64,000 nt of DNA from Microcoleaceae cyanobacterium (GCA_051652765.1 JBOFUV010000034.1:156080-220079); one strand, 5' to 3'; counted from the stretch's first letter, positions 1-64,000 are shown. Notes: generated from the letters alone by a model not told the origin. Translations and numbers: made by a program.

Positions 1-12
1 CATCTAGTACAT

Positions 13-1110
13 ATGGGACAACTGACAAAGCGACTGTTTTATCTCGCCATTTTGCCTGTGATCTGGGCCATTGCAGGTTGGCAGGGTTGGTCATGGTGGA
101 GTTGGGTGAGTTCTGCCCCAGTCGCCTCCAGCGCATCGTTGAATCCATCATCTCGTCCATCCGCAAACGCTCCAGCCAAAGATGACGCTGTTCAGATTAC
201 GATTCCTTCCGGAACCTCAAGCCAACAAATTGGCCAAGATCTAGAGGCAGCAGGACTCATCCGCTCTGCAAATGCTTGGCGATTGTGGTCACGATGGTTA
301 ATGTTTCAAGACCCGGAAGGGGAGTTTAAAGCTGGAACCTACCAGATGGTACCAACGCAGCCCCTAAGTGCGATCGCTGAGAAAGTCTGGAAGGGAGAAG
401 TGATGCAATCGAGCTTTACGATTCCAGAGGGTTGGTCAATTCAACAAATGGCTGAGTACTTTGAGCAACAAGGATTTTTCACGGCAGAAGAGTTTGTTGC
501 CGCAGCGTCACGGGTTCCGGCTGATCAATTTCCCTGGCTCCCTCAAAAATTACCCCAGTTGGAAGGATTTCTTTACCCTGATACTTACCAGGTTGAATCT
601 GAACAGATTACACCAGAGGGAGTAGTTAATCAGATGCTGAAGCGGTTTGAGGAAGTTGCTCTGCCTGTTTATCAACAAGCTCAAGACAAGCACAATCTAG
701 ATCTGAAAGAATGGGTGACTCTAGCCAGCATTGTTGAGAAAGAGTCCGTGGTTGATGAAGAACGCGGGGTGATCTCAGGGGTGTTCCATAACCGCCTCAA
801 ACAAGGGATTAATTTAGCGGCTGATCCAACGGTGGAGTATGGTCTGGGAATTCGTCAAACCGTTGAGCAGCCTTTGACGTTCAAACAAGTCAAGACCCCC
901 TCTCCTTATAACACCTACCTCAACCCTGGTTTGCCTCCCACTGCGATTGCCAGTCCAGGGGTTGCAAGCCTAGAAGCGACTCTCAATCCAAAGGACACTG
1001 AGTTTCTCTATTTCATGGCCCGATACGATGGAACTCACATCTTTAGCAAAACTGAGGCTGAACATCAAGCCGCGATCGCCGAAGTCGAACGTCAACTCTC
1101 TACTCAATAA
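13..1110 (+). CDS. mltG: Endolytic transglycosylase MltG (YceG family)
   Basis: N-terminal TM segment; motifs LEGFLYPDTY, LASIVEKE, SPYNTYLNPGLPP; the true start may lie before the window. Confidence 0.93.
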   Translation: MGQLTKRLFYLAILPVIWAIAGWQGWSWWSWVSSAPVASSASLNPSSRPSANAPAKDDAVQITIPSGTSSQQIGQDLEAAGLIRSANAWRLWSRWLMFQDPEGEFKAGTYQMVPTQPLSAIAEKVWKGEVMQSSFTIPEGWSIQQMAEYFEQQGFFTAEEFVAAASRVPADQFPWLPQKLPQLEGFLYPDTYQVESEQITPEGVVNQMLKRFEEVALPVYQQAQDKHNLDLKEWVTLASIVEKESVVDEERGVISGVFHNRLKQGINLAADPTVEYGLGIRQTVEQPLTFKQVKTPSPYNTYLNPGLPPTAIASPGVASLEATLNPKDTEFLYFMARYDGTHIFSKTEAEHQAAIAEVERQLSTQ

Positions 1111-1201
1111 CTCTACTCAATCACTCTTTAACTTGAGTCCTATTTCCCTAGACTGACCCAATTTCAGCTAAAATCAGATGACTGAACACATGGGTCTTGC
1201 T

Positions 1202-1723
1202 ATGTCTTGGGGGAAGCTTTTACAGCCGGATTTGATTTTAGGGAGTTCAGTTCTGGATTTAACGCCTGACCTGCTCCAGACTCACCATCTCAAAGGGCTG
1301 GTGTTAGATGTGGATGAAACCCTTGTCCCTATTACTCAGAGTGGTGTATCTGATCTGCTCCAACATTGGGTAGAAACGATTAAGCCCGTTGCCACCCTGT
1401 GGTTGGTGAGTAACAATATTAGCCAACCGCGAATCAGTGGAATTGCTCAGGCCCTTGAATTGCCCTACATTAGTAGTGCGGGCAAGCCCTCACGGCGGAA
1501 ACTGCGGCGGGCGGTTGAAGCGATCAATCTTCCGGTGGAGCAAGTGGGCATGGTGGGCGATCGCCTGTTTACGGATGTTCTGGCAGGAAATCGTCTGGGG
1601 ATGTTTACGATTCTGGTCGAACCCATGACTGATCCAGTTCTAGGAGATCAGCTCTTCCTGCATACGCGCACATTTGAAGTGTGGCTATCTAGGCTTTTAG
1701 GGGCCTCCCTCAAGTTCGATTGA
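1202..1723 (+). CDS. YqeG-family HAD IIIA phosphatase
   Basis: DVDETL (DxD), SNN, AGKP and MVGDRLFTD motifs; conserved mltG-yqeG-proB order; start placed at MSWGK. Confidence 0.9.
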   Translation: MSWGKLLQPDLILGSSVLDLTPDLLQTHHLKGLVLDVDETLVPITQSGVSDLLQHWVETIKPVATLWLVSNNISQPRISGIAQALELPYISSAGKPSRRKLRRAVEAINLPVEQVGMVGDRLFTDVLAGNRLGMFTILVEPMTDPVLGDQLFLHTRTFEVWLSRLLGASLKFD

Positions 1724-1738
1724 GAGTGTTCATTTCCG

Positions 1739-2857
1739 ATGCCCTTGACTATTGTTGTTAAAATTGGTACGTCTAGCCTGACTCAGGCTGCAACAGGGGA
1801 TTTGGCCCTGTCTACCCTGGCCGCATTGGTTGAGACCCTCACCCATCTCCGTCGCCAGGAACACCGAGTCGTCCTGGTGTCTTCTGGGGCTGTGGGGGTT
1901 GGCAGCGCTCGGTTGGGCTTGAGTGAACGGCCTCGAACCATCGCATTAAAACAGGCCGTTGCTGCCGTGGGCCAAGGTCGTCTTATGCGAGTCTATGATG
2001 ATCTATTTACCTCTCTTAACCAGCCCATTGCCCAAGTGTTGCTCACCCGAGGGGATCTCATTCAACGGGGTGGTTATGTCAACGCCTACAATACGTTTCA
2101 GCAACTCCTGCGCTTAAACGTAATTCCAATCGTGAATGAAAACGACACTGTGGCAGTGGATGAACTCAAATTTGGCGATAACGACACCCTTTCTGCCCTA
2201 GTCGCCAGTCTAGTTGAAGCGGATTGGCTATTTATCTTAACGGATGTTGATAAACTTTACTCTGCCGATCCTCGTCATAACCCTAACGCCCAACCTATTG
2301 ACCTAGTAACCCACATAAAACAACTGGAGGAATTGCAGGTCAATATGGGCAATTCCCAGAGTGGCTGGGGGACTGGAGGAATGATTACCAAAATTGAAGC
2401 GGCGCGGATTGCCACAGGTTCAGGGGTGCGAACTGTGATTACAGATGGCAAACAACCACATAATATCGAAAAAATTATTCAAGGAGAACCTTTAGGAACT
2501 CAGTTTGAACCCAGTTCACGACCTGTCAATGCTCGCAAACATTGGATTGCCAATATTTTAATTCCGACAGGAAAGCTTGGCTTGGATGCAGGGGCAGTGA
2601 AGGCGATTTGTCAGAATGGAAAATCCCTCCTAGCTGCAGGGATTACCCAGGTGGAAGGCAGGTTTCAGGTACAGGACGCGGTTCAACTGTGTGATCCCAA
2701 TGGGAGCGAAATTGCGAGGGGACTGGTGAACTATAGCAGTCTTGAACTCGAACAAATTAAAGGCTGTCACTCCGAAACCATTCCTGAAGTCCTCGGATAT
2801 GGGGGTGCAGAGACAGTGATTCATCGAGATAACTTGGTTATTCCCCAAGACCCATAG
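1739..2857 (+). CDS. proB: Glutamate 5-kinase
   Basis: [29 protein letters not shown]-terminal PUA domain. Confidence 0.96.
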
Positions 2858-2945
2858 TCCCTAACACAGGTTTGAATGTTATGTTTTGAGCGTCACTTGC
2901 GGTAATGTAAAGGCAAATTAAATGAGTTAAAAATTGAGTTAAATT

Positions 2946-3437
2946 ATGATGCGATCGCCCTTTCTCCTCAACACCGCTTTCACGAAAGCCATCCCCACTC
3001 AAGCGACTATTACTAGTGCTACCCTGACTTGCGCTTTAATCAGTCTGATTAGCATTTTAACCTGGTTCTGGGCTCCTCCTGCTTGGGCCTTGATTCCGAT
3101 TGAACTCTATGATTTGAATGTTCAGGACTGTCCACCCGAGCTAGCCGATGGCATGGTTGCTAGCTTTTCGTCCCAGGAAGCCAACTGCTTTATGGTGATG
3201 GGAAAAGCGAAGAACTCCTCCGGCAAGCTTGTTGTTGATGCAGATATCTTTGGTCGAATTTATGATGCCAACGATAACCCGGTGATGCAAAATCGAACTC
3301 GCTTGGGAAGTATTAGTGAAGTTCCTCCTGGAGCCAGTGATTTTGAACTAAGAATTTCTGTTCCAACTAATCTAAAAACGCCACTCAAACTGAAACAATT
3401 CAAAGCTTCTGGTTTTACAGGTCGGATTGGACGATAA
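2946..3437 (+). CDS. Conserved cyanobacterial secreted/periplasmic hypothetical protein
   Basis: Signal-peptide-like region (PPAWA), two Cys, conserved-looking DADIFGRIYDAN..NRTRLG. Confidence 0.7.
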   Translation: MMRSPFLLNTAFTKAIPTQATITSATLTCALISLISILTWFWAPPAWALIPIELYDLNVQDCPPELADGMVASFSSQEANCFMVMGKAKNSSGKLVVDADIFGRIYDANDNPVMQNRTRLGSISEVPPGASDFELRISVPTNLKTPLKLKQFKASGFTGRIGR

Positions 3438-3542
3438 CTATCTCAAAGAAAAGGAGACATCACTAAAAAGCCGAGATCTTTTTTGCCAACCTCGGCTCAA
3501 TGTATTCAGTAGAGAAATAGAAAAAGCCTTGTCATTCAGGGA

Positions 3543-3845
3543 CTAGACAGACATAGAAGAGGCTGCATAGGCCAGACTAAATAAGAGCTGAGGAACTAAC
3601 CCAGCCACAATCTGCAGCAAGAAAATTGCAATCATGGGCGAGAAATCTATTCCTCCCAAGGGTGGAATAAACTGTCGAAAAACGTTTAAGTAAGGATCGG
3701 TGAGCTGGCTCAGAATGGAAAAAGGAGGATCATACCAGTTAATGTTGGGAAACCAACTGAGTAAAATTCTGATAAAAATTAAGACTGTATAGATTTGAAA
3801 GAATGTGCTAACTGTCATTGCTAACAACTGTAGTACATTGCCCAT
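3543..3845 (-). CDS. YggT/YlmG (Ycf19) family membrane protein
   Basis: RILLSWFP..TDPYL..FR..IPPLGGIDFSP signature. Confidence 0.9.
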   Translation of the reverse strand: MGNVLQLLAMTVSTFFQIYTVLIFIRILLSWFPNINWYDPPFSILSQLTDPYLNVFRQFIPPLGGIDFSPMIAIFLLQIVAGLVPQLLFSLAYAASSMSV

Positions 3846-3925
3846 AATTAATTCCTAATTCTTCAATTTATGTTTGAAACTATCTTACTGAGTAGTTTAT
3901 CACACTTCCCCAAGGTCGTTTGGTT

Positions 3926-4240
3926 CTAGGATTCCTCTGTCAGCGATCGCTCCGAGTAATGTTCTGTTGTCATTGAGCCATTTTCACTGCCAAGCTGTTG
4001 TCTCACATCATCAATTGCTTGGTTGAGTTGAGCAATTTTCTCCTCCAAGCTTAAATGTGCCAGATCAAGATTGCCCACTTCCAATCGCTTGGCTTTTCGT
4101 TTGCCATCGGTCAGACTCGCTGGGGTTGAATTTTCTCCAGAGAGGCGGGAAGCCAGAACCACGCCTACAATCCCCCCAACCACACCACCGACTACTGCAC
4201 CCAGGGCAAATCCACCCGTAAATCCATCTCGATTACTCAT
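3926..4240 (-). CDS. Conserved cyanobacterial hypothetical protein (TM glycine zipper plus coiled coil)
   Basis: GFALGAVVGGVVGG and SLEEKIAQLNQAIDDVRQQL; typical upp-hyp-yggT cluster. Confidence 0.8.
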   Translation of the reverse strand: MSNRDGFTGGFALGAVVGGVVGGIVGVVLASRLSGENSTPASLTDGKRKAKRLEVGNLDLAHLSLEEKIAQLNQAIDDVRQQLGSENGSMTTEHYSERSLTEES

Positions 4241-4279
4241 AGCGCCTTCCTCGTAACGTTTCCTGCCTACTCATCATAA

Positions 4280-4316
4280 TTCTGATTGATAGTTCTGATT
4301 GATAGTTCTGATTGAT
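4280..4316. repeat. 13-bp tandem repeat TTCTGATTGATAG x~2.8
   Basis: Read directly from sequence. Confidence 0.9.
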
Positions 4317-4390
4317 GTGGAATCAAACGTTCCAAACGTCTAGCTCAACTTCACTTCTACATATCTAGACACCAAATCTAGGTACCAAAT

Positions 4391-5041
4391 CTAGGTACCA
4401 AAAGTACGATCGCCTGCATCTCCCAAGCCAGGAACAATGAATCCTTTGCTATTGAGACCGTCATCGATAATCGCTGTGTACACCTGCAAATTTGGATAGG
4501 CTTCACTCAGTCGTCTCAATGCAGGGGGAGCAGTCACCACTGAAATAATCCGCGTCAGACTTGGATCAATGCCTCGTGCCGTTAGCTCTGCCATCGTTGT
4601 CATAATCGTTCCCCCGGTTGCCAGCATCGGTTCACTAACAATTACCCGCGTCTGGGGAGCAAACTGGCTTGGGAGTTTATTGAGATAGCAACTGGTTTCC
4701 AGGGTCTCTTCATTCCGCACCATCCCCAAATGATAGACCGCCGTCAGAGGAACAACACTTTGAATGCCTTCTAGTAACGCCAACCCCGCCCGTAGAATTG
4801 GGACAACGACCATCGGGACTTCTGCATTGACATAGGTTCCTGGACACTCTGCCAAAGGGGTTTTGATAATGGTTTCAACGGTAGGTAACCAATCCCGTGC
4901 CGCTTCGTAGGTCAACCATCGACCAAGTTCAGTCATGGCCGTCCGAAAGAGAACAGAGGGCGTTTCAGCATCCCGAGCGATCGCCAACCAGTGCTTGATC
5001 AAGGGATGGGGAGGAACGTAGACACGCAATTGCAGAGCCAT
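4391..5041 (-). CDS. upp: Uracil phosphoribosyltransferase
   Basis: HPLIKHWL, VPILRAG, PMLATGGT, IVPGLGDAGDR; start at MALQLRV. Confidence 0.96.
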   Translation of the reverse strand: MALQLRVYVPPHPLIKHWLAIARDAETPSVLFRTAMTELGRWLTYEAARDWLPTVETIIKTPLAECPGTYVNAEVPMVVVPILRAGLALLEGIQSVVPLTAVYHLGMVRNEETLETSCYLNKLPSQFAPQTRVIVSEPMLATGGTIMTTMAELTARGIDPSLTRIISVVTAPPALRRLSEAYPNLQVYTAIIDDGLNSKGFIVPGLGDAGDRTFGT

Positions 5042-5156
5042 GGGCAGAACCAGGATGATGTAGCAAGTAATTCTCAACTATCATACTCTGGTTTTTACGG
5101 TTCAACAGGCACAAGTTAGCCATTCTCTGTTCCAAAAATAAATTTTATCCAATCTA

Positions 5157-5185
5157 TTGACAATCTTTTTCAAGAAGCATACAGT
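5157..5185 (+). promoter_or_regulatory. Sigma70-type promoter of the IsaR1-like sRNA
   Basis: TTGACA (5157-5162), 17-nt spacer, TACAGT (5180-5185). Confidence 0.75.
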
Positions 5186-5191
5186 AGTTCT

Positions 5192-5258
5192 AGTGTTCTC
5201 CTCTCAAAAGGCTCAACAGACGGGGCGGTAAGGCTACTGAATGCTGCCCCGTTATTTA
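5192..5258 (+). ncRNA. isaR1: IsaR1-like iron-stress-activated sRNA
   Basis: 5' motif AGTGTTCTCCTCTCAA, then GC-rich terminator hairpin ACGGGGCGGTA/TGCTGCCCCGT with T-rich tail; ~67 nt; lies between upp and crtH as recalled for IsaR1. Confidence 0.8.
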
Positions 5259-5598
5259 TTACCTTCTGAGAGACTTTGCTCAATCGAGTTACAGGGGGCA
5301 CACTAGATAATCCAGGTATTTGCTGTCCTCTGTATGCCCTGAAGGATGTACACCAGGAGCACAGAAAGACTACGCACAGCCTTTCTGTGAGCAATTTAAC
5401 AGCCTGGGCTTGACCTATCAGCTTTGTGTTAACAGTCCATAAACTTGATGTTAACCGGCGCAAATCTTTTCCCAAAAATCTCCAAAAAATTCCCGAACCT
5501 TTCTGAGAGGGGTTTTATGCCTTTTGGTTCTCCACTGAAGGAGCTAGAGACGCTAAACTGTGAGAGTCACAAAATCCCAAGTGAGAGTTGACCCAACG

Positions 5599-7149
5599 AT
5601 GCCTGTTCCTAGCTCGCCTGAGTTTGCTGCTACAACGTCCATAGATTCCTCGCCAGCTTTTTTTGATGTGATCGTGATTGGTTCTGGAATTGGGGGGCTA
5701 GTGACAGCAACTCAACTTGCAGCCAAAGGTGTTTCCGTCCTAGTTTTGGAAAGTTATGTGATTCCCGGTGGCAGTTCTGGCTACTTTGAACGGGAAGGAT
5801 ACCGGTTTGATGTTGGGGCATCGATGATTTTCGGATTTGGAGCGCAAGGAACCACGAACTTGCTGACCCGTGCTTTAGATGCTGTCAATGTTAGCCTTGA
5901 GACCATCTCTGATCCAATTCAAGTGCATTATCATTTGCCAGGGAAATTGGAAATTAAGGTTCATCAGGATTATGAGAAGTTTTTGCAAGAACTAACTGAC
6001 AAGTTTCCGATTGAACGTCAGGGAATTCGTAACTTTTACAATGAATGCTGGCAGGTCTTTAACTGCTTAAATTCGATGGAATTGCTATCCCTGGAAGAAC
6101 CCCGCTATTTAGTGCGGGTCTTTTTTCAGCAGCCCAGTGCTTGTTTGGGACTCCTACGGTATCTCCCTCAAAATGTTGGAGATGTGGCCCGTTGGCATAT
6201 TCATGATCCGCAATTGCTAAAGTTCATTGACCTAGAATGCTATATCTGGTCAGTTGTACCCGCAGCCTTAACGCCGATGATTAATGCGGGGATGGTGTTC
6301 TCTGATCGTCACTATGGCGGGATCAACTATCCAAAAGGTGGCGTGGGCCAAATCGCCTTAAAGTTGGTGGAGGGTCTGGAAAACGCAGGGGGGCAAATTT
6401 GCTACAAGTCCAGAGTCAAGCAGGTTCTGATTGAACAGGGTCGGGCAGTTGGCGTTGAACTCGCTGATGGTAGAGTCTATCGGGCCAAACGAATTGTTTC
6501 TAATGCTACGCGCTGGGATACTTTTGGTAAGCTCGTCCCCAATGATAAAACCCCAAATTCAGAGCGAAAATGGCAACAGCGATATCAAAAGTCTCCGAGT
6601 TTTCTCAGTATTCATGCAGGGGTTGAGGCATCGGTCTTTCCCTCTGGCACAGAATGTCATCATGTTTTGCTGGAAAATTGGGAATCCATGCAAGAGCCAG
6701 AAGGCACAATTTTTGTTTCGATTCCCACGTTACTCGATTCCAGTCTTGCTCCCAAGGGCTATCACATCCTACACACCTTTACTCCAAGCTGGATTCAGGA
6801 CTGGGAAGGGTTGTCAGAAGCTGAATATGAAGCCAAGAAAGAAGCCGCTGCTTGGCGCATCATTGATCGATTGGAGCAGATTTTCCCTGGATTGGATGCA
6901 GGGTTGGATTACCTAGAAGTGGGAACTGGGCGATCGCACCGTCGATTTCTCAATCGTCAAGATGGAACCTATGGCCCAATGCCGCGTCAAGCGCTGCGAG
7001 GGTTATTGGGGATGCCTTTCAATCGCACAGCCATTCCGGGACTGTACTGTGTTGGGGATAGTACGTTTCCGGGTCAAGGACTCAATGCGGTTGCTTTCTC
7101 TGGGTTTGCCTGTGCCCATCGAGTTGCAGCGGATTTAGGCTTGGCTTAG
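5599..7149 (+). CDS. crtH: Carotenoid (prolycopene) isomerase CrtH/CRTISO
   Basis: GSGIGGL Rossmann motif; [29 protein letters not shown]. Confidence 0.93.
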
Positions 7150-7191
7150 GTTTGGCTTAGATTAGGATCTATCAACCTAAATCGGGCTGTG

Positions 7192-7223
7192 TTGGTTGGT
7201 GTTACCAGCGCAACACCAACCAA
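7192..7223. terminator. Hairpin between convergent crtH and treS
   Basis: 12-bp perfect stem TTGGTTGGTGTT/AACACCAACCAA with 8-nt loop. Confidence 0.65.
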
Positions 7224-7257
7224 TATAATTAACTACCCTAGACAAACCACTGAGGCA

Positions 7258-10200
7258 TTATTCCTCTGAATCTGATGGAATGATGGCAGAGTGGGTTCTG
7301 GCAGCAATCCGGTTTAGGACAGCTTCCATGTCTGAGGTTGGTACAGTTGCAGGTCGTGCAGACAAGTCCAAGAGCAATTGTAATGGAATCATCAAGGGTT
7401 CATCGCCTTGATTTAAAGAATTTCCCAGATCTTGAACGGCATTCTCCAATAGATAGCAGTCCAATAACACCTGGAGTTCCTCCTGATCGTTGGGAATGAA
7501 ACTGTAAGATTGGGCAACATCCAGGTAGCTCTTGAGGAAGGTTGCCCCGACCCAGGTCTGCCAAAACTTGGCCCATTGCTGCATTAAGGGTAGATTTTCA
7601 GGGCGGATCATGCCATTTTCGACCTCGTTTTGCAGGGCTGTACGCGCCGCATGATCAAAAGAGAGTAGCATACTCGCAACATCTCGCAGGGGCGATCGCT
7701 TCATGCGCCGCTCGTTTAAAGTTCGATAGGTTTCGCCTTCAAAGTCAAGAATGACAAAATCTTTCCCGGTGTACAGGACTTCCTCCAAACAATAGTTCCC
7801 GTGACATCGGGTTCGAGTTGCGGTGATTTTGAAGGCCAACACCTGTTTGAGTTGCCCTAAGATAAATTCTTTGGCACTAATCACCTGACGGGCTAGGGTC
7901 TGAACTTCAGGAGTTAGGGTTTTGAGTCGCTTTTTCAAGCGCAGCACCGTTTGTCCCGTTAAATTGCGGGAATATTGATAAATCGAGCGTTGATAGAAAG
8001 AGGAAAACGCAACTGGACAAAAGTCAGGATGTTCTGGATCAGAAGAAAGGGCAATATGCATTTCCGCTGTCCGCTGACCGAGAAGCTGGGCGTTTGTCAA
8101 GTAGGAACCAATGGTTAGAGTTGCGAGTTCGGGAATGTCTTGCGCGCACAGAGCCGTGATCGGTGCAGTTTCAACCGGCACTTCTGTAACATTGGATTGG
8201 GTCACTGTCACCCGATCAAAATAATCTCGTAAGACATCTAGGGCAGAATTCCAGGCATTACTTGCATTGGGAATATAGGGCTGTAACACCCCAATTGTCA
8301 TGGCCTCACCTGTCTTCCGGCGATACTCCAAACTTCCCATTGCAGGTGCAATATGAGCCAGTTCTGCCTTTTCCCGGAGGAAATTTCGCACTTCCAGCTC
8401 AGGATTAATCCCTTCTTCAACCCGGCGGAAAAGCTTGAATACAAACCGATTGCCATAAATAATCAGGGTATTGCTACGGTTACTCTTCTCTAGGGCCATC
8501 TCAAAGTTGCCCTGGAGGGTGTCCCGATCCGGTTCAAGGGCATCGGTGGTAATTGCCGTTAAGCGTCCGAGGGTACCAGAGTAGGTTTGCCGAGACACAA
8601 TCGCCTGCTTCAGCATCCCCATAAAATTCTGGTCAGTAATGGCATCAAACAAGAGTCCCTGTTCTTGACCCACGGTTAGGGTGGCCATAATCGCTTGAGG
8701 ATCATTCTGACGTACCTGTTCTGCCGCTTCCCCGGTAGCATAGGCTAAGGGCAACACATAGGTTTCAGGGAACCCCTCAGTATATTCAAGCTGGAACAGA
8801 ACAATGGCAGCTTCCTGGTCAAGGTAAGGCACTGAAATCACATCGGCAATCCGGATTGCCTGTACCACCTGAAACTTCCCGGTGAACCAGCGACAGGTTT
8901 TGAGGTATCCAGCCAGGATAGATTCTAATTCCGGCTTCAGTGCTGCTTCGGTCAGAACCTGTTGCCAACTCTCCTCTACCTCTAGGGCTGGGAGCTGCTT
9001 CTGAGGGCGCAGGGATAGGTTGGCACTGGGGTCGAGTTGCAGTAGGAACCAATAAAATCCATAGGGACTGATGCTAATGAAATAGGCAGATTTATCAATC
9101 TTGGGAAACTCGGTACGCCCAAAAATTTCGACGGGAATCATGCCCACAAACCCGGACAGATCCAGTTCTACAGTCTGCACAAACCGAGAAAGATTGGCAA
9201 CCACCAAAATATGTTCGCCGTTATAGGTTCGGACAAAGGTCAACACCTTCCGGTTTTCTGGGTGCAACAGTTCAAAGGTTCCCCGACCAAAGGCTTGGAA
9301 CCGCTTCCGCATCGCAATCAGCCGCTTTGTCCAAGACAACAAGGAGTTGGGGTTCCCGACTTGAGCCTCAACGTTAACGGTTTCATAGTGGTATTCTGCA
9401 TCCAAAACCACAGGCTGGTAAAGCTTCTGGGGATTAGCCCGACTGAATCCTGCATTGCGATCGGGGCTCCACTGCATGGGAGTTCGTACCCCATGGCGAT
9501 CGCCAATGTAGATGTTGTCCCCCATGCCAATCTCATCCCCGTAGTAAAGCACCGGAGTTCCCGGCAGGGAGAGCAATAAAGTATTCATCAGTTCAATCTG
9601 CCGTCGATCATTGCTCAATAGGGGTGCTAAACGGCGACGAATCCCCAGATTAATTCGGGCTTGAGTGTCTTGGGCATAGACCTTGTACATGTAGTCTCGG
9701 TCTTCGTCTGTCACCATTTCCAGGGTCAGTTCATCGTGATTTCGCAAGAATAGAGCCCACTGACAATTATCAGGAATCGCTGGCGTTTGATTCAGAATGT
9801 CGATAATCGGGAAGCTATCCTCCATCCGCAGAGACATAAATAAACGCGGCATCAGCGGAAAATGAAAATTCATGTGGCACTCATCCCCAGTGCCGTAATA
9901 GGTTGCCGCATCCTCTGGCCATTGGTTGGCTTCTGCCAGCAACATCCGGTTGGAATACTTGAGGTCAAGATAGGCCCGCAGTTGTTTCAAGAATTCATGG
10001 GTTCCGGGTAAGTTCTCGCAGTTGGTGCCCTCTTGAACACACAGGTAAGGAACTGCGTCTAACCGCATTCCATCTACCCCCATATCCATCCAAAAATCGA
10101 CGACCTTCAGTAAAGCCTTTTGCAGTTCAGGGTTCTCGTAGTTTAAATCGGGCTGGTGAGAATAGAACCGATGCCAATAATAAGCTTTTGCCACGGGGTC

Positions 10201-10680
10201 CCAGGCCCAGTTCGAGGTTTCAAAGTCCTGAAAAATAATCCGCACCTCTGGAAACTTGTCTGGAGTATCGCTCCAAACATAGAAATCCCGCTCTTTGCTG
10301 CCTTTAGGGGCGTGGCGGGCTCGCTGGAACCAAGGGTGTTGGTCAGAAGTATGGTTGACAACTAACTCGATAATGACCCGAATCCCCCGTTTATGGGCCT
10401 CAGCCAGTAGGGTTTTGAACTCTTCTAGGGTGCCATAGATCGAATTAACGCTCATGTAGTCGGCAATATCATAGCCATCATCCCGCAGTGGCGAGGGGAA
10501 AAAGGGGAGCACCCAAATTGCTGTAATCCCCAGATCTTGCAAATAATCTAATTTTGAGGTCAAGCCTGGAAAATCACCAATCCCGTCACCATTGCTATCA
10601 GCATAGGCCCGGATAGGGACTTCATAAATAACCGCATCTTTGAACCAGAGAGGATCGTTAGTCAGCTTGGGATGTTGCAT
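7258..10680 (-). CDS. treS: Trehalose synthase (maltose alpha-D-glucosyltransferase) fused to a maltokinase-like domain
   Basis: GH13 motifs RLDAVPYL, LAEANQW, FLRNHDELTLE; C-terminal Pep2/Mak-like domain (DFEGE, SPLRDVA). Confidence 0.93.
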   Translation of the reverse strand: MQHPKLTNDPLWFKDAVIYEVPIRAYADSNGDGIGDFPGLTSKLDYLQDLGITAIWVLPFFPSPLRDDGYDIADYMSVNSIYGTLEEFKTLLAEAHKRGIRVIIELVVNHTSDQHPWFQRARHAPKGSKERDFYVWSDTPDKFPEVRIIFQDFETSNWAWDPVAKAYYWHRFYSHQPDLNYENPELQKALLKVVDFWMDMGVDGMRLDAVPYLCVQEGTNCENLPGTHEFLKQLRAYLDLKYSNRMLLAEANQWPEDAATYYGTGDECHMNFHFPLMPRLFMSLRMEDSFPIIDILNQTPAIPDNCQWALFLRNHDELTLEMVTDEDRDYMYKVYAQDTQARINLGIRRRLAPLLSNDRRQIELMNTLLLSLPGTPVLYYGDEIGMGDNIYIGDRHGVRTPMQWSPDRNAGFSRANPQKLYQPVVLDAEYHYETVNVEAQVGNPNSLLSWTKRLIAMRKRFQAFGRGTFELLHPENRKVLTFVRTYNGEHILVVANLSRFVQTVELDLSGFVGMIPVEIFGRTEFPKIDKSAYFISISPYGFYWFLLQLDPSANLSLRPQKQLPALEVEESWQQVLTEAALKPELESILAGYLKTCRWFTGKFQVVQAIRIADVISVPYLDQEAAIVLFQLEYTEGFPETYVLPLAYATGEAAEQVRQNDPQAIMATLTVGQEQGLLFDAITDQNFMGMLKQAIVSRQTYSGTLGRLTAITTDALEPDRDTLQGNFEMALEKSNRSNTLIIYGNRFVFKLFRRVEEGINPELEVRNFLREKAELAHIAPAMGSLEYRRKTGEAMTIGVLQPYIPNASNAWNSALDVLRDYFDRVTVTQSNVTEVPVETAPITALCAQDIPELATLTIGSYLTNAQLLGQRTAEMHIALSSDPEHPDFCPVAFSSFYQRSIYQYSRNLTGQTVLRLKKRLKTLTPEVQTLARQVISAKEFILGQLKQVLAFKITATRTRCHGNYCLEEVLYTGKDFVILDFEGETYRTLNERRMKRSPLRDVASMLLSFDHAARTALQNEVENGMIRPENLPLMQQWAKFWQTWVGATFLKSYLDVAQSYSFIPNDQEELQVLLDCYLLENAVQDLGNSLNQGDEPLMIPLQLLLDLSARPATVPTSDMEAVLNRIAARTHSAIIPSDSEE

Positions 10681-11070
10681 AGTGGTGATGGAGTACGTTA
10701 AGGGCTGGTCAACATGTTTTCTAGCAGTCTAGGAGAATTTCCAAGTCATATTAGGACTCCCTCTTGAGGCAGTCTGCTCTCTCTGAACGCTACCAATCGT
10801 TAGTCAAACACCCATGATGGACAACTCAAAACCGTTAAAATGCTATGACTTCAAAGCTCTACTTCTTCAAAAAAAGTGAGTTCAGCCAAGTTGCCATTTC
10901 GTGTAGATATTTAGCATTCCGCTTTTCTTGGCAAGACCCTGAGGTAACAACCCTGTCAGCAATACCGAGCCATAAAACTGCCCAGAAATGCAATGTGAAT
11001 TTGGGCTAGGGTGAAAGGATCAAGATTAAACAGAAGATGAACATTCTTAAATCCCTCTAATAATTATGTT

Positions 11071-12642
11071 ATGACGGAATTGATAGAGTTGGAAACCTCT
11101 TCCGTCAAAAATTTATCCGGAACTCCTGAACGTATGACCTTTAAACGTGCCAGCGGAATTTTGCTCCACCCCACTAGCTTCCCCAGTCAATTTGGAATTG
11201 GGGATTTGGGAAAGGCTGCTTACGAGTTTATTGATTTTCTAGAACAGAGTGGTCAAACCCTATGGCAAATTTTGCCCCTTGGCCCAACCGGATATGAACA
11301 CTCTCCGTACATTATGAATTTCAGCACTTTTGCTGGAAATCCCCTGTTAATTAGCTTGGAACAGTTAGTTGACGAAGGCTTACTAGATGCAGGCATCTTA
11401 ACGCCCTTGCCTCAAACTGAAGATATCATGGCTAACCGAGTCAACTTTGATCGGGTGATTCCCCACAAAACTCAGTTTTTAGAGCAAGCCTTTCAACAGT
11501 TTCAGGTCTCTTTACCCAATCCTGAGTTTGACACCTTCTGTCGGGACACCCGCTGGCTGAAAGATTATGCCCTGTTTATGGCGTTGCTAGAAGCCAATGA
11601 TGGCCAGTCCTGGAACTATTGGGAACCTGCCGTTGCCCGCCGCGAGCCCGATGCCTTGAGAGCCAAGACCGAGGAACTCAAAGATCGAGTGCTCTACCAC
11701 AAGTTCACTCAATTTAAGTTTTTCCAACAGTGGTCAACCCTGCGGAAGTACGCCAACAACAGAGGCATTCAAATTATTGGAGACATTTCCATCTACGTCT
11801 GCCACAACAGTTCCGATGTCTGGGCCCAACCGAACATTTTTCAACTTGACCCTGAAACTTTAGAATCCGCCTACATTGCTGGAGTTCCCCCAGACTATTT
11901 CAGTGCCACAGGGCAACTCTGGGGCAATCCTGTTTACAACTGGGATAAACTCCAGCAGACAAACTATGCCTGGTGGATTGAACGGTTCCGAGCAACCCTG
12001 GCCTATGCTGACCTAGTTCGGATTGACCATTTCCGAGGGTTTGAAGCCTATTGGCGGGTTCCGGCTGGGGAGAAAACTGCCATTAACGGGGAGTGGATTC
12101 TGGCTCCTGGAGCAGAATTTTTTGAAACCCTGTGTCAAGAGTTGGGGAGTTCCCCAGTCCTGGCTGAGGATTTAGGAATTATCACTCCGGAAGTCGAGGA
12201 ACTGCGCGATCGCTTTGGATTTCCTGGAATGCGAATTCTCCTATTTGCCTTTGGGGGAGCTGCAGACAACAGCTACTTACCCCATAACTTTGTCCAGAAT
12301 TGCGTAGTTTACACGGGAACCCATGATAACGACACCACTTTGGGATGGTGGCAGGAAAAAGCAACTCCAGCAGAAAAGCAGCACGTAGCTCAATACTTGG
12401 GCTATGACTCCCCAGAAGAAGTTTCTGAAATCAACTGGCAGTTAATCAGGCTGGCCCTGAGTTCAACAGCCAACCAAGCCATTATTCCGCTGCAAGATAT
12501 CTTGAGCTTAGATAATACCGCTCGGATGAACGACCCCAGCATTAACGCAGGGAACTGGCGTTGGCGTTATGAACAGTCTGAACTCTTGACCCAGGAACTC
12601 GGCAATCGGTTATTCAGCCTGACTCGACTCCATAACCGATAA
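11071..12642 (+). CDS. malQ: 4-alpha-glucanotransferase (amylomaltase, GH77)
   Basis: RASGILLHPTS, GVPPDYFSATGQLWGNP, RIDHFRGF, AEDLG, YTGTHDNDT; alternative start 11134. Confidence 0.96.
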   Translation: MTELIELETSSVKNLSGTPERMTFKRASGILLHPTSFPSQFGIGDLGKAAYEFIDFLEQSGQTLWQILPLGPTGYEHSPYIMNFSTFAGNPLLISLEQLVDEGLLDAGILTPLPQTEDIMANRVNFDRVIPHKTQFLEQAFQQFQVSLPNPEFDTFCRDTRWLKDYALFMALLEANDGQSWNYWEPAVARREPDALRAKTEELKDRVLYHKFTQFKFFQQWSTLRKYANNRGIQIIGDISIYVCHNSSDVWAQPNIFQLDPETLESAYIAGVPPDYFSATGQLWGNPVYNWDKLQQTNYAWWIERFRATLAYADLVRIDHFRGFEAYWRVPAGEKTAINGEWILAPGAEFFETLCQELGSSPVLAEDLGIITPEVEELRDRFGFPGMRILLFAFGGAADNSYLPHNFVQNCVVYTGTHDNDTTLGWWQEKATPAEKQHVAQYLGYDSPEEVSEINWQLIRLALSSTANQAIIPLQDILSLDNTARMNDPSINAGNWRWRYEQSELLTQELGNRLFSLTRLHNR

Positions 12643-12827
12643 TGAGTCAAACTGATAGTGAGTCAATCATGATCTGCAGGATTGTGGTGTGGGCCGCCTA
12701 TCTGCAAGCGAGAAACTTGCACCCTTTGACCGCGTTACCTAATCGAACAAAGCTGGGTTGAACATTAGATTCACCAATGTCGAGCTGGTTTGACTCACTG
12801 TGGCTGGAGCATGGGTTCGCTTGGGCG

Positions 12828-12868
12828 GTTGGCAGAGGAGAGATATCAGACTCTTTCCTCTGCTCAAC
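12828..12868. terminator. Hairpin downstream of malQ and of the small minus-strand ORF
   Basis: GTTGGCAGAGGAGAGA...TCTTTCCTCTGCTCAAC imperfect stem. Confidence 0.5.
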
Positions 12869-12970
12869 TAATCTCCCTAACCTACAGAAAGCCTAATTTT
12901 AAGACTCAACTTAGGCTGACACCGAAGTCCAAGCCGCACTCAAGGATTATCCTAGAGTGCTTGTCCCCAA

Positions 12971-13171
12971 TCATCCCAACAATTCTTTGCTGGTATCAAT
13001 GCTCTCCGTATTACCATCCTCATCAGTTCCGGTGTATTCGGCTATGATTCTCTCCGTTGGGCTAATTTGAACGGAAGAGAACCCTAGAAAATCTGCACTC
13101 GGATAAAAGGTAGGCAAAAGCGCAAAGCCTGATGAAAAAAACAGCCCAAGGATTAAAGATACCTGTTTCAT
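12971..13171 (-). CDS. Small putatively secreted protein (66 aa)
   Basis: ATG start, MK followed by hydrophobic signal-like segment, acidic C-terminus; only plausible ORF in an 880-bp gap. Confidence 0.5.
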   Translation of the reverse strand: MKQVSLILGLFFSSGFALLPTFYPSADFLGFSSVQISPTERIIAEYTGTDEDGNTESIDTSKELLG

Positions 13172-13521
13172 TTTAGTAAACCCTGTTTGATGAACCCTGA
13201 TCTTGAGAACTAATGATGCTTCGAAGGATCTCTAAAAGTGGATACTTAACAGTTACCCACTTGAACTTTTAAAAAACACTTGGTAGAATGCTGAGGGTCT
13301 CGCTTGAACTATAAATCAATCGAAGCAAAATCTAGATTTGTAGTCTAATTCTTGATCAAATGTGGCAATCTTGTGAAGCAGGTGTTAACCCATCAGGTAT
13401 CAAACCCCTCATCAATATTGCCTCCTGTGATGACAGTAAACTATCATGCCCTTCCTAGAGGGCAGGAAGGAAGTCTGACAGTTCAGGAATTGGCATAGTT
13501 TTGGTATGGATCACTAGCAAA

Positions 13522-14190
13522 ATGGCTATTTATTACGAAGTTCATCCTCATAACCCACAGGATCGCCTGATCAAACAAATCGTGGACTCTCTTCGGGATG
13601 GGGCGGTAATGCTCTATCCTACTGATACGGTGTATGCCATCGGATGCGACTTGAATGTCAAGCCAGCCCTAGAACGGGTGCGGCAAATCAAACAACTGGC
13701 GAATGATAAGCCCTTAACTTTTTTGTGTTCATCCCTGTCCAATATTGCCCACTATGCAGTGGTGAGCGATTCTGCCTATCGCATCATCAAACGCTTAGTT
13801 CCTGGTAGCTATACTTTCTTGCTGCCTGCCACTAAGCTGGTTCCCCGACTAGTCATGGCTCCAAAGCGCAAAACGACGGGAATTCGAGTTCCCAATCATC
13901 AGGTTTGTCTCTCTTTAATTGAAGCGTTGGGCAATCCAGTGATTTCCACCTCGGCTCATGTTGCCAATGAACAAGAGGAACAAGCTCTTACTAGTGCGCC
14001 TATTTCCGGAGATATCGGCAAGGCAGAACTGTTTGATTCCCTTGGAAAACTAGTGGATATCATTATTGACGATACCTCTGACCTGGGATATCAAGTTTCT
14101 ACCATTATTGATCTAACCGAGCCTAATCCTGTCTTAGTTCGTCAAGGGAAAGGCTGGGAAGCTGTTGCTGACTGGCTGACAGAGTCCTAG
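13522..14190 (+). CDS. Sua5/YciO/YrdC-family protein (threonylcarbamoyl-AMP synthase-like)
   Basis: YPTDTVYAIGCD, KRKTTGIRVP, STSA, STIIDL. Confidence 0.9.
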   Translation: MAIYYEVHPHNPQDRLIKQIVDSLRDGAVMLYPTDTVYAIGCDLNVKPALERVRQIKQLANDKPLTFLCSSLSNIAHYAVVSDSAYRIIKRLVPGSYTFLLPATKLVPRLVMAPKRKTTGIRVPNHQVCLSLIEALGNPVISTSAHVANEQEEQALTSAPISGDIGKAELFDSLGKLVDIIIDDTSDLGYQVSTIIDLTEPNPVLVRQGKGWEAVADWLTES

Positions 14191-14286
14191 AAATTAGACT
14201 TATTCGTTTCAACAGATTTGTTTCAACCGAGAATAAATCAGGGGGGTTGGGCTGACAGCAGTAGCAAATTCAACCGAGTTTTGAGG

Positions 14287-15015
14287 CTACTGGGTCAGCC
14301 CATTTTCTAAGGCGTAGCGAACAAGTTCGGTTCGACTGTTCGTCCCGGTTTTTGTAAACAAGCGACTGACGTACTTTTCCACATTCCGAACACTGGTCTC
14401 TAGGCGACTGGCAATCTCTTTATTCATCAGTCCCTGAGCGACTAGATCTAAGACACTTTGCTCTCGGGGAGTCAGATCAATCTGAATCGGAGACCGATTC
14501 TGCTGAATCCCAACCCGCCCTTGCAGCATATTTTCAATCCGGGCAATTTGCTTTTCTAGGGTTGCTAAATCCGATGTGCCTGAGTTTTCCTGGGAAACGG
14601 TTCGACGCTCCAAGAGATTCCTCACAACTACTACCAGTTCTTCGGGGTCAAAAGGCTTGGGAATATAGGCATCACACCCTGCTCGATACCCCTGAATTCG
14701 ATCAGTCGTCATCCCTTTGGCAGTCAGAAATACCACAGGCAGAGCTTTAAATCGAGGATCTTCCCGCACTTGCTTGAGAAATTGATAGCCATCAACCCCC
14801 GGCATCATCACGTCTGTAATCACTAAATCTGGCAAAGTTTGTTGCAGCACTTCCCATCCTTCCTGGGCATTGCTGGCAACATCAACGATAAAACTGCTTT
14901 CTTCCAAGTAGGCTTGAACCGCTTCTCGAAGTCCAGGTTCATCATCGACCAATAAAAGCCGTGCTGGAGGAACTGAAATATCTTGCAATTCAATGCCTTG
15001 AGTCGGATTAGGCAT
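14287..15015 (-). CDS. ycf29: NarL/LuxR-family response regulator (Ycf29/Rre1)
   Basis: REC domain (VDD, D-VMMP, KPF) plus LTPRE..GLMNKEIA..SVRNVEKYVSRLF..TNSRTELVR. Confidence 0.85.
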   Translation of the reverse strand: MPNPTQGIELQDISVPPARLLLVDDEPGLREAVQAYLEESSFIVDVASNAQEGWEVLQQTLPDLVITDVMMPGVDGYQFLKQVREDPRFKALPVVFLTAKGMTTDRIQGYRAGCDAYIPKPFDPEELVVVVRNLLERRTVSQENSGTSDLATLEKQIARIENMLQGRVGIQQNRSPIQIDLTPREQSVLDLVAQGLMNKEIASRLETSVRNVEKYVSRLFTKTGTNSRTELVRYALENGLTQ

Positions 15016-15155
15016 AGGCTTTCCCTCGATGAGTCATTGATCTCAGTCTAACGAGATCAGTGACTAAAATGTATCCCTAAAAATAGGCGGTTTTCAGAAA
15101 CAGCCCTACACTTGACAATTTCAGCTAAAAATCCTCAGCCAGGTTCACTGACCCA

Positions 15156-15497
15156 TTAAGACTCTGATGAGGAAGAGTTACGGTCAATCAAAGCTTGAAT
15201 TAACAGTTTAATCCCCAACAAAACTAAACCCAAGGCAATGAATCCAAACACGGCTGTGCCCATCATGCACAATCCTACAACTACAGTCTTGACGGCAACA
15301 GACATCCGAATTGCGACAGCGTTGTCAGAATAAACCGGTTTATGAGCATAAACTTCTATGACTGATCGGGTGAGAAAATAAAGAGCCGTGGCGATCGCCC
15401 CTAAAACGACCCCATTACTAAAACAGTTAAACGGGGTCAGGGTTGAGTTAGGAACTTTCCCTTGAGAAACATCGGATTTAGAATTTGAAGGAGTCAT
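15156..15497 (-). CDS. DUF3082-family membrane protein
   Basis: Two TM helices; usual position downstream of ispE in cyanobacteria. Confidence 0.7.
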   Translation of the reverse strand: MTPSNSKSDVSQGKVPNSTLTPFNCFSNGVVLGAIATALYFLTRSVIEVYAHKPVYSDNAVAIRMSVAVKTVVVGLCMMGTAVFGFIALGLVLLGIKLLIQALIDRNSSSSES

Positions 15498-15622
15498 CAG
15501 ATTTTAACCTCAAGCGATCCGTTTTACGATTCAATTCAGGATTGAACTTTGCAGGCGAGCTTTGACAACGCCTTGTTACTAACCCATCCAGTTTTTGCTC
15601 AGCTTGCCCTTGCCAAGCCTGT

Positions 15623-16567
15623 CTAAATCAGACTGACTCCATTGGGCACAAACTGAGCCATCCAGAAGTCTAACTGGGGATCAGGCATTTGACTCTGAAC
15701 GGCTTTCATGACCTGCGCTGCTCGTTCCTGAGAGTCGATCAAGGCAAACACCGTTGGCCCAGAACCCGACATCATGGCCCCTAATACCCCCGGTTGATCG
15801 GCAAAGGCTTGTCGGAGCTGCTGAATCTGTGGATATTCAGGCAGGGCCACCTTTTCCAGATCATTGTGCAATCGTTGCCCAATTTGTTCGTTGTCCCGAT
15901 GCATAATCGCGGCAACCATTGGCCCAGAATGGACTCGTTCCTGACGATGTTGCAAATCCTGGGTTGCAGAAACGTAGGTATGACTGAACTGTTGTCGATA
16001 GGTTTTGTACGCCCAAGGGGTAGAAATCGCCAGATCGCGATATTTGGCCAGGATCACGTAGAGATGATCTAGGTTGAGCAAGGGAGACAGCATCTCTCCT
16101 CGACCCGTGGACAAGACTGTGCCGCCTTCCAAGCAAAAGGGCACATCAGACCCAATTTGAGCGCCGAGTTCCTGCAATTCACCCTGGGTAAGACCCAACT
16201 GCCAGAGCAAATCAAGGCCCACAAGTACGGCTGCCGCATCAGTAGAACCGCCCGCCAATCCAGCCGCAATCGGAATATTTTTCTGAATTTTGATTTCAAC
16301 GCCACCATATTGGGCGATCGCGCTGGGAAATTCCTCTGCGATCAAAGCCGCTGCTCGATAGGCCAAATTACTGCGATCATTGGGAACTTCAGGATGATTA
16401 CACTTCACACTAATCGCATCAATTTCAATGCCATGAATCTCAATCTTGTCCGCCAAACTAATACTTTGCAATACCATGGCAAGTTCATGATAACCATCGG
16501 GGCGATCGCCAATAATTTCTAAATATAAATTAATTTTAGCTGGAGCGATTAAAGAGTAAGAGCGCAT
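15623..16567 (-). CDS. ispE: 4-diphosphocytidyl-2-C-methyl-D-erythritol kinase
   Basis: APAKINLYL, PIAAGLAGGSTDAA, GSDVPF, MSGSGPT. Confidence 0.96.
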   Translation of the reverse strand: MRSYSLIAPAKINLYLEIIGDRPDGYHELAMVLQSISLADKIEIHGIEIDAISVKCNHPEVPNDRSNLAYRAAALIAEEFPSAIAQYGGVEIKIQKNIPIAAGLAGGSTDAAAVLVGLDLLWQLGLTQGELQELGAQIGSDVPFCLEGGTVLSTGRGEMLSPLLNLDHLYVILAKYRDLAISTPWAYKTYRQQFSHTYVSATQDLQHRQERVHSGPMVAAIMHRDNEQIGQRLHNDLEKVALPEYPQIQQLRQAFADQPGVLGAMMSGSGPTVFALIDSQERAAQVMKAVQSQMPDPQLDFWMAQFVPNGVSLI

Positions 16568-16570
16568 ATT

Positions 16571-16682
16571 TCTAGGAGTTACTGTTTAAGAGGTACTGTC
16601 TAAGAATTACTGTTTAAGAGGTACTGTCTAAGAGCGAGTTTCTCCAAGAGTTACCTTCTCTAAGAGTTACTTTCTCTAAGAG
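16571..16682. repeat. Degenerate ~14-bp tandem repeat (TAAGAG-T/GTACTGTC-like) filling the rsmA-ispE spacer
   Basis: About 7 imperfect copies seen; the last overlaps the rsmA stop. Confidence 0.8.
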
Positions 16683-17509
16683 TGAGTTCTGGATGTTTGG
16701 GCTAACCGATCACTGAGCCCAACCCATTGTTCAACCCCTAAATCTTCAGCCCGAGCTTGAGGATTAACAGTTAATTGTTCCAGAATTTGGGTCAAATCTT
16801 CCGGTTCTATTATACTTTTTAAATTATTTCGCAACATTTTACGCTTACTGGCAAAGCCTAACTTTACTAATGTTTCCAAGTGTTGGGGAGACTGAACCGC
16901 CGGATCAAAAGCCCGAGGTCGCAAGCGAATCACAGCGGAGTCAACTTTTGGAGGCGGATAAAAATACTGTGCTGGCACTTCGCAGATCAGTTCGCATTCT
17001 GCCAAATACTGAACTCGCACAGACAAGGCTCCAAAGGCTCTAGAACCGGGATGAGCAGCCAACCGCTGGGCAACTTCTTTTTGCACTAAAAGCACAATCA
17101 ACTCGAAAGGAGTCTTCAGCGGATCAGCGATTGTGCCCAACAGCTTTTCTAAGATTGGGCCAGTAATATTGTAGGGAATATTTGCAACTACCTTATTCAA
17201 GGTTTGAAACCGAGGAAAGTTAACCAATTGAGCCTCGACATCCAAGGTCAAAATGTCTCCTTGAAGCAGCAAAAAATTCTCGACTTTACCCAAGGTTTTC
17301 GTTAATCCTTGACATAAATCTCGATCAATTTCAACAGCGACGACAGATTGAACTGCAGGCAACAAACGAGTGGTTAACACCCCTGTTCCAGGCCCAATTT
17401 CTAACACGCGATCGCCCAAATTCAGCTGAGCCGCAGTGATAATTTGGTTCAAAGCAGTCGGATTACGGAGCCAATGCTGAGCAAATTGTTTCCGAGGATA
17501 GGGAGGCAT
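16676..17509 (-). CDS. rsmA: 16S rRNA dimethyladenosine transferase
   Basis: RKQFAQHWL, EIGPGTG, VANIPYNIT, PPPKVDS, KRKMLRNNL. Confidence 0.96.
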   Translation of the reverse strand: MPPYPRKQFAQHWLRNPTALNQIITAAQLNLGDRVLEIGPGTGVLTTRLLPAVQSVVAVEIDRDLCQGLTKTLGKVENFLLLQGDILTLDVEAQLVNFPRFQTLNKVVANIPYNITGPILEKLLGTIADPLKTPFELIVLLVQKEVAQRLAAHPGSRAFGALSVRVQYLAECELICEVPAQYFYPPPKVDSAVIRLRPRAFDPAVQSPQHLETLVKLGFASKRKMLRNNLKSIIEPEDLTQILEQLTVNPQARAEDLGVEQWVGLSDRLAQTSRTHS

Positions 17510-17546
17510 TCTAAATCTATAAGTCTACAAATCTCTAACGTTAATT

Positions 17547-20063
17547 CTAACGATCCAGACAATACTCTAAACTTACGAGCGCATAGGGAAAGGCATAAGA
17601 AAACCAGCGAGTCCACACATATTCTGCCTCATCACTATTAATAAATGCATCCACCATTCTGCGCCATCCTGGATCACCTGCAGGTAAAATTAGCCCATAA
17701 AAATCACAGGTCAATGGATCTTCTGGGACTAAAGTATAGTTCTCAATCGGCAACTTCTGCCTAAACAGCTCACCGATGGTTAAAACACCATCATTTGCAA
17801 AAGTATCAATTTCATTATTAACGACAGCATCTACCCCCGCAGTAATTGCATTTCCGCCTCGAAAATAAACCTTTGTAGTTTCCGGATATTTTTGGCGCAG
17901 AAATTCCTCCGTTGGTGTATTTCTAATCACTCCAGTGGTCACCCCTGATAAATCTCCATTGGGATTGATCCGAGTTTCATTAATAATTTTAGTGAGAAAT
18001 TGTGCTCCAGTAATGAAAAATGGTTGTGAAAAAGCAACACCTGAAATATTTCGCTGAATCGGGTTGGGGCCACACTCGAGTTGAACGGTTCTACTTCTGA
18101 CGAGTGGATAGCGAGTATCAACTGTTGAGGGGAAAATCACCAATTCAATTTCAACTGGAACATTAAGTTTCTGGGTTAAATAATCTCGAAAAGAATCAAT
18201 TAATTCCGTGCAGTAGCCTTGAAGCTGTTGTTCCTGATCCAAATACCCAAATGGTACAGCATCTCGCCGAATTGCAACTTTTAAAACCCCTGTTTTCTGA
18301 ATCTCATCTAGTACACTTTGTTGAGGAACTTGAGGAATAGTGACAACAGAGCTTGGGAGTGTAATGGGAAGAGGAGAAGGTTTTCCGTAGGCGGCTTCCA
18401 ATTGTTCAAGGGTTAAAGAACGGATCAAACTGACTTCTAGACCGGGCTGGCTGAGAGATTGATTGTAAGAAGCAGAGAGATAGGGCAAATAATTTTTATC
18501 TCCCCGAAGATAGGCGTTAAAAAAGGCCACGCTCAACCCAAAGAAATAGGGACGACCTAAATCGTAATTATCCCCAATAATCACTTTGGGTACTGACTCA
18601 ATCCCTTCGGTATCTGACTGAATGCTTGCAGTAAAGTGAGTGCCGGGATGTAACAGTGAAAAATACTTTTCGGGGACTTTCAATTCAATAAATGCATTGA
18701 CTTGTTCTTGAATCATTGGAGTGACAATATCTTGACTCCCTGCAACAATCAGAGTAGGAATTTGAACCTGACTCATTCCTTCTGCACCAAAGATAGCACT
18801 GGTTAAAGGATGGGCAGCGATCGCCACTTTAATTCGAGGATCGCGTAAATCGTAATCGATTTGGGGCAAGTAGACAGCTCGACATTGCAAAAGCAGGGAA
18901 ACATTTAACGTAAAATTATCAGGGCGGCAGATTTGAGCGAGCTGTTCTGGAATGATTTTTGCTCCTGCTAATGTTAGTGCTGTGGTCGCGCCAAAAGAGT
19001 TTCCGACTACACCAATTTGGTCTAAATTGATGCGATTCATTAATTCTGGATCAGTCTTAGCCAATTGTTCTAGCCGATCAATAAATCGGGAAATATCTAA
19101 AGGACGGCTCACATATTCAATCGGGCTTAATAATGAGTCTACGTTTCCCCGCAAGAAAGATTGACGATAGCCTAAATTGCTACCAATATGTTCTGGAATG
19201 GCAACTGCAAATCCATGGGATGCCAAATGTTGAGCTTGATTGTTATTTCCGCGATAGGCTCCAAACCCATGACTAGAAATTACTAATGGGGAAGGTTTGT
19301 CCAAGCCTTCGGGTAGAAAAATATCGACATCAAGCTGATAGGAACCTGTTAATCCTGTACCTGCCTGACGCAGATCTGAAATTGTAAAACTGATCGTTTG
19401 TTTAGTGAATTGATAGGGGCCTCTTTCTTGCAAACTAGGCAGTTGAGAAGAACTTATTTTAGGTTCTGTTGCCGCCTGTCGTTTAGCCTCTGCTTGGATT
19501 TCTGCTATGACGACAGTTCTATAGTCAAGTAAGGCTGGAATTTCTTGAGCGGCTTGAGCCAGTAAACGCCCATCAATCCGAATCGTTTGAGCTGGAAATT
19601 GCCGAATCACATTAATCAAGCTAAATCCTTCGGCATCAGCAGCGGCAGCCACTAAAGCAGCTCGAATTGCCTCGGAACCATTGACATCCACATCAGTTTG
19701 GATGAGCTGACCAATCCGACGCATGACCACCTTACCGATTGGCATATTAACGACGCGGCTGACGATTTCTGGAGGAAAGTCAAAGCGTTTCTGAAAGGCT
19801 TGACGTAACTGAGCTAGGGTCTGTTGATCCACAAACTGAGAGTATGCCCCAAATTCACGGGTAATCTTGCCTTGCTCAACAAAGGTTTCTAGGGCATCAA
19901 CGGACATATAAATTTCAGCAGGGGGGTAGGATAAAACAATTTTTTCTGCTCCAAAAACGGGCCTTTTATCCGATACAATACACAGAGAAATTAGACTAAC
20001 GAATAAGCTCATTGAGACTAATTTGATTTGTCTGCTTAACCCAAGCTGAGATAAGAAATTCAT
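17547..20063 (-). CDS. DUF1400 + alpha/beta hydrolase fused to a C-terminal family-3 solute-binding domain
   Basis: AEKIVLSY DUF1400 start; SHGFG, GNSFG nucleophile, GTHF; C-terminal VLDEIQKTGVLKVAIRRDAVPFGY..FSQPFFITG. Confidence 0.8.
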   Translation of the reverse strand: MNFLSQLGLSRQIKLVSMSLFVSLISLCIVSDKRPVFGAEKIVLSYPPAEIYMSVDALETFVEQGKITREFGAYSQFVDQQTLAQLRQAFQKRFDFPPEIVSRVVNMPIGKVVMRRIGQLIQTDVDVNGSEAIRAALVAAAADAEGFSLINVIRQFPAQTIRIDGRLLAQAAQEIPALLDYRTVVIAEIQAEAKRQAATEPKISSSQLPSLQERGPYQFTKQTISFTISDLRQAGTGLTGSYQLDVDIFLPEGLDKPSPLVISSHGFGAYRGNNNQAQHLASHGFAVAIPEHIGSNLGYRQSFLRGNVDSLLSPIEYVSRPLDISRFIDRLEQLAKTDPELMNRINLDQIGVVGNSFGATTALTLAGAKIIPEQLAQICRPDNFTLNVSLLLQCRAVYLPQIDYDLRDPRIKVAIAAHPLTSAIFGAEGMSQVQIPTLIVAGSQDIVTPMIQEQVNAFIELKVPEKYFSLLHPGTHFTASIQSDTEGIESVPKVIIGDNYDLGRPYFFGLSVAFFNAYLRGDKNYLPYLSASYNQSLSQPGLEVSLIRSLTLEQLEAAYGKPSPLPITLPSSVVTIPQVPQQSVLDEIQKTGVLKVAIRRDAVPFGYLDQEQQLQGYCTELIDSFRDYLTQKLNVPVEIELVIFPSTVDTRYPLVRSRTVQLECGPNPIQRNISGVAFSQPFFITGAQFLTKIINETRINPNGDLSGVTTGVIRNTPTEEFLRQKYPETTKVYFRGGNAITAGVDAVVNNEIDTFANDGVLTIGELFRQKLPIENYTLVPEDPLTCDFYGLILPAGDPGWRRMVDAFINSDEAEYVWTRWFSYAFPYALVSLEYCLDR

Positions 20064-20303
20064 AACAGGATGCCCCAGACTTAATTCTCGATTATTTGAT
20101 TGCCTGTTGAAAGATCTTCATGCCTTTCTGCATGAACTTTAACATGAAAGTTCTACTTTTCTTGACATGACTTAAAAGTCTTCTCACTGGGTCAGGATTG
20201 GATTTGTCAAGGTTTAACAATGTGTCAGACAGAGTTAAACCTTGGCAATTTAGCTTAAAAATTGATCTATGATTAGAACGACTCTGTAAGAATTCCTGTT
20301 CTT

Positions 20304-20831
20304 TTGAAACATAAGCAACCTCAATCTTTAGAAACGATTATTGGCTGGCGCGAGTGGGTTGCCTTGCCGGAGTTGGGAATCACGGCTATTAAAGCCAAAA
20401 TTGACACTGGGGCAAGGTCATCTGCCATTCATGCGTTTCATGTAGAGCCATTTTCTAGAAATAATCAGCATTGGGTGCGGTTTATGATGCACCCCATTCA
20501 ACGAGATGCCCATCATACCGTAGCAGCAGAAGCGAAGGTTGTGGATGAAAGATACGTTCGGAACTCTGGCGGACATTCTGAGTTGAGAATTGTGATTTTG
20601 ACAACAGCAGAACTCCTAGGACATCGATGGCCAATTGAATTAACGTTAACAAACCGCGATGTGATGGGCTTTCGTATGTTACTGGGGCGAGCAGCGGTGC
20701 GAAGACGGTTTTTGGTTGATTCTAGCAAGTCTTACTTGCTCAGTCATAAGCCAAATCGTCAAGGTTTAGAATCCAATGTCTTAGAATCCAATGTTGCCGA
20801 AGAATCAATTAGGATGATGAATATGAATTGA
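20304..20831 (+). CDS. RimK-associated putative ATP-dependent zinc protease / retropepsin-like protein
   Basis: IGWREWV, KAKIDTGARSS, LTNRDVMGFRMLLGR. Confidence 0.85.
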   Translation: MKHKQPQSLETIIGWREWVALPELGITAIKAKIDTGARSSAIHAFHVEPFSRNNQHWVRFMMHPIQRDAHHTVAAEAKVVDERYVRNSGGHSELRIVILTTAELLGHRWPIELTLTNRDVMGFRMLLGRAAVRRRFLVDSSKSYLLSHKPNRQGLESNVLESNVAEESIRMMNMN

Positions 20832-20950
20832 CCTCAGTTCGGGTTGGGCCGATTGAGGAAAAGCAAAATCCAGATTGAGCGCGGATCTCGTTCCGAACTT
20901 AGATCATTATTTAGTTATGATTGAACTGATTACTGCCCTGAAGGGTCGAT

Positions 20951-22993
20951 TTGTGTATGCTACGCCACCTTGTTTCCCGGGTCTTTGATGTTACGGTCTT
21001 CGGCGTTACGGTCTTTGCCCTTACTAGTTCGACCCCTGCAATCGCAGCACCAACCCCCGACCGAGAAGAAGCCTGTGACATCTTGGTACTGGGGGGTGGA
21101 TTAGCTGGAGCCGCAACAGCCTATGAAGGACTAGTGGAAGGACGAACGGTCTGCATGACCGAAATTACAGATTGGGTGGGAGGTCAGATTTCCTCCCAGG
21201 GAACCTCCGCCCTAGACGAACGCCCGACCCAGCGAGAACTTTTATTTTTTCCAAAAGGTTACTTAGAACTGCGGCAACGGCTTGAAACCTACCACGGGCG
21301 GCTGAATCCAGGGGGATGTTGGGTGAGCGCGACTTGTTTTATGCCCTACGACGGTCATCGCATTCTCTTCCAAATGTTGCAGGATGCGGAACGGCAAGGC
21401 GGTGGTACCCTAAAATGGTTCCCTGCAACTGTTGCAAAGGACGTTGAACTGGCCAATCGCCAAATTACCAGTGTTACCGCCATTCAACATAGCCCTGCCC
21501 CGGGAGCGCCTCCCCTCAATACTGAACCCTTGTCTCAGGTGATTGAAGAGGCTTATCGCTACGAAGACTCGCCCCAATTTCAGAAAACAGTTATCCGGTT
21601 CGTGCCAGCGACAAAGTTAGCCGCAAACCCCTCAGCCACCAACCCTTCGGCCCCAAGCTGGTATATTGTTGAGGCCACAGAAACCGGAGAAATCCTAGCC
21701 TTAACGGATGTTCCCTATCGGCTGGGAATCGATGCCCGAACCTCGGATGATCCGACCGCTTCCAGTGTAAACGGTGCGCCCTACTGCACCCAAGGGTTCA
21801 CCTACACCTTTGCAATGGAGGCAACAGCAAACCCTCAAACTCATACCCTGCCACCGTTTTACAAAATCTATGAGCCCTACTACAGCTACGAGTTGGAACG
21901 GCTCGCGAGTTTTCCCTTGGTGTTTACCTATCGGCAGATTTACAGTACCCGCCCCGATGAGCAACGTCCTGGTAACGTCCGAGATTGGCCGATCTACCCC
22001 GGTGACATCTCGATGCAGAACTGGACATGGGGCAATGATTACCGTCCCGGCACCCTAGAGGATAATTTGATTTTGACCCACGACCAATTGCAAGTCATGG
22101 GATACCTGGAACCTGGGAACTGGCAAGGAGGCTTGCGAGCCGATACATTGCGACGGGGAGAAGAAAATGCTATCGGTTACTTCTACTGGTTGGTCGTAGG
22201 TACAACCGATTCTCAACTGGGAGCAAACATCAAGAAACCCTATCCCAACCATCGTTACCTCACGGGACTGGATTCGCCCATGGGCACCGTTCATGGCTTG
22301 TCTAAGTTTCCCTATATGCGAGAGGCACGGCGGGTAATTGGTCGCCCCAGTTGGGGCTATCCTGAGGGGTTCACGATTAATGAAATTGACATGTCCCGCA
22401 ACGATTTCTCCCAAGATTTGTACCGCAAGACTCTTCCTCCCGATGAATACGAAGCGATGCGACTGAGATTGGCAGGACTCGAGCTTCCAGCCTTAGTGAC
22501 GGGACTGCAAACCCTGGCCCAAACTAGCCTGCGATCGCGAGCCAAGCTTTACCCAGACACCGTCGGGATTGGGCACTATGCCATCGACTTTCATCCCTGT
22601 ATGACCAAGAGTCCAGCAGAAGCTCCTGGCAATACGGAGCGAGCGGGAGAACGTTTGGGTCAAGGAGGAGCCTATCCCTTCCAAATTCCCTTGAGGTCAA
22701 TGATCCCCCAAAAAATTGACAATATGCTGGTGACGGGAAAGAGTATTGCCACCAGTCATATTGCTTCTGCGGCCTATCGTGTCCATTCCTTTGAGTGGTC
22801 ATCTGGGGTAGCGGCTGGAGCGACAGCAACGTTCGCTTTGGAACAGGGCATTGCCCCCTATGAATTGGTAGATGACTTACCCTCTCGAGAACTCCAGTTG
22901 GAAACCTTACAACAACAGTTGCAGGAAAGCGGCAACCCGATTGCCTTTCCCGGTAGCTCAATTTTCAATCGTTCTTGGCAAAACTGGAAGTAA
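20951..22993 (+). CDS. Secreted FAD-dependent oxidoreductase
   Basis: Signal-like N-terminus; GGGLAG; ITDWVGGQISSQG; PYMREARR; PFQIPLRSMIP; AYRVHSFEW. Confidence 0.85.
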   Translation: MCMLRHLVSRVFDVTVFGVTVFALTSSTPAIAAPTPDREEACDILVLGGGLAGAATAYEGLVEGRTVCMTEITDWVGGQISSQGTSALDERPTQRELLFFPKGYLELRQRLETYHGRLNPGGCWVSATCFMPYDGHRILFQMLQDAERQGGGTLKWFPATVAKDVELANRQITSVTAIQHSPAPGAPPLNTEPLSQVIEEAYRYEDSPQFQKTVIRFVPATKLAANPSATNPSAPSWYIVEATETGEILALTDVPYRLGIDARTSDDPTASSVNGAPYCTQGFTYTFAMEATANPQTHTLPPFYKIYEPYYSYELERLASFPLVFTYRQIYSTRPDEQRPGNVRDWPIYPGDISMQNWTWGNDYRPGTLEDNLILTHDQLQVMGYLEPGNWQGGLRADTLRRGEENAIGYFYWLVVGTTDSQLGANIKKPYPNHRYLTGLDSPMGTVHGLSKFPYMREARRVIGRPSWGYPEGFTINEIDMSRNDFSQDLYRKTLPPDEYEAMRLRLAGLELPALVTGLQTLAQTSLRSRAKLYPDTVGIGHYAIDFHPCMTKSPAEAPGNTERAGERLGQGGAYPFQIPLRSMIPQKIDNMLVTGKSIATSHIASAAYRVHSFEWSSGVAAGATATFALEQGIAPYELVDDLPSRELQLETLQQQLQESGNPIAFPGSSIFNRSWQNWK

Positions 22994-23062
22994 GTGTACT
23001 TAATCAGTGCACTTAAAATGATTGCCCTGCAAGTGCAAGACAGAAATTACTCAGGGAAGTTG

Positions 23063-23458
23063 TTATTCGTCGTCTTCCCGAGAAGACGTTTGATCCTTCC
23101 GAATGACCCACTCAAACATTGTTGCTGGGCGAGTTTGCTTGGGCGGATCAGCCTTGGATGGGGAAAGCTTAACTTCATGATCCACTCGAATAATTTGATC
23201 TCGAATAGACGCAACCCCAGAGGAACTGGGTGGGGCCAGAGGTTGATCGATGCTCCACCAGATTGCCAGGTAATATCCAGAAATACTTGCAATTAGACCC
23301 AATATAATGCTCAGTCCCAAAGGATACTGAACTAAAAAGAATCCGACTGTAAACAGAATACCAAGCAGTAGAGCAGCAGCAATCCCATCTGAACTGTTAG
23401 AATTGCTGGCTGAGGCACTCGAGGAAGGAGCTGATTTTTCATCAGAAGAGTCAGTCAT
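23063..23458 (-). CDS. Hypothetical membrane protein
   Basis: Two TM helices; ATG start; fills gap. Confidence 0.65.
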   Translation of the reverse strand: MTDSSDEKSAPSSSASASNSNSSDGIAAALLLGILFTVGFFLVQYPLGLSIILGLIASISGYYLAIWWSIDQPLAPPSSSGVASIRDQIIRVDHEVKLSPSKADPPKQTRPATMFEWVIRKDQTSSREDDE

Positions 23459-23663
23459 GGGTCGTTACGTTAAGGCAATGTACTTTAGCAACACATTAGA
23501 TTTAGGGCAAACAACGTGAAAGTCACTTGACCTGCTTGTCTTGTTGGCACGGACAGAAAGTTGATCCCAACCTGTATTGTTTCATTTTTAGATTGGCATC
23601 ATCCCTGTTTTCAGTGTAACCTTTCCATGACGCTTCCAAGCGCTAATCCGCTTTAGAGTGCAT

Positions 23664-23704
23664 GTTAGACTGAAAATTTAAACCTAATAACTAGTTATGC
23701 CGCC
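23664..23704 (+). mobile_element. attI-like/attG recombination site (left junction of the cassette)
   Basis: L box ACCTAAT (23682-88), 5-bp spacer AACTA, R core GTTATGC (23694); extra GTTAGAC (GTTRRRY) 30 bp upstream. Confidence 0.6.
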
Positions 23705-23816
23705 TTAAGGTATTGTGGGGCGTGGTTGAAAGCTTGCCTGTGGGTTGCGGGAAGCTCTTGCTTAGAACACATCTGAAAGTTATCTATAAGCTGCGTAGTT
23801 GCAGAGATGCTCAAGT

Positions 23817-24203
23817 TTAATGGTCGATGTGCAGTTTTGTTGGCTCTGCATCATACAGTCCTGGAATAACCAGCCATAACCACATCCGACATTTGAATAA
23901 ACGTAAAGACAAGAGTTCTTCTGGGAAATTTTGCTGACCGTGCCCTTGCCAATGTCCAAGATTAGCGAGTTGCTGTTTGCTACAAGGCGGACACAGATCC
24001 CCAGGATTGCCTTTGTCAGGGCTGTAGTTGGGGTCGCTTTCGTTGAGAGGGATAGGCTCAGGCAACCGCCCATGGTTCGAGTAGGGACAGGGGTTGCCGT
24101 TCAATTCTGCCGAGATCATCCCGGAGCAGATCAGAGTATCGGGGTAGATTTTGCCATCAGGTGAGAGAAAAAGGGCTTTTGGGGAAGTATTAACACCGCT
24201 CAT
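23817..24203 (-). CDS. Cys-rich hypothetical protein
   Basis: Motifs LICSG, PCPY, LCPPC, FKC; last gene of the island; alternative start 24251. Confidence 0.7.
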   Translation of the reverse strand: MSGVNTSPKALFLSPDGKIYPDTLICSGMISAELNGNPCPYSNHGRLPEPIPLNESDPNYSPDKGNPGDLCPPCSKQQLANLGHWQGHGQQNFPEELLSLRLFKCRMWLWLVIPGLYDAEPTKLHIDH

Positions 24204-24293
24204 TGAGAATACCGATAAGAGATTTTGCGTCAGGAGTACGCCTGATCGCATATTAGTATTTTGAACGCTTAGCGGACATTAGTCAATAAAGGA

Positions 24294-24788
24294 TTATCGC
24301 TTTTCTGAAGGTGGCACTTGGAAGTCAGATTGTTTAGCGATGAGTTCTAGGAATTTTGTGGTGGAGCGATCGGGGTCATAAGCGCCGTTTTCCCATTCGC
24401 TGACAGTTTGCCGACGAACCCCTAATTCCTGGGCAAATTGAGCTTGGGTTAAACCCATATGTTTGCGAAGGGCTTGGATCGCGTCCTGTTTCCAGATGAT
24501 TGCGCCGTCTTTTTGCTGGATGTTGTACTGTGTCTGAAATTTCTGAAAGGTAACGGTCTGCTGGGTTAGATCAACGGACTCGACGTGATAGCCTGCGCCA
24601 ATCCAAGCTCCGGCTTGTAGGGCGCTGGAACTATCTCGATTGCTCCACCAGTTTTTCTTGTTCAATGCTGAGGTGGGCAGCGAGCAACCCATCAATGCTT
24701 CAATTTCGGCAAAGGTCAGCATAACTGCCTCCTGATTGCAGCGTTGCAAGTGCTCAAAAATTGGGTAATACTTGCTTCCAGGTTTCAT
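24294..24788 (-). CDS. XRE-family HTH protein with additional N-terminal domain
   Basis: N-terminal SKY.P...LTFAEIE....LP.SA...WWSN domain; C-terminal LRKHMGLTQAQFAQELGVRRQTVSEWENG. Confidence 0.85.
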   Translation of the reverse strand: MKPGSKYYPIFEHLQRCNQEAVMLTFAEIEALMGCSLPTSALNKKNWWSNRDSSSALQAGAWIGAGYHVESVDLTQQTVTFQKFQTQYNIQQKDGAIIWKQDAIQALRKHMGLTQAQFAQELGVRRQTVSEWENGAYDPDRSTTKFLELIAKQSDFQVPPSEKR

Positions 24789-25276
24789 GCTGTCTCGCCA
24801 ACTGCCTGCAAGACCTCTGCATAAAGCCGCGCATCAATCCAGAAACCAACTTGCTCAATTAAGACATCAAGTAGCGGTTTTACCTCTTGAATCAGGTTGT
24901 TTCGTTTGGCGGCAATCAGGATACCTAAGACACCTGTGACTTGTAGCCCTACTCGCATTGCAGCCGCTCTACCCAGTCGTTCGTCCATGAGGAGGCGATC
25001 GGCGTTTAACTCGATAGCCAGGGCGATCGCCTCAGCTTCTCCGGGATCGAGTTCGGCTCTTAACGTGTTGACAAATGCTCGATCGGTCGCGGATTGCGTT
25101 TTCACCCAGCTTAAGGTTGGTACAACCCTGGCACTGGCATCGGTATTGCCAACATTAGTGATTTCGTTGAAAACCTTTGTTGGAATCACAATTTCGTCGT
25201 AAAGTTGGCGGAGCAAATCGAGCTGACCAATGGTGGACAGGTAAAAGATAGGCGACGTATTACTGACCACAATCAT
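24785..25276 (-). CDS. DUF3368 PIN-domain protein (COG2405-like putative toxin)
   Basis: IVVSNTSPI, LDPGEAEAIALA, LMDERLGR, VTGVLGIL; ATGA overlap with upstream gene. Confidence 0.88.
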   Translation of the reverse strand: MIVVSNTSPIFYLSTIGQLDLLRQLYDEIVIPTKVFNEITNVGNTDASARVVPTLSWVKTQSATDRAFVNTLRAELDPGEAEAIALAIELNADRLLMDERLGRAAAMRVGLQVTGVLGILIAAKRNNLIQEVKPLLDVLIEQVGFWIDARLYAEVLQAVGETA

Positions 25277-25518
25277 CGCCAATCGTTTGCCTCCAGGGTT
25301 CTTAGGTCTTGCCGGAAGTCTTCAACGCCATAATGGATGGGGATTTTACGACTACCTAAAATGCGCTGAAACTCCAGCTGATTCATCCCTGCAAACTGGC
25401 TAGCAGTGCCCAGAGTAATCTTTTCCTGCTGAAATAGCAGAATGGCAATTTCGAGCTTGAGATCGGCTTCAGTGATATGTGCCGTTTGCAGAAACTCATC
25501 GGGAATGATTAGACTCAT
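25273..25518 (-). CDS. UPF0175-family protein (COG2886-like putative antitoxin)
   Basis: LFQQEKITLGTASQFAGM..FQRILGSRKIP.HY....DL; RBS AGGAG. Confidence 0.88.
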   Translation of the reverse strand: MSLIIPDEFLQTAHITEADLKLEIAILLFQQEKITLGTASQFAGMNQLEFQRILGSRKIPIHYGVEDFRQDLRTLEANDWR

Positions 25519-25533
25519 GGTTCAAAATCTCCT

Positions 25534-25896
25534 TTAAGTTTGTGGTTCATCAGGCAAGGGGGGAAGTATTGACTCTAGCTGAACCAGAAGAGGATCTAAC
25601 TCTGAGTGGATAATTGTCCACAGAATATCTTGCCTGACTTCATCGTAGCGATGGGCAACAATGTTGCGTAACCCGACAATGCGTTGCCAGTCGATATCTG
25701 GATGGGCCTGTCGAAATGCATCGGTGATCCGGCGGGCAGCTTCGCCCAGAATTTCAAATTGTCGCTCAACGGCACTGATGGTGCGAATATCGTTGAGATA
25801 TTCGTCAAAGTTTAGATCACTGGTAAACGCTTGAATCCGTTGAATAGACTGCACCATATCCCATACTGAGGCAACATCACGGTTGTTTGATTGCAT
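25534..25896 (-). CDS. HEPN (DUF86/HepT-like) ribonuclease toxin
   Basis: EILGEAA, IDW, RNIVAHRY (RX4HXY motif). Confidence 0.9.
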   Translation of the reverse strand: MQSNNRDVASVWDMVQSIQRIQAFTSDLNFDEYLNDIRTISAVERQFEILGEAARRITDAFRQAHPDIDWQRIVGLRNIVAHRYDEVRQDILWTIIHSELDPLLVQLESILPPLPDEPQT

Positions 25897-26209
25897 AGAT
25901 AACCTGACAAGTATTCAAGATTTCATATCGTCTGTAGGGGTTTTTTAGATATTCCTTACTCACTAGGTCAACTTTACGGTTAAATAATGCCTCAATCGCT
26001 GCTTGCATGTTTGTCCAATCATCCCAGGTTAAACGGTGATCAGGCGAAAAAGTGACGAGAATATCAATATCGCTATCGAGGCGAAAGTCGTCGCGCAGGA
26101 CGGAGCCGAATAGGGCAAATTCAATGATGTGCCAGCGTTGGCAAAACTCTGCAATCTGAGCGGGAGAGGCTTTAATTCTGTCACCCACCAAACTGGTTAA
26201 CTCAACCAT
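25877..26209 (-). CDS. Minimal nucleotidyltransferase (MNT/MntA-like antitoxin)
   Basis: FGSVLRDDFRLDSDIDILV (GSX10DXD), RKVDLV. Confidence 0.9.
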   Translation of the reverse strand: MVELTSLVGDRIKASPAQIAEFCQRWHIIEFALFGSVLRDDFRLDSDIDILVTFSPDHRLTWDDWTNMQAAIEALFNRKVDLVSKEYLKNPYRRYEILNTCQVIYAIKQP

Positions 26210-27641
26210 CACCAACCTCCTCACCTAAAATCATCCGCTCTACTCGCGCTTTTGCGGTGGCAACGACGGCTTCGGCTTGCGATCGCAACTGCTTCGCCTC
26301 AGAGCGTCGCTGCTGTACCTTCAACGCAATTTCATCCTGTATTGCCTTCGGTGGAGTAGCTATTTTCAGAGCAGAGATATCATCTGGATAAATTTCAGTT
26401 TGCCCTGTAGCTCCACGATAACGTTGCCAGAATTGAGCCTGCCCAAGTGAAGAATTGAGAAACTCGGCAAGAAAATGTGGATTATGTTCGGGTTTAAGGC
26501 GAACTATGGAGACGTGACCATCAACAACACAATCAAATTCTTCTTCAAAGACACTCGCACGTCCCCAAGAACCATCACCTGTTGAAGTAATAAGAATGTC
26601 ACCTTTATATACTTTCGATTTTTTCCCAGATGTTGTTTCAAGAAAACTGGGATCAACTCTGAGAGCACTCCCAAAATTAATGTAACCTGATCCGACATTA
26701 ACAGTCTTTAGGACAGGTATAGCTCCATCTGAATTATATTTGGGTTGACTTCCCCGCTTAGGTTTTTCTCGGCATAGACTACCTAAATTTAATACAGGAT
26801 ATTTACCTTCTTTAGTAGCATTGATAACTGTAACGTAGCGTCTGTCATAGATCTTAAAATCCCATCTGTCCTCTAAATCTGAAACTTTCATTACAAATCT
26901 AGGCTCATCTTGAATTTTCCCAACTATCACTTCTAAGATTTTTTTTATTTCATCATCAATACCTTTGACTAAACCTTTAGCTTCCTCTAATTTTTTCTGC
27001 CGATCGCCATAAGCCTCCTGCATCACCTGGGCAATCTGGTCTTGGAGCGATCGGGGAGGAACTGATATTAGAATATGACCAACTTCCTTTAAGTTCATTT
27101 CAGGTCGTGTTGTTCGATGCGACAACCGAATAACCTGAAATTCACCAAATTGAGAGTTGAGAAATGCTGCAACATAATGAGGATTAACATCCTCTGGCAA
27201 CTCAATTCCTGCAATATGTCCTGTAATGCTACCTTCTTCTAAAAAATCTGGAAAGACAGCAGCAGTTCCTACTCGTCCAGCAATGGTGATCAAAACATTG
27301 CCGGGAACTACTCGGCTTCGATGCAGTTCTTGGTGCTTCTCTTCAGAAATATATTTAATGTCACTTGAATCAATACCTGTAGGCAAGACATCTTTAACCC
27401 GAATATAGGGAATCCCGCTATCCTGATACATGTCAACTTTGCGATTGCTCCCAAAGGGTCCGTCGAATAAACGAGAAGCAACCTTCTTTAGGGGTTTCAA
27501 AGGATATGGAGCATTATGCAAAGCATCAAGTCGTTCTTGATATTCTGGCAGATAAAATTCAACAAAAATCTTTGACGTAGTTAGCTGACTACGTTTGACT
27601 AGAAAATGGGTGCGATCGCTTTGACTTGTATTTACAGCCAT
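26202..27641 (-). CDS. Restriction-modification specificity subunit (HsdS-like, two TRDs)
   Basis: Two TRD-like halves (GIPYIRVKD..GNVLITIAGRVG; IPVLKTVNV..GDILITSTG), each followed by PP...Q..IA coiled coil. Confidence 0.88.
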   Translation of the reverse strand: MAVNTSQSDRTHFLVKRSQLTTSKIFVEFYLPEYQERLDALHNAPYPLKPLKKVASRLFDGPFGSNRKVDMYQDSGIPYIRVKDVLPTGIDSSDIKYISEEKHQELHRSRVVPGNVLITIAGRVGTAAVFPDFLEEGSITGHIAGIELPEDVNPHYVAAFLNSQFGEFQVIRLSHRTTRPEMNLKEVGHILISVPPRSLQDQIAQVMQEAYGDRQKKLEEAKGLVKGIDDEIKKILEVIVGKIQDEPRFVMKVSDLEDRWDFKIYDRRYVTVINATKEGKYPVLNLGSLCREKPKRGSQPKYNSDGAIPVLKTVNVGSGYINFGSALRVDPSFLETTSGKKSKVYKGDILITSTGDGSWGRASVFEEEFDCVVDGHVSIVRLKPEHNPHFLAEFLNSSLGQAQFWQRYRGATGQTEIYPDDISALKIATPPKAIQDEIALKVQQRRSEAKQLRSQAEAVVATAKARVERMILGEEVGDG

Positions 27642-29668
27642 CCCAGTAACTCGTTAAATTTCATAATTGTCCAAGAAATATCAGGAGGGCAGTGTGATTC
27701 GTCTTCCGAAACATTTAATCGCCCGGTTGCGTCATACCCAATGCTGTCTATTCTTGCCATATAAACGTCATAGTCCTCGTCCTCAACAGCATCCTGACCA
27801 ATTTCAAGCTGTTCTGGCGATAACCGAATTTCTCGCTTTTGTAACACAAGGATGCTGGTTTTCACACCTGCTCCGTACGGTGCGAATGTCTCTTGAGGCA
27901 AACTAAGAACAGCTTTCAGTTTTGCCCAGCGAAAGATCCAATCTCGAACATCCTGAGTTTGGCTATTAGCTAAAACTCCATCCGGTAAAACAATAGCGAG
28001 CTTGCCACCAGGTTTTAAGAATTCAAGGCAACGGTTCATAAAAACAATTTCTTGAGGCATTGTTTTGGCTGTCTTGCCATTCTTCCTTGTCACCCCATCT
28101 CTGCCTGCAAGATCTTTTAAGATGCCTTCGCTCGTTACCTTTGAGCCAAACGGCGGATTCGTCAAAATCATCGTCAACCCACCCGGATAAAATCCTGGTC
28201 GATCCGGCAACCCCTCCATAATGCCGCCCGTGATACTGCCCAACGGTTGCAGTGCATCGATCACCTTCAAGTCGGCATACTGCGCCCCATTCATCAGGCA
28301 ATTTACCCGCGCCACATGCATCACATTGCGGGAAATCTCCGCCCCAAACAGCCGATTTTCGCGGAACTCTAAAAACTCCTGTGTCGGTTCATCCGGGTTT
28401 GTCACCTCTACCCCTGCCGCTTCTGCCTGCTCCAGTTCTTGCTTTCGCACATAGTCCAGCACATGGGTCAACATCCGTGCCGAACCACACGCCGGATCAC
28501 CAACAAAATCATGCACCGTCGGCTGCAAAATCCCCACCATCAGATTAATCACCGGAGTTGGCGTGAAATATTGCCCCAGGTCATCCCGAAAGGTTTTGCC
28601 CAGGAAATCCTCAAACACGCCCCCCTTCACATCCGCCGTAGACTTCCGCAAACTCCAGGGCTGCAAGCGTCTGACAATTTCAACGGTCGTATGGGGCTTA
28701 AACTCCAATGCATCCGATTCTGTAAACGCCAGCCGAATACCCAGATGATCGCCAAACTTTTCGCTGAGGGTGTCCCGCTCCCACTGTTTCGCCTTTTCAA
28801 ACGTATCCCGCACCTGCACCATCAAACGCTCTGGGTCAGTTTCCCCTTGCTTATAGCTGAACACATAGGATCGCATCTCCCCCGTAGCCTTCACCAAGTC
28901 GATCGTTGCCTGCTCGTCATACCACTTGGCAAACAAAAACTTGACCATGGCATCCACCGCTTCCTGGGGTTGCAATCCCTCATTATCCCGCAGGAGCGAG
29001 TGACAGCCCGATCGCGTATCCCCCAACACTTCCCGAAACTTGTCACGGGTCAAGGGTTGCAATCCCGTCTGAATGCCATCCGGCTCACTGGGATTGAGGA
29101 TCACCTTAAACGGGCTATGCTCCGCCGCCGATCGCGCACTCTCGTACTTCGGCAAATCCCCAATTTCCTGAAGCGCACGGGGATATTCCAAATCACGGCG
29201 ATAAATTTTGGTATGCGTGCCACTGGTCAGGATGGCATACCGAGCCGAGGGTGACGCACTCATGTAAGCATTGAGTCGATTCAAGTGTTCAATCCAGCCT
29301 TCCGGCTCCGTTCCCTCAAACTTCTTTCCTGGCTCCATTGCCTCCACCATAATGAAGGCAACATCCAACCCACCCCCTGCCCCGATATAGCGGTCATCAT
29401 AAACAATGACATCTACAAACCCTAAATACCGTCTTCCCCCCTGATGCGTCCCTTCAGAAAAATCGGCATCGTGCTCCAATCTCATAGCATCCAGTGGGAC
29501 ACCGTATTCTTTGTGCAGGAGGGCGATCGCCCAAATGGTTACTGGATCTTCTACTGGACGAACGTATGTATCATCTTTGAATAACTTGGACAGATTTGAG
29601 TGCTTCCGATAGTCCTCTGAAACAGTGGTTGGGTTTTGGTAGGGGTTGGTGAAGTTGGTAAACGACAT
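27632..29668 (-). CDS. N6-adenine DNA methyltransferase with N-terminal HsdR_N-like domain (type IIB/IIG-like R-M subunit)
   Basis: GQYFTP, DPACGS (motif I), ILTNPPFG (motif IV), LKPGGKLAIVLPDG; N-terminal YG.P..VDVIVY..VE..Y..LTSG pattern. Confidence 0.88.
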   Translation of the reverse strand: MSFTNFTNPYQNPTTVSEDYRKHSNLSKLFKDDTYVRPVEDPVTIWAIALLHKEYGVPLDAMRLEHDADFSEGTHQGGRRYLGFVDVIVYDDRYIGAGGGLDVAFIMVEAMEPGKKFEGTEPEGWIEHLNRLNAYMSASPSARYAILTSGTHTKIYRRDLEYPRALQEIGDLPKYESARSAAEHSPFKVILNPSEPDGIQTGLQPLTRDKFREVLGDTRSGCHSLLRDNEGLQPQEAVDAMVKFLFAKWYDEQATIDLVKATGEMRSYVFSYKQGETDPERLMVQVRDTFEKAKQWERDTLSEKFGDHLGIRLAFTESDALEFKPHTTVEIVRRLQPWSLRKSTADVKGGVFEDFLGKTFRDDLGQYFTPTPVINLMVGILQPTVHDFVGDPACGSARMLTHVLDYVRKQELEQAEAAGVEVTNPDEPTQEFLEFRENRLFGAEISRNVMHVARVNCLMNGAQYADLKVIDALQPLGSITGGIMEGLPDRPGFYPGGLTMILTNPPFGSKVTSEGILKDLAGRDGVTRKNGKTAKTMPQEIVFMNRCLEFLKPGGKLAIVLPDGVLANSQTQDVRDWIFRWAKLKAVLSLPQETFAPYGAGVKTSILVLQKREIRLSPEQLEIGQDAVEDEDYDVYMARIDSIGYDATGRLNVSEDESHCPPDISWTIMKFNELLGWL

Positions 29669-29798
29669 TCAGTTGGCAAAAGTTAGAGATCAGTACACTT
29701 TACTCTCTATGATGCCTGAAGGTAGTTGAGTTGTCTTGCTTTAGAATTATTCATAGGTGTTGGGTCAGATCCAACTTGTTGGTCAGCCAAGCACGGCG

Positions 29799-29903
29799 GC
29801 ATAACAAGTCGTTGCAACGGGATTTTGAGAGCGGATTGGCAAATTCTGGTTGAGTCTCAAAGTTGTTGCCGCTCTCAAAATCCGCTGAACTTGGTCGTTA
29901 TTG
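29799..29903 (+). mobile_element. Integron attC site (105 bp)
   Basis: R'' GCATAAC, 5-nt spacer, L'' GTTGCAAC, 15-bp perfect IR GGATTTTGAGAGCGG/CCGCTCTCAAAATCC, L' GCTGAAC, 6-nt spacer, R' GTTATTG. Confidence 0.85.
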
Positions 29904-30041
29904 GTCAGCAAGGGGAAACGAACATTCGGGCGCTCAGCTCGATGTTGCATTCTACTGCTCTCTTCAGGGATTGAACAGTAATTAGTCATAATGAGAATTG
30001 CTGTGAATGCTCAGACATACTTCACCCTAACACTGACTAGA

Positions 30042-30599
30042 ATGCCCTCCCCTATAGGACATACCCTGGCTGGCCTGTGTGGCTTCATTTTGGTGCAGCC
30101 CACTATGTCTAGATCACAAAGAGTTCCCTTGTTGATCCTGACTACGGTCATTGCCAATCTTCCAGATATTGATATTCTTCTTGGATTAATTCTGGCTGGA
30201 GATCCATTTATCTATCATCGCCAGGGAACCCACAGTTTGATTGCAGCTCTATTGGTGGGGGGTCTAGTCGCTGGTCTCACCCAGGTTTTCAACCTCAAGT
30301 GGCCTAGGGTTGGAGTCTGGGTAACGGGGCTCTACCTGAGTCATTTGTTTCTGGATATGTTAGTCAGTGACCAATACCCACCCGCTGGTGTGCAAGGGTT
30401 TTGGCCTTTGTCTCAGTCCTATTTGATTTTTCCAATCACCCTGTTTGGGGGACTACAATTCAGCGAGGGCGGAAGGGGATTACTGGGAGCGCTGTTTAAC
30501 CCCAATAATCTACTCACCCTGATGCGGGAAATTGTAATCCTGCTACCCGTCGTTTGGCTAACTTGGCAAGGCGTTCAGCGCAGTCAACAGAGACCTTAA
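30042..30599 (+). CDS. Membrane-bound metal-dependent hydrolase (YdjM/DUF457 family)
   Basis: MPSPIGH, ANLPDID, HRQGTHSL, SHLFLD. Confidence 0.85.
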   Translation: MPSPIGHTLAGLCGFILVQPTMSRSQRVPLLILTTVIANLPDIDILLGLILAGDPFIYHRQGTHSLIAALLVGGLVAGLTQVFNLKWPRVGVWVTGLYLSHLFLDMLVSDQYPPAGVQGFWPLSQSYLIFPITLFGGLQFSEGGRGLLGALFNPNNLLTLMREIVILLPVVWLTWQGVQRSQQRP

Positions 30600-30613
30600 C
30601 TTGATGGCTTAAC

Positions 30614-31552
30614 TTAAGGTGACTTAACATGCTTGATCAAGAGTTGGGCGATCGCCTGTAACTGTCTCTTGTCAAAGGTTTTGATCAAGACTTTGACCGC
30701 TTCCTTCGGATCGGCTGGGATCGTCATCCCTGAAGGAACAGCGGCTTGACCTGCCGCCAGTTGTAATAACCGCTCACTGGGGGCAATCTCGCTGGCTCTC
30801 CCTGTTTCTAGGAGTTCACTGCCCTGCTTGAGTTCTTTGATGACTGTGTTGGCTAAATCGCTCAAGGCATTCCGAGAATTACTGATGGCCTTGTGAGCTG
30901 TTTTCACTAAATTCTGCCAGGGCTCTACACTAGGGCCAACCTTTGTTAAGCGAGCACATAACCCCGCGAGCTGTTTGCGAAGAGCTGGAGAGTCAGCAGT
31001 TTTAAACCCTTGCAACATGGGCTTCAGGACAGTCATCACTTGAGCTGCTGCTTTGGGAACCCCTGAACTGGCTGCTCTCGCTGAAGCCGTTGCTGGAGCC
31101 TGACCACTGACCAAGGTCTGAAAATGTCTTTCCAGCTTGTCAAATAGCGGTAAAGACGCAGTGACAATCTTGTCCCCCATGGCCTGAGAAAGACCTGCTG
31201 GGCTTTGACAGCGGTCAATTAAATTCTTGAGCACCTCATAGGCTTTTGTTGAGAGGGTTTGGGCGGTTGCGTCAACTTTAAACGCTGTATCCTTCACGGG
31301 CTTGAAACTATCTTCCAAACGCTTCGCGACCTTGTTTATGCTTTCCAGGCTTGGAACTTGACTCATCAACATCGCAGATCCTCCTTTGATGGAGTGAGCT
31401 GCTCGGTACATTGCGATCGCCTCTTCTCGATCTGGATTTACCATGATTGCCGGTAAATTCTTCAACCCATTCTCAAAAATCGCCAAGTGTTCCCCTGCCT
31501 CTTCCATAAAAATGGCAAAGATTTTCCGGTACTGATCTTGCTCTACAGGCAC
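30614..31552 (-). CDS. Stand-alone Hpt-domain protein
   Basis: IFMEEAGEHL..YRAAHSIKGGSAM (CheA P1-like); GTG start with GGAGG RBS. Confidence 0.82.
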   Translation of the reverse strand: MPVEQDQYRKIFAIFMEEAGEHLAIFENGLKNLPAIMVNPDREEAIAMYRAAHSIKGGSAMLMSQVPSLESINKVAKRLEDSFKPVKDTAFKVDATAQTLSTKAYEVLKNLIDRCQSPAGLSQAMGDKIVTASLPLFDKLERHFQTLVSGQAPATASARAASSGVPKAAAQVMTVLKPMLQGFKTADSPALRKQLAGLCARLTKVGPSVEPWQNLVKTAHKAISNSRNALSDLANTVIKELKQGSELLETGRASEIAPSERLLQLAAGQAAVPSGMTIPADPKEAVKVLIKTFDKRQLQAIAQLLIKHVKSP

Positions 31553-31714
31553 GGCGACCCTCCTATTCCGTCAAAATTCCAGCCGAGCAGTTTTTCTGAG
31601 TGACAGATCCCCTGAATCTGAGATTGCCAGACCTTAGCAAAACAGCAGTATAAATCCAGGATCAGGCCACTCATGATTAAAAACTTTAGCTTACTAAGGG
31701 TAGTTTTCCCAAGG

Positions 31715-33325
31715 TTAGGTCGATTCTTTCCAAATCCTTGAAGAAATTTTTATTGTATTAAGGTGAGAGTAATCTTGGCCTGATCCATACTGCCAAGCCT
31801 CTAACCAACGATGCCAATAATATTGTTGGGCTGGGGAAAGCTTTTTGGCCAGCGGTTCCAAGGGTTTGGCTAAGGGATAGAGCACACTGTAGGCGGCAAG
31901 ATTAAAATAGTGAGTTGTCCAAGTGACCAGGTTACCCAAGCCAACCTGAGGAATAATCTTTAGGATCAAAGCCGGATGAGAAATTCCGGTCTTAAACAGC
32001 GTCTTTGCCAAGGGCAGAAATTGTATCACATCCTGTAAAAATGGCTTGAGTACAGGTTCTCCCAACTGTTTCATCTCTTGAAAAACCGCTGCCAAGACTT
32101 GATTGATTTGATCGGGATCAACGGTTTGATGACTCCCTACACTCATCGATCGTTGAAATAGCCAAGTGACCGATAAACTGGGTTGATAGGGCTGCAACAG
32201 GGAGAGAGCCTTAGAATCCAGGCATTCTGCGTTCAGGGCTTCTTCAACGCCAAGAGTTAATCGTTGCAAATGCCGGATCATTGACCCAAAGCCCCCAAAG
32301 CTCAGAGGAGACTGACTGGCGCTACTATCCCCAACGGGCAAAATCCGATCCCAAGGGGTGTTTAAAGGACTGTTGCGGTAACAGGGAAAGCAACCAAACA
32401 AGGCCCGTTTGAAGGTTAATTGGTTCAGTTCAACGGTTTGATACTGGGGCAGGAGTCGGAGATACTCCTCAAACAAAAACTCCAAGCTGAACCGTTCAGG
32501 CTGAGCGTCCAGGTACGTAAATAAATAAGTCGTTCGTCCATCTCGCGCGGGAAACGCTTCCCAAAAGTATTGGCACTGAGTCTGAATCGGGGTGAAAGCG
32601 GCAAAAATATCTCCCGTTTGATTCTCCGAATATCCGGTTCCACAGGTGCCTACGACCAAACAGATTGCGTCTGGTTTTTGTCCTTGTCGGGCTTGTTGAA
32701 CGATGGGAGAGAAGTGGCCCATGGCATCTAGTAACAGGCGGGTTGTAAACGTTTGATTCTGGGCTTGATGATTCTGGGCTTGAACGGCAACTCCGTTGGG
32801 ATGAATCGTGGCCCGTTCATAGGCCATATTTTCAAATAGTTGGCCCCCAGCGTCCAGAAAGCGAGTTTTTAGCGTTTCCAACAAATCAACTGGATCAACC
32901 CCAATATTCAAGACCTCTTCTACCCAGATTTCTGTCATGTTGGGAAAGCTCAAACGGGCCGGATTGTATTCTGTGGCGATCGCCCGTTCCAATTCTGCCG
33001 ATGACAGTAGATTTAAGTCCAGGAAAACCTCCAGTTCCCGACGAGACACATTCCACTCCTGATCTCGCCCCCGCAGCACTCCCCGTTCAATCAGCCCCAC
33101 CCTCCAACCCCGTAGGGCTAAAGATGCACCGATCAGAATTCCCAGGGTGCCTCCACACACTAAAATGTCATAGTTAATCTCAGCCAATGGTTGCGAATCC
33201 TGCTGAACGGTTGTAGGAATCGGCAGGGTATTCTCCCGCAAAGCTTTCCACAGAATATCTGCCTTGCGTAATCCCGCTAAAGGATGACCCGGAATTTGAG
33301 CCAGAATTTCTTCAGTCAGAGACAT
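31715..33325 (-). CDS. cruP: CruP, CruA-type lycopene cyclase paralogue (FAD-binding)
   Basis: CGGTLG, RGRDQEWNVSR, DAMGHFSP, QYFWEAFP, QSPLSFGGFG, GSGQDY. Confidence 0.75.
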   Translation of the reverse strand: MSLTEEILAQIPGHPLAGLRKADILWKALRENTLPIPTTVQQDSQPLAEINYDILVCGGTLGILIGASLALRGWRVGLIERGVLRGRDQEWNVSRRELEVFLDLNLLSSAELERAIATEYNPARLSFPNMTEIWVEEVLNIGVDPVDLLETLKTRFLDAGGQLFENMAYERATIHPNGVAVQAQNHQAQNQTFTTRLLLDAMGHFSPIVQQARQGQKPDAICLVVGTCGTGYSENQTGDIFAAFTPIQTQCQYFWEAFPARDGRTTYLFTYLDAQPERFSLEFLFEEYLRLLPQYQTVELNQLTFKRALFGCFPCYRNSPLNTPWDRILPVGDSSASQSPLSFGGFGSMIRHLQRLTLGVEEALNAECLDSKALSLLQPYQPSLSVTWLFQRSMSVGSHQTVDPDQINQVLAAVFQEMKQLGEPVLKPFLQDVIQFLPLAKTLFKTGISHPALILKIIPQVGLGNLVTWTTHYFNLAAYSVLYPLAKPLEPLAKKLSPAQQYYWHRWLEAWQYGSGQDYSHLNTIKISSRIWKEST

Positions 33326-33439
33326 TGGGCGTTCAGGAGAAGTTTACCTTTGATAGCAATCCTCAATTAATTGTAAGAGATCTTTAGAAAGGGGTTTGGG
33401 GACGAAGCCCTCAAGAAAGAGGCTAGGATAGAACAATTA

Positions 33440-34651
33440 TCAATGTTCGGTATTGAGCTGTTGTTCTAGACGGCGAGCGGCCATGGACATCGAATAACAG
33501 AACAGCCAATAGAGGGTTCCTACGAATAAATAAACCTCGGAATACCGCCCCAGAAATTTCGGGTTCGCTAAAATTGAACCGCTGATCCCTAGCAATTCCA
33601 CTAGGCCCACAATCGCAAGCAAGGTCGTGTCCTGGAACAAACTAATAAATTGGCCCACAATCGAGGGAATCGAAATTTTTAGGGCCTGGGGCAGCACCAC
33701 TAATCCCAGAGCTAGGGGAGTTTTTAATCCCAAGGCTTTGGCTGCTTCCGTTTGTCCCCTGGGAATCGCTTGCAACCCTGCCCGCACATTTTCAGCCAGA
33801 TAGGCAGAACTAAACATTGTTAGCCCAATAATAGCCCGCAACACTCGATCGGGTCGCATTCCCTCCGGCAGGAACAGCGGCAAGAGCACCTGGCCCATAA
33901 ACAGAATCGTAATCAGCGGCAAGCCGCGCACCACTTCAATGTAAGCAATTGACAACCCACGAATCACAGGCAAACTACTCTGTCGTCCCAAGGCCAAAAC
34001 CACTCCCAACGGCAAAGATAGCAAAATGCTGATCACCGACATCAACAACGTCAGCATCAAGCCCCCCCAGAGACTCGTTTCAACCGGCTTCAGCCCCAAG
34101 CCGCCACTGATCAGCCAGACAGCCAGAATCAGGGATGTAAACCAGGCAAAGGGCAGCCAACTGACAAACTGAGGCCGCAAGTTACCCAACCACCGCCCGA
34201 CCCAGACCATAATCACTAATCCAGTTAACAGTCCTAGCAACACCCCTCGATACAAAACAGGAGTCGGAATCAGCGCCACCAGAATTGCCAATAAACTCAG
34301 GCCAAGAACTACAGTTGGGCTATACAACCTGGAAACATTTCGCGCTAACATCCCCCAGGTTAATCCGGCCAACAGAAAGATCATCCCTACAATCACCCAG
34401 AGTCGCCAGTATTGATCCGCTGGAAACCGTCCCGCAAAAAATAGAGGTAAGTTCGCTGGAATCACCCTCCACTGAGCCTCAAATCCAGCCCAAACGATGA
34501 AACCTGTTCCGATCCAGCCCAACGCTCCCCCAATAACCAGGGTCAACAGACTGTTATACCAGGTGTTGAATAGATGATTTTGGAGCCAGTTCACAGCCCC
34601 GGAAGCACCGATTGGGGGCGCAAAATTTGGAGATTGGGGAGTTGTGGCCAT
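33440..34651 (-). CDS. natH: Amino acid ABC transporter permease (N-II/Aap type)
   Basis: WGGLMLTL, RGLPLITILF, EAA loop AENVRAGLQAIPRGQTEAAKALG. Confidence 0.8.
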   Translation of the reverse strand: MATTPQSPNFAPPIGASGAVNWLQNHLFNTWYNSLLTLVIGGALGWIGTGFIVWAGFEAQWRVIPANLPLFFAGRFPADQYWRLWVIVGMIFLLAGLTWGMLARNVSRLYSPTVVLGLSLLAILVALIPTPVLYRGVLLGLLTGLVIMVWVGRWLGNLRPQFVSWLPFAWFTSLILAVWLISGGLGLKPVETSLWGGLMLTLLMSVISILLSLPLGVVLALGRQSSLPVIRGLSIAYIEVVRGLPLITILFMGQVLLPLFLPEGMRPDRVLRAIIGLTMFSSAYLAENVRAGLQAIPRGQTEAAKALGLKTPLALGLVVLPQALKISIPSIVGQFISLFQDTTLLAIVGLVELLGISGSILANPKFLGRYSEVYLFVGTLYWLFCYSMSMAARRLEQQLNTEH

Positions 34652-34719
34652 GGGAATTAGGAGTTGGGATTAGAGGTTAGAATTGGGAGTTTAGAATTGG
34701 GAGTTTGGAATTTGGAATT
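34652..34719. repeat. Degenerate heptamer-like (STRR-type) tandem repeats, GAATTGG/GAGTT units
   Basis: Seen in natG-natH spacer. Confidence 0.6.
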
Positions 34720-34733
34720 AAGTATCCCGAGCT

Positions 34734-35894
34734 TTATCTTTCCCTGATCTGAACACTCTGATTTAGCAAGTTCATTCCCAGGGAAATCAGCAGGTTAATG
34801 GTCAAATAGGTTGCCATGATGATCAACATCACTTCAACAACGTGACCCGTTTGATTAAAAGTCGTTGTAGAAACAGTGTACATATCAGGGTAGGCCACAG
34901 CGATCGCCAAGCTTGAATTCTTCGCCAGGTTCATATATTGGCTGCTCAGTGGCGGAATGATCACCCGCAGCGCTTGGGGAAAAACCACCAACTGCATCAC
35001 CAAGCCAGCCTTGAGTCCCAGGGAACGAGCTGCCTCCCATTGCCCCTTGGGAACCGATTGAATGCCTGCCCGCACAATTTCAGCAATGAAGGCTCCTGTA
35101 TAGACAACCAGGCCAATCAGGAGAGCAGTAAACTCAATGGTTAACTTTATGCCTCCCGTGACTCCCTTTTCAGTTGTTTGAGGCGTTTCCCAACTGAAGC
35201 CCAACAGAATAATCAGTAAAGCAGCCAACCCTAGAGCCGCCAAGATCATCTGTTGAAGCTGACCTGATTGTCCCTGCTCAACCATAATCCGCAGCCGCCA
35301 ACGCCAGATCAAAAAGGCCGCAATCAGCCCAACTAGCAGCAGCCCCAACCAAACCCAAATTAGGGGGCTAGTCGGCCAGGGAAGATAAATTCCACGCTTA
35401 CTCAGAAAAATTGAGTTCAGCAGCCCAATTTTCTGGTCTAGAAGTGGCAATTGCAGAAAAATCCCGTACCAGAACAATAACTGGAGGAGTAAGGGGGTGT
35501 TTCGGACGATTTCCACATAAACAACGCTGATTTTGTGAATCAGCCAGTTATTAGAAAAATAAGTAATTCCAGCCGTAATTCCCAAGAGCGTAGTCAGAAT
35601 AATGCCTAGAACCATCACTCTCAAAGAATTGATCAACCCTGCCCACAAAGCTCTGGCGTAGGGATCAGTAGGTTGATAGGGAATTAAACTCTCGCCGATG
35701 CCAAACCCAGCAGTGCTATCTAGAAAGCCAAAATCAAAGAGGGTTCCTCCGGTCTGCCTGAGGTTGAGGGTCAGGTTATTCGCCAAGAGACTAAACAATG
35801 CGATGACTCCAAGCAACACCACTCCCTGCAGCGTAATTTTCCAAAACCGTTCATCGCGCCAAAGGGGGGTTTTTTGTTGGGGATTTGTTGTCAT
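34734..35894 (-). CDS. natG: Amino acid ABC transporter permease (N-II/Aap type)
   Basis: PLWRDERF, RNTPLLLQL, AEIVRAGIQSVPKGQWEAA, KNSSLAIA. Confidence 0.8.
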   Translation of the reverse strand: MTTNPQQKTPLWRDERFWKITLQGVVLLGVIALFSLLANNLTLNLRQTGGTLFDFGFLDSTAGFGIGESLIPYQPTDPYARALWAGLINSLRVMVLGIILTTLLGITAGITYFSNNWLIHKISVVYVEIVRNTPLLLQLLFWYGIFLQLPLLDQKIGLLNSIFLSKRGIYLPWPTSPLIWVWLGLLLVGLIAAFLIWRWRLRIMVEQGQSGQLQQMILAALGLAALLIILLGFSWETPQTTEKGVTGGIKLTIEFTALLIGLVVYTGAFIAEIVRAGIQSVPKGQWEAARSLGLKAGLVMQLVVFPQALRVIIPPLSSQYMNLAKNSSLAIAVAYPDMYTVSTTTFNQTGHVVEVMLIIMATYLTINLLISLGMNLLNQSVQIRER

Positions 35895-35927
35895 CGAATT
35901 GTTATGTCCTTGTGTACTCTGACTCTA

Positions 35928-35954
35928 GTCGGGGTGAGGAGACCTCACCCCGAC
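35928..35954. other. Intercistronic 12-bp GC-rich hairpin between natF and natG
   Basis: GTCGGGGTGAGG-AGA-CCTCACCCCGAC. Confidence 0.75.
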
Positions 35955-35987
35955 GCATTTTTCCACTCTAATGCCGCTAGTTCAACG

Positions 35988-37106
35988 TTAACGGAAGGGT
36001 GGAGAATACATGAGGCCGCCATCTTTCCAAAGGGCGTTCTGACCCCGAGGCAGCTTGAATTGAGAACCTTCTCCCAGGTTGCGCTCATAGACTTCACTAT
36101 AGTTTCCGACGTGTTTGATAACACGAGCTGCAAAATCATTGGTTAAGCCCAAACCTTCTCCCAACTCCCCTTCAACACCAAGAAAACGACGAATGGTTGG
36201 ATCTTGGCTCGTCTTTGCCAACTCCTCCATATTGGCTTGGGTAATCCCTAGCTCTTCAGCTTCAATCAGGGCATAGGTGACCCACTTCACCGTATCGAAC
36301 CAAGCAGAGTCATTGTTGATCGTTACTGGGCCGAGGGGCTCTTTGGACATGGTGACATCTAGCAAGATGTGCTCTTCAGGATTGGGTAGGGTGCTACGGC
36401 GGGCAACCAACTGGGATTTATCCGAGGTCATGCCATCACAGGCCCCTTCCGCGTAGGCTTGGTAGGCAGGATCAGCCTGTTGGAAGGTCTTGGTCTCAGG
36501 GGTGACTCCGGCTTTCCGCATATTGTCCGTGAGGTTCAATTCTGTGGTGGTTCCGGCTTCAACACAGACTGTTTTTCCCGCAAAGTCTTGCAGGGCAGCA
36601 AGCCCACTGCTCTGGCGCACCATCATGCCCTGACCGTCATAGAAGGTTGTTGGCGCAAATTCCATCCCGACTGAACTATCCCGGCTAATCGTCCAGGTTG
36701 TGTTCCGGGAGAGCATATCCACCTCTCCGGCCTTGAGCGCCTCAAAGCGTTCTGTAGAGTCAAGGTTACGGTAGTCAACTGCCTCCGGATCATCAAACAG
36801 CGCAGCGGCCACAGCCCGACAAATATCTACATCTAGACCTGAATATTTTCCACTTTCATCAACGAAGCTGAATCCAGGGATGCCGCCATCTACACCACAG
36901 ACGAGCTTGCCACGGGTCTTGATGGCATCTAGCCGACTCGTTGTCACCTTTGCACTCGCTGTTTCAGTCTCCCCAGTTGTATTTGTTGTGCTAGTACTGG
37001 TGCCTGCCGTGTTTGAACCAGAAGTGCCCGTAACACAAGCCGTTAAAGGGATAGCAACAAAAAGAGTTGTAATGAGTAAAGAACTCCACTGACCGATGTT
37101 TTTCAT
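35988..37106 (-). CDS. natF: Amino acid ABC transporter substrate-binding lipoprotein (AapJ/BztA type)
   Basis: Lipobox LTAC; RGKLVCGV, LSRNTTWT, YDGQG, SKEPLGP, YSPPFR. Confidence 0.82.
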   Translation of the reverse strand: MKNIGQWSSLLITTLFVAIPLTACVTGTSGSNTAGTSTSTTNTTGETETASAKVTTSRLDAIKTRGKLVCGVDGGIPGFSFVDESGKYSGLDVDICRAVAAALFDDPEAVDYRNLDSTERFEALKAGEVDMLSRNTTWTISRDSSVGMEFAPTTFYDGQGMMVRQSSGLAALQDFAGKTVCVEAGTTTELNLTDNMRKAGVTPETKTFQQADPAYQAYAEGACDGMTSDKSQLVARRSTLPNPEEHILLDVTMSKEPLGPVTINNDSAWFDTVKWVTYALIEAEELGITQANMEELAKTSQDPTIRRFLGVEGELGEGLGLTNDFAARVIKHVGNYSEVYERNLGEGSQFKLPRGQNALWKDGGLMYSPPFR

Positions 37107-37323
37107 TGAATGCTTTCATCACTCTATTTGACAACGTCTTTAGGAAGACCCAAGCTATGTAGCTGAAGCTCTCCAAGACATTCTTAAGCTTACCTTAACA
37201 AGAAATTTACTCAAGTCTTTTTTTCAATTTCTCCTACAAATTCCTCTTACAGGTTTCTCCTACAAACTTCTCAATGAAAATTTCTACAAGAAGTTTCTAT
37301 TTATTCATTCATTCGGTAAGAGA

Positions 37324-37542
37324 TTAGCTGCTCAGGCGAGACTCTGCCAGATCTCGAATCAGGGAGACCTTAGAGCTGATATAGTCGTTCATCAGGGCAG
37401 CTTCTTTGCCGTTAATTTGAGATTCGGCTTGTAGTCGCTTGAGCAGCCACTGCACCAGGGCCGCATCATCTAGGGTGACTAATAGTGGAGCTTGTGTCGC
37501 TTCGATAAGAGACCAAACTTTACGGAGCAGACTGGGACTCAT
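37324..37542 (-). CDS. Conserved small cyanobacterial hypothetical protein
   Basis: MSP..LR..WSLIE.TQ...L..LDD..LV.WL..YI...LIRDLA pattern. Confidence 0.7.
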   Translation of the reverse strand: MSPSLLRKVWSLIEATQAPLLVTLDDAALVQWLLKRLQAESQINGKEAALMNDYISSKVSLIRDLAESRLSS

Positions 37543-37846
37543 AGAATCTCCTTGCGCTAAATTATCCTCTCGCATCCCTAACCGAAGACCTACTCAGAGT
37601 AGTCACCAAGCCAAATAAGGCTTAAGTCAATTGAGAAACTTAATTTTTTCTTTATATTTAGAATAGCTGATAATAGCTATAACAAATCCCAAGCGATACA
37701 AGATGTCATAGGAGATACAAATCTCTTCATTTAATGTATTGGTTCTTGACATGAAGTTTAATTTGTTTTTAATGTTTATGCTGGATACTTAAAGATCGCT
37801 GCAATAGCTTTGATGTCTAGGGGCTGAAAACTGCACAAATCCTGAG

Positions 37847-39451
37847 CTATTTTTTTTGCTTGTCCTTGTCTAGGGCTGGTTTGGCTTGATTAGAGCGATT
37901 GAATTGCTCGGGCTCAAGGGTCTGGATGTCGAAATCTGGAAATGATAAATCAGGGTTCAGATCCGGTTGGGTACTGAAAATAATATTTTCCCCCTGACGG
38001 GCCAAAAGCTCAATTTTAAGGGGGCCAGATGTATACGTGTCTGCCGCTGCAACGGCTTGTAACTCAACTTTTTCTCCATGTGCTTGAAGACGGCGAAAAA
38101 AGTCTACGACCGTTTCAATCCGTTCATCGCTAATCTGAACCGATTCGTCCACTACTCCCACAAACCGGGCCCTAAAACTGGATGCATCAATCAGTTGTTG
38201 TAAACGTTGCTGCAACTCTGAACTCGTTAGGGCAGAGGGTTCGATTGAGGTTCCGGCAATCACTTCTCCAGAGGCAAATAGCAGACGATTGAGTTCAGCT
38301 TTGGTGAATACATCGACGCGGGTTTCTCCCACTAGATAATTGGCAGACGAAATCACCTGTACCACGTAGTCTTTCCCATCATCAATTTCACTAATCAGTT
38401 TTTCGACCTCTTTGCGGGTGATTTGAACGACCTGTTCTTGATCTGCGTTGGAATTGCCAATTTGGACGGAGTTGATGGCATTGCGATTGGCGAGCTGCAA
38501 GAGCCGATCAACCACTTGCTTTGAAGCAGAAGCATTGGGGGAGCGCACTAAACCGCTGGCTAAAACTTGACCGCGTCGTAATCCAACGTTCCCCTCCCGC
38601 AACAGTTGCAAATCTCTACCCAGGGCCTGAACATCTTGCTCTGCCAGATTAACTTGCTGTTCTAAGTAAGTCTTCTGGGCTTCCAATTGAGTTTGCTGCT
38701 GCTCAAGTTCGACGAGTCGAGTTTCCCGTTCGGCAATGGTGCGATCGCGTTCTGTAATGGATTGATCTTTCTGAGCAATTTCTTGATCCCGCACCTTAAT
38801 CTGAGCTTGTTTCTGGGAGCGTTGCTGAATCAGTTTTTCTTGTTCGATGCGGAGTTGCTGAATCTCAGATCGCAACACTTGTTTCTGCTGAGAGACGGAC
38901 TGCAACTCGGCCTGAGTTTTCTGAAGCGCTGACTCTGTCGAAGTTTTAGCCTGATTAATTTGATTGATTTGAGTTCGCAAACCATCCAATTGCGTTTGAG
39001 TCGTTTGCAGTTGAGCCTTAGTCTGTTGGAGTTGCTGCTCCTGTTGAGTTGTTTGAGTATTGGTTTGTTTCAGGGTCTCTCCAGCTTGATTGAGTTGCAT
39101 CATTGCTGCCGCTAGATCGGCCTTTGCCTTGTCTAACTCTTGCTGAACTCGCTCTTTTTCGTCCTCCGTGCGGGTCAGATCCTTACGGGATTGATTCAGA
39201 CGCTCCTGAATTGCATCGATCTGAAAAACGCCTCGACGGAGGGGTTTACTCGTTGAGAACAGAATGGCCAAGGTCAACCCAGACAACACGGTTCCCGTGA
39301 AAACCGTGACCAATGCCGCTGTTTTACGGGGACGTAGCTTGAACAAGCTGAGCCTTGCCTTGCCCACCTTGCTTCCGAGGCGATCGCTGACAACGGCAAT
39401 GACACCTCCTAAGATTAGAATGACAGCAACAAAAATGAGTCCAGCAGTCAT
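37847..39451 (-). CDS. DUF3084 domain coiled-coil membrane protein
   Basis: GGVIA..DRLGSKVGKARLSLF.LRPR N-terminus; long Q-rich coiled coil; typical neighbour of ntcA. Confidence 0.85.
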   Translation of the reverse strand: MTAGLIFVAVILILGGVIAVVSDRLGSKVGKARLSLFKLRPRKTAALVTVFTGTVLSGLTLAILFSTSKPLRRGVFQIDAIQERLNQSRKDLTRTEDEKERVQQELDKAKADLAAAMMQLNQAGETLKQTNTQTTQQEQQLQQTKAQLQTTQTQLDGLRTQINQINQAKTSTESALQKTQAELQSVSQQKQVLRSEIQQLRIEQEKLIQQRSQKQAQIKVRDQEIAQKDQSITERDRTIAERETRLVELEQQQTQLEAQKTYLEQQVNLAEQDVQALGRDLQLLREGNVGLRRGQVLASGLVRSPNASASKQVVDRLLQLANRNAINSVQIGNSNADQEQVVQITRKEVEKLISEIDDGKDYVVQVISSANYLVGETRVDVFTKAELNRLLFASGEVIAGTSIEPSALTSSELQQRLQQLIDASSFRARFVGVVDESVQISDERIETVVDFFRRLQAHGEKVELQAVAAADTYTSGPLKIELLARQGENIIFSTQPDLNPDLSFPDFDIQTLEPEQFNRSNQAKPALDKDKQKK

Positions 39452-39652
39452 GGGTTCTCGTCACAGAGCAGAGGGAAGGGCCAGAAACGATTCGGTCTAG
39501 GGTGTTGTTCTAGGTGTTGTTCTAGGGCTTTATCCTAAAAATAGCTTCAAGTTGACAGAAAGAGCCAAACCACTTGACGATCTGAATCATCGGGAGTGCT
39601 TGTCCAGCAGAATGTTGACCTCAAGTTTTCTGTCTTCTATCCTACGTATATC

Positions 39653-40318
39653 CTACGTAAATTGTTGGCTGAGGGTTACTGGGTTGTGAACCGTAATCTT
39701 TTTCTTGTGGATTGAAATCATTTGCTTCTGGCGCAGATCTCCGAGTAAACGAGTTACGGTCACTCGGGTTGATCCAATTGCTTCTGCGATCGCCTGATGG
39801 GAAAGCTTTAAATCAATCCGAATTCCATCCGAACTCGGAATCCCAAAATCTCGACAGAGAATCAGTAGGAAACTGACAAGACGGGAGCCCATATCCCGAT
39901 GTGCTAGGGTTTCAATCATCATTTCAGTTTGCAGAATCCTGGAAGACAATCCCTGCAACATCAGCATGGAAAGTTCGGGATCATGTTTCATTGCCTTCTC
40001 TACCTGCTCAATCGGAACCGACATCAGTTCGACGGGGGTAAAAGCCACTGCATGATAAAACCGATCTGATTTGTGTCCTGTAACGAGGGATAACACTCCA
40101 AATACACTGTTCTCCCGTAACAGGGCAACTGTGATCTCTTCACCTGCTTCGTACACTCGAGACAGCTTAACAGCTCCCTTGACCAAGACATAGACTCGCT
40201 CTGCCGGGTCTCCCGGAAAAAAGATGGTCTTGCCCCGTTCAAAAGTCTCTACTACAGGAGGATAAGCTCCGCCCCCAATCTGACGAAATACTGTCGCGAG
40301 GGACTTATCATACGTCAC
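39653..40318 (-). CDS. ntcA: Global nitrogen regulator NtcA (Crp family)
   Basis: [46 protein letters not shown] start at 40318 after AGGA gives 221 aa. Confidence 0.97.
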
Positions 40319-40854
40319 AACTTGATTCCTTGCACTAACCAATGCTCTAACAATGGGTTTTAATCTCAAAAGGTAATAATTGCTATGATGCTGCGTAAAT
40401 CCGAGCTAAGATTTCCTCCCTCAGAGATTAGCTCATTAAGCAGAAAAGGACTGAGCTTAGTTGGAAATGTCTAAAGCTAGAACCACAAGATTTAGAATTA
40501 TCAGGCGTTCTTATATTAGCTTAATGTATCATTGTATCTGTTTTTTTGGGCAATAGACAGAACCTAGCAACTTTACTGAGTACAATTTGAGTCTGATGCA
40601 GATTGACGAATCTTATTTGCGCTTGTGGGTTGGCATTGAAACCTAACATGCTCAAGCCATTATTAGGTTTTGTGATGTGCTGCCCCGGAGCAGCAAGCCA
40701 CTACCTAATCTACAAAATTTGCCTGGATAAACCGCTAGGGATCTGATTCACTCCAAAACTTATGATTTATCTACCAACTTTTTAGTTGTTGTGGTAAGCA
40801 TTTCAAGCATCAATTTGCAGATATCATTCTGAATGAATGAATCAGTAATGAACT

Positions 40855-41631
40855 ATGTTGGATTTGACTGGAAAAACTGCGCTGGTAACTGGGATTGCAA
40901 ACAATCGCTCCATTGCCTGGGGAATTGCTCAACAGCTACATCAAGCAGGAGCAAGTTTAGGAATTACCTACCTGCCCGATGACAAAGGACGGTTTGAAAA
41001 AAAGGTTGGAGAACTGGTTGAACCCTTGAACCCTGCCCTATTTTTGCCCTGCAATGTTCAAGATGATAGCCAGATTGAGGCAACATTCGCGACAATTCAT
41101 GATCAGTGGGGCAAACTCGATATTTTGGTGCACTGCCTTGCTTTTGCAGACAAAGACTTCCTTGCCGGGGACTTTAGTGCAGTTTCTCGTCAGGGTTTCA
41201 ACCAGGCTCTAGAAATTAGTGCGTACTCCCTGGTTCAACTCAGCGCCGGGGCTAAACCGCTGATGACAGACGGTGGCAGTATTATCACCCTCACCTACCT
41301 CGGAGGAGTCCGAGTGATCCCCAACTACAATATTATGGGAGTCGCCAAGGCAGCACTGGAAATGAACGTTCGCTATTTAGCAGCAGAGATGGGGCCTTCA
41401 GGGGTTCGGGTGAATGGGATTTCTGCAGGCCCAATTCGCACCCTGGCTTCCTCGGCAGTTGGCGGCATCCTAGACATGATTCACCACGTGGAGGGGATGG
41501 CTCCCCTGCGCCGAACAGTCACTCAAACTGAAGTCGGGAATGCGGCGGCTTTCCTTTGTAGTGATTTAGCAAGTGGAATTACCGGTCAGATTCTCTATGT
41601 TGATTCTGGGTATTCAATCATGGGAATGTAA
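40855..41631 (+). CDS. fabI: Enoyl-ACP reductase
   Basis: GIANNRSIAWGIA, YNIMGVAKAALE, AGPIRTLA. Confidence 0.96.
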   Translation: MLDLTGKTALVTGIANNRSIAWGIAQQLHQAGASLGITYLPDDKGRFEKKVGELVEPLNPALFLPCNVQDDSQIEATFATIHDQWGKLDILVHCLAFADKDFLAGDFSAVSRQGFNQALEISAYSLVQLSAGAKPLMTDGGSIITLTYLGGVRVIPNYNIMGVAKAALEMNVRYLAAEMGPSGVRVNGISAGPIRTLASSAVGGILDMIHHVEGMAPLRRTVTQTEVGNAAAFLCSDLASGITGQILYVDSGYSIMGM

Positions 41632-41754
41632 TCTGAACCTGAAGTGTACGTCGATGTGCTAGAAAGAAGCGAGGAGAGGGCATTGCTTGGCCAGTTCCCT
41701 TTCTAGCATTCTTCTATTTCAACACCTTCTCTATTTAAATTTAATTTAAATCTC

Positions 41755-42366
41755 ATGAGCCGCAATACTACTACTGGTCGAGAAGCGCAAGGACTGCTGC
41801 AAGAAGTCAAATCCCAAGTGCTAATTCTGGGTGGCTTAGTTGCCCTGATGTGGGCCACTGAAATCATTGATTTCTTTCTGGGAGGCGCATTAAATCGTTT
41901 TGGCATTATCCCCAGAACTGTCGTCGGACTGCGCGGGATTCTGTTTGCGCCGTTCCTACATGGTAATTTTGCTCATTTGATTGCCAATACCGTTCCGTTT
42001 GTTACCCTGGGCTGGTTAGTCATGTTGCGGCGCACTAGCGATTTTCTCTGGGTTTCAGCAATCTCAATGGTGGTAGGAGGCTTGGGAACCTGGTTATTTG
42101 CGCCTCGCTTTTCAGTTCATATTGGGGCGAGCGGCGTGATCTTTGGCTATTTGGGTTACCTGCTAGCTCGGGGTTACTTCGAGCGGAAGCTTGGCTCCAT
42201 GCTATTTTCAATCGTGGTAGCAATTCTGTACGGTGGCCTGCTGTGGGGAATATTGCCCCTCCAATATGGGGTATCCTGGCAGGGACATCTGTTTGGGTTG
42301 ATTGGGGGCATCGTAGCAGCCAAGTTCCTAACGGCTGAAAAATCCTCAACCCAGAGGAATTTGTGA
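41755..42366 (+). CDS. Rhomboid-family intramembrane serine protease
   Basis: PFLHG..HL..N, IGASG (catalytic Ser), SWQGHLFG. Confidence 0.9.
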   Translation: MSRNTTTGREAQGLLQEVKSQVLILGGLVALMWATEIIDFFLGGALNRFGIIPRTVVGLRGILFAPFLHGNFAHLIANTVPFVTLGWLVMLRRTSDFLWVSAISMVVGGLGTWLFAPRFSVHIGASGVIFGYLGYLLARGYFERKLGSMLFSIVVAILYGGLLWGILPLQYGVSWQGHLFGLIGGIVAAKFLTAEKSSTQRNL

Positions 42367-42369
42367 ATA

Positions 42370-42544
42370 CTTTGAGCTAATGACTTTGAACTAATAACCT
42401 TAAACTAATAACCTTGAACGGTCGATCCTCCCCTGACAAAGGGGAGGAAGAGAAAGATTGCCTCAAGTGATACCAGAAATTTAGGATCAGAAACTTAGAA
42501 CCAGAAATTTAGAACCGCAAGCTGGGATCAGAAAACTGGGATCA
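42370..42544. repeat. Two degenerate ~14-bp tandem repeat tracts flanking a hairpin between convergent genes
   Basis: CTTGAACTAATAAC-like x4 (42370-42419); CCAGAAATTTAGAA-like x5 (42473-42544); CTCCCCT/GGGGAG hairpin between them. Confidence 0.65.
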
Positions 42545-43843
42545 CAAGGTAAGAGATTGGGGATTAGTCTCAATCAAGGTGGCCAAATCCTGTAAGAACC
42601 CTGCAGCATCGGCCCCATAAATCACCCGGTGATCGCAGGTAATATTAACTTGCATTTGCTGCCTGATACCCAACAATCCATCTGCCGTTGCGACCACTTG
42701 AGGGCGAGCGGCCCCAATCGCCAAAATAGATCCCTGACCCGGAGGTAAAATCGCATCAAATCGATCAACTCCAAACATCCCCAGATTCGACAGGGTAAAG
42801 GTTCCCGTGGTGTATTCATCAGGTTGTAGCTGCTTGGCTCGCGATCGCTCCACCAAATCTTTCCAAGTGCGAGATAGGGAATACAGATCCATTTGATCCG
42901 CATTTCTCAACACCGGGGTAATTAATCCGCCATCTGGCATTGCCACAGCCACGGCAATGTTAATCCCTGTCGAGTAGCGAATCCCAGACTCAACATAGCT
43001 CGCATTGACAACGGGGTGTTTTTGTAAGGTGACTGCAACCGCTTTGGCTAAGAGCACCGTCATAGTCACGCCTTTGGATTTTACCTGTTTGTAGAGCTGA
43101 TCCAGGTTGTTTGTCGTAATGGTATAGCCCACGTGAAAGGTTGGCACTTGCAAGCTAGCCATCATATTCCGAACCACTGCATTTTGCAGGGTGTTCATTG
43201 GCACAACCTGGCCCGGAGTTACCGAAACAGCCACAGGTTGAGGCACAGCCGACTGAACACTGGGCTGAACCGCAGCAGGTTGAGGAATGGGCTGGCTGGC
43301 AGGAGCTTGAATTGCAGGAGGTTGAGGGACAGGGACTTTACCAATGGCTCGTTCCACGTCTTCGGCCACAATCCGACCACGGGGGCCACTGCCCTGCAAC
43401 ATATTCAAATCAACCTTGAGTTCTTTGGCTAACTTTCGGGCCCTAGGAGAGGCCACAATCCGACCATTGCGCTGACTAGAGGGCTGAACAGTTACAGGAG
43501 GTGCGCTGGAAGCTGAGGCTTCAGTTGGTGCAGCAACAGGTGCGGAGCTGGAGGAAGTTACGGTTGAACTGGCGGCTTTTTGTTGGGCTTGCTCAATTTC
43601 AGCTTCTGTTTCAGCAATTAAGGCCAGGGTGTTACCAACTGCCGCAGCCTCTCCGGCTGGAACCAGAATAGTGGCAAGATATCCTTCGTAGAAGGACTCT
43701 ACGTCCATGTCTGCTTTGTCAGATTCGACAATTAGAACCGTTTCCCCTTTTTCAACTTTGTCGCCAGGAGCTTTTTGCCATGACACAATCTTTCCTTCGG
43801 TCATCGTGGAACTGAGAGCAGGCATGAACACTTCGTGAATCAT
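42542..43843 (-). CDS. pdhC: Pyruvate dehydrogenase E2, dihydrolipoamide acetyltransferase
   Basis: MPALSSTMTEG, ESDKADMDVE lipoyl site, ASPRARKLA, TCDHRVIYGA. Confidence 0.94.
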   Translation of the reverse strand: MIHEVFMPALSSTMTEGKIVSWQKAPGDKVEKGETVLIVESDKADMDVESFYEGYLATILVPAGEAAAVGNTLALIAETEAEIEQAQQKAASSTVTSSSSAPVAAPTEASASSAPPVTVQPSSQRNGRIVASPRARKLAKELKVDLNMLQGSGPRGRIVAEDVERAIGKVPVPQPPAIQAPASQPIPQPAAVQPSVQSAVPQPVAVSVTPGQVVPMNTLQNAVVRNMMASLQVPTFHVGYTITTNNLDQLYKQVKSKGVTMTVLLAKAVAVTLQKHPVVNASYVESGIRYSTGINIAVAVAMPDGGLITPVLRNADQMDLYSLSRTWKDLVERSRAKQLQPDEYTTGTFTLSNLGMFGVDRFDAILPPGQGSILAIGAARPQVVATADGLLGIRQQMQVNITCDHRVIYGADAAGFLQDLATLIETNPQSLTL

Positions 43844-43954
43844 AGGTGCAAATTTTGACTATTGCTAGGAGCTAAACCATCTCAATGTTCAGACTTCAGA
43901 GATGAAGATCAACATTCATTAAGCCAATCTTAAAGCATAAGTTAAAAAGAGTCT

Positions 43955-44404
43955 CTAGAGATCACCCCGCACTTCTTCAATAATGCCATCTCGCAGGACA
44001 ATTTCCACCTGCATTTTCCGAATCAAATTATCCCCTTTTACCACGCTAAAAAAGCCCTCAATTTGCCCCTGATTGACTTCCTGTTCCGGCTCAAAAGTCT
44101 GAACTTGCTGAAGCTGCTGTAAATTTTGATTTTTCTGTTCTAACAACTTACTTTTTTGCTCATTCACCTGGATTTGAATATTATCAATTTGTTGCAAAAT
44201 CTCCTGACTCGGCGGTTGTATGCTTTGTCGTTTGATATCTGCAATCATTCGCTGTCCTTGCATTTCTAACTGTTGTAACTGACTATCAATTTGATTGATT
44301 TGATTTTGGAGTTGCAATTGGAATTCTTCTTTAAAGCGTGGGGTAACAATTGCCTTGACAGCAATCACTCGTTTGAGTAAGAGTTCAGTCTTGGAAATAT
44401 CCAT
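43955..44404 (-). CDS. YlqD-family protein
   Basis: VKAIVTP, Q-rich coiled coil, GQIEGFF.V..GDNL..KM.VEI..RDG. Confidence 0.85.
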   Translation of the reverse strand: MDISKTELLLKRVIAVKAIVTPRFKEEFQLQLQNQINQIDSQLQQLEMQGQRMIADIKRQSIQPPSQEILQQIDNIQIQVNEQKSKLLEQKNQNLQQLQQVQTFEPEQEVNQGQIEGFFSVVKGDNLIRKMQVEIVLRDGIIEEVRGDL

Positions 44405-44439
44405 GAATATCTGCCTGTCAGTGGTCAGTTAGAGAAACG

Positions 44440-46425
44440 TTATCGATACATTTCGTTGATCATATCGCGGTAGCGTTCCGTTACAACAGGGCGCTTAATT
44501 TTCAGGGTTTGAGTGAGTAATCCATTGTCCATCGAGAAGGGTTCTAAAACTAATTTGAAGCAGCCAATCCGATCATCCGGACGATAACTAGGGCGATTTT
44601 TCACCTCTCGGGTCAACTCTTGACGAAACAGTTCCTGAACGGCTGGGCTGTCTAACCCGGTCGCATCCGTCTGAAGTTCTGAAGTCTGAAGTTCTGATGG
44701 GTCTGGCCATTGAATAGAAAGATTTTGTTCAATGGCCCACTGCTTTAAGGTCTCTAGATTGGGCACAATTAACGCCCCCAACATTTTCTGATCCTGGCCC
44801 ACAAGGACAATCTGGTCAATATAAAGGCTACGCATACAAGCGTCTTCAATCGGCTGAGGTTCAATATTTTCTCCATTGGTCAGGACGATTGTATCCTTGG
44901 CCCGACCTGTCAGAATCAGATCGTTTTGCGGCGTGAGGCAACCCAGATCCCCCGTGTCAAACCACCCTTCTGGATTAATCGCCTTAGCCGTTGCTTCAGG
45001 ATTGGCGAAATAGCCTTCCATCACCTGAGGCCCCCGCGCCAATACCAACCCCTTTTCCCCGATGGGTAAGGGCTGGCGAGTTTCTGGATCAACGATCCGG
45101 AGTTCGGTTTGGGGAATCGGTCGTCCAGCCGATCCTCGGAGGTTGCTGTGACTACGGCGGGCGGTGAGTACAGGGGCGGTTTCGGTCAAGCCGTAGCCAA
45201 CCAAGAGCTCAATCCCAACGGTTTCATAAAAGTTCTCAAGGTGCGTTGCTAGAGACCCGCCGCCACTAATGGCCGATTTTAATTGCCCGCCAACGGCCTC
45301 TCGCACGTTTTGATAAATTAATCGATCGCCTAAGGCATGAACTGGAGACAACAATAGAGCTTGAAGCCGAGCGATCGCCTGTTGAGTTGCAGACGGTGGG
45401 GGGGAATCCAGGGTCAGACCCTGAGCAATTCGACGAGCTAGAACGTAGCGTTCGCTGGTGGTAAAGAAAAACCGCACCAACTTTTGACGATTACTAGGCT
45501 GCTCGCGCAACTGTTTTTGTGCCCCTTCATAGATGGATTCCCAAATTCGAGGCACACTGGTCATGTAGTGGGGCTTGAACTGTTTCAAGTCCTGCTTGAA
45601 GTGGCGAATGCTGGTATAAACTTGGACACACCCCTGGGAGAGGGAAAAATATTGGCCAATTCGTCCAAAACTATGCCAGGTCGGCAAAATACTGAGATAA
45701 CATTCCCCCACTTGAGGCTGAAGAACATCGATAATGGCATTGACTTGATGCAGCAAGTTCCCATGGGTGAGCATCACGCCCTTCGGCTGTCCGGTTGTTC
45801 CTGAGGTGTAGAGTAGAGTAGCCAGACGGTTCAAGTCATTAGACTCTAAACCGCTTGAGGATGAATCCCTTGAAGATGAATTCAAAGGGGAATTCTCCCC
45901 CTTGGTCAGCAGTTGAGCAAAGTTGAAGACGGGAAACGGCAAATCAATATCGGTTGGTTCCTCATCAGAGAGCAACACCACAAACTTTAGAGGCAAATCT
46001 ACCAGATTTCCTTGCAAGGTCTTCAGCAGTTTCAAGGTTTCTACGACCAACCCAATACTGCCGCTATTGTTCAGAATATAAATCAGTTCTGCTGGATCAG
46101 CCATTGCCCCCCGAACCGCATCTGCTGCTCCAGCCAACATAATCCCTTGATCCGCAACTAACCAGCGCGGGCTATCATCGGCAAACAGCGCCACGCGACT
46201 GGGTAGAGCGCCACCCTCGGGTTCAATTCCCAGGGTTTGTAACCCAGCCGCAAAGGTTTGGACTTGGCTCCAAAATTCCCCAAACGTAATCTTGATCTCG
46301 GGGCGACTATGGGGATCATGAAGGGCTAACTGTTCCCCAATGGCTTCAGCAAGAATCGGCCAAATATCAGGTAGCGATCGCAGGGATTGGTAGCGCGAAC
46401 TTAGGGAATTGGAGGAGTAGTTCAT
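44440..46425 (-). CDS. aas: Acyl-ACP synthetase / long-chain fatty acid ligase
   Basis: YTSGTTGQPKG, GYGLTET, WFDTGD, GRAKDTIVLTNGENIEP. Confidence 0.88.
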   Translation of the reverse strand: MNYSSNSLSSRYQSLRSLPDIWPILAEAIGEQLALHDPHSRPEIKITFGEFWSQVQTFAAGLQTLGIEPEGGALPSRVALFADDSPRWLVADQGIMLAGAADAVRGAMADPAELIYILNNSGSIGLVVETLKLLKTLQGNLVDLPLKFVVLLSDEEPTDIDLPFPVFNFAQLLTKGENSPLNSSSRDSSSSGLESNDLNRLATLLYTSGTTGQPKGVMLTHGNLLHQVNAIIDVLQPQVGECYLSILPTWHSFGRIGQYFSLSQGCVQVYTSIRHFKQDLKQFKPHYMTSVPRIWESIYEGAQKQLREQPSNRQKLVRFFFTTSERYVLARRIAQGLTLDSPPPSATQQAIARLQALLLSPVHALGDRLIYQNVREAVGGQLKSAISGGGSLATHLENFYETVGIELLVGYGLTETAPVLTARRSHSNLRGSAGRPIPQTELRIVDPETRQPLPIGEKGLVLARGPQVMEGYFANPEATAKAINPEGWFDTGDLGCLTPQNDLILTGRAKDTIVLTNGENIEPQPIEDACMRSLYIDQIVLVGQDQKMLGALIVPNLETLKQWAIEQNLSIQWPDPSELQTSELQTDATGLDSPAVQELFRQELTREVKNRPSYRPDDRIGCFKLVLEPFSMDNGLLTQTLKIKRPVVTERYRDMINEMYR

Positions 46426-46812
46426 AAACCAAATTCATAGACCAACAGCTAAAAAACTCGTGATCAAGCTTATCCCAAATCTTCATCACCATCTTAGCCT
46501 CTCTCGGAACCTTGGATGATAACTGTGGACACCAAGAGTTGGAAACAATCACTGGGAATCCACTGCTAGCAGTCCCCTCCAGAGGCGCATCCAATAGCTG
46601 CCCTGACGCAAACAAGCGGCAACAGAAAATCTTGGATTAATTTTGGATTAACCCTTGTGGAACCCTGGATCAAAATTTAAATTACAAAAAAAATTACAAA
46701 AATATAAACTATTAAGGTAGATAAAGTTTATAAACCGGACTACTATAGTTAAGCGTCGATTCTTCGCAATCGAGTACAATTTGCAATTGATAAGGTATAG
46801 AGCGGAGAGGGA

Positions 46813-48009
46813 GTGCAAATGCCAGCAAATCAAGTCACCTCAATCAAGCTAGAGAAGCTGAAAGAAGAGAATTTCAGCGAACCTGTTCCCGTTGAGGCTT
46901 ATGCCGATCGGTTGATGGACGACCTGTTTCAAGATGTGGAACGGGTTTTGGAGGGAGGCACCAAGCTCCCAGATAATTCAGTTCCCCCTGAATTTATTGC
47001 TCTCAAGCCGATTAAGGTTCCTCAAATTGTCCTGCCACCCCTCGTTCTTCCAAAGCCAAAAATCAAGGAGGACGAGGCGACACTGCGGGATGCGAAAGCT
47101 GAAGATTCTAGCCAAACACTAATTGATCGCTTGTTGTTGGGAGCGGCCTTCACGTCCCTGCTGGTTACTCTCTCTCTCTGGCTCGCAACACGGGGCGGAT
47201 TTGGACGGCTCTTTGCTCCTACCCCTGTTGCCCAACCTGCTGAAACAGCTTTGGGGGCAAAGGCCCAAGCTGACAGTAAGTTTGCCAATTATATCGAGCG
47301 ATCGCTGAGTATGATCCAGCAGCCCCAAGCAGGCGGCCCAGTTGCCTTACCAATGTTTCCTGGGCCACCTCCAGTGAACAACCTTCCCACTCTGCCTGTT
47401 CCTAGCACTCCGTTAGGTTCGGATACTAATACTCTGATTGCGGCCATTAATCGGGTTGCCGATGCTGTTCAAGAAGCCTCAAATCAAACAGCAGCCCTTT
47501 CGAACCAGGTCTTGAGAACGTTGCAACAACAGGTACAACAACCTCAAGTCAAAGCTCCAACGCCGGGAGGGCAGACTTCTGGAACAAGTGTAGCACCCAC
47601 AGCATCCGCCCAACCCGACAAACCAGCAACGACTCCGACCAGTCAAACAACAACCGAAGCCAGATCAGGGGCTGAATCGGCTAACGCTGACCCGGCTCCT
47701 GATAGTGCAGTGATCCCCTCCGGTTCGGCAGCTCCTTCAGCCTCATCTGAGGCTGCTCCAGAGGTTGCTGCAAATTCTTCTGCACCTGCAAGTTCCTCCC
47801 CGGCTGAAACCTTGCATACCTTGGTTGGGGTGTTAGAACTTGGCGATCGCTCTGCGGCTTTGTTTGAAGTCAACGGCGTTGCCCGTCGGATTTATGTGGG
47901 TGAAAGCGTTGCAGCCAGCGGATGGACACTCGTTGAGGTTGCCAATCAAGAAGCGGTCATTCGTCGCAATGGTGAGGTTCGGACGATTTTTGTTGGGCAA
48001 CAGTTCTAG
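46813..48009 (+). CDS. Membrane-anchored Pro-rich protein with C-terminal GspC/PilP-like beta domain
   Basis: Single TM, low-complexity linker, C-terminal HTLVGVLELGDRSAALFE..GWTL..RRNGE; start may be 46819. Confidence 0.7.
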   Translation: MQMPANQVTSIKLEKLKEENFSEPVPVEAYADRLMDDLFQDVERVLEGGTKLPDNSVPPEFIALKPIKVPQIVLPPLVLPKPKIKEDEATLRDAKAEDSSQTLIDRLLLGAAFTSLLVTLSLWLATRGGFGRLFAPTPVAQPAETALGAKAQADSKFANYIERSLSMIQQPQAGGPVALPMFPGPPPVNNLPTLPVPSTPLGSDTNTLIAAINRVADAVQEASNQTAALSNQVLRTLQQQVQQPQVKAPTPGGQTSGTSVAPTASAQPDKPATTPTSQTTTEARSGAESANADPAPDSAVIPSGSAAPSASSEAAPEVAANSSAPASSSPAETLHTLVGVLELGDRSAALFEVNGVARRIYVGESVAASGWTLVEVANQEAVIRRNGEVRTIFVGQQF

Positions 48010-48070
48010 TCATGTGAATTGAGTCAGTGTGAATTGAGTCAGTGTGAATTGGAGTAGGATGTAGACTAGG

Positions 48071-48658
48071 ATGGGTTTATTTGATGACTTCAGCCGATTC
48101 CTTGAGCAGCGCCTTGATGATTTTCTCAAGGCCCATCCCCATCTTGAGCTGCAGGCCCTTGAGGAACAGTTGCGGGAACAGGAGGAAGGAACGCTGCGCT
48201 TGATTGCCGATCTCCAACGTCAAGAGCAGAGCTTGCAGGATGAGATTTTAAAGATTGCTAAGGATATTCAACGGTGGCACGAGCGCGCTAGCAAATCCAA
48301 AGCCGCAAACCGTATCGATCTCGCCCAAGCTGCCGAAGAACGAGAAGCAGAACTCCTCCGTCAAGGCAATCAATGTTGGGGGCAAATGCAAGGGATAAAG
48401 CAGCGGATTGAAAGTTCTAAAGAGCTTTATCGCCAAGTTCAACAACGCCGCAAGGAAGTTCAGACAAAAATTGCAGAAGTTCAGGCGAGCCGTTCCCAGG
48501 CCCAGGCAAATCAACCGCAAAGTGGAGAGACCCAGGCTTGGAATCGGGGGACAACCTATCGCAGTCCGGGTTCGGGGGCTGACCTTCTAGAAAAGCAATT
48601 CCAGCAATGGGAAATGGATGAAGAGCTAGAGCAGTTAAAGCAACAAATGGACAGATAA
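48071..48658 (+). CDS. TIGR04376-family (PspA-like coiled-coil) protein
   Basis: MGLFDDFSRFLEQRLDDFL..PHLEL; C-terminal FQQWEMDEELEQLK. Confidence 0.8.
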   Translation: MGLFDDFSRFLEQRLDDFLKAHPHLELQALEEQLREQEEGTLRLIADLQRQEQSLQDEILKIAKDIQRWHERASKSKAANRIDLAQAAEEREAELLRQGNQCWGQMQGIKQRIESSKELYRQVQQRRKEVQTKIAEVQASRSQAQANQPQSGETQAWNRGTTYRSPGSGADLLEKQFQQWEMDEELEQLKQQMDR

Positions 48659-48676
48659 GTAAAAATGGCCCCGCTC

Positions 48677-48704
48677 AAAAACCCCCTAGGCTCGGGGGTT
48701 AAAA
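48677..48704. terminator. Probable terminator between convergent genes
   Basis: AAAAACCCCC-TAGGCTC-GGGGGTT; the A-tract gives a U-tail on the minus strand. Confidence 0.6.
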
Positions 48705-48749
48705 GTAGATACGCTTCAAAGTCAACTTTGAAGTTTGCTCGGAAAGGGT

Positions 48750-49397
48750 TTAGAGACCCATTGCCCGTAGCGTTCTAGGGCCAGCAACGCCATCTACAGA
48801 AAGGCCATAATCCGCTTGGAATGCCATGACTGCGTGCTTAGTAATGCTGCCGTAGTAACCGGTGCTATTGGCATGAAAATAGCCATGATGAGCCAAGCGA
48901 TTCTGAAGTTTGGCAACTTGATAACCGCGAGCGCCCTTGGAGAGGTAGCCACCATGGTAGCTGCTGCTATGGCTTGCTTTTCTATAGTGGGGCTTGCTGG
49001 GATAACTTGCAGAGTGATACAGACCCATTGCTCGGGCAGTACTAGGGCCAACAATACCATCGACACAAAGCCCATAGTCAGCCTGAAATGCCTTGACTGC
49101 ATGTTTGGTGATTTTGCCGTAGTAGCCTGTTGCTCTGGCGTGGAAGTAGCCAGAGTCAGCTAGTTTGTACTGAACGGCCTTGACATCATGGCCCCGATCC
49201 CCATAGCCAAGAGCAGCTTCGGCGTTGCCAGTATTGAGAACCGCAGCTCCAACTGCAAGGGACAAAATTGGCAGCCAGCTTTTGTTTGCGAGTTTATTCC
49301 AGTTCAACCCCCGGAAGAGCACCAGAATGCCATCACAATTCGGGGTATCAGAAGCCTCATAAGCAGAGGCCAAGTGCGTATACGCTAGTGTATCCAT
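48750..49397 (-). CDS. Peptidoglycan-binding domain protein (two PG_binding_1 repeats)
   Basis: Twice G..V...Q..LA..GYF....TGYYG.IT..AV.AFQ..YGL.VDG..GP.T. Confidence 0.9.
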   Translation of the reverse strand: MDTLAYTHLASAYEASDTPNCDGILVLFRGLNWNKLANKSWLPILSLAVGAAVLNTGNAEAALGYGDRGHDVKAVQYKLADSGYFHARATGYYGKITKHAVKAFQADYGLCVDGIVGPSTARAMGLYHSASYPSKPHYRKASHSSSYHGGYLSKGARGYQVAKLQNRLAHHGYFHANSTGYYGSITKHAVMAFQADYGLSVDGVAGPRTLRAMGL

Positions 49398-49637
49398 GAA
49401 AATCCTCTGTAAAGTTCGCAAAATACAGGTATGGGGTTGAATCCTGTTGGATTGCGCCCCTATATCCTAGGTTATAACGGTCAGAGAAACAAAAGTCCAG
49501 AGATTACAGAATAAATTTCATGACTTTTGATCAAAACTGAGTAGACATTCACTCACGATCAGAGATGATTCCAGGTGAACAAAAGGGTTACTGTCACTCA
49601 GAAGCATTAATTTCGATCTCTTTTTTGAGCTCCTAAA

Positions 49638-49688
49638 TGAACTTTTAATGAACTTTTGTAGATGAACTTTTGTAGATGAACTTTTGTA
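49638..49688. repeat. 14-bp tandem repeat ATGAACTTTTGTAG duplicating the start of the kinase gene
   Basis: About 3.5 copies read directly. Confidence 0.85.
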
Positions 49689-51004
49689 TCGGATTCGATT
49701 TTGGTACCTCTGGGGCTAGGGCGATTGTAATCAATGCCCAGCATCAACTTCAGTTAGAAGTCCAACAACCCTTTGTCCTGGAAAGTACCGCAGATCAATG
49801 GCTGAGCCAATGGAAAACAGCCCTGTTTGATTTGATTGCCCAGATTCCTGCGGAGTTGCGATCGCAGACAAGGGCGATCGCGATTAATGGCACCTCAGGC
49901 ACCGTTTTACTGTGCGATTCCGAGGGTAATCCTCTAGGGTTGCCGATGCTTTACAATGACGGGCGAGGTGCGTCGGTGATGGAGCAGTTGCGTCGGATCG
50001 CTCCCCAGAATCACCCGGTTTTGAGTGCAACCTCCAGCTTGGCTAAAGTGCTGTGGTGGCAACAACAGTGGAATTCAAATTCAGGCGGTTTGGCGGCAAC
50101 CCGCTCTAACACTTTGATCTATCTGCTGCATCAGGCAGATTGGTTGGGATTTTTACTCCATGGTAAAGTTGGGGTCACTGACTATCACAATGCCCTAAAA
50201 CTGGGCTACGATGTCGTCAATCTCCGTTACCCCCATTGGTTGGTTCAGGGGATTCACCGTTCATCTCCGGCATTTGTTCCTCAATTGCCCCAGGTGCTTG
50301 CTCCGGGTACTCCCGTAGGTTTAGTAACGTCAGATATTGCTAATCGGTTTCAATTCCCTCAGACTTGCCAAGTGTGTGCAGGCACAACGGATAGTATCGC
50401 GGCATTTCTAGCCAGTGGCGCGACGACTCCAGGAGATGCCGTTACCTCCTTGGGATCAACGTTGGTGATCAAGCTCCTGAGTCGGACTCCGGTGAATAGT
50501 GCTGAATATGGGATTTACAGCCATCGCCTAGGGAATTTATGGTTGACTGGGGGCGCGTCAAATACTGGGGGCGCAGTGTTGCGACAGTTTTTTACTGATG
50601 CGGAGTTAAGCAATCTGAGCCAGGAGATAAATCCCCGCCAGTCCACTGGGCTGGATTACTACCCGTTATTGCAACCCGGTGATCGCTTTCCGATCAATGA
50701 TCCCAATTTGCCCCCTCGGATGGAACCCCGGCCTGAGAGTTCGGCCAAGTTTTTACAGGGCTTGTTAGAAGGTATGGCTCGGATTGAGGCCCAGGGCTAT
50801 CAACGGTTGCAGGAGCTGGGGGCAACTCCTCTGACTCGGGTTTATACGGCTGGCGGTGGGGCAAAAAATTTAGCTTGGACAACAATTCGGGCGCATCACC
50901 TCAAGGTTCCTCTGTTAAATCCTGTACAGACCCAGGCCGCTTATGGAACAGCAGTCTTGGCTCAGAATGGCATAGAGAGTATTACAACTATTGACAACCA
51001 TTAA
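49676..51004 (+). CDS. FGGY-family carbohydrate kinase (D-ribulose kinase-like)
   Basis: GFDFGTSGAR, GTTDSIAAF, TSLGSTL, GGASNTGG, TAGGGAKN. Confidence 0.9.
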   Translation: MNFCIGFDFGTSGARAIVINAQHQLQLEVQQPFVLESTADQWLSQWKTALFDLIAQIPAELRSQTRAIAINGTSGTVLLCDSEGNPLGLPMLYNDGRGASVMEQLRRIAPQNHPVLSATSSLAKVLWWQQQWNSNSGGLAATRSNTLIYLLHQADWLGFLLHGKVGVTDYHNALKLGYDVVNLRYPHWLVQGIHRSSPAFVPQLPQVLAPGTPVGLVTSDIANRFQFPQTCQVCAGTTDSIAAFLASGATTPGDAVTSLGSTLVIKLLSRTPVNSAEYGIYSHRLGNLWLTGGASNTGGAVLRQFFTDAELSNLSQEINPRQSTGLDYYPLLQPGDRFPINDPNLPPRMEPRPESSAKFLQGLLEGMARIEAQGYQRLQELGATPLTRVYTAGGGAKNLAWTTIRAHHLKVPLLNPVQTQAAYGTAVLAQNGIESITTIDNH

Positions 51005-51107
51005 GGTTAAGCATTAAGGTTGCCCAACTCGCAAGCTTAGCAAAGTTTAGCAAAGTCCTGAGTCCTAATAACGTACGCTTAAAGTCTAATGTGTGCAGAG
51101 GCAAGTC

Positions 51108-52202
51108 ATGGGAGAACACAAACGCATTGGCATTCTCACAAGTGGAGGAGACTGTGCTGGACTCAATGCGGTGATTCGAGCCGCCGTCTATCGAGCTGTT
51201 GGTACCTACGGTTGGGAGGTGCTAGGGATTCGTCAAGCAACCGTTGGACTGATGCAGCGTCCTCCTGAGGCTATCAATCTGACCCAGGAGAAAGTGAGTT
51301 CAATCCTAACGGTTGGCGGTACGATTTTGGGGACAACCAACAAGGGCGACCCCTTCGCATTTCCCATGCCGGAGGGAGGAACCCGCGATCGCTCCGAGGA
51401 AATCATTGAAGGATACCGTTTTCTGGGGCTAGATGCCTTGATTGGGATCGGGGGAGACGGAAGTCTTGCAATTTTGCGACGATTGGCTCAACAAGGCAAC
51501 CTCAACTTAGTCGGAATTCCGAAAACTATTGACAATGACGTTGGCAGTACAGAGCTTTCGATTGGATTTCACAGTGCTGCAACGGTTGCTACAGAAGCGA
51601 TTGATCGGCTGCATTTTACGGCTGCGAGTCATAACCGCGTGATGATTGTTGAGGTGATGGGACGGGATGCTGGACATATTGCCCTTCGGGCTGGAGTCGC
51701 CGGGGGAGCAGATGTGATTCTGATCCCGGAAATTCCCTATAGCCTCAATACAATCTGTCGGCATATCATTGATCGCCAGAAACATGGTAAAAACTATGCC
51801 ATCGTTGTTGTGGCTGAGGCAGTGAAGACCGAACAGGGAGAACCTGTGAGCAACACTAATACCCTGGGTCAAACTCGTTTGGGTGGAGTGGGCCAGTATT
51901 TGGCGGATCGGATTTCCGTCTCTACTGGAGCAGAAACTCGAGTCACTGTCTTGGGTCATGTTCAACGGGGCGGCACACCTACGGTCACGGATCGGGTGAT
52001 TGGTTCAGCCTTTGGAGTTGCCGCAATTGATCTGATCGCCGAAGAAAAGTTCGACCGCATGGTCACTTGGCAGAATCGAGAAGTGAGTAGTGTGCCGATT
52101 GCTGAGGCGATCGCTCACTATCAGGCGGTTGATCCGAATGAAATCATGGTCAAAACCGCTCGCAGCTTGGGAATCTGTTTGGGAGATGAAGTTAGCTACT
52201 AA
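51108..52202 (+). CDS. pfkA: 6-phosphofructokinase
   Basis: TSGGDCAGLNA, GGDGS, PKTIDND, EVMGRDAG, LGHVQRGG. Confidence 0.94.
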   Translation: MGEHKRIGILTSGGDCAGLNAVIRAAVYRAVGTYGWEVLGIRQATVGLMQRPPEAINLTQEKVSSILTVGGTILGTTNKGDPFAFPMPEGGTRDRSEEIIEGYRFLGLDALIGIGGDGSLAILRRLAQQGNLNLVGIPKTIDNDVGSTELSIGFHSAATVATEAIDRLHFTAASHNRVMIVEVMGRDAGHIALRAGVAGGADVILIPEIPYSLNTICRHIIDRQKHGKNYAIVVVAEAVKTEQGEPVSNTNTLGQTRLGGVGQYLADRISVSTGAETRVTVLGHVQRGGTPTVTDRVIGSAFGVAAIDLIAEEKFDRMVTWQNREVSSVPIAEAIAHYQAVDPNEIMVKTARSLGICLGDEVSY

Positions 52203-52282
52203 GCGGCTACAATCTAGGCGTTGCTTAAGTGTTATCTAAGTACTCTCTAAATAGTGCCTAGATTGCGCCAGACTTGACTTGG

Positions 52283-53446
52283 CTATTTGCCCATCCCAAG
52301 CTGTTGGGCTTTTTGATAAACTTTGCCTTCGGTGAGTAAAGAGGGTGCAATGACTACTTCAACCTGCTGCATTTCCTTAATGGTTTTTGCCCCCAAGGTT
52401 CCCATACTTGTCCGAAGAGCGCCTAACAAATTATGCGTTCCATCATCAAGCAGGGCAGGGCCACGCAGAATTTGCTCCAGGGTTCCGGTTGATCCCACGC
52501 GAATTCGGGTTCCTCTAGGTAGGACTGGGCTAGGAGTTGCCATGCCCCAGTGAAATCCCCGTCCGGGAGCCTCTTGAGCGCGGGCAATGGGAGAACCAAT
52601 CATCACCCCATCGGCACCACAAGCAATACACTTGCAGATATCTCCTCCCGTAATCAGACCGCCATCTGCAATCACAGGTACATAACGACCCGTCTCGCGG
52701 TAGTAATCCTCTCGGGCTGCGGCACAGTCAGCCACGGCAGTAGCTTGAGGAATACCAACGCCTAAAACCCCACGGGACGTACAAGCAGCCCCCGGCCCAA
52801 TCCCAACGAGAACTCCCGCAGCGCCTGCCTTCATCAAGTTCAGGGTCACCTCGTAGGTCACACAGTTTCCCAAAATTACTGGGATGGACATTTCTTGGCA
52901 GAACTGGGCTAGATCCAGAGGGTTTACAGATTGGGGAGAAAGAAACGCGGTAGACACAACCGTTGCTTGGACAAAGAATAAGTCTGCTCCCGCTTCCGCC
53001 GCCACTGAACCATATTTCATCGCTCCGACTGGGGTCGCACTCACAGCAGCAATCCCGCCTTGAGCCTTGATCTCCTGAATTCGCTGCTTGATCAGGTCAG
53101 GCTGAACGGGTTCTGCATAGAGTTTTTGCATCAAGGCCACAAACTCTGTTTTGCCGACGGCAGCAATTTGATCCAGGATGGGAGTGGAATCGGCATAACG
53201 GGTTTGAATGCCCTCTAGATTGAGAACCCCCATTGCTCCAAGCTGTGTGAGGAGAACAGCCATGTGGGTATCAACAACGCCATCCATGGCACTGGCAATA
53301 ATCGGAATTTCTCGATGGATGCCCCCCAGTGTCCAACTGGTATCTGCTAGACTAGGGTCAAGGGTGTGAGGCCCAGGAACCAATGCAATTTCGTCAATGC
53401 CGTAAGCTCTACGAGCTGTTTTGCCCCGTCCAATAATAATATCCAC
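52283..53446 (-). CDS. guaB: IMP dehydrogenase (GuaB3 family)
   Basis: ASAMDGVVD, VGIGPGAACTSR, IADGG, HWGMAT. Confidence 0.92.
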   Translation of the reverse strand: MDIIIGRGKTARRAYGIDEIALVPGPHTLDPSLADTSWTLGGIHREIPIIASAMDGVVDTHMAVLLTQLGAMGVLNLEGIQTRYADSTPILDQIAAVGKTEFVALMQKLYAEPVQPDLIKQRIQEIKAQGGIAAVSATPVGAMKYGSVAAEAGADLFFVQATVVSTAFLSPQSVNPLDLAQFCQEMSIPVILGNCVTYEVTLNLMKAGAAGVLVGIGPGAACTSRGVLGVGIPQATAVADCAAAREDYYRETGRYVPVIADGGLITGGDICKCIACGADGVMIGSPIARAQEAPGRGFHWGMATPSPVLPRGTRIRVGSTGTLEQILRGPALLDDGTHNLLGALRTSMGTLGAKTIKEMQQVEVVIAPSLLTEGKVYQKAQQLGMGK

Positions 53447-53579
53447 TTTAACGATTCCCAGAACGATATCTTGGCTAATAATCCTCTCGTCTGCATTAAC
53501 CCTATGGGCTAGGTTTAATGATTGCGTGACACTTGAGGAGTCAAAAGAAACATTTCTTTATCTTAACTTTTTTAGAGAC

Positions 53580-53621
53580 TACCCCTGAATCCTCACTTCA
53601 CTTTTGATTGAGTCAGGGGTA
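53580..53621. terminator. Hairpin downstream of the SH3 gene
   Basis: TACCCCTGA...TCAGGGGTA 9-bp stem with long loop; no clear U-tail. Confidence 0.4.
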
Positions 53622-53659
53622 AACAAGCTCGATTGGTCTAAATCCTCGCGATCGCTCTC

Positions 53660-54106
53660 CTATTGAGATATCCGCTCAGTGTTGCCCCCTTTGACCCATC
53701 CGACGCGGTTGATGTCCTCCTCGACCTGAACGCGTTGCCAAGCTTTATCTACACTTTCTTCCAGAACGATGACGGCTTCTTCATAGGCAATTCCCCCAAT
53801 TCGATTGGATTCAAAACTAGGTTGATCCCTCAGAATCAAACCAATGGGCTGCACTACGACGGCTCGATAACTGCCCTTGGGCAGGGTGGCTGTCGGCTTA
53901 GGGCTAGGGGCAAGTTTCGAGGCGGGAATTGCTTTTTTGGGACTAGCTTTTGCAGTGGTTGTTTGCTCATTCGGAAAGGTGGGTCGTTCAGGAAGCTCTG
54001 TTAATCGAGCTGCAAAGTAGAGAGCTGCAGCAACACTTGCCCCCGCCAAAATCAGTAGGGCTAGAACAAAGCCAACGATGAATTTGAAAATACCGTACAC
54101 ACTCAT
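53660..54106 (-). CDS. Membrane-anchored bacterial SH3-domain protein
   Basis: N-terminal TM; GLILRDQPS..W.RV....GWVKGGN. Confidence 0.82.
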   Translation of the reverse strand: MSVYGIFKFIVGFVLALLILAGASVAAALYFAARLTELPERPTFPNEQTTTAKASPKKAIPASKLAPSPKPTATLPKGSYRAVVVQPIGLILRDQPSFESNRIGGIAYEEAVIVLEESVDKAWQRVQVEEDINRVGWVKGGNTERISQ

Positions 54107-54749
54107 AAATTCATCAATCGTCTAACAACAGTTTCCTAGAAGACAGTTTCCTGAGAGACAGCTTCCTGTAGCAACCCCAGATGATTTGTAAAATATTGAG
54201 AATTGCGATAGAACAATCCCCTGAAATAGCTGCCTGAACTATAACAGTAAACTAAGTTTGTCCCTCTAGTACCCTTCACATTGATTAATTTTTCTGTTGA
54301 AGGTTAGCTGCATTCACAGTTGGAAGTCCCCTATTCTTGCAGAGGCGACTTGCATCAGGACAACCCATACAAGTTTATGGTGGTGGATGACGACCCAGTC
54401 ATTCCTCTTGAATGGGAAGAGCATTGTAGGTGGAGTAGTATATGTAAGCAGCTCAAAAAAATGCTTATCTACAGGGCTTTTTAGAGTTTTTAGATACAAA
54501 TATAAAACAAACATAAAACAGTGCTTTGTTAGGAATCTGACGAGGATAAGTCTTGCCAAAGCAGTAAACACGCACCAGATGCTTAACGAGATGATGGCCG
54601 GACGCTTGCAAGTGATCAGTCGGATTCGGCATCTGCCATGCTTGATATTTAATTTAAGTCAAGGTTAAGTAACAAAAGTTTGCAAAATTGTAAAATTTTC
54701 GTTACATTCTAAGGGAATTCAAAATAATTACTGTATCTGAGGTAGACCA

Positions 54750-55121
54750 ATGGCAATTTTTAACTTGATTCCTGTTCCTGAACCGATGCAAGCCAAGTCC
54801 CGCGCTGTTGATTTAAAAACCCGTTTGGATTGGGGCGAACCCGCTCTGACTATTATTGATGTGCGAGATATGAAAGCATTTAATGCTTGTCATATTCAGG
54901 GTGCAATCTCTTTGCCCCTAGAGACTCTGGTTCAGCGGGTTATGCTCACCCTGGAAATAAGCCGTGATATTTACCTCTATGGTGAAACGATCGAGGAATC
55001 TGAGGACGCGGCAGCAACATTGCGGGGAGCAGGATACATTAACGTCTCTACGTTAATTGGTGGTTTGGAAGGTTGGAAAGCGTTAGGTTACCCAATCGAA
55101 GCAATCAGTGCAGTTGTTTAG
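54750..55121 (+). CDS. Rhodanese-like domain protein
   Basis: LKTRLDWGEPALTIIDVR, HIQGA, L.GGLEGWK; RBS GAGG. Confidence 0.88.
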   Translation: MAIFNLIPVPEPMQAKSRAVDLKTRLDWGEPALTIIDVRDMKAFNACHIQGAISLPLETLVQRVMLTLEISRDIYLYGETIEESEDAAATLRGAGYINVSTLIGGLEGWKALGYPIEAISAVV

Positions 55122-55282
55122 AGTTCTGTTTAATTTTGACACTGACTCTGACAACTCTTGTACATAGCGTTTTTAAGCACTGCACTTTTTATGGATGAAT
55201 GCTATGGATGATGTAGTTTTCTGGGTTGTGCAGCACATCCACTTCATGGGTTTCCAGCTTGGATAGCTGTTAATCTACATTC

Positions 55283-55311
55283 AAGTTTCGCAGGCTAAGC
55301 CTGCGAAACTT
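55283..55311. terminator. Perfect 13-bp hairpin, probable bidirectional terminator
   Basis: AAGTTTCGCAGGC-TAA-GCCTGCGAAACTT between convergent genes. Confidence 0.65.
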
Positions 55312-55542
55312 AAGATTTGGCGCTTGAAACTGTCGCTTAAATGCATATCAGTTTGACATTGAGTTATGAACCAGTTAATAGATGGCAGAATAGCCGAGCT
55401 TCAAATGTCAAGAAAGAAAGCGATCGCCCGTGGATCATCTGGAACCTGGTACGACTCCCAAATCAAAATTCTTCATTCACTCAAGATTAAAGAGCGATCG
55501 CTGCAGCAGAACTCTTGCTAGATTCGCTATATTATCGTGTTC

Positions 55543-56694
55543 TCAGGGGACAAATTCTGTTACAACCTGACCCCCTGATTGCCCGCGACTGACGACAACG
55601 GTTTCATTCTTGAGTTCTCCCGTGGCCTGCTCTCCAGTTAGGGTAAATGCGGGATCAAGTTGACGATAAATCACATTTCCGGCGGCTTGAAACTGCTGTT
55701 TGGTTACAAACCATGTCAGTTGATCGGCATTAAGCTGTGCCTGACGCTTTTCACCGATGCTGACAACATTGCCTTGGAGATTAAACGTTGGTTCCTTCAA
55801 ATTCCCTTGGGCTCGATCCGCTGTTAAAGTCACTTTCTCCCCTCGATGAATAATCGTCGTGGGCTTGGGAGAATCCAGAGTCCGTTGCTCAAAGTTCCAG
55901 TTAATCTCATCACTGCCAATTTGTAGCGGGGGGTCTGACATAGCAATCTGAGCTTGTTTTCGTAAGGTCGCTATTTTAGTTTTCAGGTTCAGTTCAGCGG
56001 TCTCTGCCACCCCCCGATCCATCACGGTTTGATTTTTGTAATGATCGAGGTTGGTTTTGCGATCGCTGATCATTTTTTCTTGATCCCAGTACCAAATCAC
56101 ATGATCACTTCGCAGTTGCACGACCGGATCTTTGGACGTGACAACCACCTGATTCCAGAATTCAACCCGTTTATCCCGAGTAAACGCTTGAGCTTCTGAT
56201 GCGATCGCCTGAGCTTGGCGATGATCTCCCTTCACCCCATTCCGCACCACCAAAATTTCCTGATCAACAATCCATTCTAGTTCTTTCCCTTTGAGGACAA
56301 TACCGTTGCGGACATCTGTAGCAACAATCTGATCTTTTAAAAAAATCCGCTTACTATCCTGTTGGATTTCTCCAGATTCAGCTTGCATTTTGTAAATCAG
56401 CTTCCCATCTTGGAACATCTCTCCTTGGGGCTTAATCACCCTAGCAACTTTTTGATCAGGGCTATAGCGAACCTGTTTTGAGGTGATTTTCCAGAGCAAC
56501 TTCCCTTTCTCATTGGCTTGTTCCAACGTTACTTCATCCAGGGTCAGATCACTGCTAAACTCTTCAGACTCGAGCGCGCTGCTGTTAGTGGGTTGGGGTT
56601 CAGGAGGAGGATTGGGTTGACGGCATCCAACCAGCATTCCGACAACCAGACTGGCTAAGATCATTGGCCGCAAACTAGAATATTGCCTGTTCAT
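55543..56694 (-). CDS. lptC: LPS export periplasmic protein LptC (extended beta-jellyroll lipoprotein)
   Basis: Lipobox LVGC; TLEQ...G.LLW; repeated beta-taco segments; metG-NYN-lptC order. Confidence 0.78.
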   Translation of the reverse strand: MNRQYSSLRPMILASLVVGMLVGCRQPNPPPEPQPTNSSALESEEFSSDLTLDEVTLEQANEKGKLLWKITSKQVRYSPDQKVARVIKPQGEMFQDGKLIYKMQAESGEIQQDSKRIFLKDQIVATDVRNGIVLKGKELEWIVDQEILVVRNGVKGDHRQAQAIASEAQAFTRDKRVEFWNQVVVTSKDPVVQLRSDHVIWYWDQEKMISDRKTNLDHYKNQTVMDRGVAETAELNLKTKIATLRKQAQIAMSDPPLQIGSDEINWNFEQRTLDSPKPTTIIHRGEKVTLTADRAQGNLKEPTFNLQGNVVSIGEKRQAQLNADQLTWFVTKQQFQAAGNVIYRQLDPAFTLTGEQATGELKNETVVVSRGQSGGQVVTEFVP

Positions 56695-56720
56695 CCCATC
56701 TCCAATTTAACGCTTCATGC

Positions 56721-57341
56721 TCAAGGCCCTTCAACCTGGCCGTCCATCAGGCTAATCCCAGTGAGAGGACGGTAAGTATATCCTGAACCGCGAGGCAGTT
56801 TCTGAATATCCTCCTTGATCATTTCTAGGTCAATATAGCGATCAGCAACATTAATCAGACTGTCACTGGTCATGGAACGTAGGCTCACAACCTCGACGCG
56901 CACTCCTCGATAGCTGACGCAGTCCACCGCATAGGCCAAATCTCCATCTCCACTCACTAACACTGCTGTGTCATAGGAACCCACCAAGGCAAGCATATCT
57001 ACCGCAATTTCAACATCTAGATTTGCTTTCTTGGAGCCGTCGGGGAGTTGCACCAAGTCTTTAGAGATTACACGATATCCATTGCGTCGCATCCACAATA
57101 AAAACCCTTGCTGCTTTTCATTGGTTCGATCAACTCCAGTATAAAAGAACGAACGTAGCAACCTTGATCCGGCTGTTAAACGGCACAGGAGCTTAGTGTA
57201 GTCAATTTCGATGCCAAGTTGGAGGGCTGCGTAGAAGAGATTAGACCCATCAATAAAGATCGCAACTCGCCCTCGATTTTCTAAAACCTGTTCTGGCGTA
57301 AATACCTCGCCATTCTTAACTGCATTCAACATACTATTCAT
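56721..57341 (-). CDS. NYN-domain (LabA/DUF88 family) protein
   Basis: IFIDGSNLFY, KANLDVEIAVDM, LVSGDGDL. Confidence 0.9.
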   Translation of the reverse strand: MNSMLNAVKNGEVFTPEQVLENRGRVAIFIDGSNLFYAALQLGIEIDYTKLLCRLTAGSRLLRSFFYTGVDRTNEKQQGFLLWMRRNGYRVISKDLVQLPDGSKKANLDVEIAVDMLALVGSYDTAVLVSGDGDLAYAVDCVSYRGVRVEVVSLRSMTSDSLINVADRYIDLEMIKEDIQKLPRGSGYTYRPLTGISLMDGQVEGP

Positions 57342-57425
57342 GTCTCTTTCTTGTTAAAAGTTGATTAAAATTTTGAGAGTGGTAAAACAAAAACGTTAAG
57401 GAATGGTAAAAAATTAGCTAAAAAT

Positions 57426-59060
57426 TCAATCTCGATCAGCTTCAGCCATTGGAGAACCCTCTAGAGGAGCACTCTCCAACCGTTGAAAAATGGGTTGAGG
57501 ACTTTCTAAGGCTTGCCCTGGCTGTAAGATTCCCCAACAGCGATGGGTCTCGAATGGAACATCCCCCCTACAACTGGCTTCATCATTAAAATCAACAGAA
57601 TATCCAAGTTGCTGATAAATAGCACTACTAATGCTTGGAATAATCGGGGAGAGAAAATAAGCTGCCAGTCTAACAGACTCTAAAACAGAATACAGTACCT
57701 CCTTGAGTCTGTCGAGCTTTCCCTGTTTGTAGAGTGTCCAAGGAGCTTGTTCGTCAATATATTTATTGCAGGTTTGGGCAATGACCAAAACCTCAGAGCA
57801 AGCTCGATTGAATGCTAGAGAGTTGTAGGCTTGAGTCACCCTTTCTTCTAATTTAACACCTATTTTTTTCAAAGGGTTGTCTAGAGAAACCGATGCTCCG
57901 GCTAAACCACCAGGGACATATCCTTTGAAGTACTTGTGAGCCATTCCCAAAGTTCGATTGAGGAGATTCCCTAAGTCATTGGCAATATCAGCATTCAAGG
58001 TATTAATAAACCGATCTTCTCGGTAGTCTCCGTCCTGACCGAACTCAATTTCCTTGAGGAAATAATAGCGAACTGCATCTGCCCCAAATTGATTCGCCAA
58101 ATCAAAGGGGTTGAGGGTGTTTCCCTCAGTTTTCCCCATTTTTTTGCCATTTTTGGTCAAAAAGCCGTGACCGAAAACTTGACCTGAAATGGGTAAATCG
58201 GCTGACATTAACAGCGCTGGCCAGTAAACTGCATGAAACCGCAGAATATCTTTTCCAATTAGATGCAGGTTAATCGGCCACCATTCTAATACAGCATTCG
58301 CTAGAGTTGGTTCACTATCCGGATCAAGTAAAGCTGTTACATACCCTAGCAATGCATCAAACCAAACATAAAGAGTATGGCTGGGATCAACAGGAACAGG
58401 GAAACCCCAGTCGATATTGACCCGAGAAATGGAGAAATCTTGTAGTCCTTGATCTACAAAATTCAGGACTTCATTCCGCCTCATCTCCGGTTGAATAAAA
58501 TCCGGATGGTCTTGATAAAATGCTTCAAGTTGCTGTTGATAGTTGGAGAGTCGAAAAAAGTAGTTCTGTTCATCTCGCCACTCAACCTGTTTTTGGGTGT
58601 GAATAGGGCAGTATTTTTCGCCGATTAAGTCCCGTTCTTCTTTAAATTCTTCGCAAGCGACACAATACCATCCGGTCTGTTGATTGAGATAAATATCTCC
58701 TTTATCCCAAACTCGTTGAAAAAATTCCTGCACAATTGCTTCATTACGAGGGGCTGAGGTGCGGCTGAAACGATCATAGTGGATATTGAGTTTTTCCCAA
58801 AGGGCCTCATAACTGGCGACGATGCGATCGCAGTGTTCTTGAGGAGAATATCCGGCGCTATAGGCTGCCCGCTGGATTTTCAAGCCATGTTCATCCGTCC
58901 CAGTAATCAACAATACTGAATCACCCTGAAGGCGTTTAAATCGAGCCAAGGCATCGGCTGCTATTGTGGTATAGGCACTTCCCATATGAGGGACATCGTT
59001 AACATAGTAGAGCGGGGTTGTGAGGGTAAAGGTATTTTGGCTAGGATTGAATGGCTTCAT
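57426..59060 (-). CDS. metG: Methionine--tRNA ligase
   Basis: TTPLYYVND.PHMGSAY, TGTDEHG, YVWFDAL, IGKDILRFH, KMGKT. Confidence 0.96.
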   Translation of the reverse strand: MKPFNPSQNTFTLTTPLYYVNDVPHMGSAYTTIAADALARFKRLQGDSVLLITGTDEHGLKIQRAAYSAGYSPQEHCDRIVASYEALWEKLNIHYDRFSRTSAPRNEAIVQEFFQRVWDKGDIYLNQQTGWYCVACEEFKEERDLIGEKYCPIHTQKQVEWRDEQNYFFRLSNYQQQLEAFYQDHPDFIQPEMRRNEVLNFVDQGLQDFSISRVNIDWGFPVPVDPSHTLYVWFDALLGYVTALLDPDSEPTLANAVLEWWPINLHLIGKDILRFHAVYWPALLMSADLPISGQVFGHGFLTKNGKKMGKTEGNTLNPFDLANQFGADAVRYYFLKEIEFGQDGDYREDRFINTLNADIANDLGNLLNRTLGMAHKYFKGYVPGGLAGASVSLDNPLKKIGVKLEERVTQAYNSLAFNRACSEVLVIAQTCNKYIDEQAPWTLYKQGKLDRLKEVLYSVLESVRLAAYFLSPIIPSISSAIYQQLGYSVDFNDEASCRGDVPFETHRCWGILQPGQALESPQPIFQRLESAPLEGSPMAEADRD

Positions 59061-59608
59061 AAAAATTCTCACTGGGCGAAAAGATACCCTTATCGAAAGG
59101 TGCTTTTACAAAAAGGTGCTTTTGCACAATTCACCAAAGGCAGAGTAGAGAAAGGCGGGGTTCTGCTGTCCCAAAAAACAAAAGGTTTTAAAACTGAGCA
59201 AAACGCAATATCCAGCGAAACTGATACATTTCTCTCAATTTCAAAAAATCCCATACTCCACAAGCCTAAAAATTGCTAAGCCGCAAGGCTTTCAATCAGA
59301 GTGCTTCGGAAATGTAGAGGTTTTAACTGAGCTTACTGTGTTAAGACTCATTTATTATCATAGCTCAAAGGCTAGACTAGACAGTTCAGGATAACTTTAC
59401 TCTTAATGTCTGAGCAGTTATCATTCGGTTTGCTGTAACTTTGGCTGAGCCGAGTGTTACAACACTTTCTGAGTCATGATTTAAGCCAAATCAGCAGGAT
59501 TTGTTGTTCCTTGACTCGAGTTTCAGCAGTGTGTCAGTCGAGTCAATTCGACTATCGACTGGTTCAGGTTGCCAAACCATTGGCTAGGCTTGTTAAGCTA
59601 TCAGGGTA

Positions 59609-60376
59609 ATGCTGACGATTTCTGCACTAACTTTACCTCAAAGGTTTCAACTGCCTGTGTCTATGCTTTCCTCTGAAACAGTACTTTATGCTCGTTGGCT
59701 ATTGTTCCTTTGGGGAACTCAGATGTCCCTGCACCACCGGAACCTGATTCCTCAAACTGGATCGGTGTTAGTTGTCAGCAATCACCGCAGTTTTATGGAC
59801 CCGATTGTGTTAACTGCGGCAGTAGGCCGTCCAATCCGGTTTGCCTGCCATCACTACATGGGACAGGTTCCTCTCCTGCGAGAACTCGTGACAACTCTGG
59901 GGGCATTTCCTTTGGAAGACCCTCAGCATAGACCTCAAGAGTTTTTTAAGCAAGCTAATGCTCTGCTCGCAAATCGTGAAATGGTGGGTATTTTTCCAGA
60001 GGGCGCTAAACCGATGGTTAAAGTGACCCCACCCCTTGAGATTGGGAGTTTTCAGCGAGGCTTCGCCCATCTAGCCTTGCGGTCTGACTCGGAGAATTTG
60101 GCAGTTTTGCCCCTAGCAATCCATACCTCTGAGGAGGCACTGATTCAGTCTTTGGTTCCGTTAAAAGCCCTGAGTTGGTTTGATCCCTCAGAACCGCTAT
60201 TTGACCAGCCTGGATGGCATCCCGTCGTGTTTTATCGGCGAGTGAATGTGTTAGTCGGTCGCCCCTATTGGATTACCCCTCAACTGAAACAAGCCTATCA
60301 GGGGAAACAGGCCCGCGATACGGTTTATCAGCTCACGCACTACTGCGAACAGGAGATCACGAAGTTGTTACGTTAA
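59609..60376 (+). CDS. Lysophospholipid acyltransferase (PlsC-like)
   Basis: NHRSFMD (HX4D), GIFPEG; start may be 59663. Confidence 0.88.
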   Translation: MLTISALTLPQRFQLPVSMLSSETVLYARWLLFLWGTQMSLHHRNLIPQTGSVLVVSNHRSFMDPIVLTAAVGRPIRFACHHYMGQVPLLRELVTTLGAFPLEDPQHRPQEFFKQANALLANREMVGIFPEGAKPMVKVTPPLEIGSFQRGFAHLALRSDSENLAVLPLAIHTSEEALIQSLVPLKALSWFDPSEPLFDQPGWHPVVFYRRVNVLVGRPYWITPQLKQAYQGKQARDTVYQLTHYCEQEITKLLR

Positions 60377-60505
60377 GCATCTGACTGAACTGAGACCATG
60401 AGGAGGACTATCCTACCTGATCTATTTCACATCTATTTCACAAGTTTGAGGAGAGAGAAGACCGCCAACAAGAATTAATCAACAAGAATTAATCAACCAA
60501 AACCT

Positions 60506-61318
60506 TCAAAACAGATAGATATCAATCGGGGTTCCGATTTCACTAGATTCAATACAGTAGCCGTTCCGTTTTGCCCAGGTGACGGCTGACGGTTGCAACA
60601 CCGGATCTTGCAACCAACGGATGGCTTCTTCCAGGGATTGGGGGCTGTTTCTGGGAATACTGCGGGTTTGAGAGGCTTTGGGCATGGGTTTGGCAATTTG
60701 GGCGATCGCGGCTTTCCACTTCTGCTGAAAGTCTTGATCAATCGGAATATTAACTGAAAAGTCGGGATCAACCTGAGGAGTTTCTCTTTGGCTGGTTTCA
60801 TGGGCGGGGACAAGTTGGGGAGAATGTCCCAACTCCAATTTGGGGCGTTCTGAATTCAATTGAGGTTGAACCTGCAATGATTTTAAGTCTGGGTCAGGGG
60901 CAATCATGAGTTCCTCGGGTTTGTAGCAAATTGCGGCTGTTTTACTTAAAATTTCTTGCTGTTCAGGTTCGGGAATCTCTATTCCGGCCTCTAGCCTCTC
61001 CTGTACGGCCTGTAGATGTTGTTTACAAATGCGGGCATAGGTTTCCCAGTCAATCACTAGGCGTTCGGGACGGGAGACATAGTGTTTGAAGACCTCGCCG
61101 ATGACCTCCTCCAAATGCATCTCTTTGAAGCCAAAGTTAACACTTTTTTGCCATTGCTTGGCCTTCCATCGTAGCAAGCCCAGATGGAGTTGTCCTTGTT
61201 CATTCAGCCAGGGGCCCGCCGGAATTAGATATTTCGGGCGGGGTGTGGGGGGACGAATGCCGAGGGCACTGTCATAGATTTTGCTTTGGTTGTCCATGAG
61301 GGAGGTCAACATACGCAT
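60506..61318 (-). CDS. Hypothetical protein
   Basis: 270-aa ORF with no overlap of strong genes; conserved-looking PAGPWL..G.L and H...PERL..DW..Y segments. Confidence 0.65.
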   Translation of the reverse strand: MRMLTSLMDNQSKIYDSALGIRPPTPRPKYLIPAGPWLNEQGQLHLGLLRWKAKQWQKSVNFGFKEMHLEEVIGEVFKHYVSRPERLVIDWETYARICKQHLQAVQERLEAGIEIPEPEQQEILSKTAAICYKPEELMIAPDPDLKSLQVQPQLNSERPKLELGHSPQLVPAHETSQRETPQVDPDFSVNIPIDQDFQQKWKAAIAQIAKPMPKASQTRSIPRNSPQSLEEAIRWLQDPVLQPSAVTWAKRNGYCIESSEIGTPIDIYLF

Positions 61319-61395
61319 TAGTCTTGATGTTTTATTCTACTAAAGAATCAGTTATCCTCACAATCATAGTGCAAATAATGCAATCAGAGAAAATC

Positions 61396-61415
61396 AAACA
61401 CTACATCTAGTGTTT
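61396..61415. promoter_or_regulatory. NrdR-box-like palindrome
   Basis: AAACACTA-CATC-TAGTGTTT; core ACACTACATCTAGTGT fits acaCwAtATaTwGtgt. Confidence 0.55.
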
Positions 61416-61729
61416 TCGAGGGTGGGTTGAGGGTGCGGCTCTTTGGCCTGAGACAGGGCTTGAACTGGAGATCAACTTTTTTCCTACTGTCCTACTGTCC
61501 TATTTTTTAGTTCCTGGAGGAGCATTCTCGATCAACTTTGAGACATTTAGAATCTTAAAAAATTTTAAAAAAAAATTTAAAATATAGAGAAATTTAAAAT
61601 ATAGAGACGAATGAGGCGGGATGAGAGCATGATTTTAGAGCAACATCCAAAAGTTTGCTGATTATTCTGATTTCTCGTAAATTGACCCGTAAAATGGAAG
61701 GTAAAGCTTTACTAAGGTGAAAGATTAAA

Positions 61730-62578
61730 ATGACAGCGGTAGGCCCATTAGCATCTTGCGCTCAACCTGAGGACAAGCTGAGGTTTCTTGCCCCTGTCTC
61801 TCCCAAGCCAGAGCTACCTTTATTTGTCTATTTGCCTGGCATGGATGGAACTGGAGAGTTGTTCTACACCCAAACTCCCAAGCTGGCTTCGAGAGTTGAT
61901 ATTCGTTGCCTACGGATACCTCCAAATGACCGTTCTGATTGGAGTGCGCTGGTTGCTGGAACGATTCGGTTGATCAAAGCAGAACTCAACCAGCGGGAAA
62001 ATTCTCAAGTTTATCTCTGTGGTGAGTCTTTCGGTGGATGCTTGAGTCTAAAACTAGCCCTAGAAGCTCCTGAACTGCTCAGTTATCTGATTTTGATTAA
62101 TCCAGCGTCTTCGTTTAGACATAATCTCTGGGTTCAATGGGGGTCTTGCCTGACGCAGTGGATTCCCCAGTTGTTTTATTCCAGCTCGGTCTTGGGATTG
62201 TTGCCACTCCTGGCCTCCTTGGGGCACATCGCTCCCCGTGAACGCCAAGCCTTGATTGGAGCCATGCGTTCAGTGCCTCAAGCAACCTCTGTGTGGCGCA
62301 TGGACTTATTGCGGGGGTTTGAGCGGGATATCAAGCGATTGGGTCAACTCCAGATCCCAACCTTGGTGATTGCTGGAAAACGGGATTTACTCCTGCCTTC
62401 GATCATAGAAGCTGAACTTTTAGCTCAATGTTTACCTAATGTCCAGACAGCTATTTTGCCCCAAAGTGGTCATGCCTGTCTGTTAGAGGCCCATGTTGAC
62501 CTCTATGAAATCTTGCAGAAATATCAAGTGTTAGTGGATACTCAAGCCCTTGCCTCTGATTTACTAGAAGCGGTTTAG
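61730..62578 (+). CDS. Alpha/beta fold hydrolase (esterase/lipase, similar to the hydrolase domain of ELT/phytyl ester synthases)
   Basis: LPGMDGTG, GESFGG nucleophile elbow, NPASSF, D.LLPS, SGHACLLE. Confidence 0.85.
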   Translation: MTAVGPLASCAQPEDKLRFLAPVSPKPELPLFVYLPGMDGTGELFYTQTPKLASRVDIRCLRIPPNDRSDWSALVAGTIRLIKAELNQRENSQVYLCGESFGGCLSLKLALEAPELLSYLILINPASSFRHNLWVQWGSCLTQWIPQLFYSSSVLGLLPLLASLGHIAPRERQALIGAMRSVPQATSVWRMDLLRGFERDIKRLGQLQIPTLVIAGKRDLLLPSIIEAELLAQCLPNVQTAILPQSGHACLLEAHVDLYEILQKYQVLVDTQALASDLLEAV

Positions 62579-62742
62579 ATCTTTTAGGGGGATGATCGTA
62601 GGGATTGAGGCTAAAGCTGGAAAATGGCGGTAATAATAGCTGAAGAGTGTTGCTAACTTTCCTGGAAAATGACAAACTAGGGGTTCAAGGTTCAAGCGGC
62701 AAGGTTTAAGCGGCAAGGTTCAAGTACAACGGGTCAGTACAG

Positions 62743-63672
62743 TTGGCACAAATGGTAGTATCTTCTTCTGAGACTGGATTGGCTTCCCAGATCATCAATA
62801 GAATTCTGGCCGTTGAACCCCTGGCAAATTGGGCCAAGAATCAAGCTCGACAGATGATGATACAGCGGGCCGAGAAACTGGGAATTTCTTGGAGTCAAGA
62901 AGCACAAACCCTTCTCAGTCGGGATTGGAACCTAGAATTCTCTCAAATGAGTCATCCCGATCTCACTTACCCTGATTATTATCTCAAGCCTTTCCATGCC
63001 TATGCAGCGGGCAATTTGAGTTGGCAAGCCGCAGCAGAAGTGGAAGTGGCCGCAAAGGCGGTTCATGCCAAAATCTGGCCGGAGGCTGGGATTGCAGGAG
63101 ATACAAAACTGCGACAGAGTTATAACGAGGTGCTGCAAACGGAACTGACTCAGGAACCGCAAGATATTTTAGATCTAGGATGTGGCGTGGGATTGAGTAC
63201 ATTCGCTCTGCAAAGGCTCTACCCTCAAGCCATAATCACAGGGTTGGATCTCTCCCCTTATTTTTTGGCGATCGCCCTTTACAGAAGCCAAACTTGGGAT
63301 CTGCCGACTCCAACTTGGGTACATGCGGCGGCGGAGTCAACGGGGCTATTGGATCAATCTTTTGACCTAGTGTCCCTCTGTTTGGTCTGTCACGAACTTC
63401 CCCAGACTGCCACTCAAGCCATTTTCCAGGAGGCGAAGCGATTATTGCGTCCTGGTGGGTATTTAGCAATTATGGACATGAACCCTCAGTCCAAAGTCCT
63501 GACTCAAATGCCCCCCTATGTATTAACCCTGTTGAAAAGCACTGAACCGTATTTGGATCAGTATCTGAGCTTGAACATTGAGCAAGCTTTGATTAAAGCT
63601 GGCTTTAATCCTAGAAAAATCAGCCTAAACAGCCCACGACATCGCACGATTCTTGCTAGGGTCACTCGATAG
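62743..63672 (+). CDS. Class I SAM-dependent methyltransferase
   Basis: YPDYY..PFHAY..GNL, LDLGCGVG, GLDLSP, HELP, LRPGG, TEPY. Confidence 0.88.
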   Translation: MAQMVVSSSETGLASQIINRILAVEPLANWAKNQARQMMIQRAEKLGISWSQEAQTLLSRDWNLEFSQMSHPDLTYPDYYLKPFHAYAAGNLSWQAAAEVEVAAKAVHAKIWPEAGIAGDTKLRQSYNEVLQTELTQEPQDILDLGCGVGLSTFALQRLYPQAIITGLDLSPYFLAIALYRSQTWDLPTPTWVHAAAESTGLLDQSFDLVSLCLVCHELPQTATQAIFQEAKRLLRPGGYLAIMDMNPQSKVLTQMPPYVLTLLKSTEPYLDQYLSLNIEQALIKAGFNPRKISLNSPRHRTILARVTR

Positions 63673-63737
63673 AGCGGTGAACTCCTGTTGACTTCTAAGG
63701 TTTGCTTCCTAGAACCAACCAAGTCCTGGGAATCAGA

Positions 63738-64000
63738 TTAAGCTGCAACAGAATGTTCATCTGGCTTCGCAAAAATCATGCGACCTGCCGAAGTTTGCAA
63801 AGAACTGGTGACAACAACTCGCACCTGATCCCCAACGTATTCACTCCCGGACTCGACTACGACCATTGTGCCGTCATCTAGATAGCCAACTCCCTGGGAA
63901 GGTTCTTTGCCTTCCTTGCGAATTTTTAAATCAATGATGTCTCCAGGTAGATAGTTCGGTCGAACAGCCTGAACAAGATCATTAATATTCAACACAGAAA
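63738..64000 (-). CDS. PIN/TRAM-domain protein (YacL/Ycf81-like), C-terminal part only
   Basis: LNINDL...[39 protein letters not shown]; truncated by window edge. Confidence 0.88.

Follow-up and report, generated by a model that had tools for sequence, protein, structure and literature searches.

A block of eight genes at positions 23695 to 29897 of the window (the whole 64-kb stretch of DNA analysed) raises the question of whether an entire operon can travel as a single integron cassette, and of how such a cassette would have been loaded at this place. The initial annotation had read the block as one giant cassette carrying a defence island, with no integrase beside it. The element measures 6,203 bp, roughly threefold the upper size that cassettes usually reach.

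Boundaries of the cassette

The ends of the element and the host genes beyond them are the following:

23063..23458, minus strand: host gene of the left flank, 131 aa, no Pfam match, outside the element
23643..23696, plus strand: truncated attI with one repeat unit of about 41 bp and no upstream intI stub left (imperfect palindrome 23664-23688; L box 23682-23688; 5-nt spacer; R box from 23694, with the crossover at G|TT)
29795..29903, plus strand: attC and matched end, the attC being 105 bp from R'' (29799) to R' (29903), with the crossover after G29897
29991..30599, plus strand: host ydjM-like gene of the right flank, PF04307, outside the element

The attC architecture described for the right end was correct in all its coordinates: the R'' box lies at 29799-29805, L'' at 29811-29818, L' at 29884-29890 and R' from 29897, with a perfect 15-bp inverted repeat at 29820-34/29869-83. 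The fold of its bottom strand has z = -4.16, and none of 200 shuffles equals it. An HMM of 75 other attC sites from the same genome had this site as its sole match in the 64-kb window (E 7e-8; runner-up, E 2.1). A covariance model of 34 other attC sites of the genome, over which its structure covaries, was run with filters off on 20000-34000 and gave the site 31.8 bits (E 5.7e-6), the five remaining matches being scraps of 24-47 nt with E of at least 0.45. Both models, built without this attC, recognise 29799-29903. Internal attC sites, which would have split the block into ordinary cassettes, were found neither by the HMM nor by the covariance model, nor by a pattern scan for RYYYAAC...GTTR hairpins without a structure model, whose sole credible site in 23601-30100 was this attC. 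Rfam gave zero matches in the window.

At the left end, 23694-23704 is indeed the exact reverse complement of 29795-29805, and the cassette start pairs with its own R'' at 11 of 11 positions. Joining the start to the attC, as would be the case in an excised circle, changes the calculated fold from -20.1 to -31.1 kcal/mol and completes the pairing of the R box, in line with the proposal that circularisation restores R''/R' pairing. The 11-mer is not unique, with seven occurrences in the genome and three among the 111 att crossover points; an 11/11 match of start to R'' is seen in 0.3% of mismatched start/end pairs versus 7 of 66 true intervals.

The 51 bp leftward of the crossover are attI, which the initial annotation overlooked. 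They carry the L box, 5-nt spacer, R box of the GTTRRRY type and upstream repeats of such sites, the comparison being made with the attI1 layout as given in PMC12901181. This attI is identical at 36 of 37 positions to that of G000:C22, and in a congener the near-full-length intI of G002:C133 has the same motif upstream of it. Complete attI copies adjoin the 5' end of a divergent intI; the copy at the cassette is cut to about 51 bp.

The genome holds 22 attI platforms (21 pattern matches, minus one, plus two sites from the HMM), about 88 attC hits, and intI as 5' stubs only. The match dropped from the count, C82:45239, is without upstream repeats. The docking site of the cassette is a truncated attI of this 22-copy family and not an anonymous chromosomal site. 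We propose that an integron integrase brought the cassette into this truncated and integrase-less attI through attC x attI recombination, a reading to which we give a probability of about 0.8.

Occurrence in other cyanobacteria

In two other cyanobacteria the cassette, of 5,504 bp at locus L086 and 5,479 bp at L100, is bounded by an attC on either side and contains none itself, and it starts at the same G|TT as 23695-29897. The L100 copy differs at position 6 of its start and also at the R'' partner, and the two still pair, a compensatory change. These homologues with matching start and end are independent comparative evidence for the claim that 23695-29897 is one cassette, and at the level of sequence its boundaries and single-cassette structure are established. 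At L086, L100, L182, L183, L190 and L066 the homology sets in at the G|TT, upstream of which there is an attC at four loci, an attI at L190, as in the window, and unrecognised sequence at L066. The cassette of L183 is second in an array behind intI-attI, and the same cassette at L181 follows a short attI-like stretch. As read from these arrays, the cassette occupies first as well as later positions.

An attC detected by the model stands beside the RM gene (described below) at only 5 of 57 RM loci, and both ends are visible at only two. Contigs from four runs of sediment metagenomes cover the cassette and not the two flanking genes, and some of them omit the MNT-HEPN pair. Among 143 other genomes of the family, with two candidates scored per genome, there were eight matches, all at the MNT-HEPN pair.

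Gene content

The cassette holds three two-gene modules and two further genes, eight minus-strand ORFs that are antisense to the attC, as first described. In the order of transcription they are preceded by a candidate promoter:

29709..29737, minus strand: candidate internal promoter, -35-like hexamer 29737-29732, 17-nt spacer, -10-like hexamer 29714-29709
27632..29668, minus strand: RM, 678 aa, N-terminal HsdR_N-like nuclease fold fused to an N6-adenine methyltransferase
26202..27641, minus strand: S subunit with two TRDs, highly variable among homologous cassettes
25877..26224, minus strand: MNT/MntA-like nucleotidyltransferase, PF01909 and PF18765, GSX10DXD present, NF047752 under cut-off
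25534..25896, minus strand: HEPN/HepT-like RNase, PF01934 (E 1.6e-25), RX4H then Tyr, NF047751 under cut-off
25273..25518, minus strand: UPF0175, partner of the PIN gene, PF03683 (E 2.7e-23)
24785..25282, minus strand: PIN/DUF3368, VapC-like toxin candidate, PADLOC PDC-S70
24294..24788, minus strand: DUF7662 + XRE HTH protein, PF24698 (E 4.5e-15) and PF01381 (E 7e-12)
23817..24203, minus strand: Cys-rich conserved hypothetical protein, 128 aa, 5 invariant Cys, no family, last gene of the operon

The closest match of RM by both sequence and fold, and its best solved relative, is the Type IIB enzyme RM.BsaXI (E 6e-22). The layout is also that of Type IIB systems, a nuclease-fold/N6-methyltransferase fusion with a separate S subunit of two TRDs, from which the cassette differs by a Met for the canonical catalytic Lys and by two extra conserved genes. 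The HsdR helicase/translocase that would make it a Type I system has no match among the eight genes. RM is similar to MAD2 of the MADS systems near full length (E 4.6e-80) and S to MAD5 (E 1.7e-34), and an HTH gene is present; however, the scores fall far under the curated cut-offs (270 vs 720 for MAD2, 120 vs 400 for MAD5), and no other mad gene was matched in the cassette, MADS having eight genes. By analogy with the Type IIB enzymes, which cleave on both sides of a bipartite site, RM and S would methylate such a site and may also cut.

The MNT and HEPN genes, which are adjacent to each other, carry GSX10DXD and RX4H, the defining motifs of MNT/HEPN toxin-antitoxin partners, with Pfam matches over cut-off, as in Type VII (MntA-HepT) systems. 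Both this pair and the UPF0175-PIN pair match PADLOC candidate defence models.

The defence label of the initial annotation has its basis in these family matches, and an anti-phage role would be a candidate function; the nuclease-fold domain with Met for the canonical Lys speaks against it. The cargo may instead be a nuclease-dead module for methylation and addiction, a reading that we hold to be somewhat improbable and still worth weighing. In the nuclease domain, Met111 stands at the position of the canonical Lys; the motif is E-A-M in place of E-x-K in 26 of 28 aligned proteins and the remaining two are also without this Lys, whereas there is no variation at E40, D86 or E109 and hardly any at a Lys four residues further on. 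The methyltransferase motif NPPF is kept in 26 of 26. The RM gene is split or shortened in many homologues, which, like the absent translocase and the sub-threshold MAD2 and MAD5 matches, favours the reading of the cargo as a methylation and addiction module; on the other side, the divergence of S is what selection for new specificities would produce (23-59% identity among homologues versus 45-94% for the RM gene), and the two toxin-antitoxin pairs fit candidate defence models.

The DUF7662 + XRE HTH protein is probably the regulator of the operon. The Cys-rich gene probably starts at 24203 and not at 24251, because most homologues begin there; it lies downstream of the RM gene at 40 of 57 loci. 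None of the 120 homologues shown, of 182, has a Pfam match, the fold model is unusable (pLDDT 51), and searches gave Atlas hits that were all below 0.9 and one distant plasmid hit.

The initial annotation required the operon to have its own promoter. The -10-like hexamer keeps its positions 2, 3, 5 and 6 unchanged in ten of ten aligned upstream regions, which supports this; the candidate is, on the other hand, under the threshold of the consensus scan. That scan gave 6 promoter sites versus 9.6 expected, and a terminator scan 4 versus 6.7, so neither result counts as evidence.

Origin and loading of the cassette

The ancestral unit would have been a widespread four-gene operon of RM, S, HTH and Cys-rich protein, packaged backwards against the attC along with its own promoter, so that Pc would not be needed and expression would be kept at any array position. 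Between S and HTH, toxin-antitoxin pairs would have been gained and lost without att sites; they probably retain the large cassette by addiction and may add abortive defence.

No intI adjoins the cassette, as stated from the start, and the locus is not a complete integron with intI beside attI. Elsewhere in the genome intI is present as the 5' stubs, and neither an intact copy nor the C-terminal half of IntI was found in the 158-contig draft assembly. In a draft of this kind an unassembled intI is possible. The IntI of L183 is full length (321 aa) and has Asp at the position where other IntI have Tyr, a residue known to be catalytic, and the IntI of G002 ends by a stop at 289 aa; neither would thus be a working donor. 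The IntI of L018 and of L016 retain this Tyr.

Twelve platforms of this genome share an identical intI truncation at the same base and carry 12 unrelated first cassettes, with no pairwise similarity at E 1e-10 over the first 300 bp. For this reason the integrase is most likely to have worked in trans, encoded by a gene that has since disappeared or by a transient one. Gene conversion, or a single repeat element that inserted site-specifically again and again, could also account for the shared truncation.

Loading in trans is plausible at this locus, the alternative being a cis intI lost after loading. A complete integron would then have stood here, intI and most of attI would have been deleted later, and the locus would be a fossil without any trans action. 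We consider this unlikely. Erosion has left platforms of many lengths (-51 at the cassette; -140, -230, -306, -334, -401 and -582 elsewhere) and intI inactivation is common, as in G002, L183 and also Xanthomonas, both of which fit such decay; but many independent integron insertions and losses would be required, one breakpoint is common to twelve platforms with different cassettes, and leftward of 23643 there is no intI trace, the region aligning loosely with an empty intergenic region of G002.

In that congener (G002:C38) the 131-aa gene of the left flank adjoins ydjM, with neither attI nor cassette. The empty site anticipated in a relative is thereby seen in the adjacency of the flank genes, and not as a vacant attI, which is absent there too. 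This would also suit the doubtful possibility that attI remnant and cassette arrived as one unit, for instance as a delta-attI circle at a secondary GWT site or by other recombination of uptaken DNA, and that no resident attI was entered. For ten congener attI loci the flanks could be mapped, and in no case does G000 have an attI within 13 kb of the orthologous position; the L181 cassette stands behind its short attI-like stretch, and delta-attI cassettes and attG insertion have already been described in the literature. GWT at truncation points, a sign of IntI-made ends, is clear in one of 31 aligned upstream regions, G002:C63, where an attC is joined at G|TT straight into intI sequence; it is not seen at the truncation point of the cassette's attI, nor at most others. 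An earlier attC x attI event would still be required, so arrival as a unit alters only the route by which it reached the locus.

That the block is a row of ordinary cassettes with decayed internal attC sites and a chance 11-bp match is hardly credible and largely refuted already: the start 11-mer recurs in the genome and toxin-antitoxin pairs are classic stand-alone cassettes, but neighbouring genes overlap or lie 15-42 bp apart and so leave no space for an attC, no attC model matches inside, and the same-ended unit exists elsewhere with a compensatory change.

Returning to insertion into a truncated attI, we tentatively extend it, at less than even odds, to a distributed integron in the genus: tens of integrase-less attI platforms, at new positions in each lineage, would receive their cassettes through a transient or rare IntI acting in trans. 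The pool would include full-size multi-gene defence operons of 3-6 kb with their own promoters and addiction modules, moving between distant cyanobacteria and missed by standard annotation.

Comparison with known integron systems

The element agrees with integron cassettes in its R''-L''-L'-R' attC, bottom-strand hairpin, G|TT crossover and start complementary to R'', and in being inserted at attI or behind another attC. The largest known cassettes have about 2 kb (Cury et al. 2016, PMC4889954) versus 6.2 kb here, and reviews give them 0-2 ORFs (PMC8618304) versus eight genes, all antisense. IntegronFinder clusters attC sites within 4 kb (PMC4889954), a distance that this cassette exceeds. The main texts of the mainly open-access literature that our search covered describe no cassette of such size and no dispersed cyanobacterial attI platforms. 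Long attC-to-attC intervals may stand in the supplementary tables of papers.

An annotation pipeline would probably label this cassette a SALIN, as it shares with SALIN/attG insertions (Loot et al., 10.1101/2022.09.11.507474) a single attC with no integrase nearby. SALINs are defined by having no other att site nearby (10.1101/2022.09.11.507474), whereas this cassette sits in the attI at 23643-23696 and falls outside that class. As in the CALIN or truncated-intI integrons of Xanthomonas, arrays outlast the loss of intI, after which mobilisation in trans is stated as possible (10.1101/2025.06.18.660453); Xanthomonas, however, has essentially one ancestral locus, against 22 attI platforms at lineage-specific positions here.

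Small cassettes and defence systems of at most two components are explained by recombination constraints in the cited integron literature, and for some attC pairs longer cassettes are excised less often (PMC5371416). A family of 5.5-6.2-kb cassettes with fixed ends, which different cyanobacteria carry at several array positions, forms a natural counter-example to the small-cassette view. It offers a direct test of the IntI recombination size limit and, because the same operon also occurs without any attC, of how cassettes are made. It suggests that integrons can move whole operons, not only single small genes. It further suggests that large cassettes escape surveys grouping attC sites within 4 kb, and that those docked in an attI are recorded there as isolated; the 'streamlined' view may be biased as a result.

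Sedentary chromosomal integrons and mobile ones also have defence cassettes with R-M, toxin-antitoxin and Lamassu-like genes. These cassettes are described as streamlined, never with more than two components (10.1101/2024.07.02.601686, Darracq et al.; 10.1101/2024.07.02.601719, Kieffer et al.), in contrast to the three two-gene modules and two genes combined here. Lamassu-like, R-M and ATPase-TPR-CHAT genes occur in other large cassettes of the genome that have matched ends (4,746 bp, 3,796 bp, about 4.3 kb and 3,108 bp), and a three-gene Lamassu-like set occupies a second cassette of the genome.

The cassette and its ends

The element at 23695–29897 is a genuine integron cassette, unusually large and carrying several genes, that sits in an orphan attI. 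It belongs to a broader pattern, in which large cassettes occur together with scattered platforms that lack an integrase (attI copies without an intact intI).

Features of the element (window coordinates)
23643–23696, attI at the left end; left crossover (G|TT) at G23694
23695–29897, cassette of 6,203 bp with eight minus-strand genes
23817–24203, minus strand, 128-aa Cys-rich protein (p128)
29799–29903, attC

The attC boxes, inverted repeat and start motif listed in the initial annotation were all found in place. The bottom strand of the attC folds with a z-score of -4.16, and none of 200 shuffles was as stable. Circularisation had been proposed to restore R-box pairing; accordingly, with the cassette start in place of the downstream R', the R box closed and the energy fell from -20.1 to -31.1 kcal/mol. 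An HMM built on 75 attC sites of this genome (G000) and a covariance model built on 34, the window's site being left out of both, each detected the window attC and no other full-length site nearby. The HMM has 88 matches in the genome at E < 0.01, spread over 34 contigs. Many cassettes of the genome begin with the 11-bp start motif (seven genomic copies; 3 of 111 crossover points), which is therefore weaker evidence than it appears; even so, just 0.3% of mismatched start/end pairs give a full 11/11 match of start and R''. The first extrahelical base is apparently C on the bottom strand in an alignment of 34 attC sites of the genome; for model attC sites a conserved G is described there.

Comparison across loci

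Among 57 loci holding a relative of the RM gene (678-aa nuclease-fold/N6-methyltransferase), an attC lies immediately before this gene in five (L068, L086, L100, L102 and L122). In L086 and L100, the unit RM, specificity subunit (S), UPF0175-PIN, HTH and p128 is located between two attC sites, 5,504 and 5,479 bp apart, with no attC inside the unit, and in L100 start base 6 and its R'' partner both differ from the window with pairing kept. Within a second set, 13 metagenome loci carrying p128, the cassette's last gene, the cassette is preceded by an attC in L182 and L183, by an attI in L190 and, in L181, by a stretch resembling attI; nine further loci of the set have no att site before it or end too soon. 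The order in L183 is intI, attI, a first cassette and a homologue of the window cassette, although in the IntI of L183 (321 aa) Asp replaces the tyrosine known to be catalytic in this enzyme. Homology of the window, L086, L100, L182, L183, L190 and L066 begins at the crossover, regardless of the preceding sequence.

The shared ends, the unit between two attC sites and the compensatory change in L100 bear out the proposal of a single 6.2-kb cassette, to which we assign, from sequence, a probability of about 0.9. At this comparative level it is established where the cassette begins and ends, that it is a single unit docked at an attI, and that it has moved among lineages and array positions. Contigs of four sediment runs (two studies; relatives, not this strain) cover 23636–30167 and leave 23068–23635 and 30168–31000 uncovered; several skip MNT-HEPN. 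R'' is constant across homologous cassettes while the attC bodies differ (compared over window 29806–29896: a 105-bp type in the window versus ~85-bp types in L086, L100, L068, L102 and L122), which suggests attC exchange. A ~200-bp cassette precedes the large one in L086 and apparently follows it too, and similar ones precede it in L182.

attI platforms and integrase

The 51 bp preceding G23694 match a dispersed attI repeat with 22 copies in the genome (20 of 21 pattern matches retained plus two HMM matches), and docking of the cassette at attI is highly probable. Each of the copies has ~41-bp repeats with an L box at the end, a 5-nt spacer and GTT, a layout also described for attI1 (PMC12901181). 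Most copies extend upstream into the initial codons of an intI in divergent orientation, and in a congener genome (G002) the same motif precedes a near-complete intI. The window attI is the most truncated copy and keeps no intI remnant. The assembly, which is 99.97% complete (158 contigs, 5.04 Mb), contains no C-terminal half of IntI, and its longest stub, frameshifted, comprises residues 1–117; in a sample of 201 genomes of the order, 20 have an IntI that scores above cut-off. In G002 the two genes flanking the cassette lie next to each other, and both attI and cassette are missing. The empty site anticipated by the initial annotation is thus supported as an absence, but not as an exact breakpoint, because identity is only 66–75%.

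In 12 platforms (e.g. L123, L124, L125, L133 and L134) intI is cut at the same base (-293/-295 from the crossover). There it joins one ~100-bp element, which comes with a 22-bp tandem array of variable size. The truncation is present in both attI sequence subtypes, and the first cassettes of these platforms are unrelated to one another. If the 12 derive from one truncated copy, loading came after intI loss. For the window locus, the chances for and against loading in trans, as the initial annotation had suggested, are evenly balanced. None of 10 congener attI loci compared maps within 13 kb of an attI of this genome, so platforms spread per lineage. At most platforms the truncation point does not resemble a product of IntI. 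About 12 contigs of the genome carry the 22-bp array without an attI.

In L147 (G002, contig C63), the R' of an attC (2021–1943, minus strand) runs at G|TT directly into intI sequence, at a point 440 bp upstream of attI; this is a cassette recombined at a secondary site within intI. L138 (G000, contig C61) has an attI at 9903, minus strand, then a similar cassette start, with no attC within 9.9 kb after the attI; presumably RuBisCO-like genes lie ~3.9 kb downstream of it.

We infer that IntI recombined the folded bottom strand of attC with attI. The operon would have its own promoter and be read in the direction of attI, TA pairs would stabilise the cassette, and RM and S would methylate DNA and perhaps restrict it too.

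Cargo genes

In the 678-aa protein an N6-adenine methyltransferase is fused to a nuclease fold of HsdR_N type (Atlas 0.94), and the S gene comes next. Its model (pLDDT 79) has BsaXI as best fold match (E 1e-3); the RM plus S architecture is that of Type IIB systems, and among solved relatives RM.BsaXI ranks best. All 28 aligned sequences keep E40, D86 and E109, but Lys occupies the canonical position in none of them, which makes DNA cleavage uncertain. HsdR was not found among the cassette genes, which MADS models match only below cut-off. An anti-phage function is somewhat favoured.

The p128 gene follows RM in 40 of the 57 loci, usually after S and HTH. Most of these loci are Nostoc and Chloroflexota records without an attC, so the four-gene operon (RM, S, HTH, p128) exists outside integrons. 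The p128 family is conserved, has no Pfam entry and is tightly linked to RM-S-HTH. MNT-HEPN and UPF0175-PIN stand between S and HTH in some copies only, with overlapping or very short junctions. The promoter that the initial annotation had required finds support in a pair of hexamers separated by 17 nt, one -35-like and one -10-like, the latter with four positions that never vary across the 10 upstream regions aligned. The pair is absent from the list of a consensus promoter scan; it is likely the cassette's own promoter. Many short tandem repeats (period 12–17 bp; 22 entries) are spread over the window, from 1098 to 62724, none within the cassette.

Other large cassettes

Cury et al. (PMC4889954) put the largest known cassettes at ~2 kb and group attC sites that lie within 4 kb of one another. 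Cassette defence systems are reported as streamlined, with never more than two components (Darracq et al., 10.1101/2024.07.02.601686). For some attC pairs Loot et al. 2017 (PMC5371416) measured a drop in excision as length grew to +3,000 bp. SALINs are described as having no other att site nearby (10.1101/2022.09.11.507474), unlike the window attC, which has an attI. No comparable cassette was described in the passages of the integron literature consulted.

The genome has 66 att-to-attC intervals under 12 kb (median 1,036 bp), 13 exceeding 2 kb and five 3 kb, the window cassette being the largest. Poorly matched ends in some 2–3-kb intervals may reflect a missed attC inside; in the other four above 3 kb the two ends match and the models detect nothing inside.

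Other intervals above 3 kb in the genome
Type IIG/ISP-like R-M cassette; L124:916-4691 (contig C22); 4,746 bp (4.7 kb); R-M gene interrupted by DUF2281-PIN
ATPase-TPR-CHAT, 1,331 aa; L139:1127-5119 (contig C50); about 4.3 kb; single cassette
LmuA/MC2/LmuB Lamassu-like trio; L125:4555-8070 (contig C34); 3,796 bp; single cassette
Methyltransferase and unassigned 271-aa partner; 3,108 bp; matched ends

The split R-M gene has 576- and 445-aa parts, with the DUF2281-PIN pair inserted at a domain boundary. Arrays of the genome (e.g. L124, L125, L131, L132 and L133) contain about 10 copies of a ~210-bp cassette, and its first seven bases are common to 14 of the 111 crossover points; cassettes of ~200–210 bp are possibly gene-less promoter cassettes.
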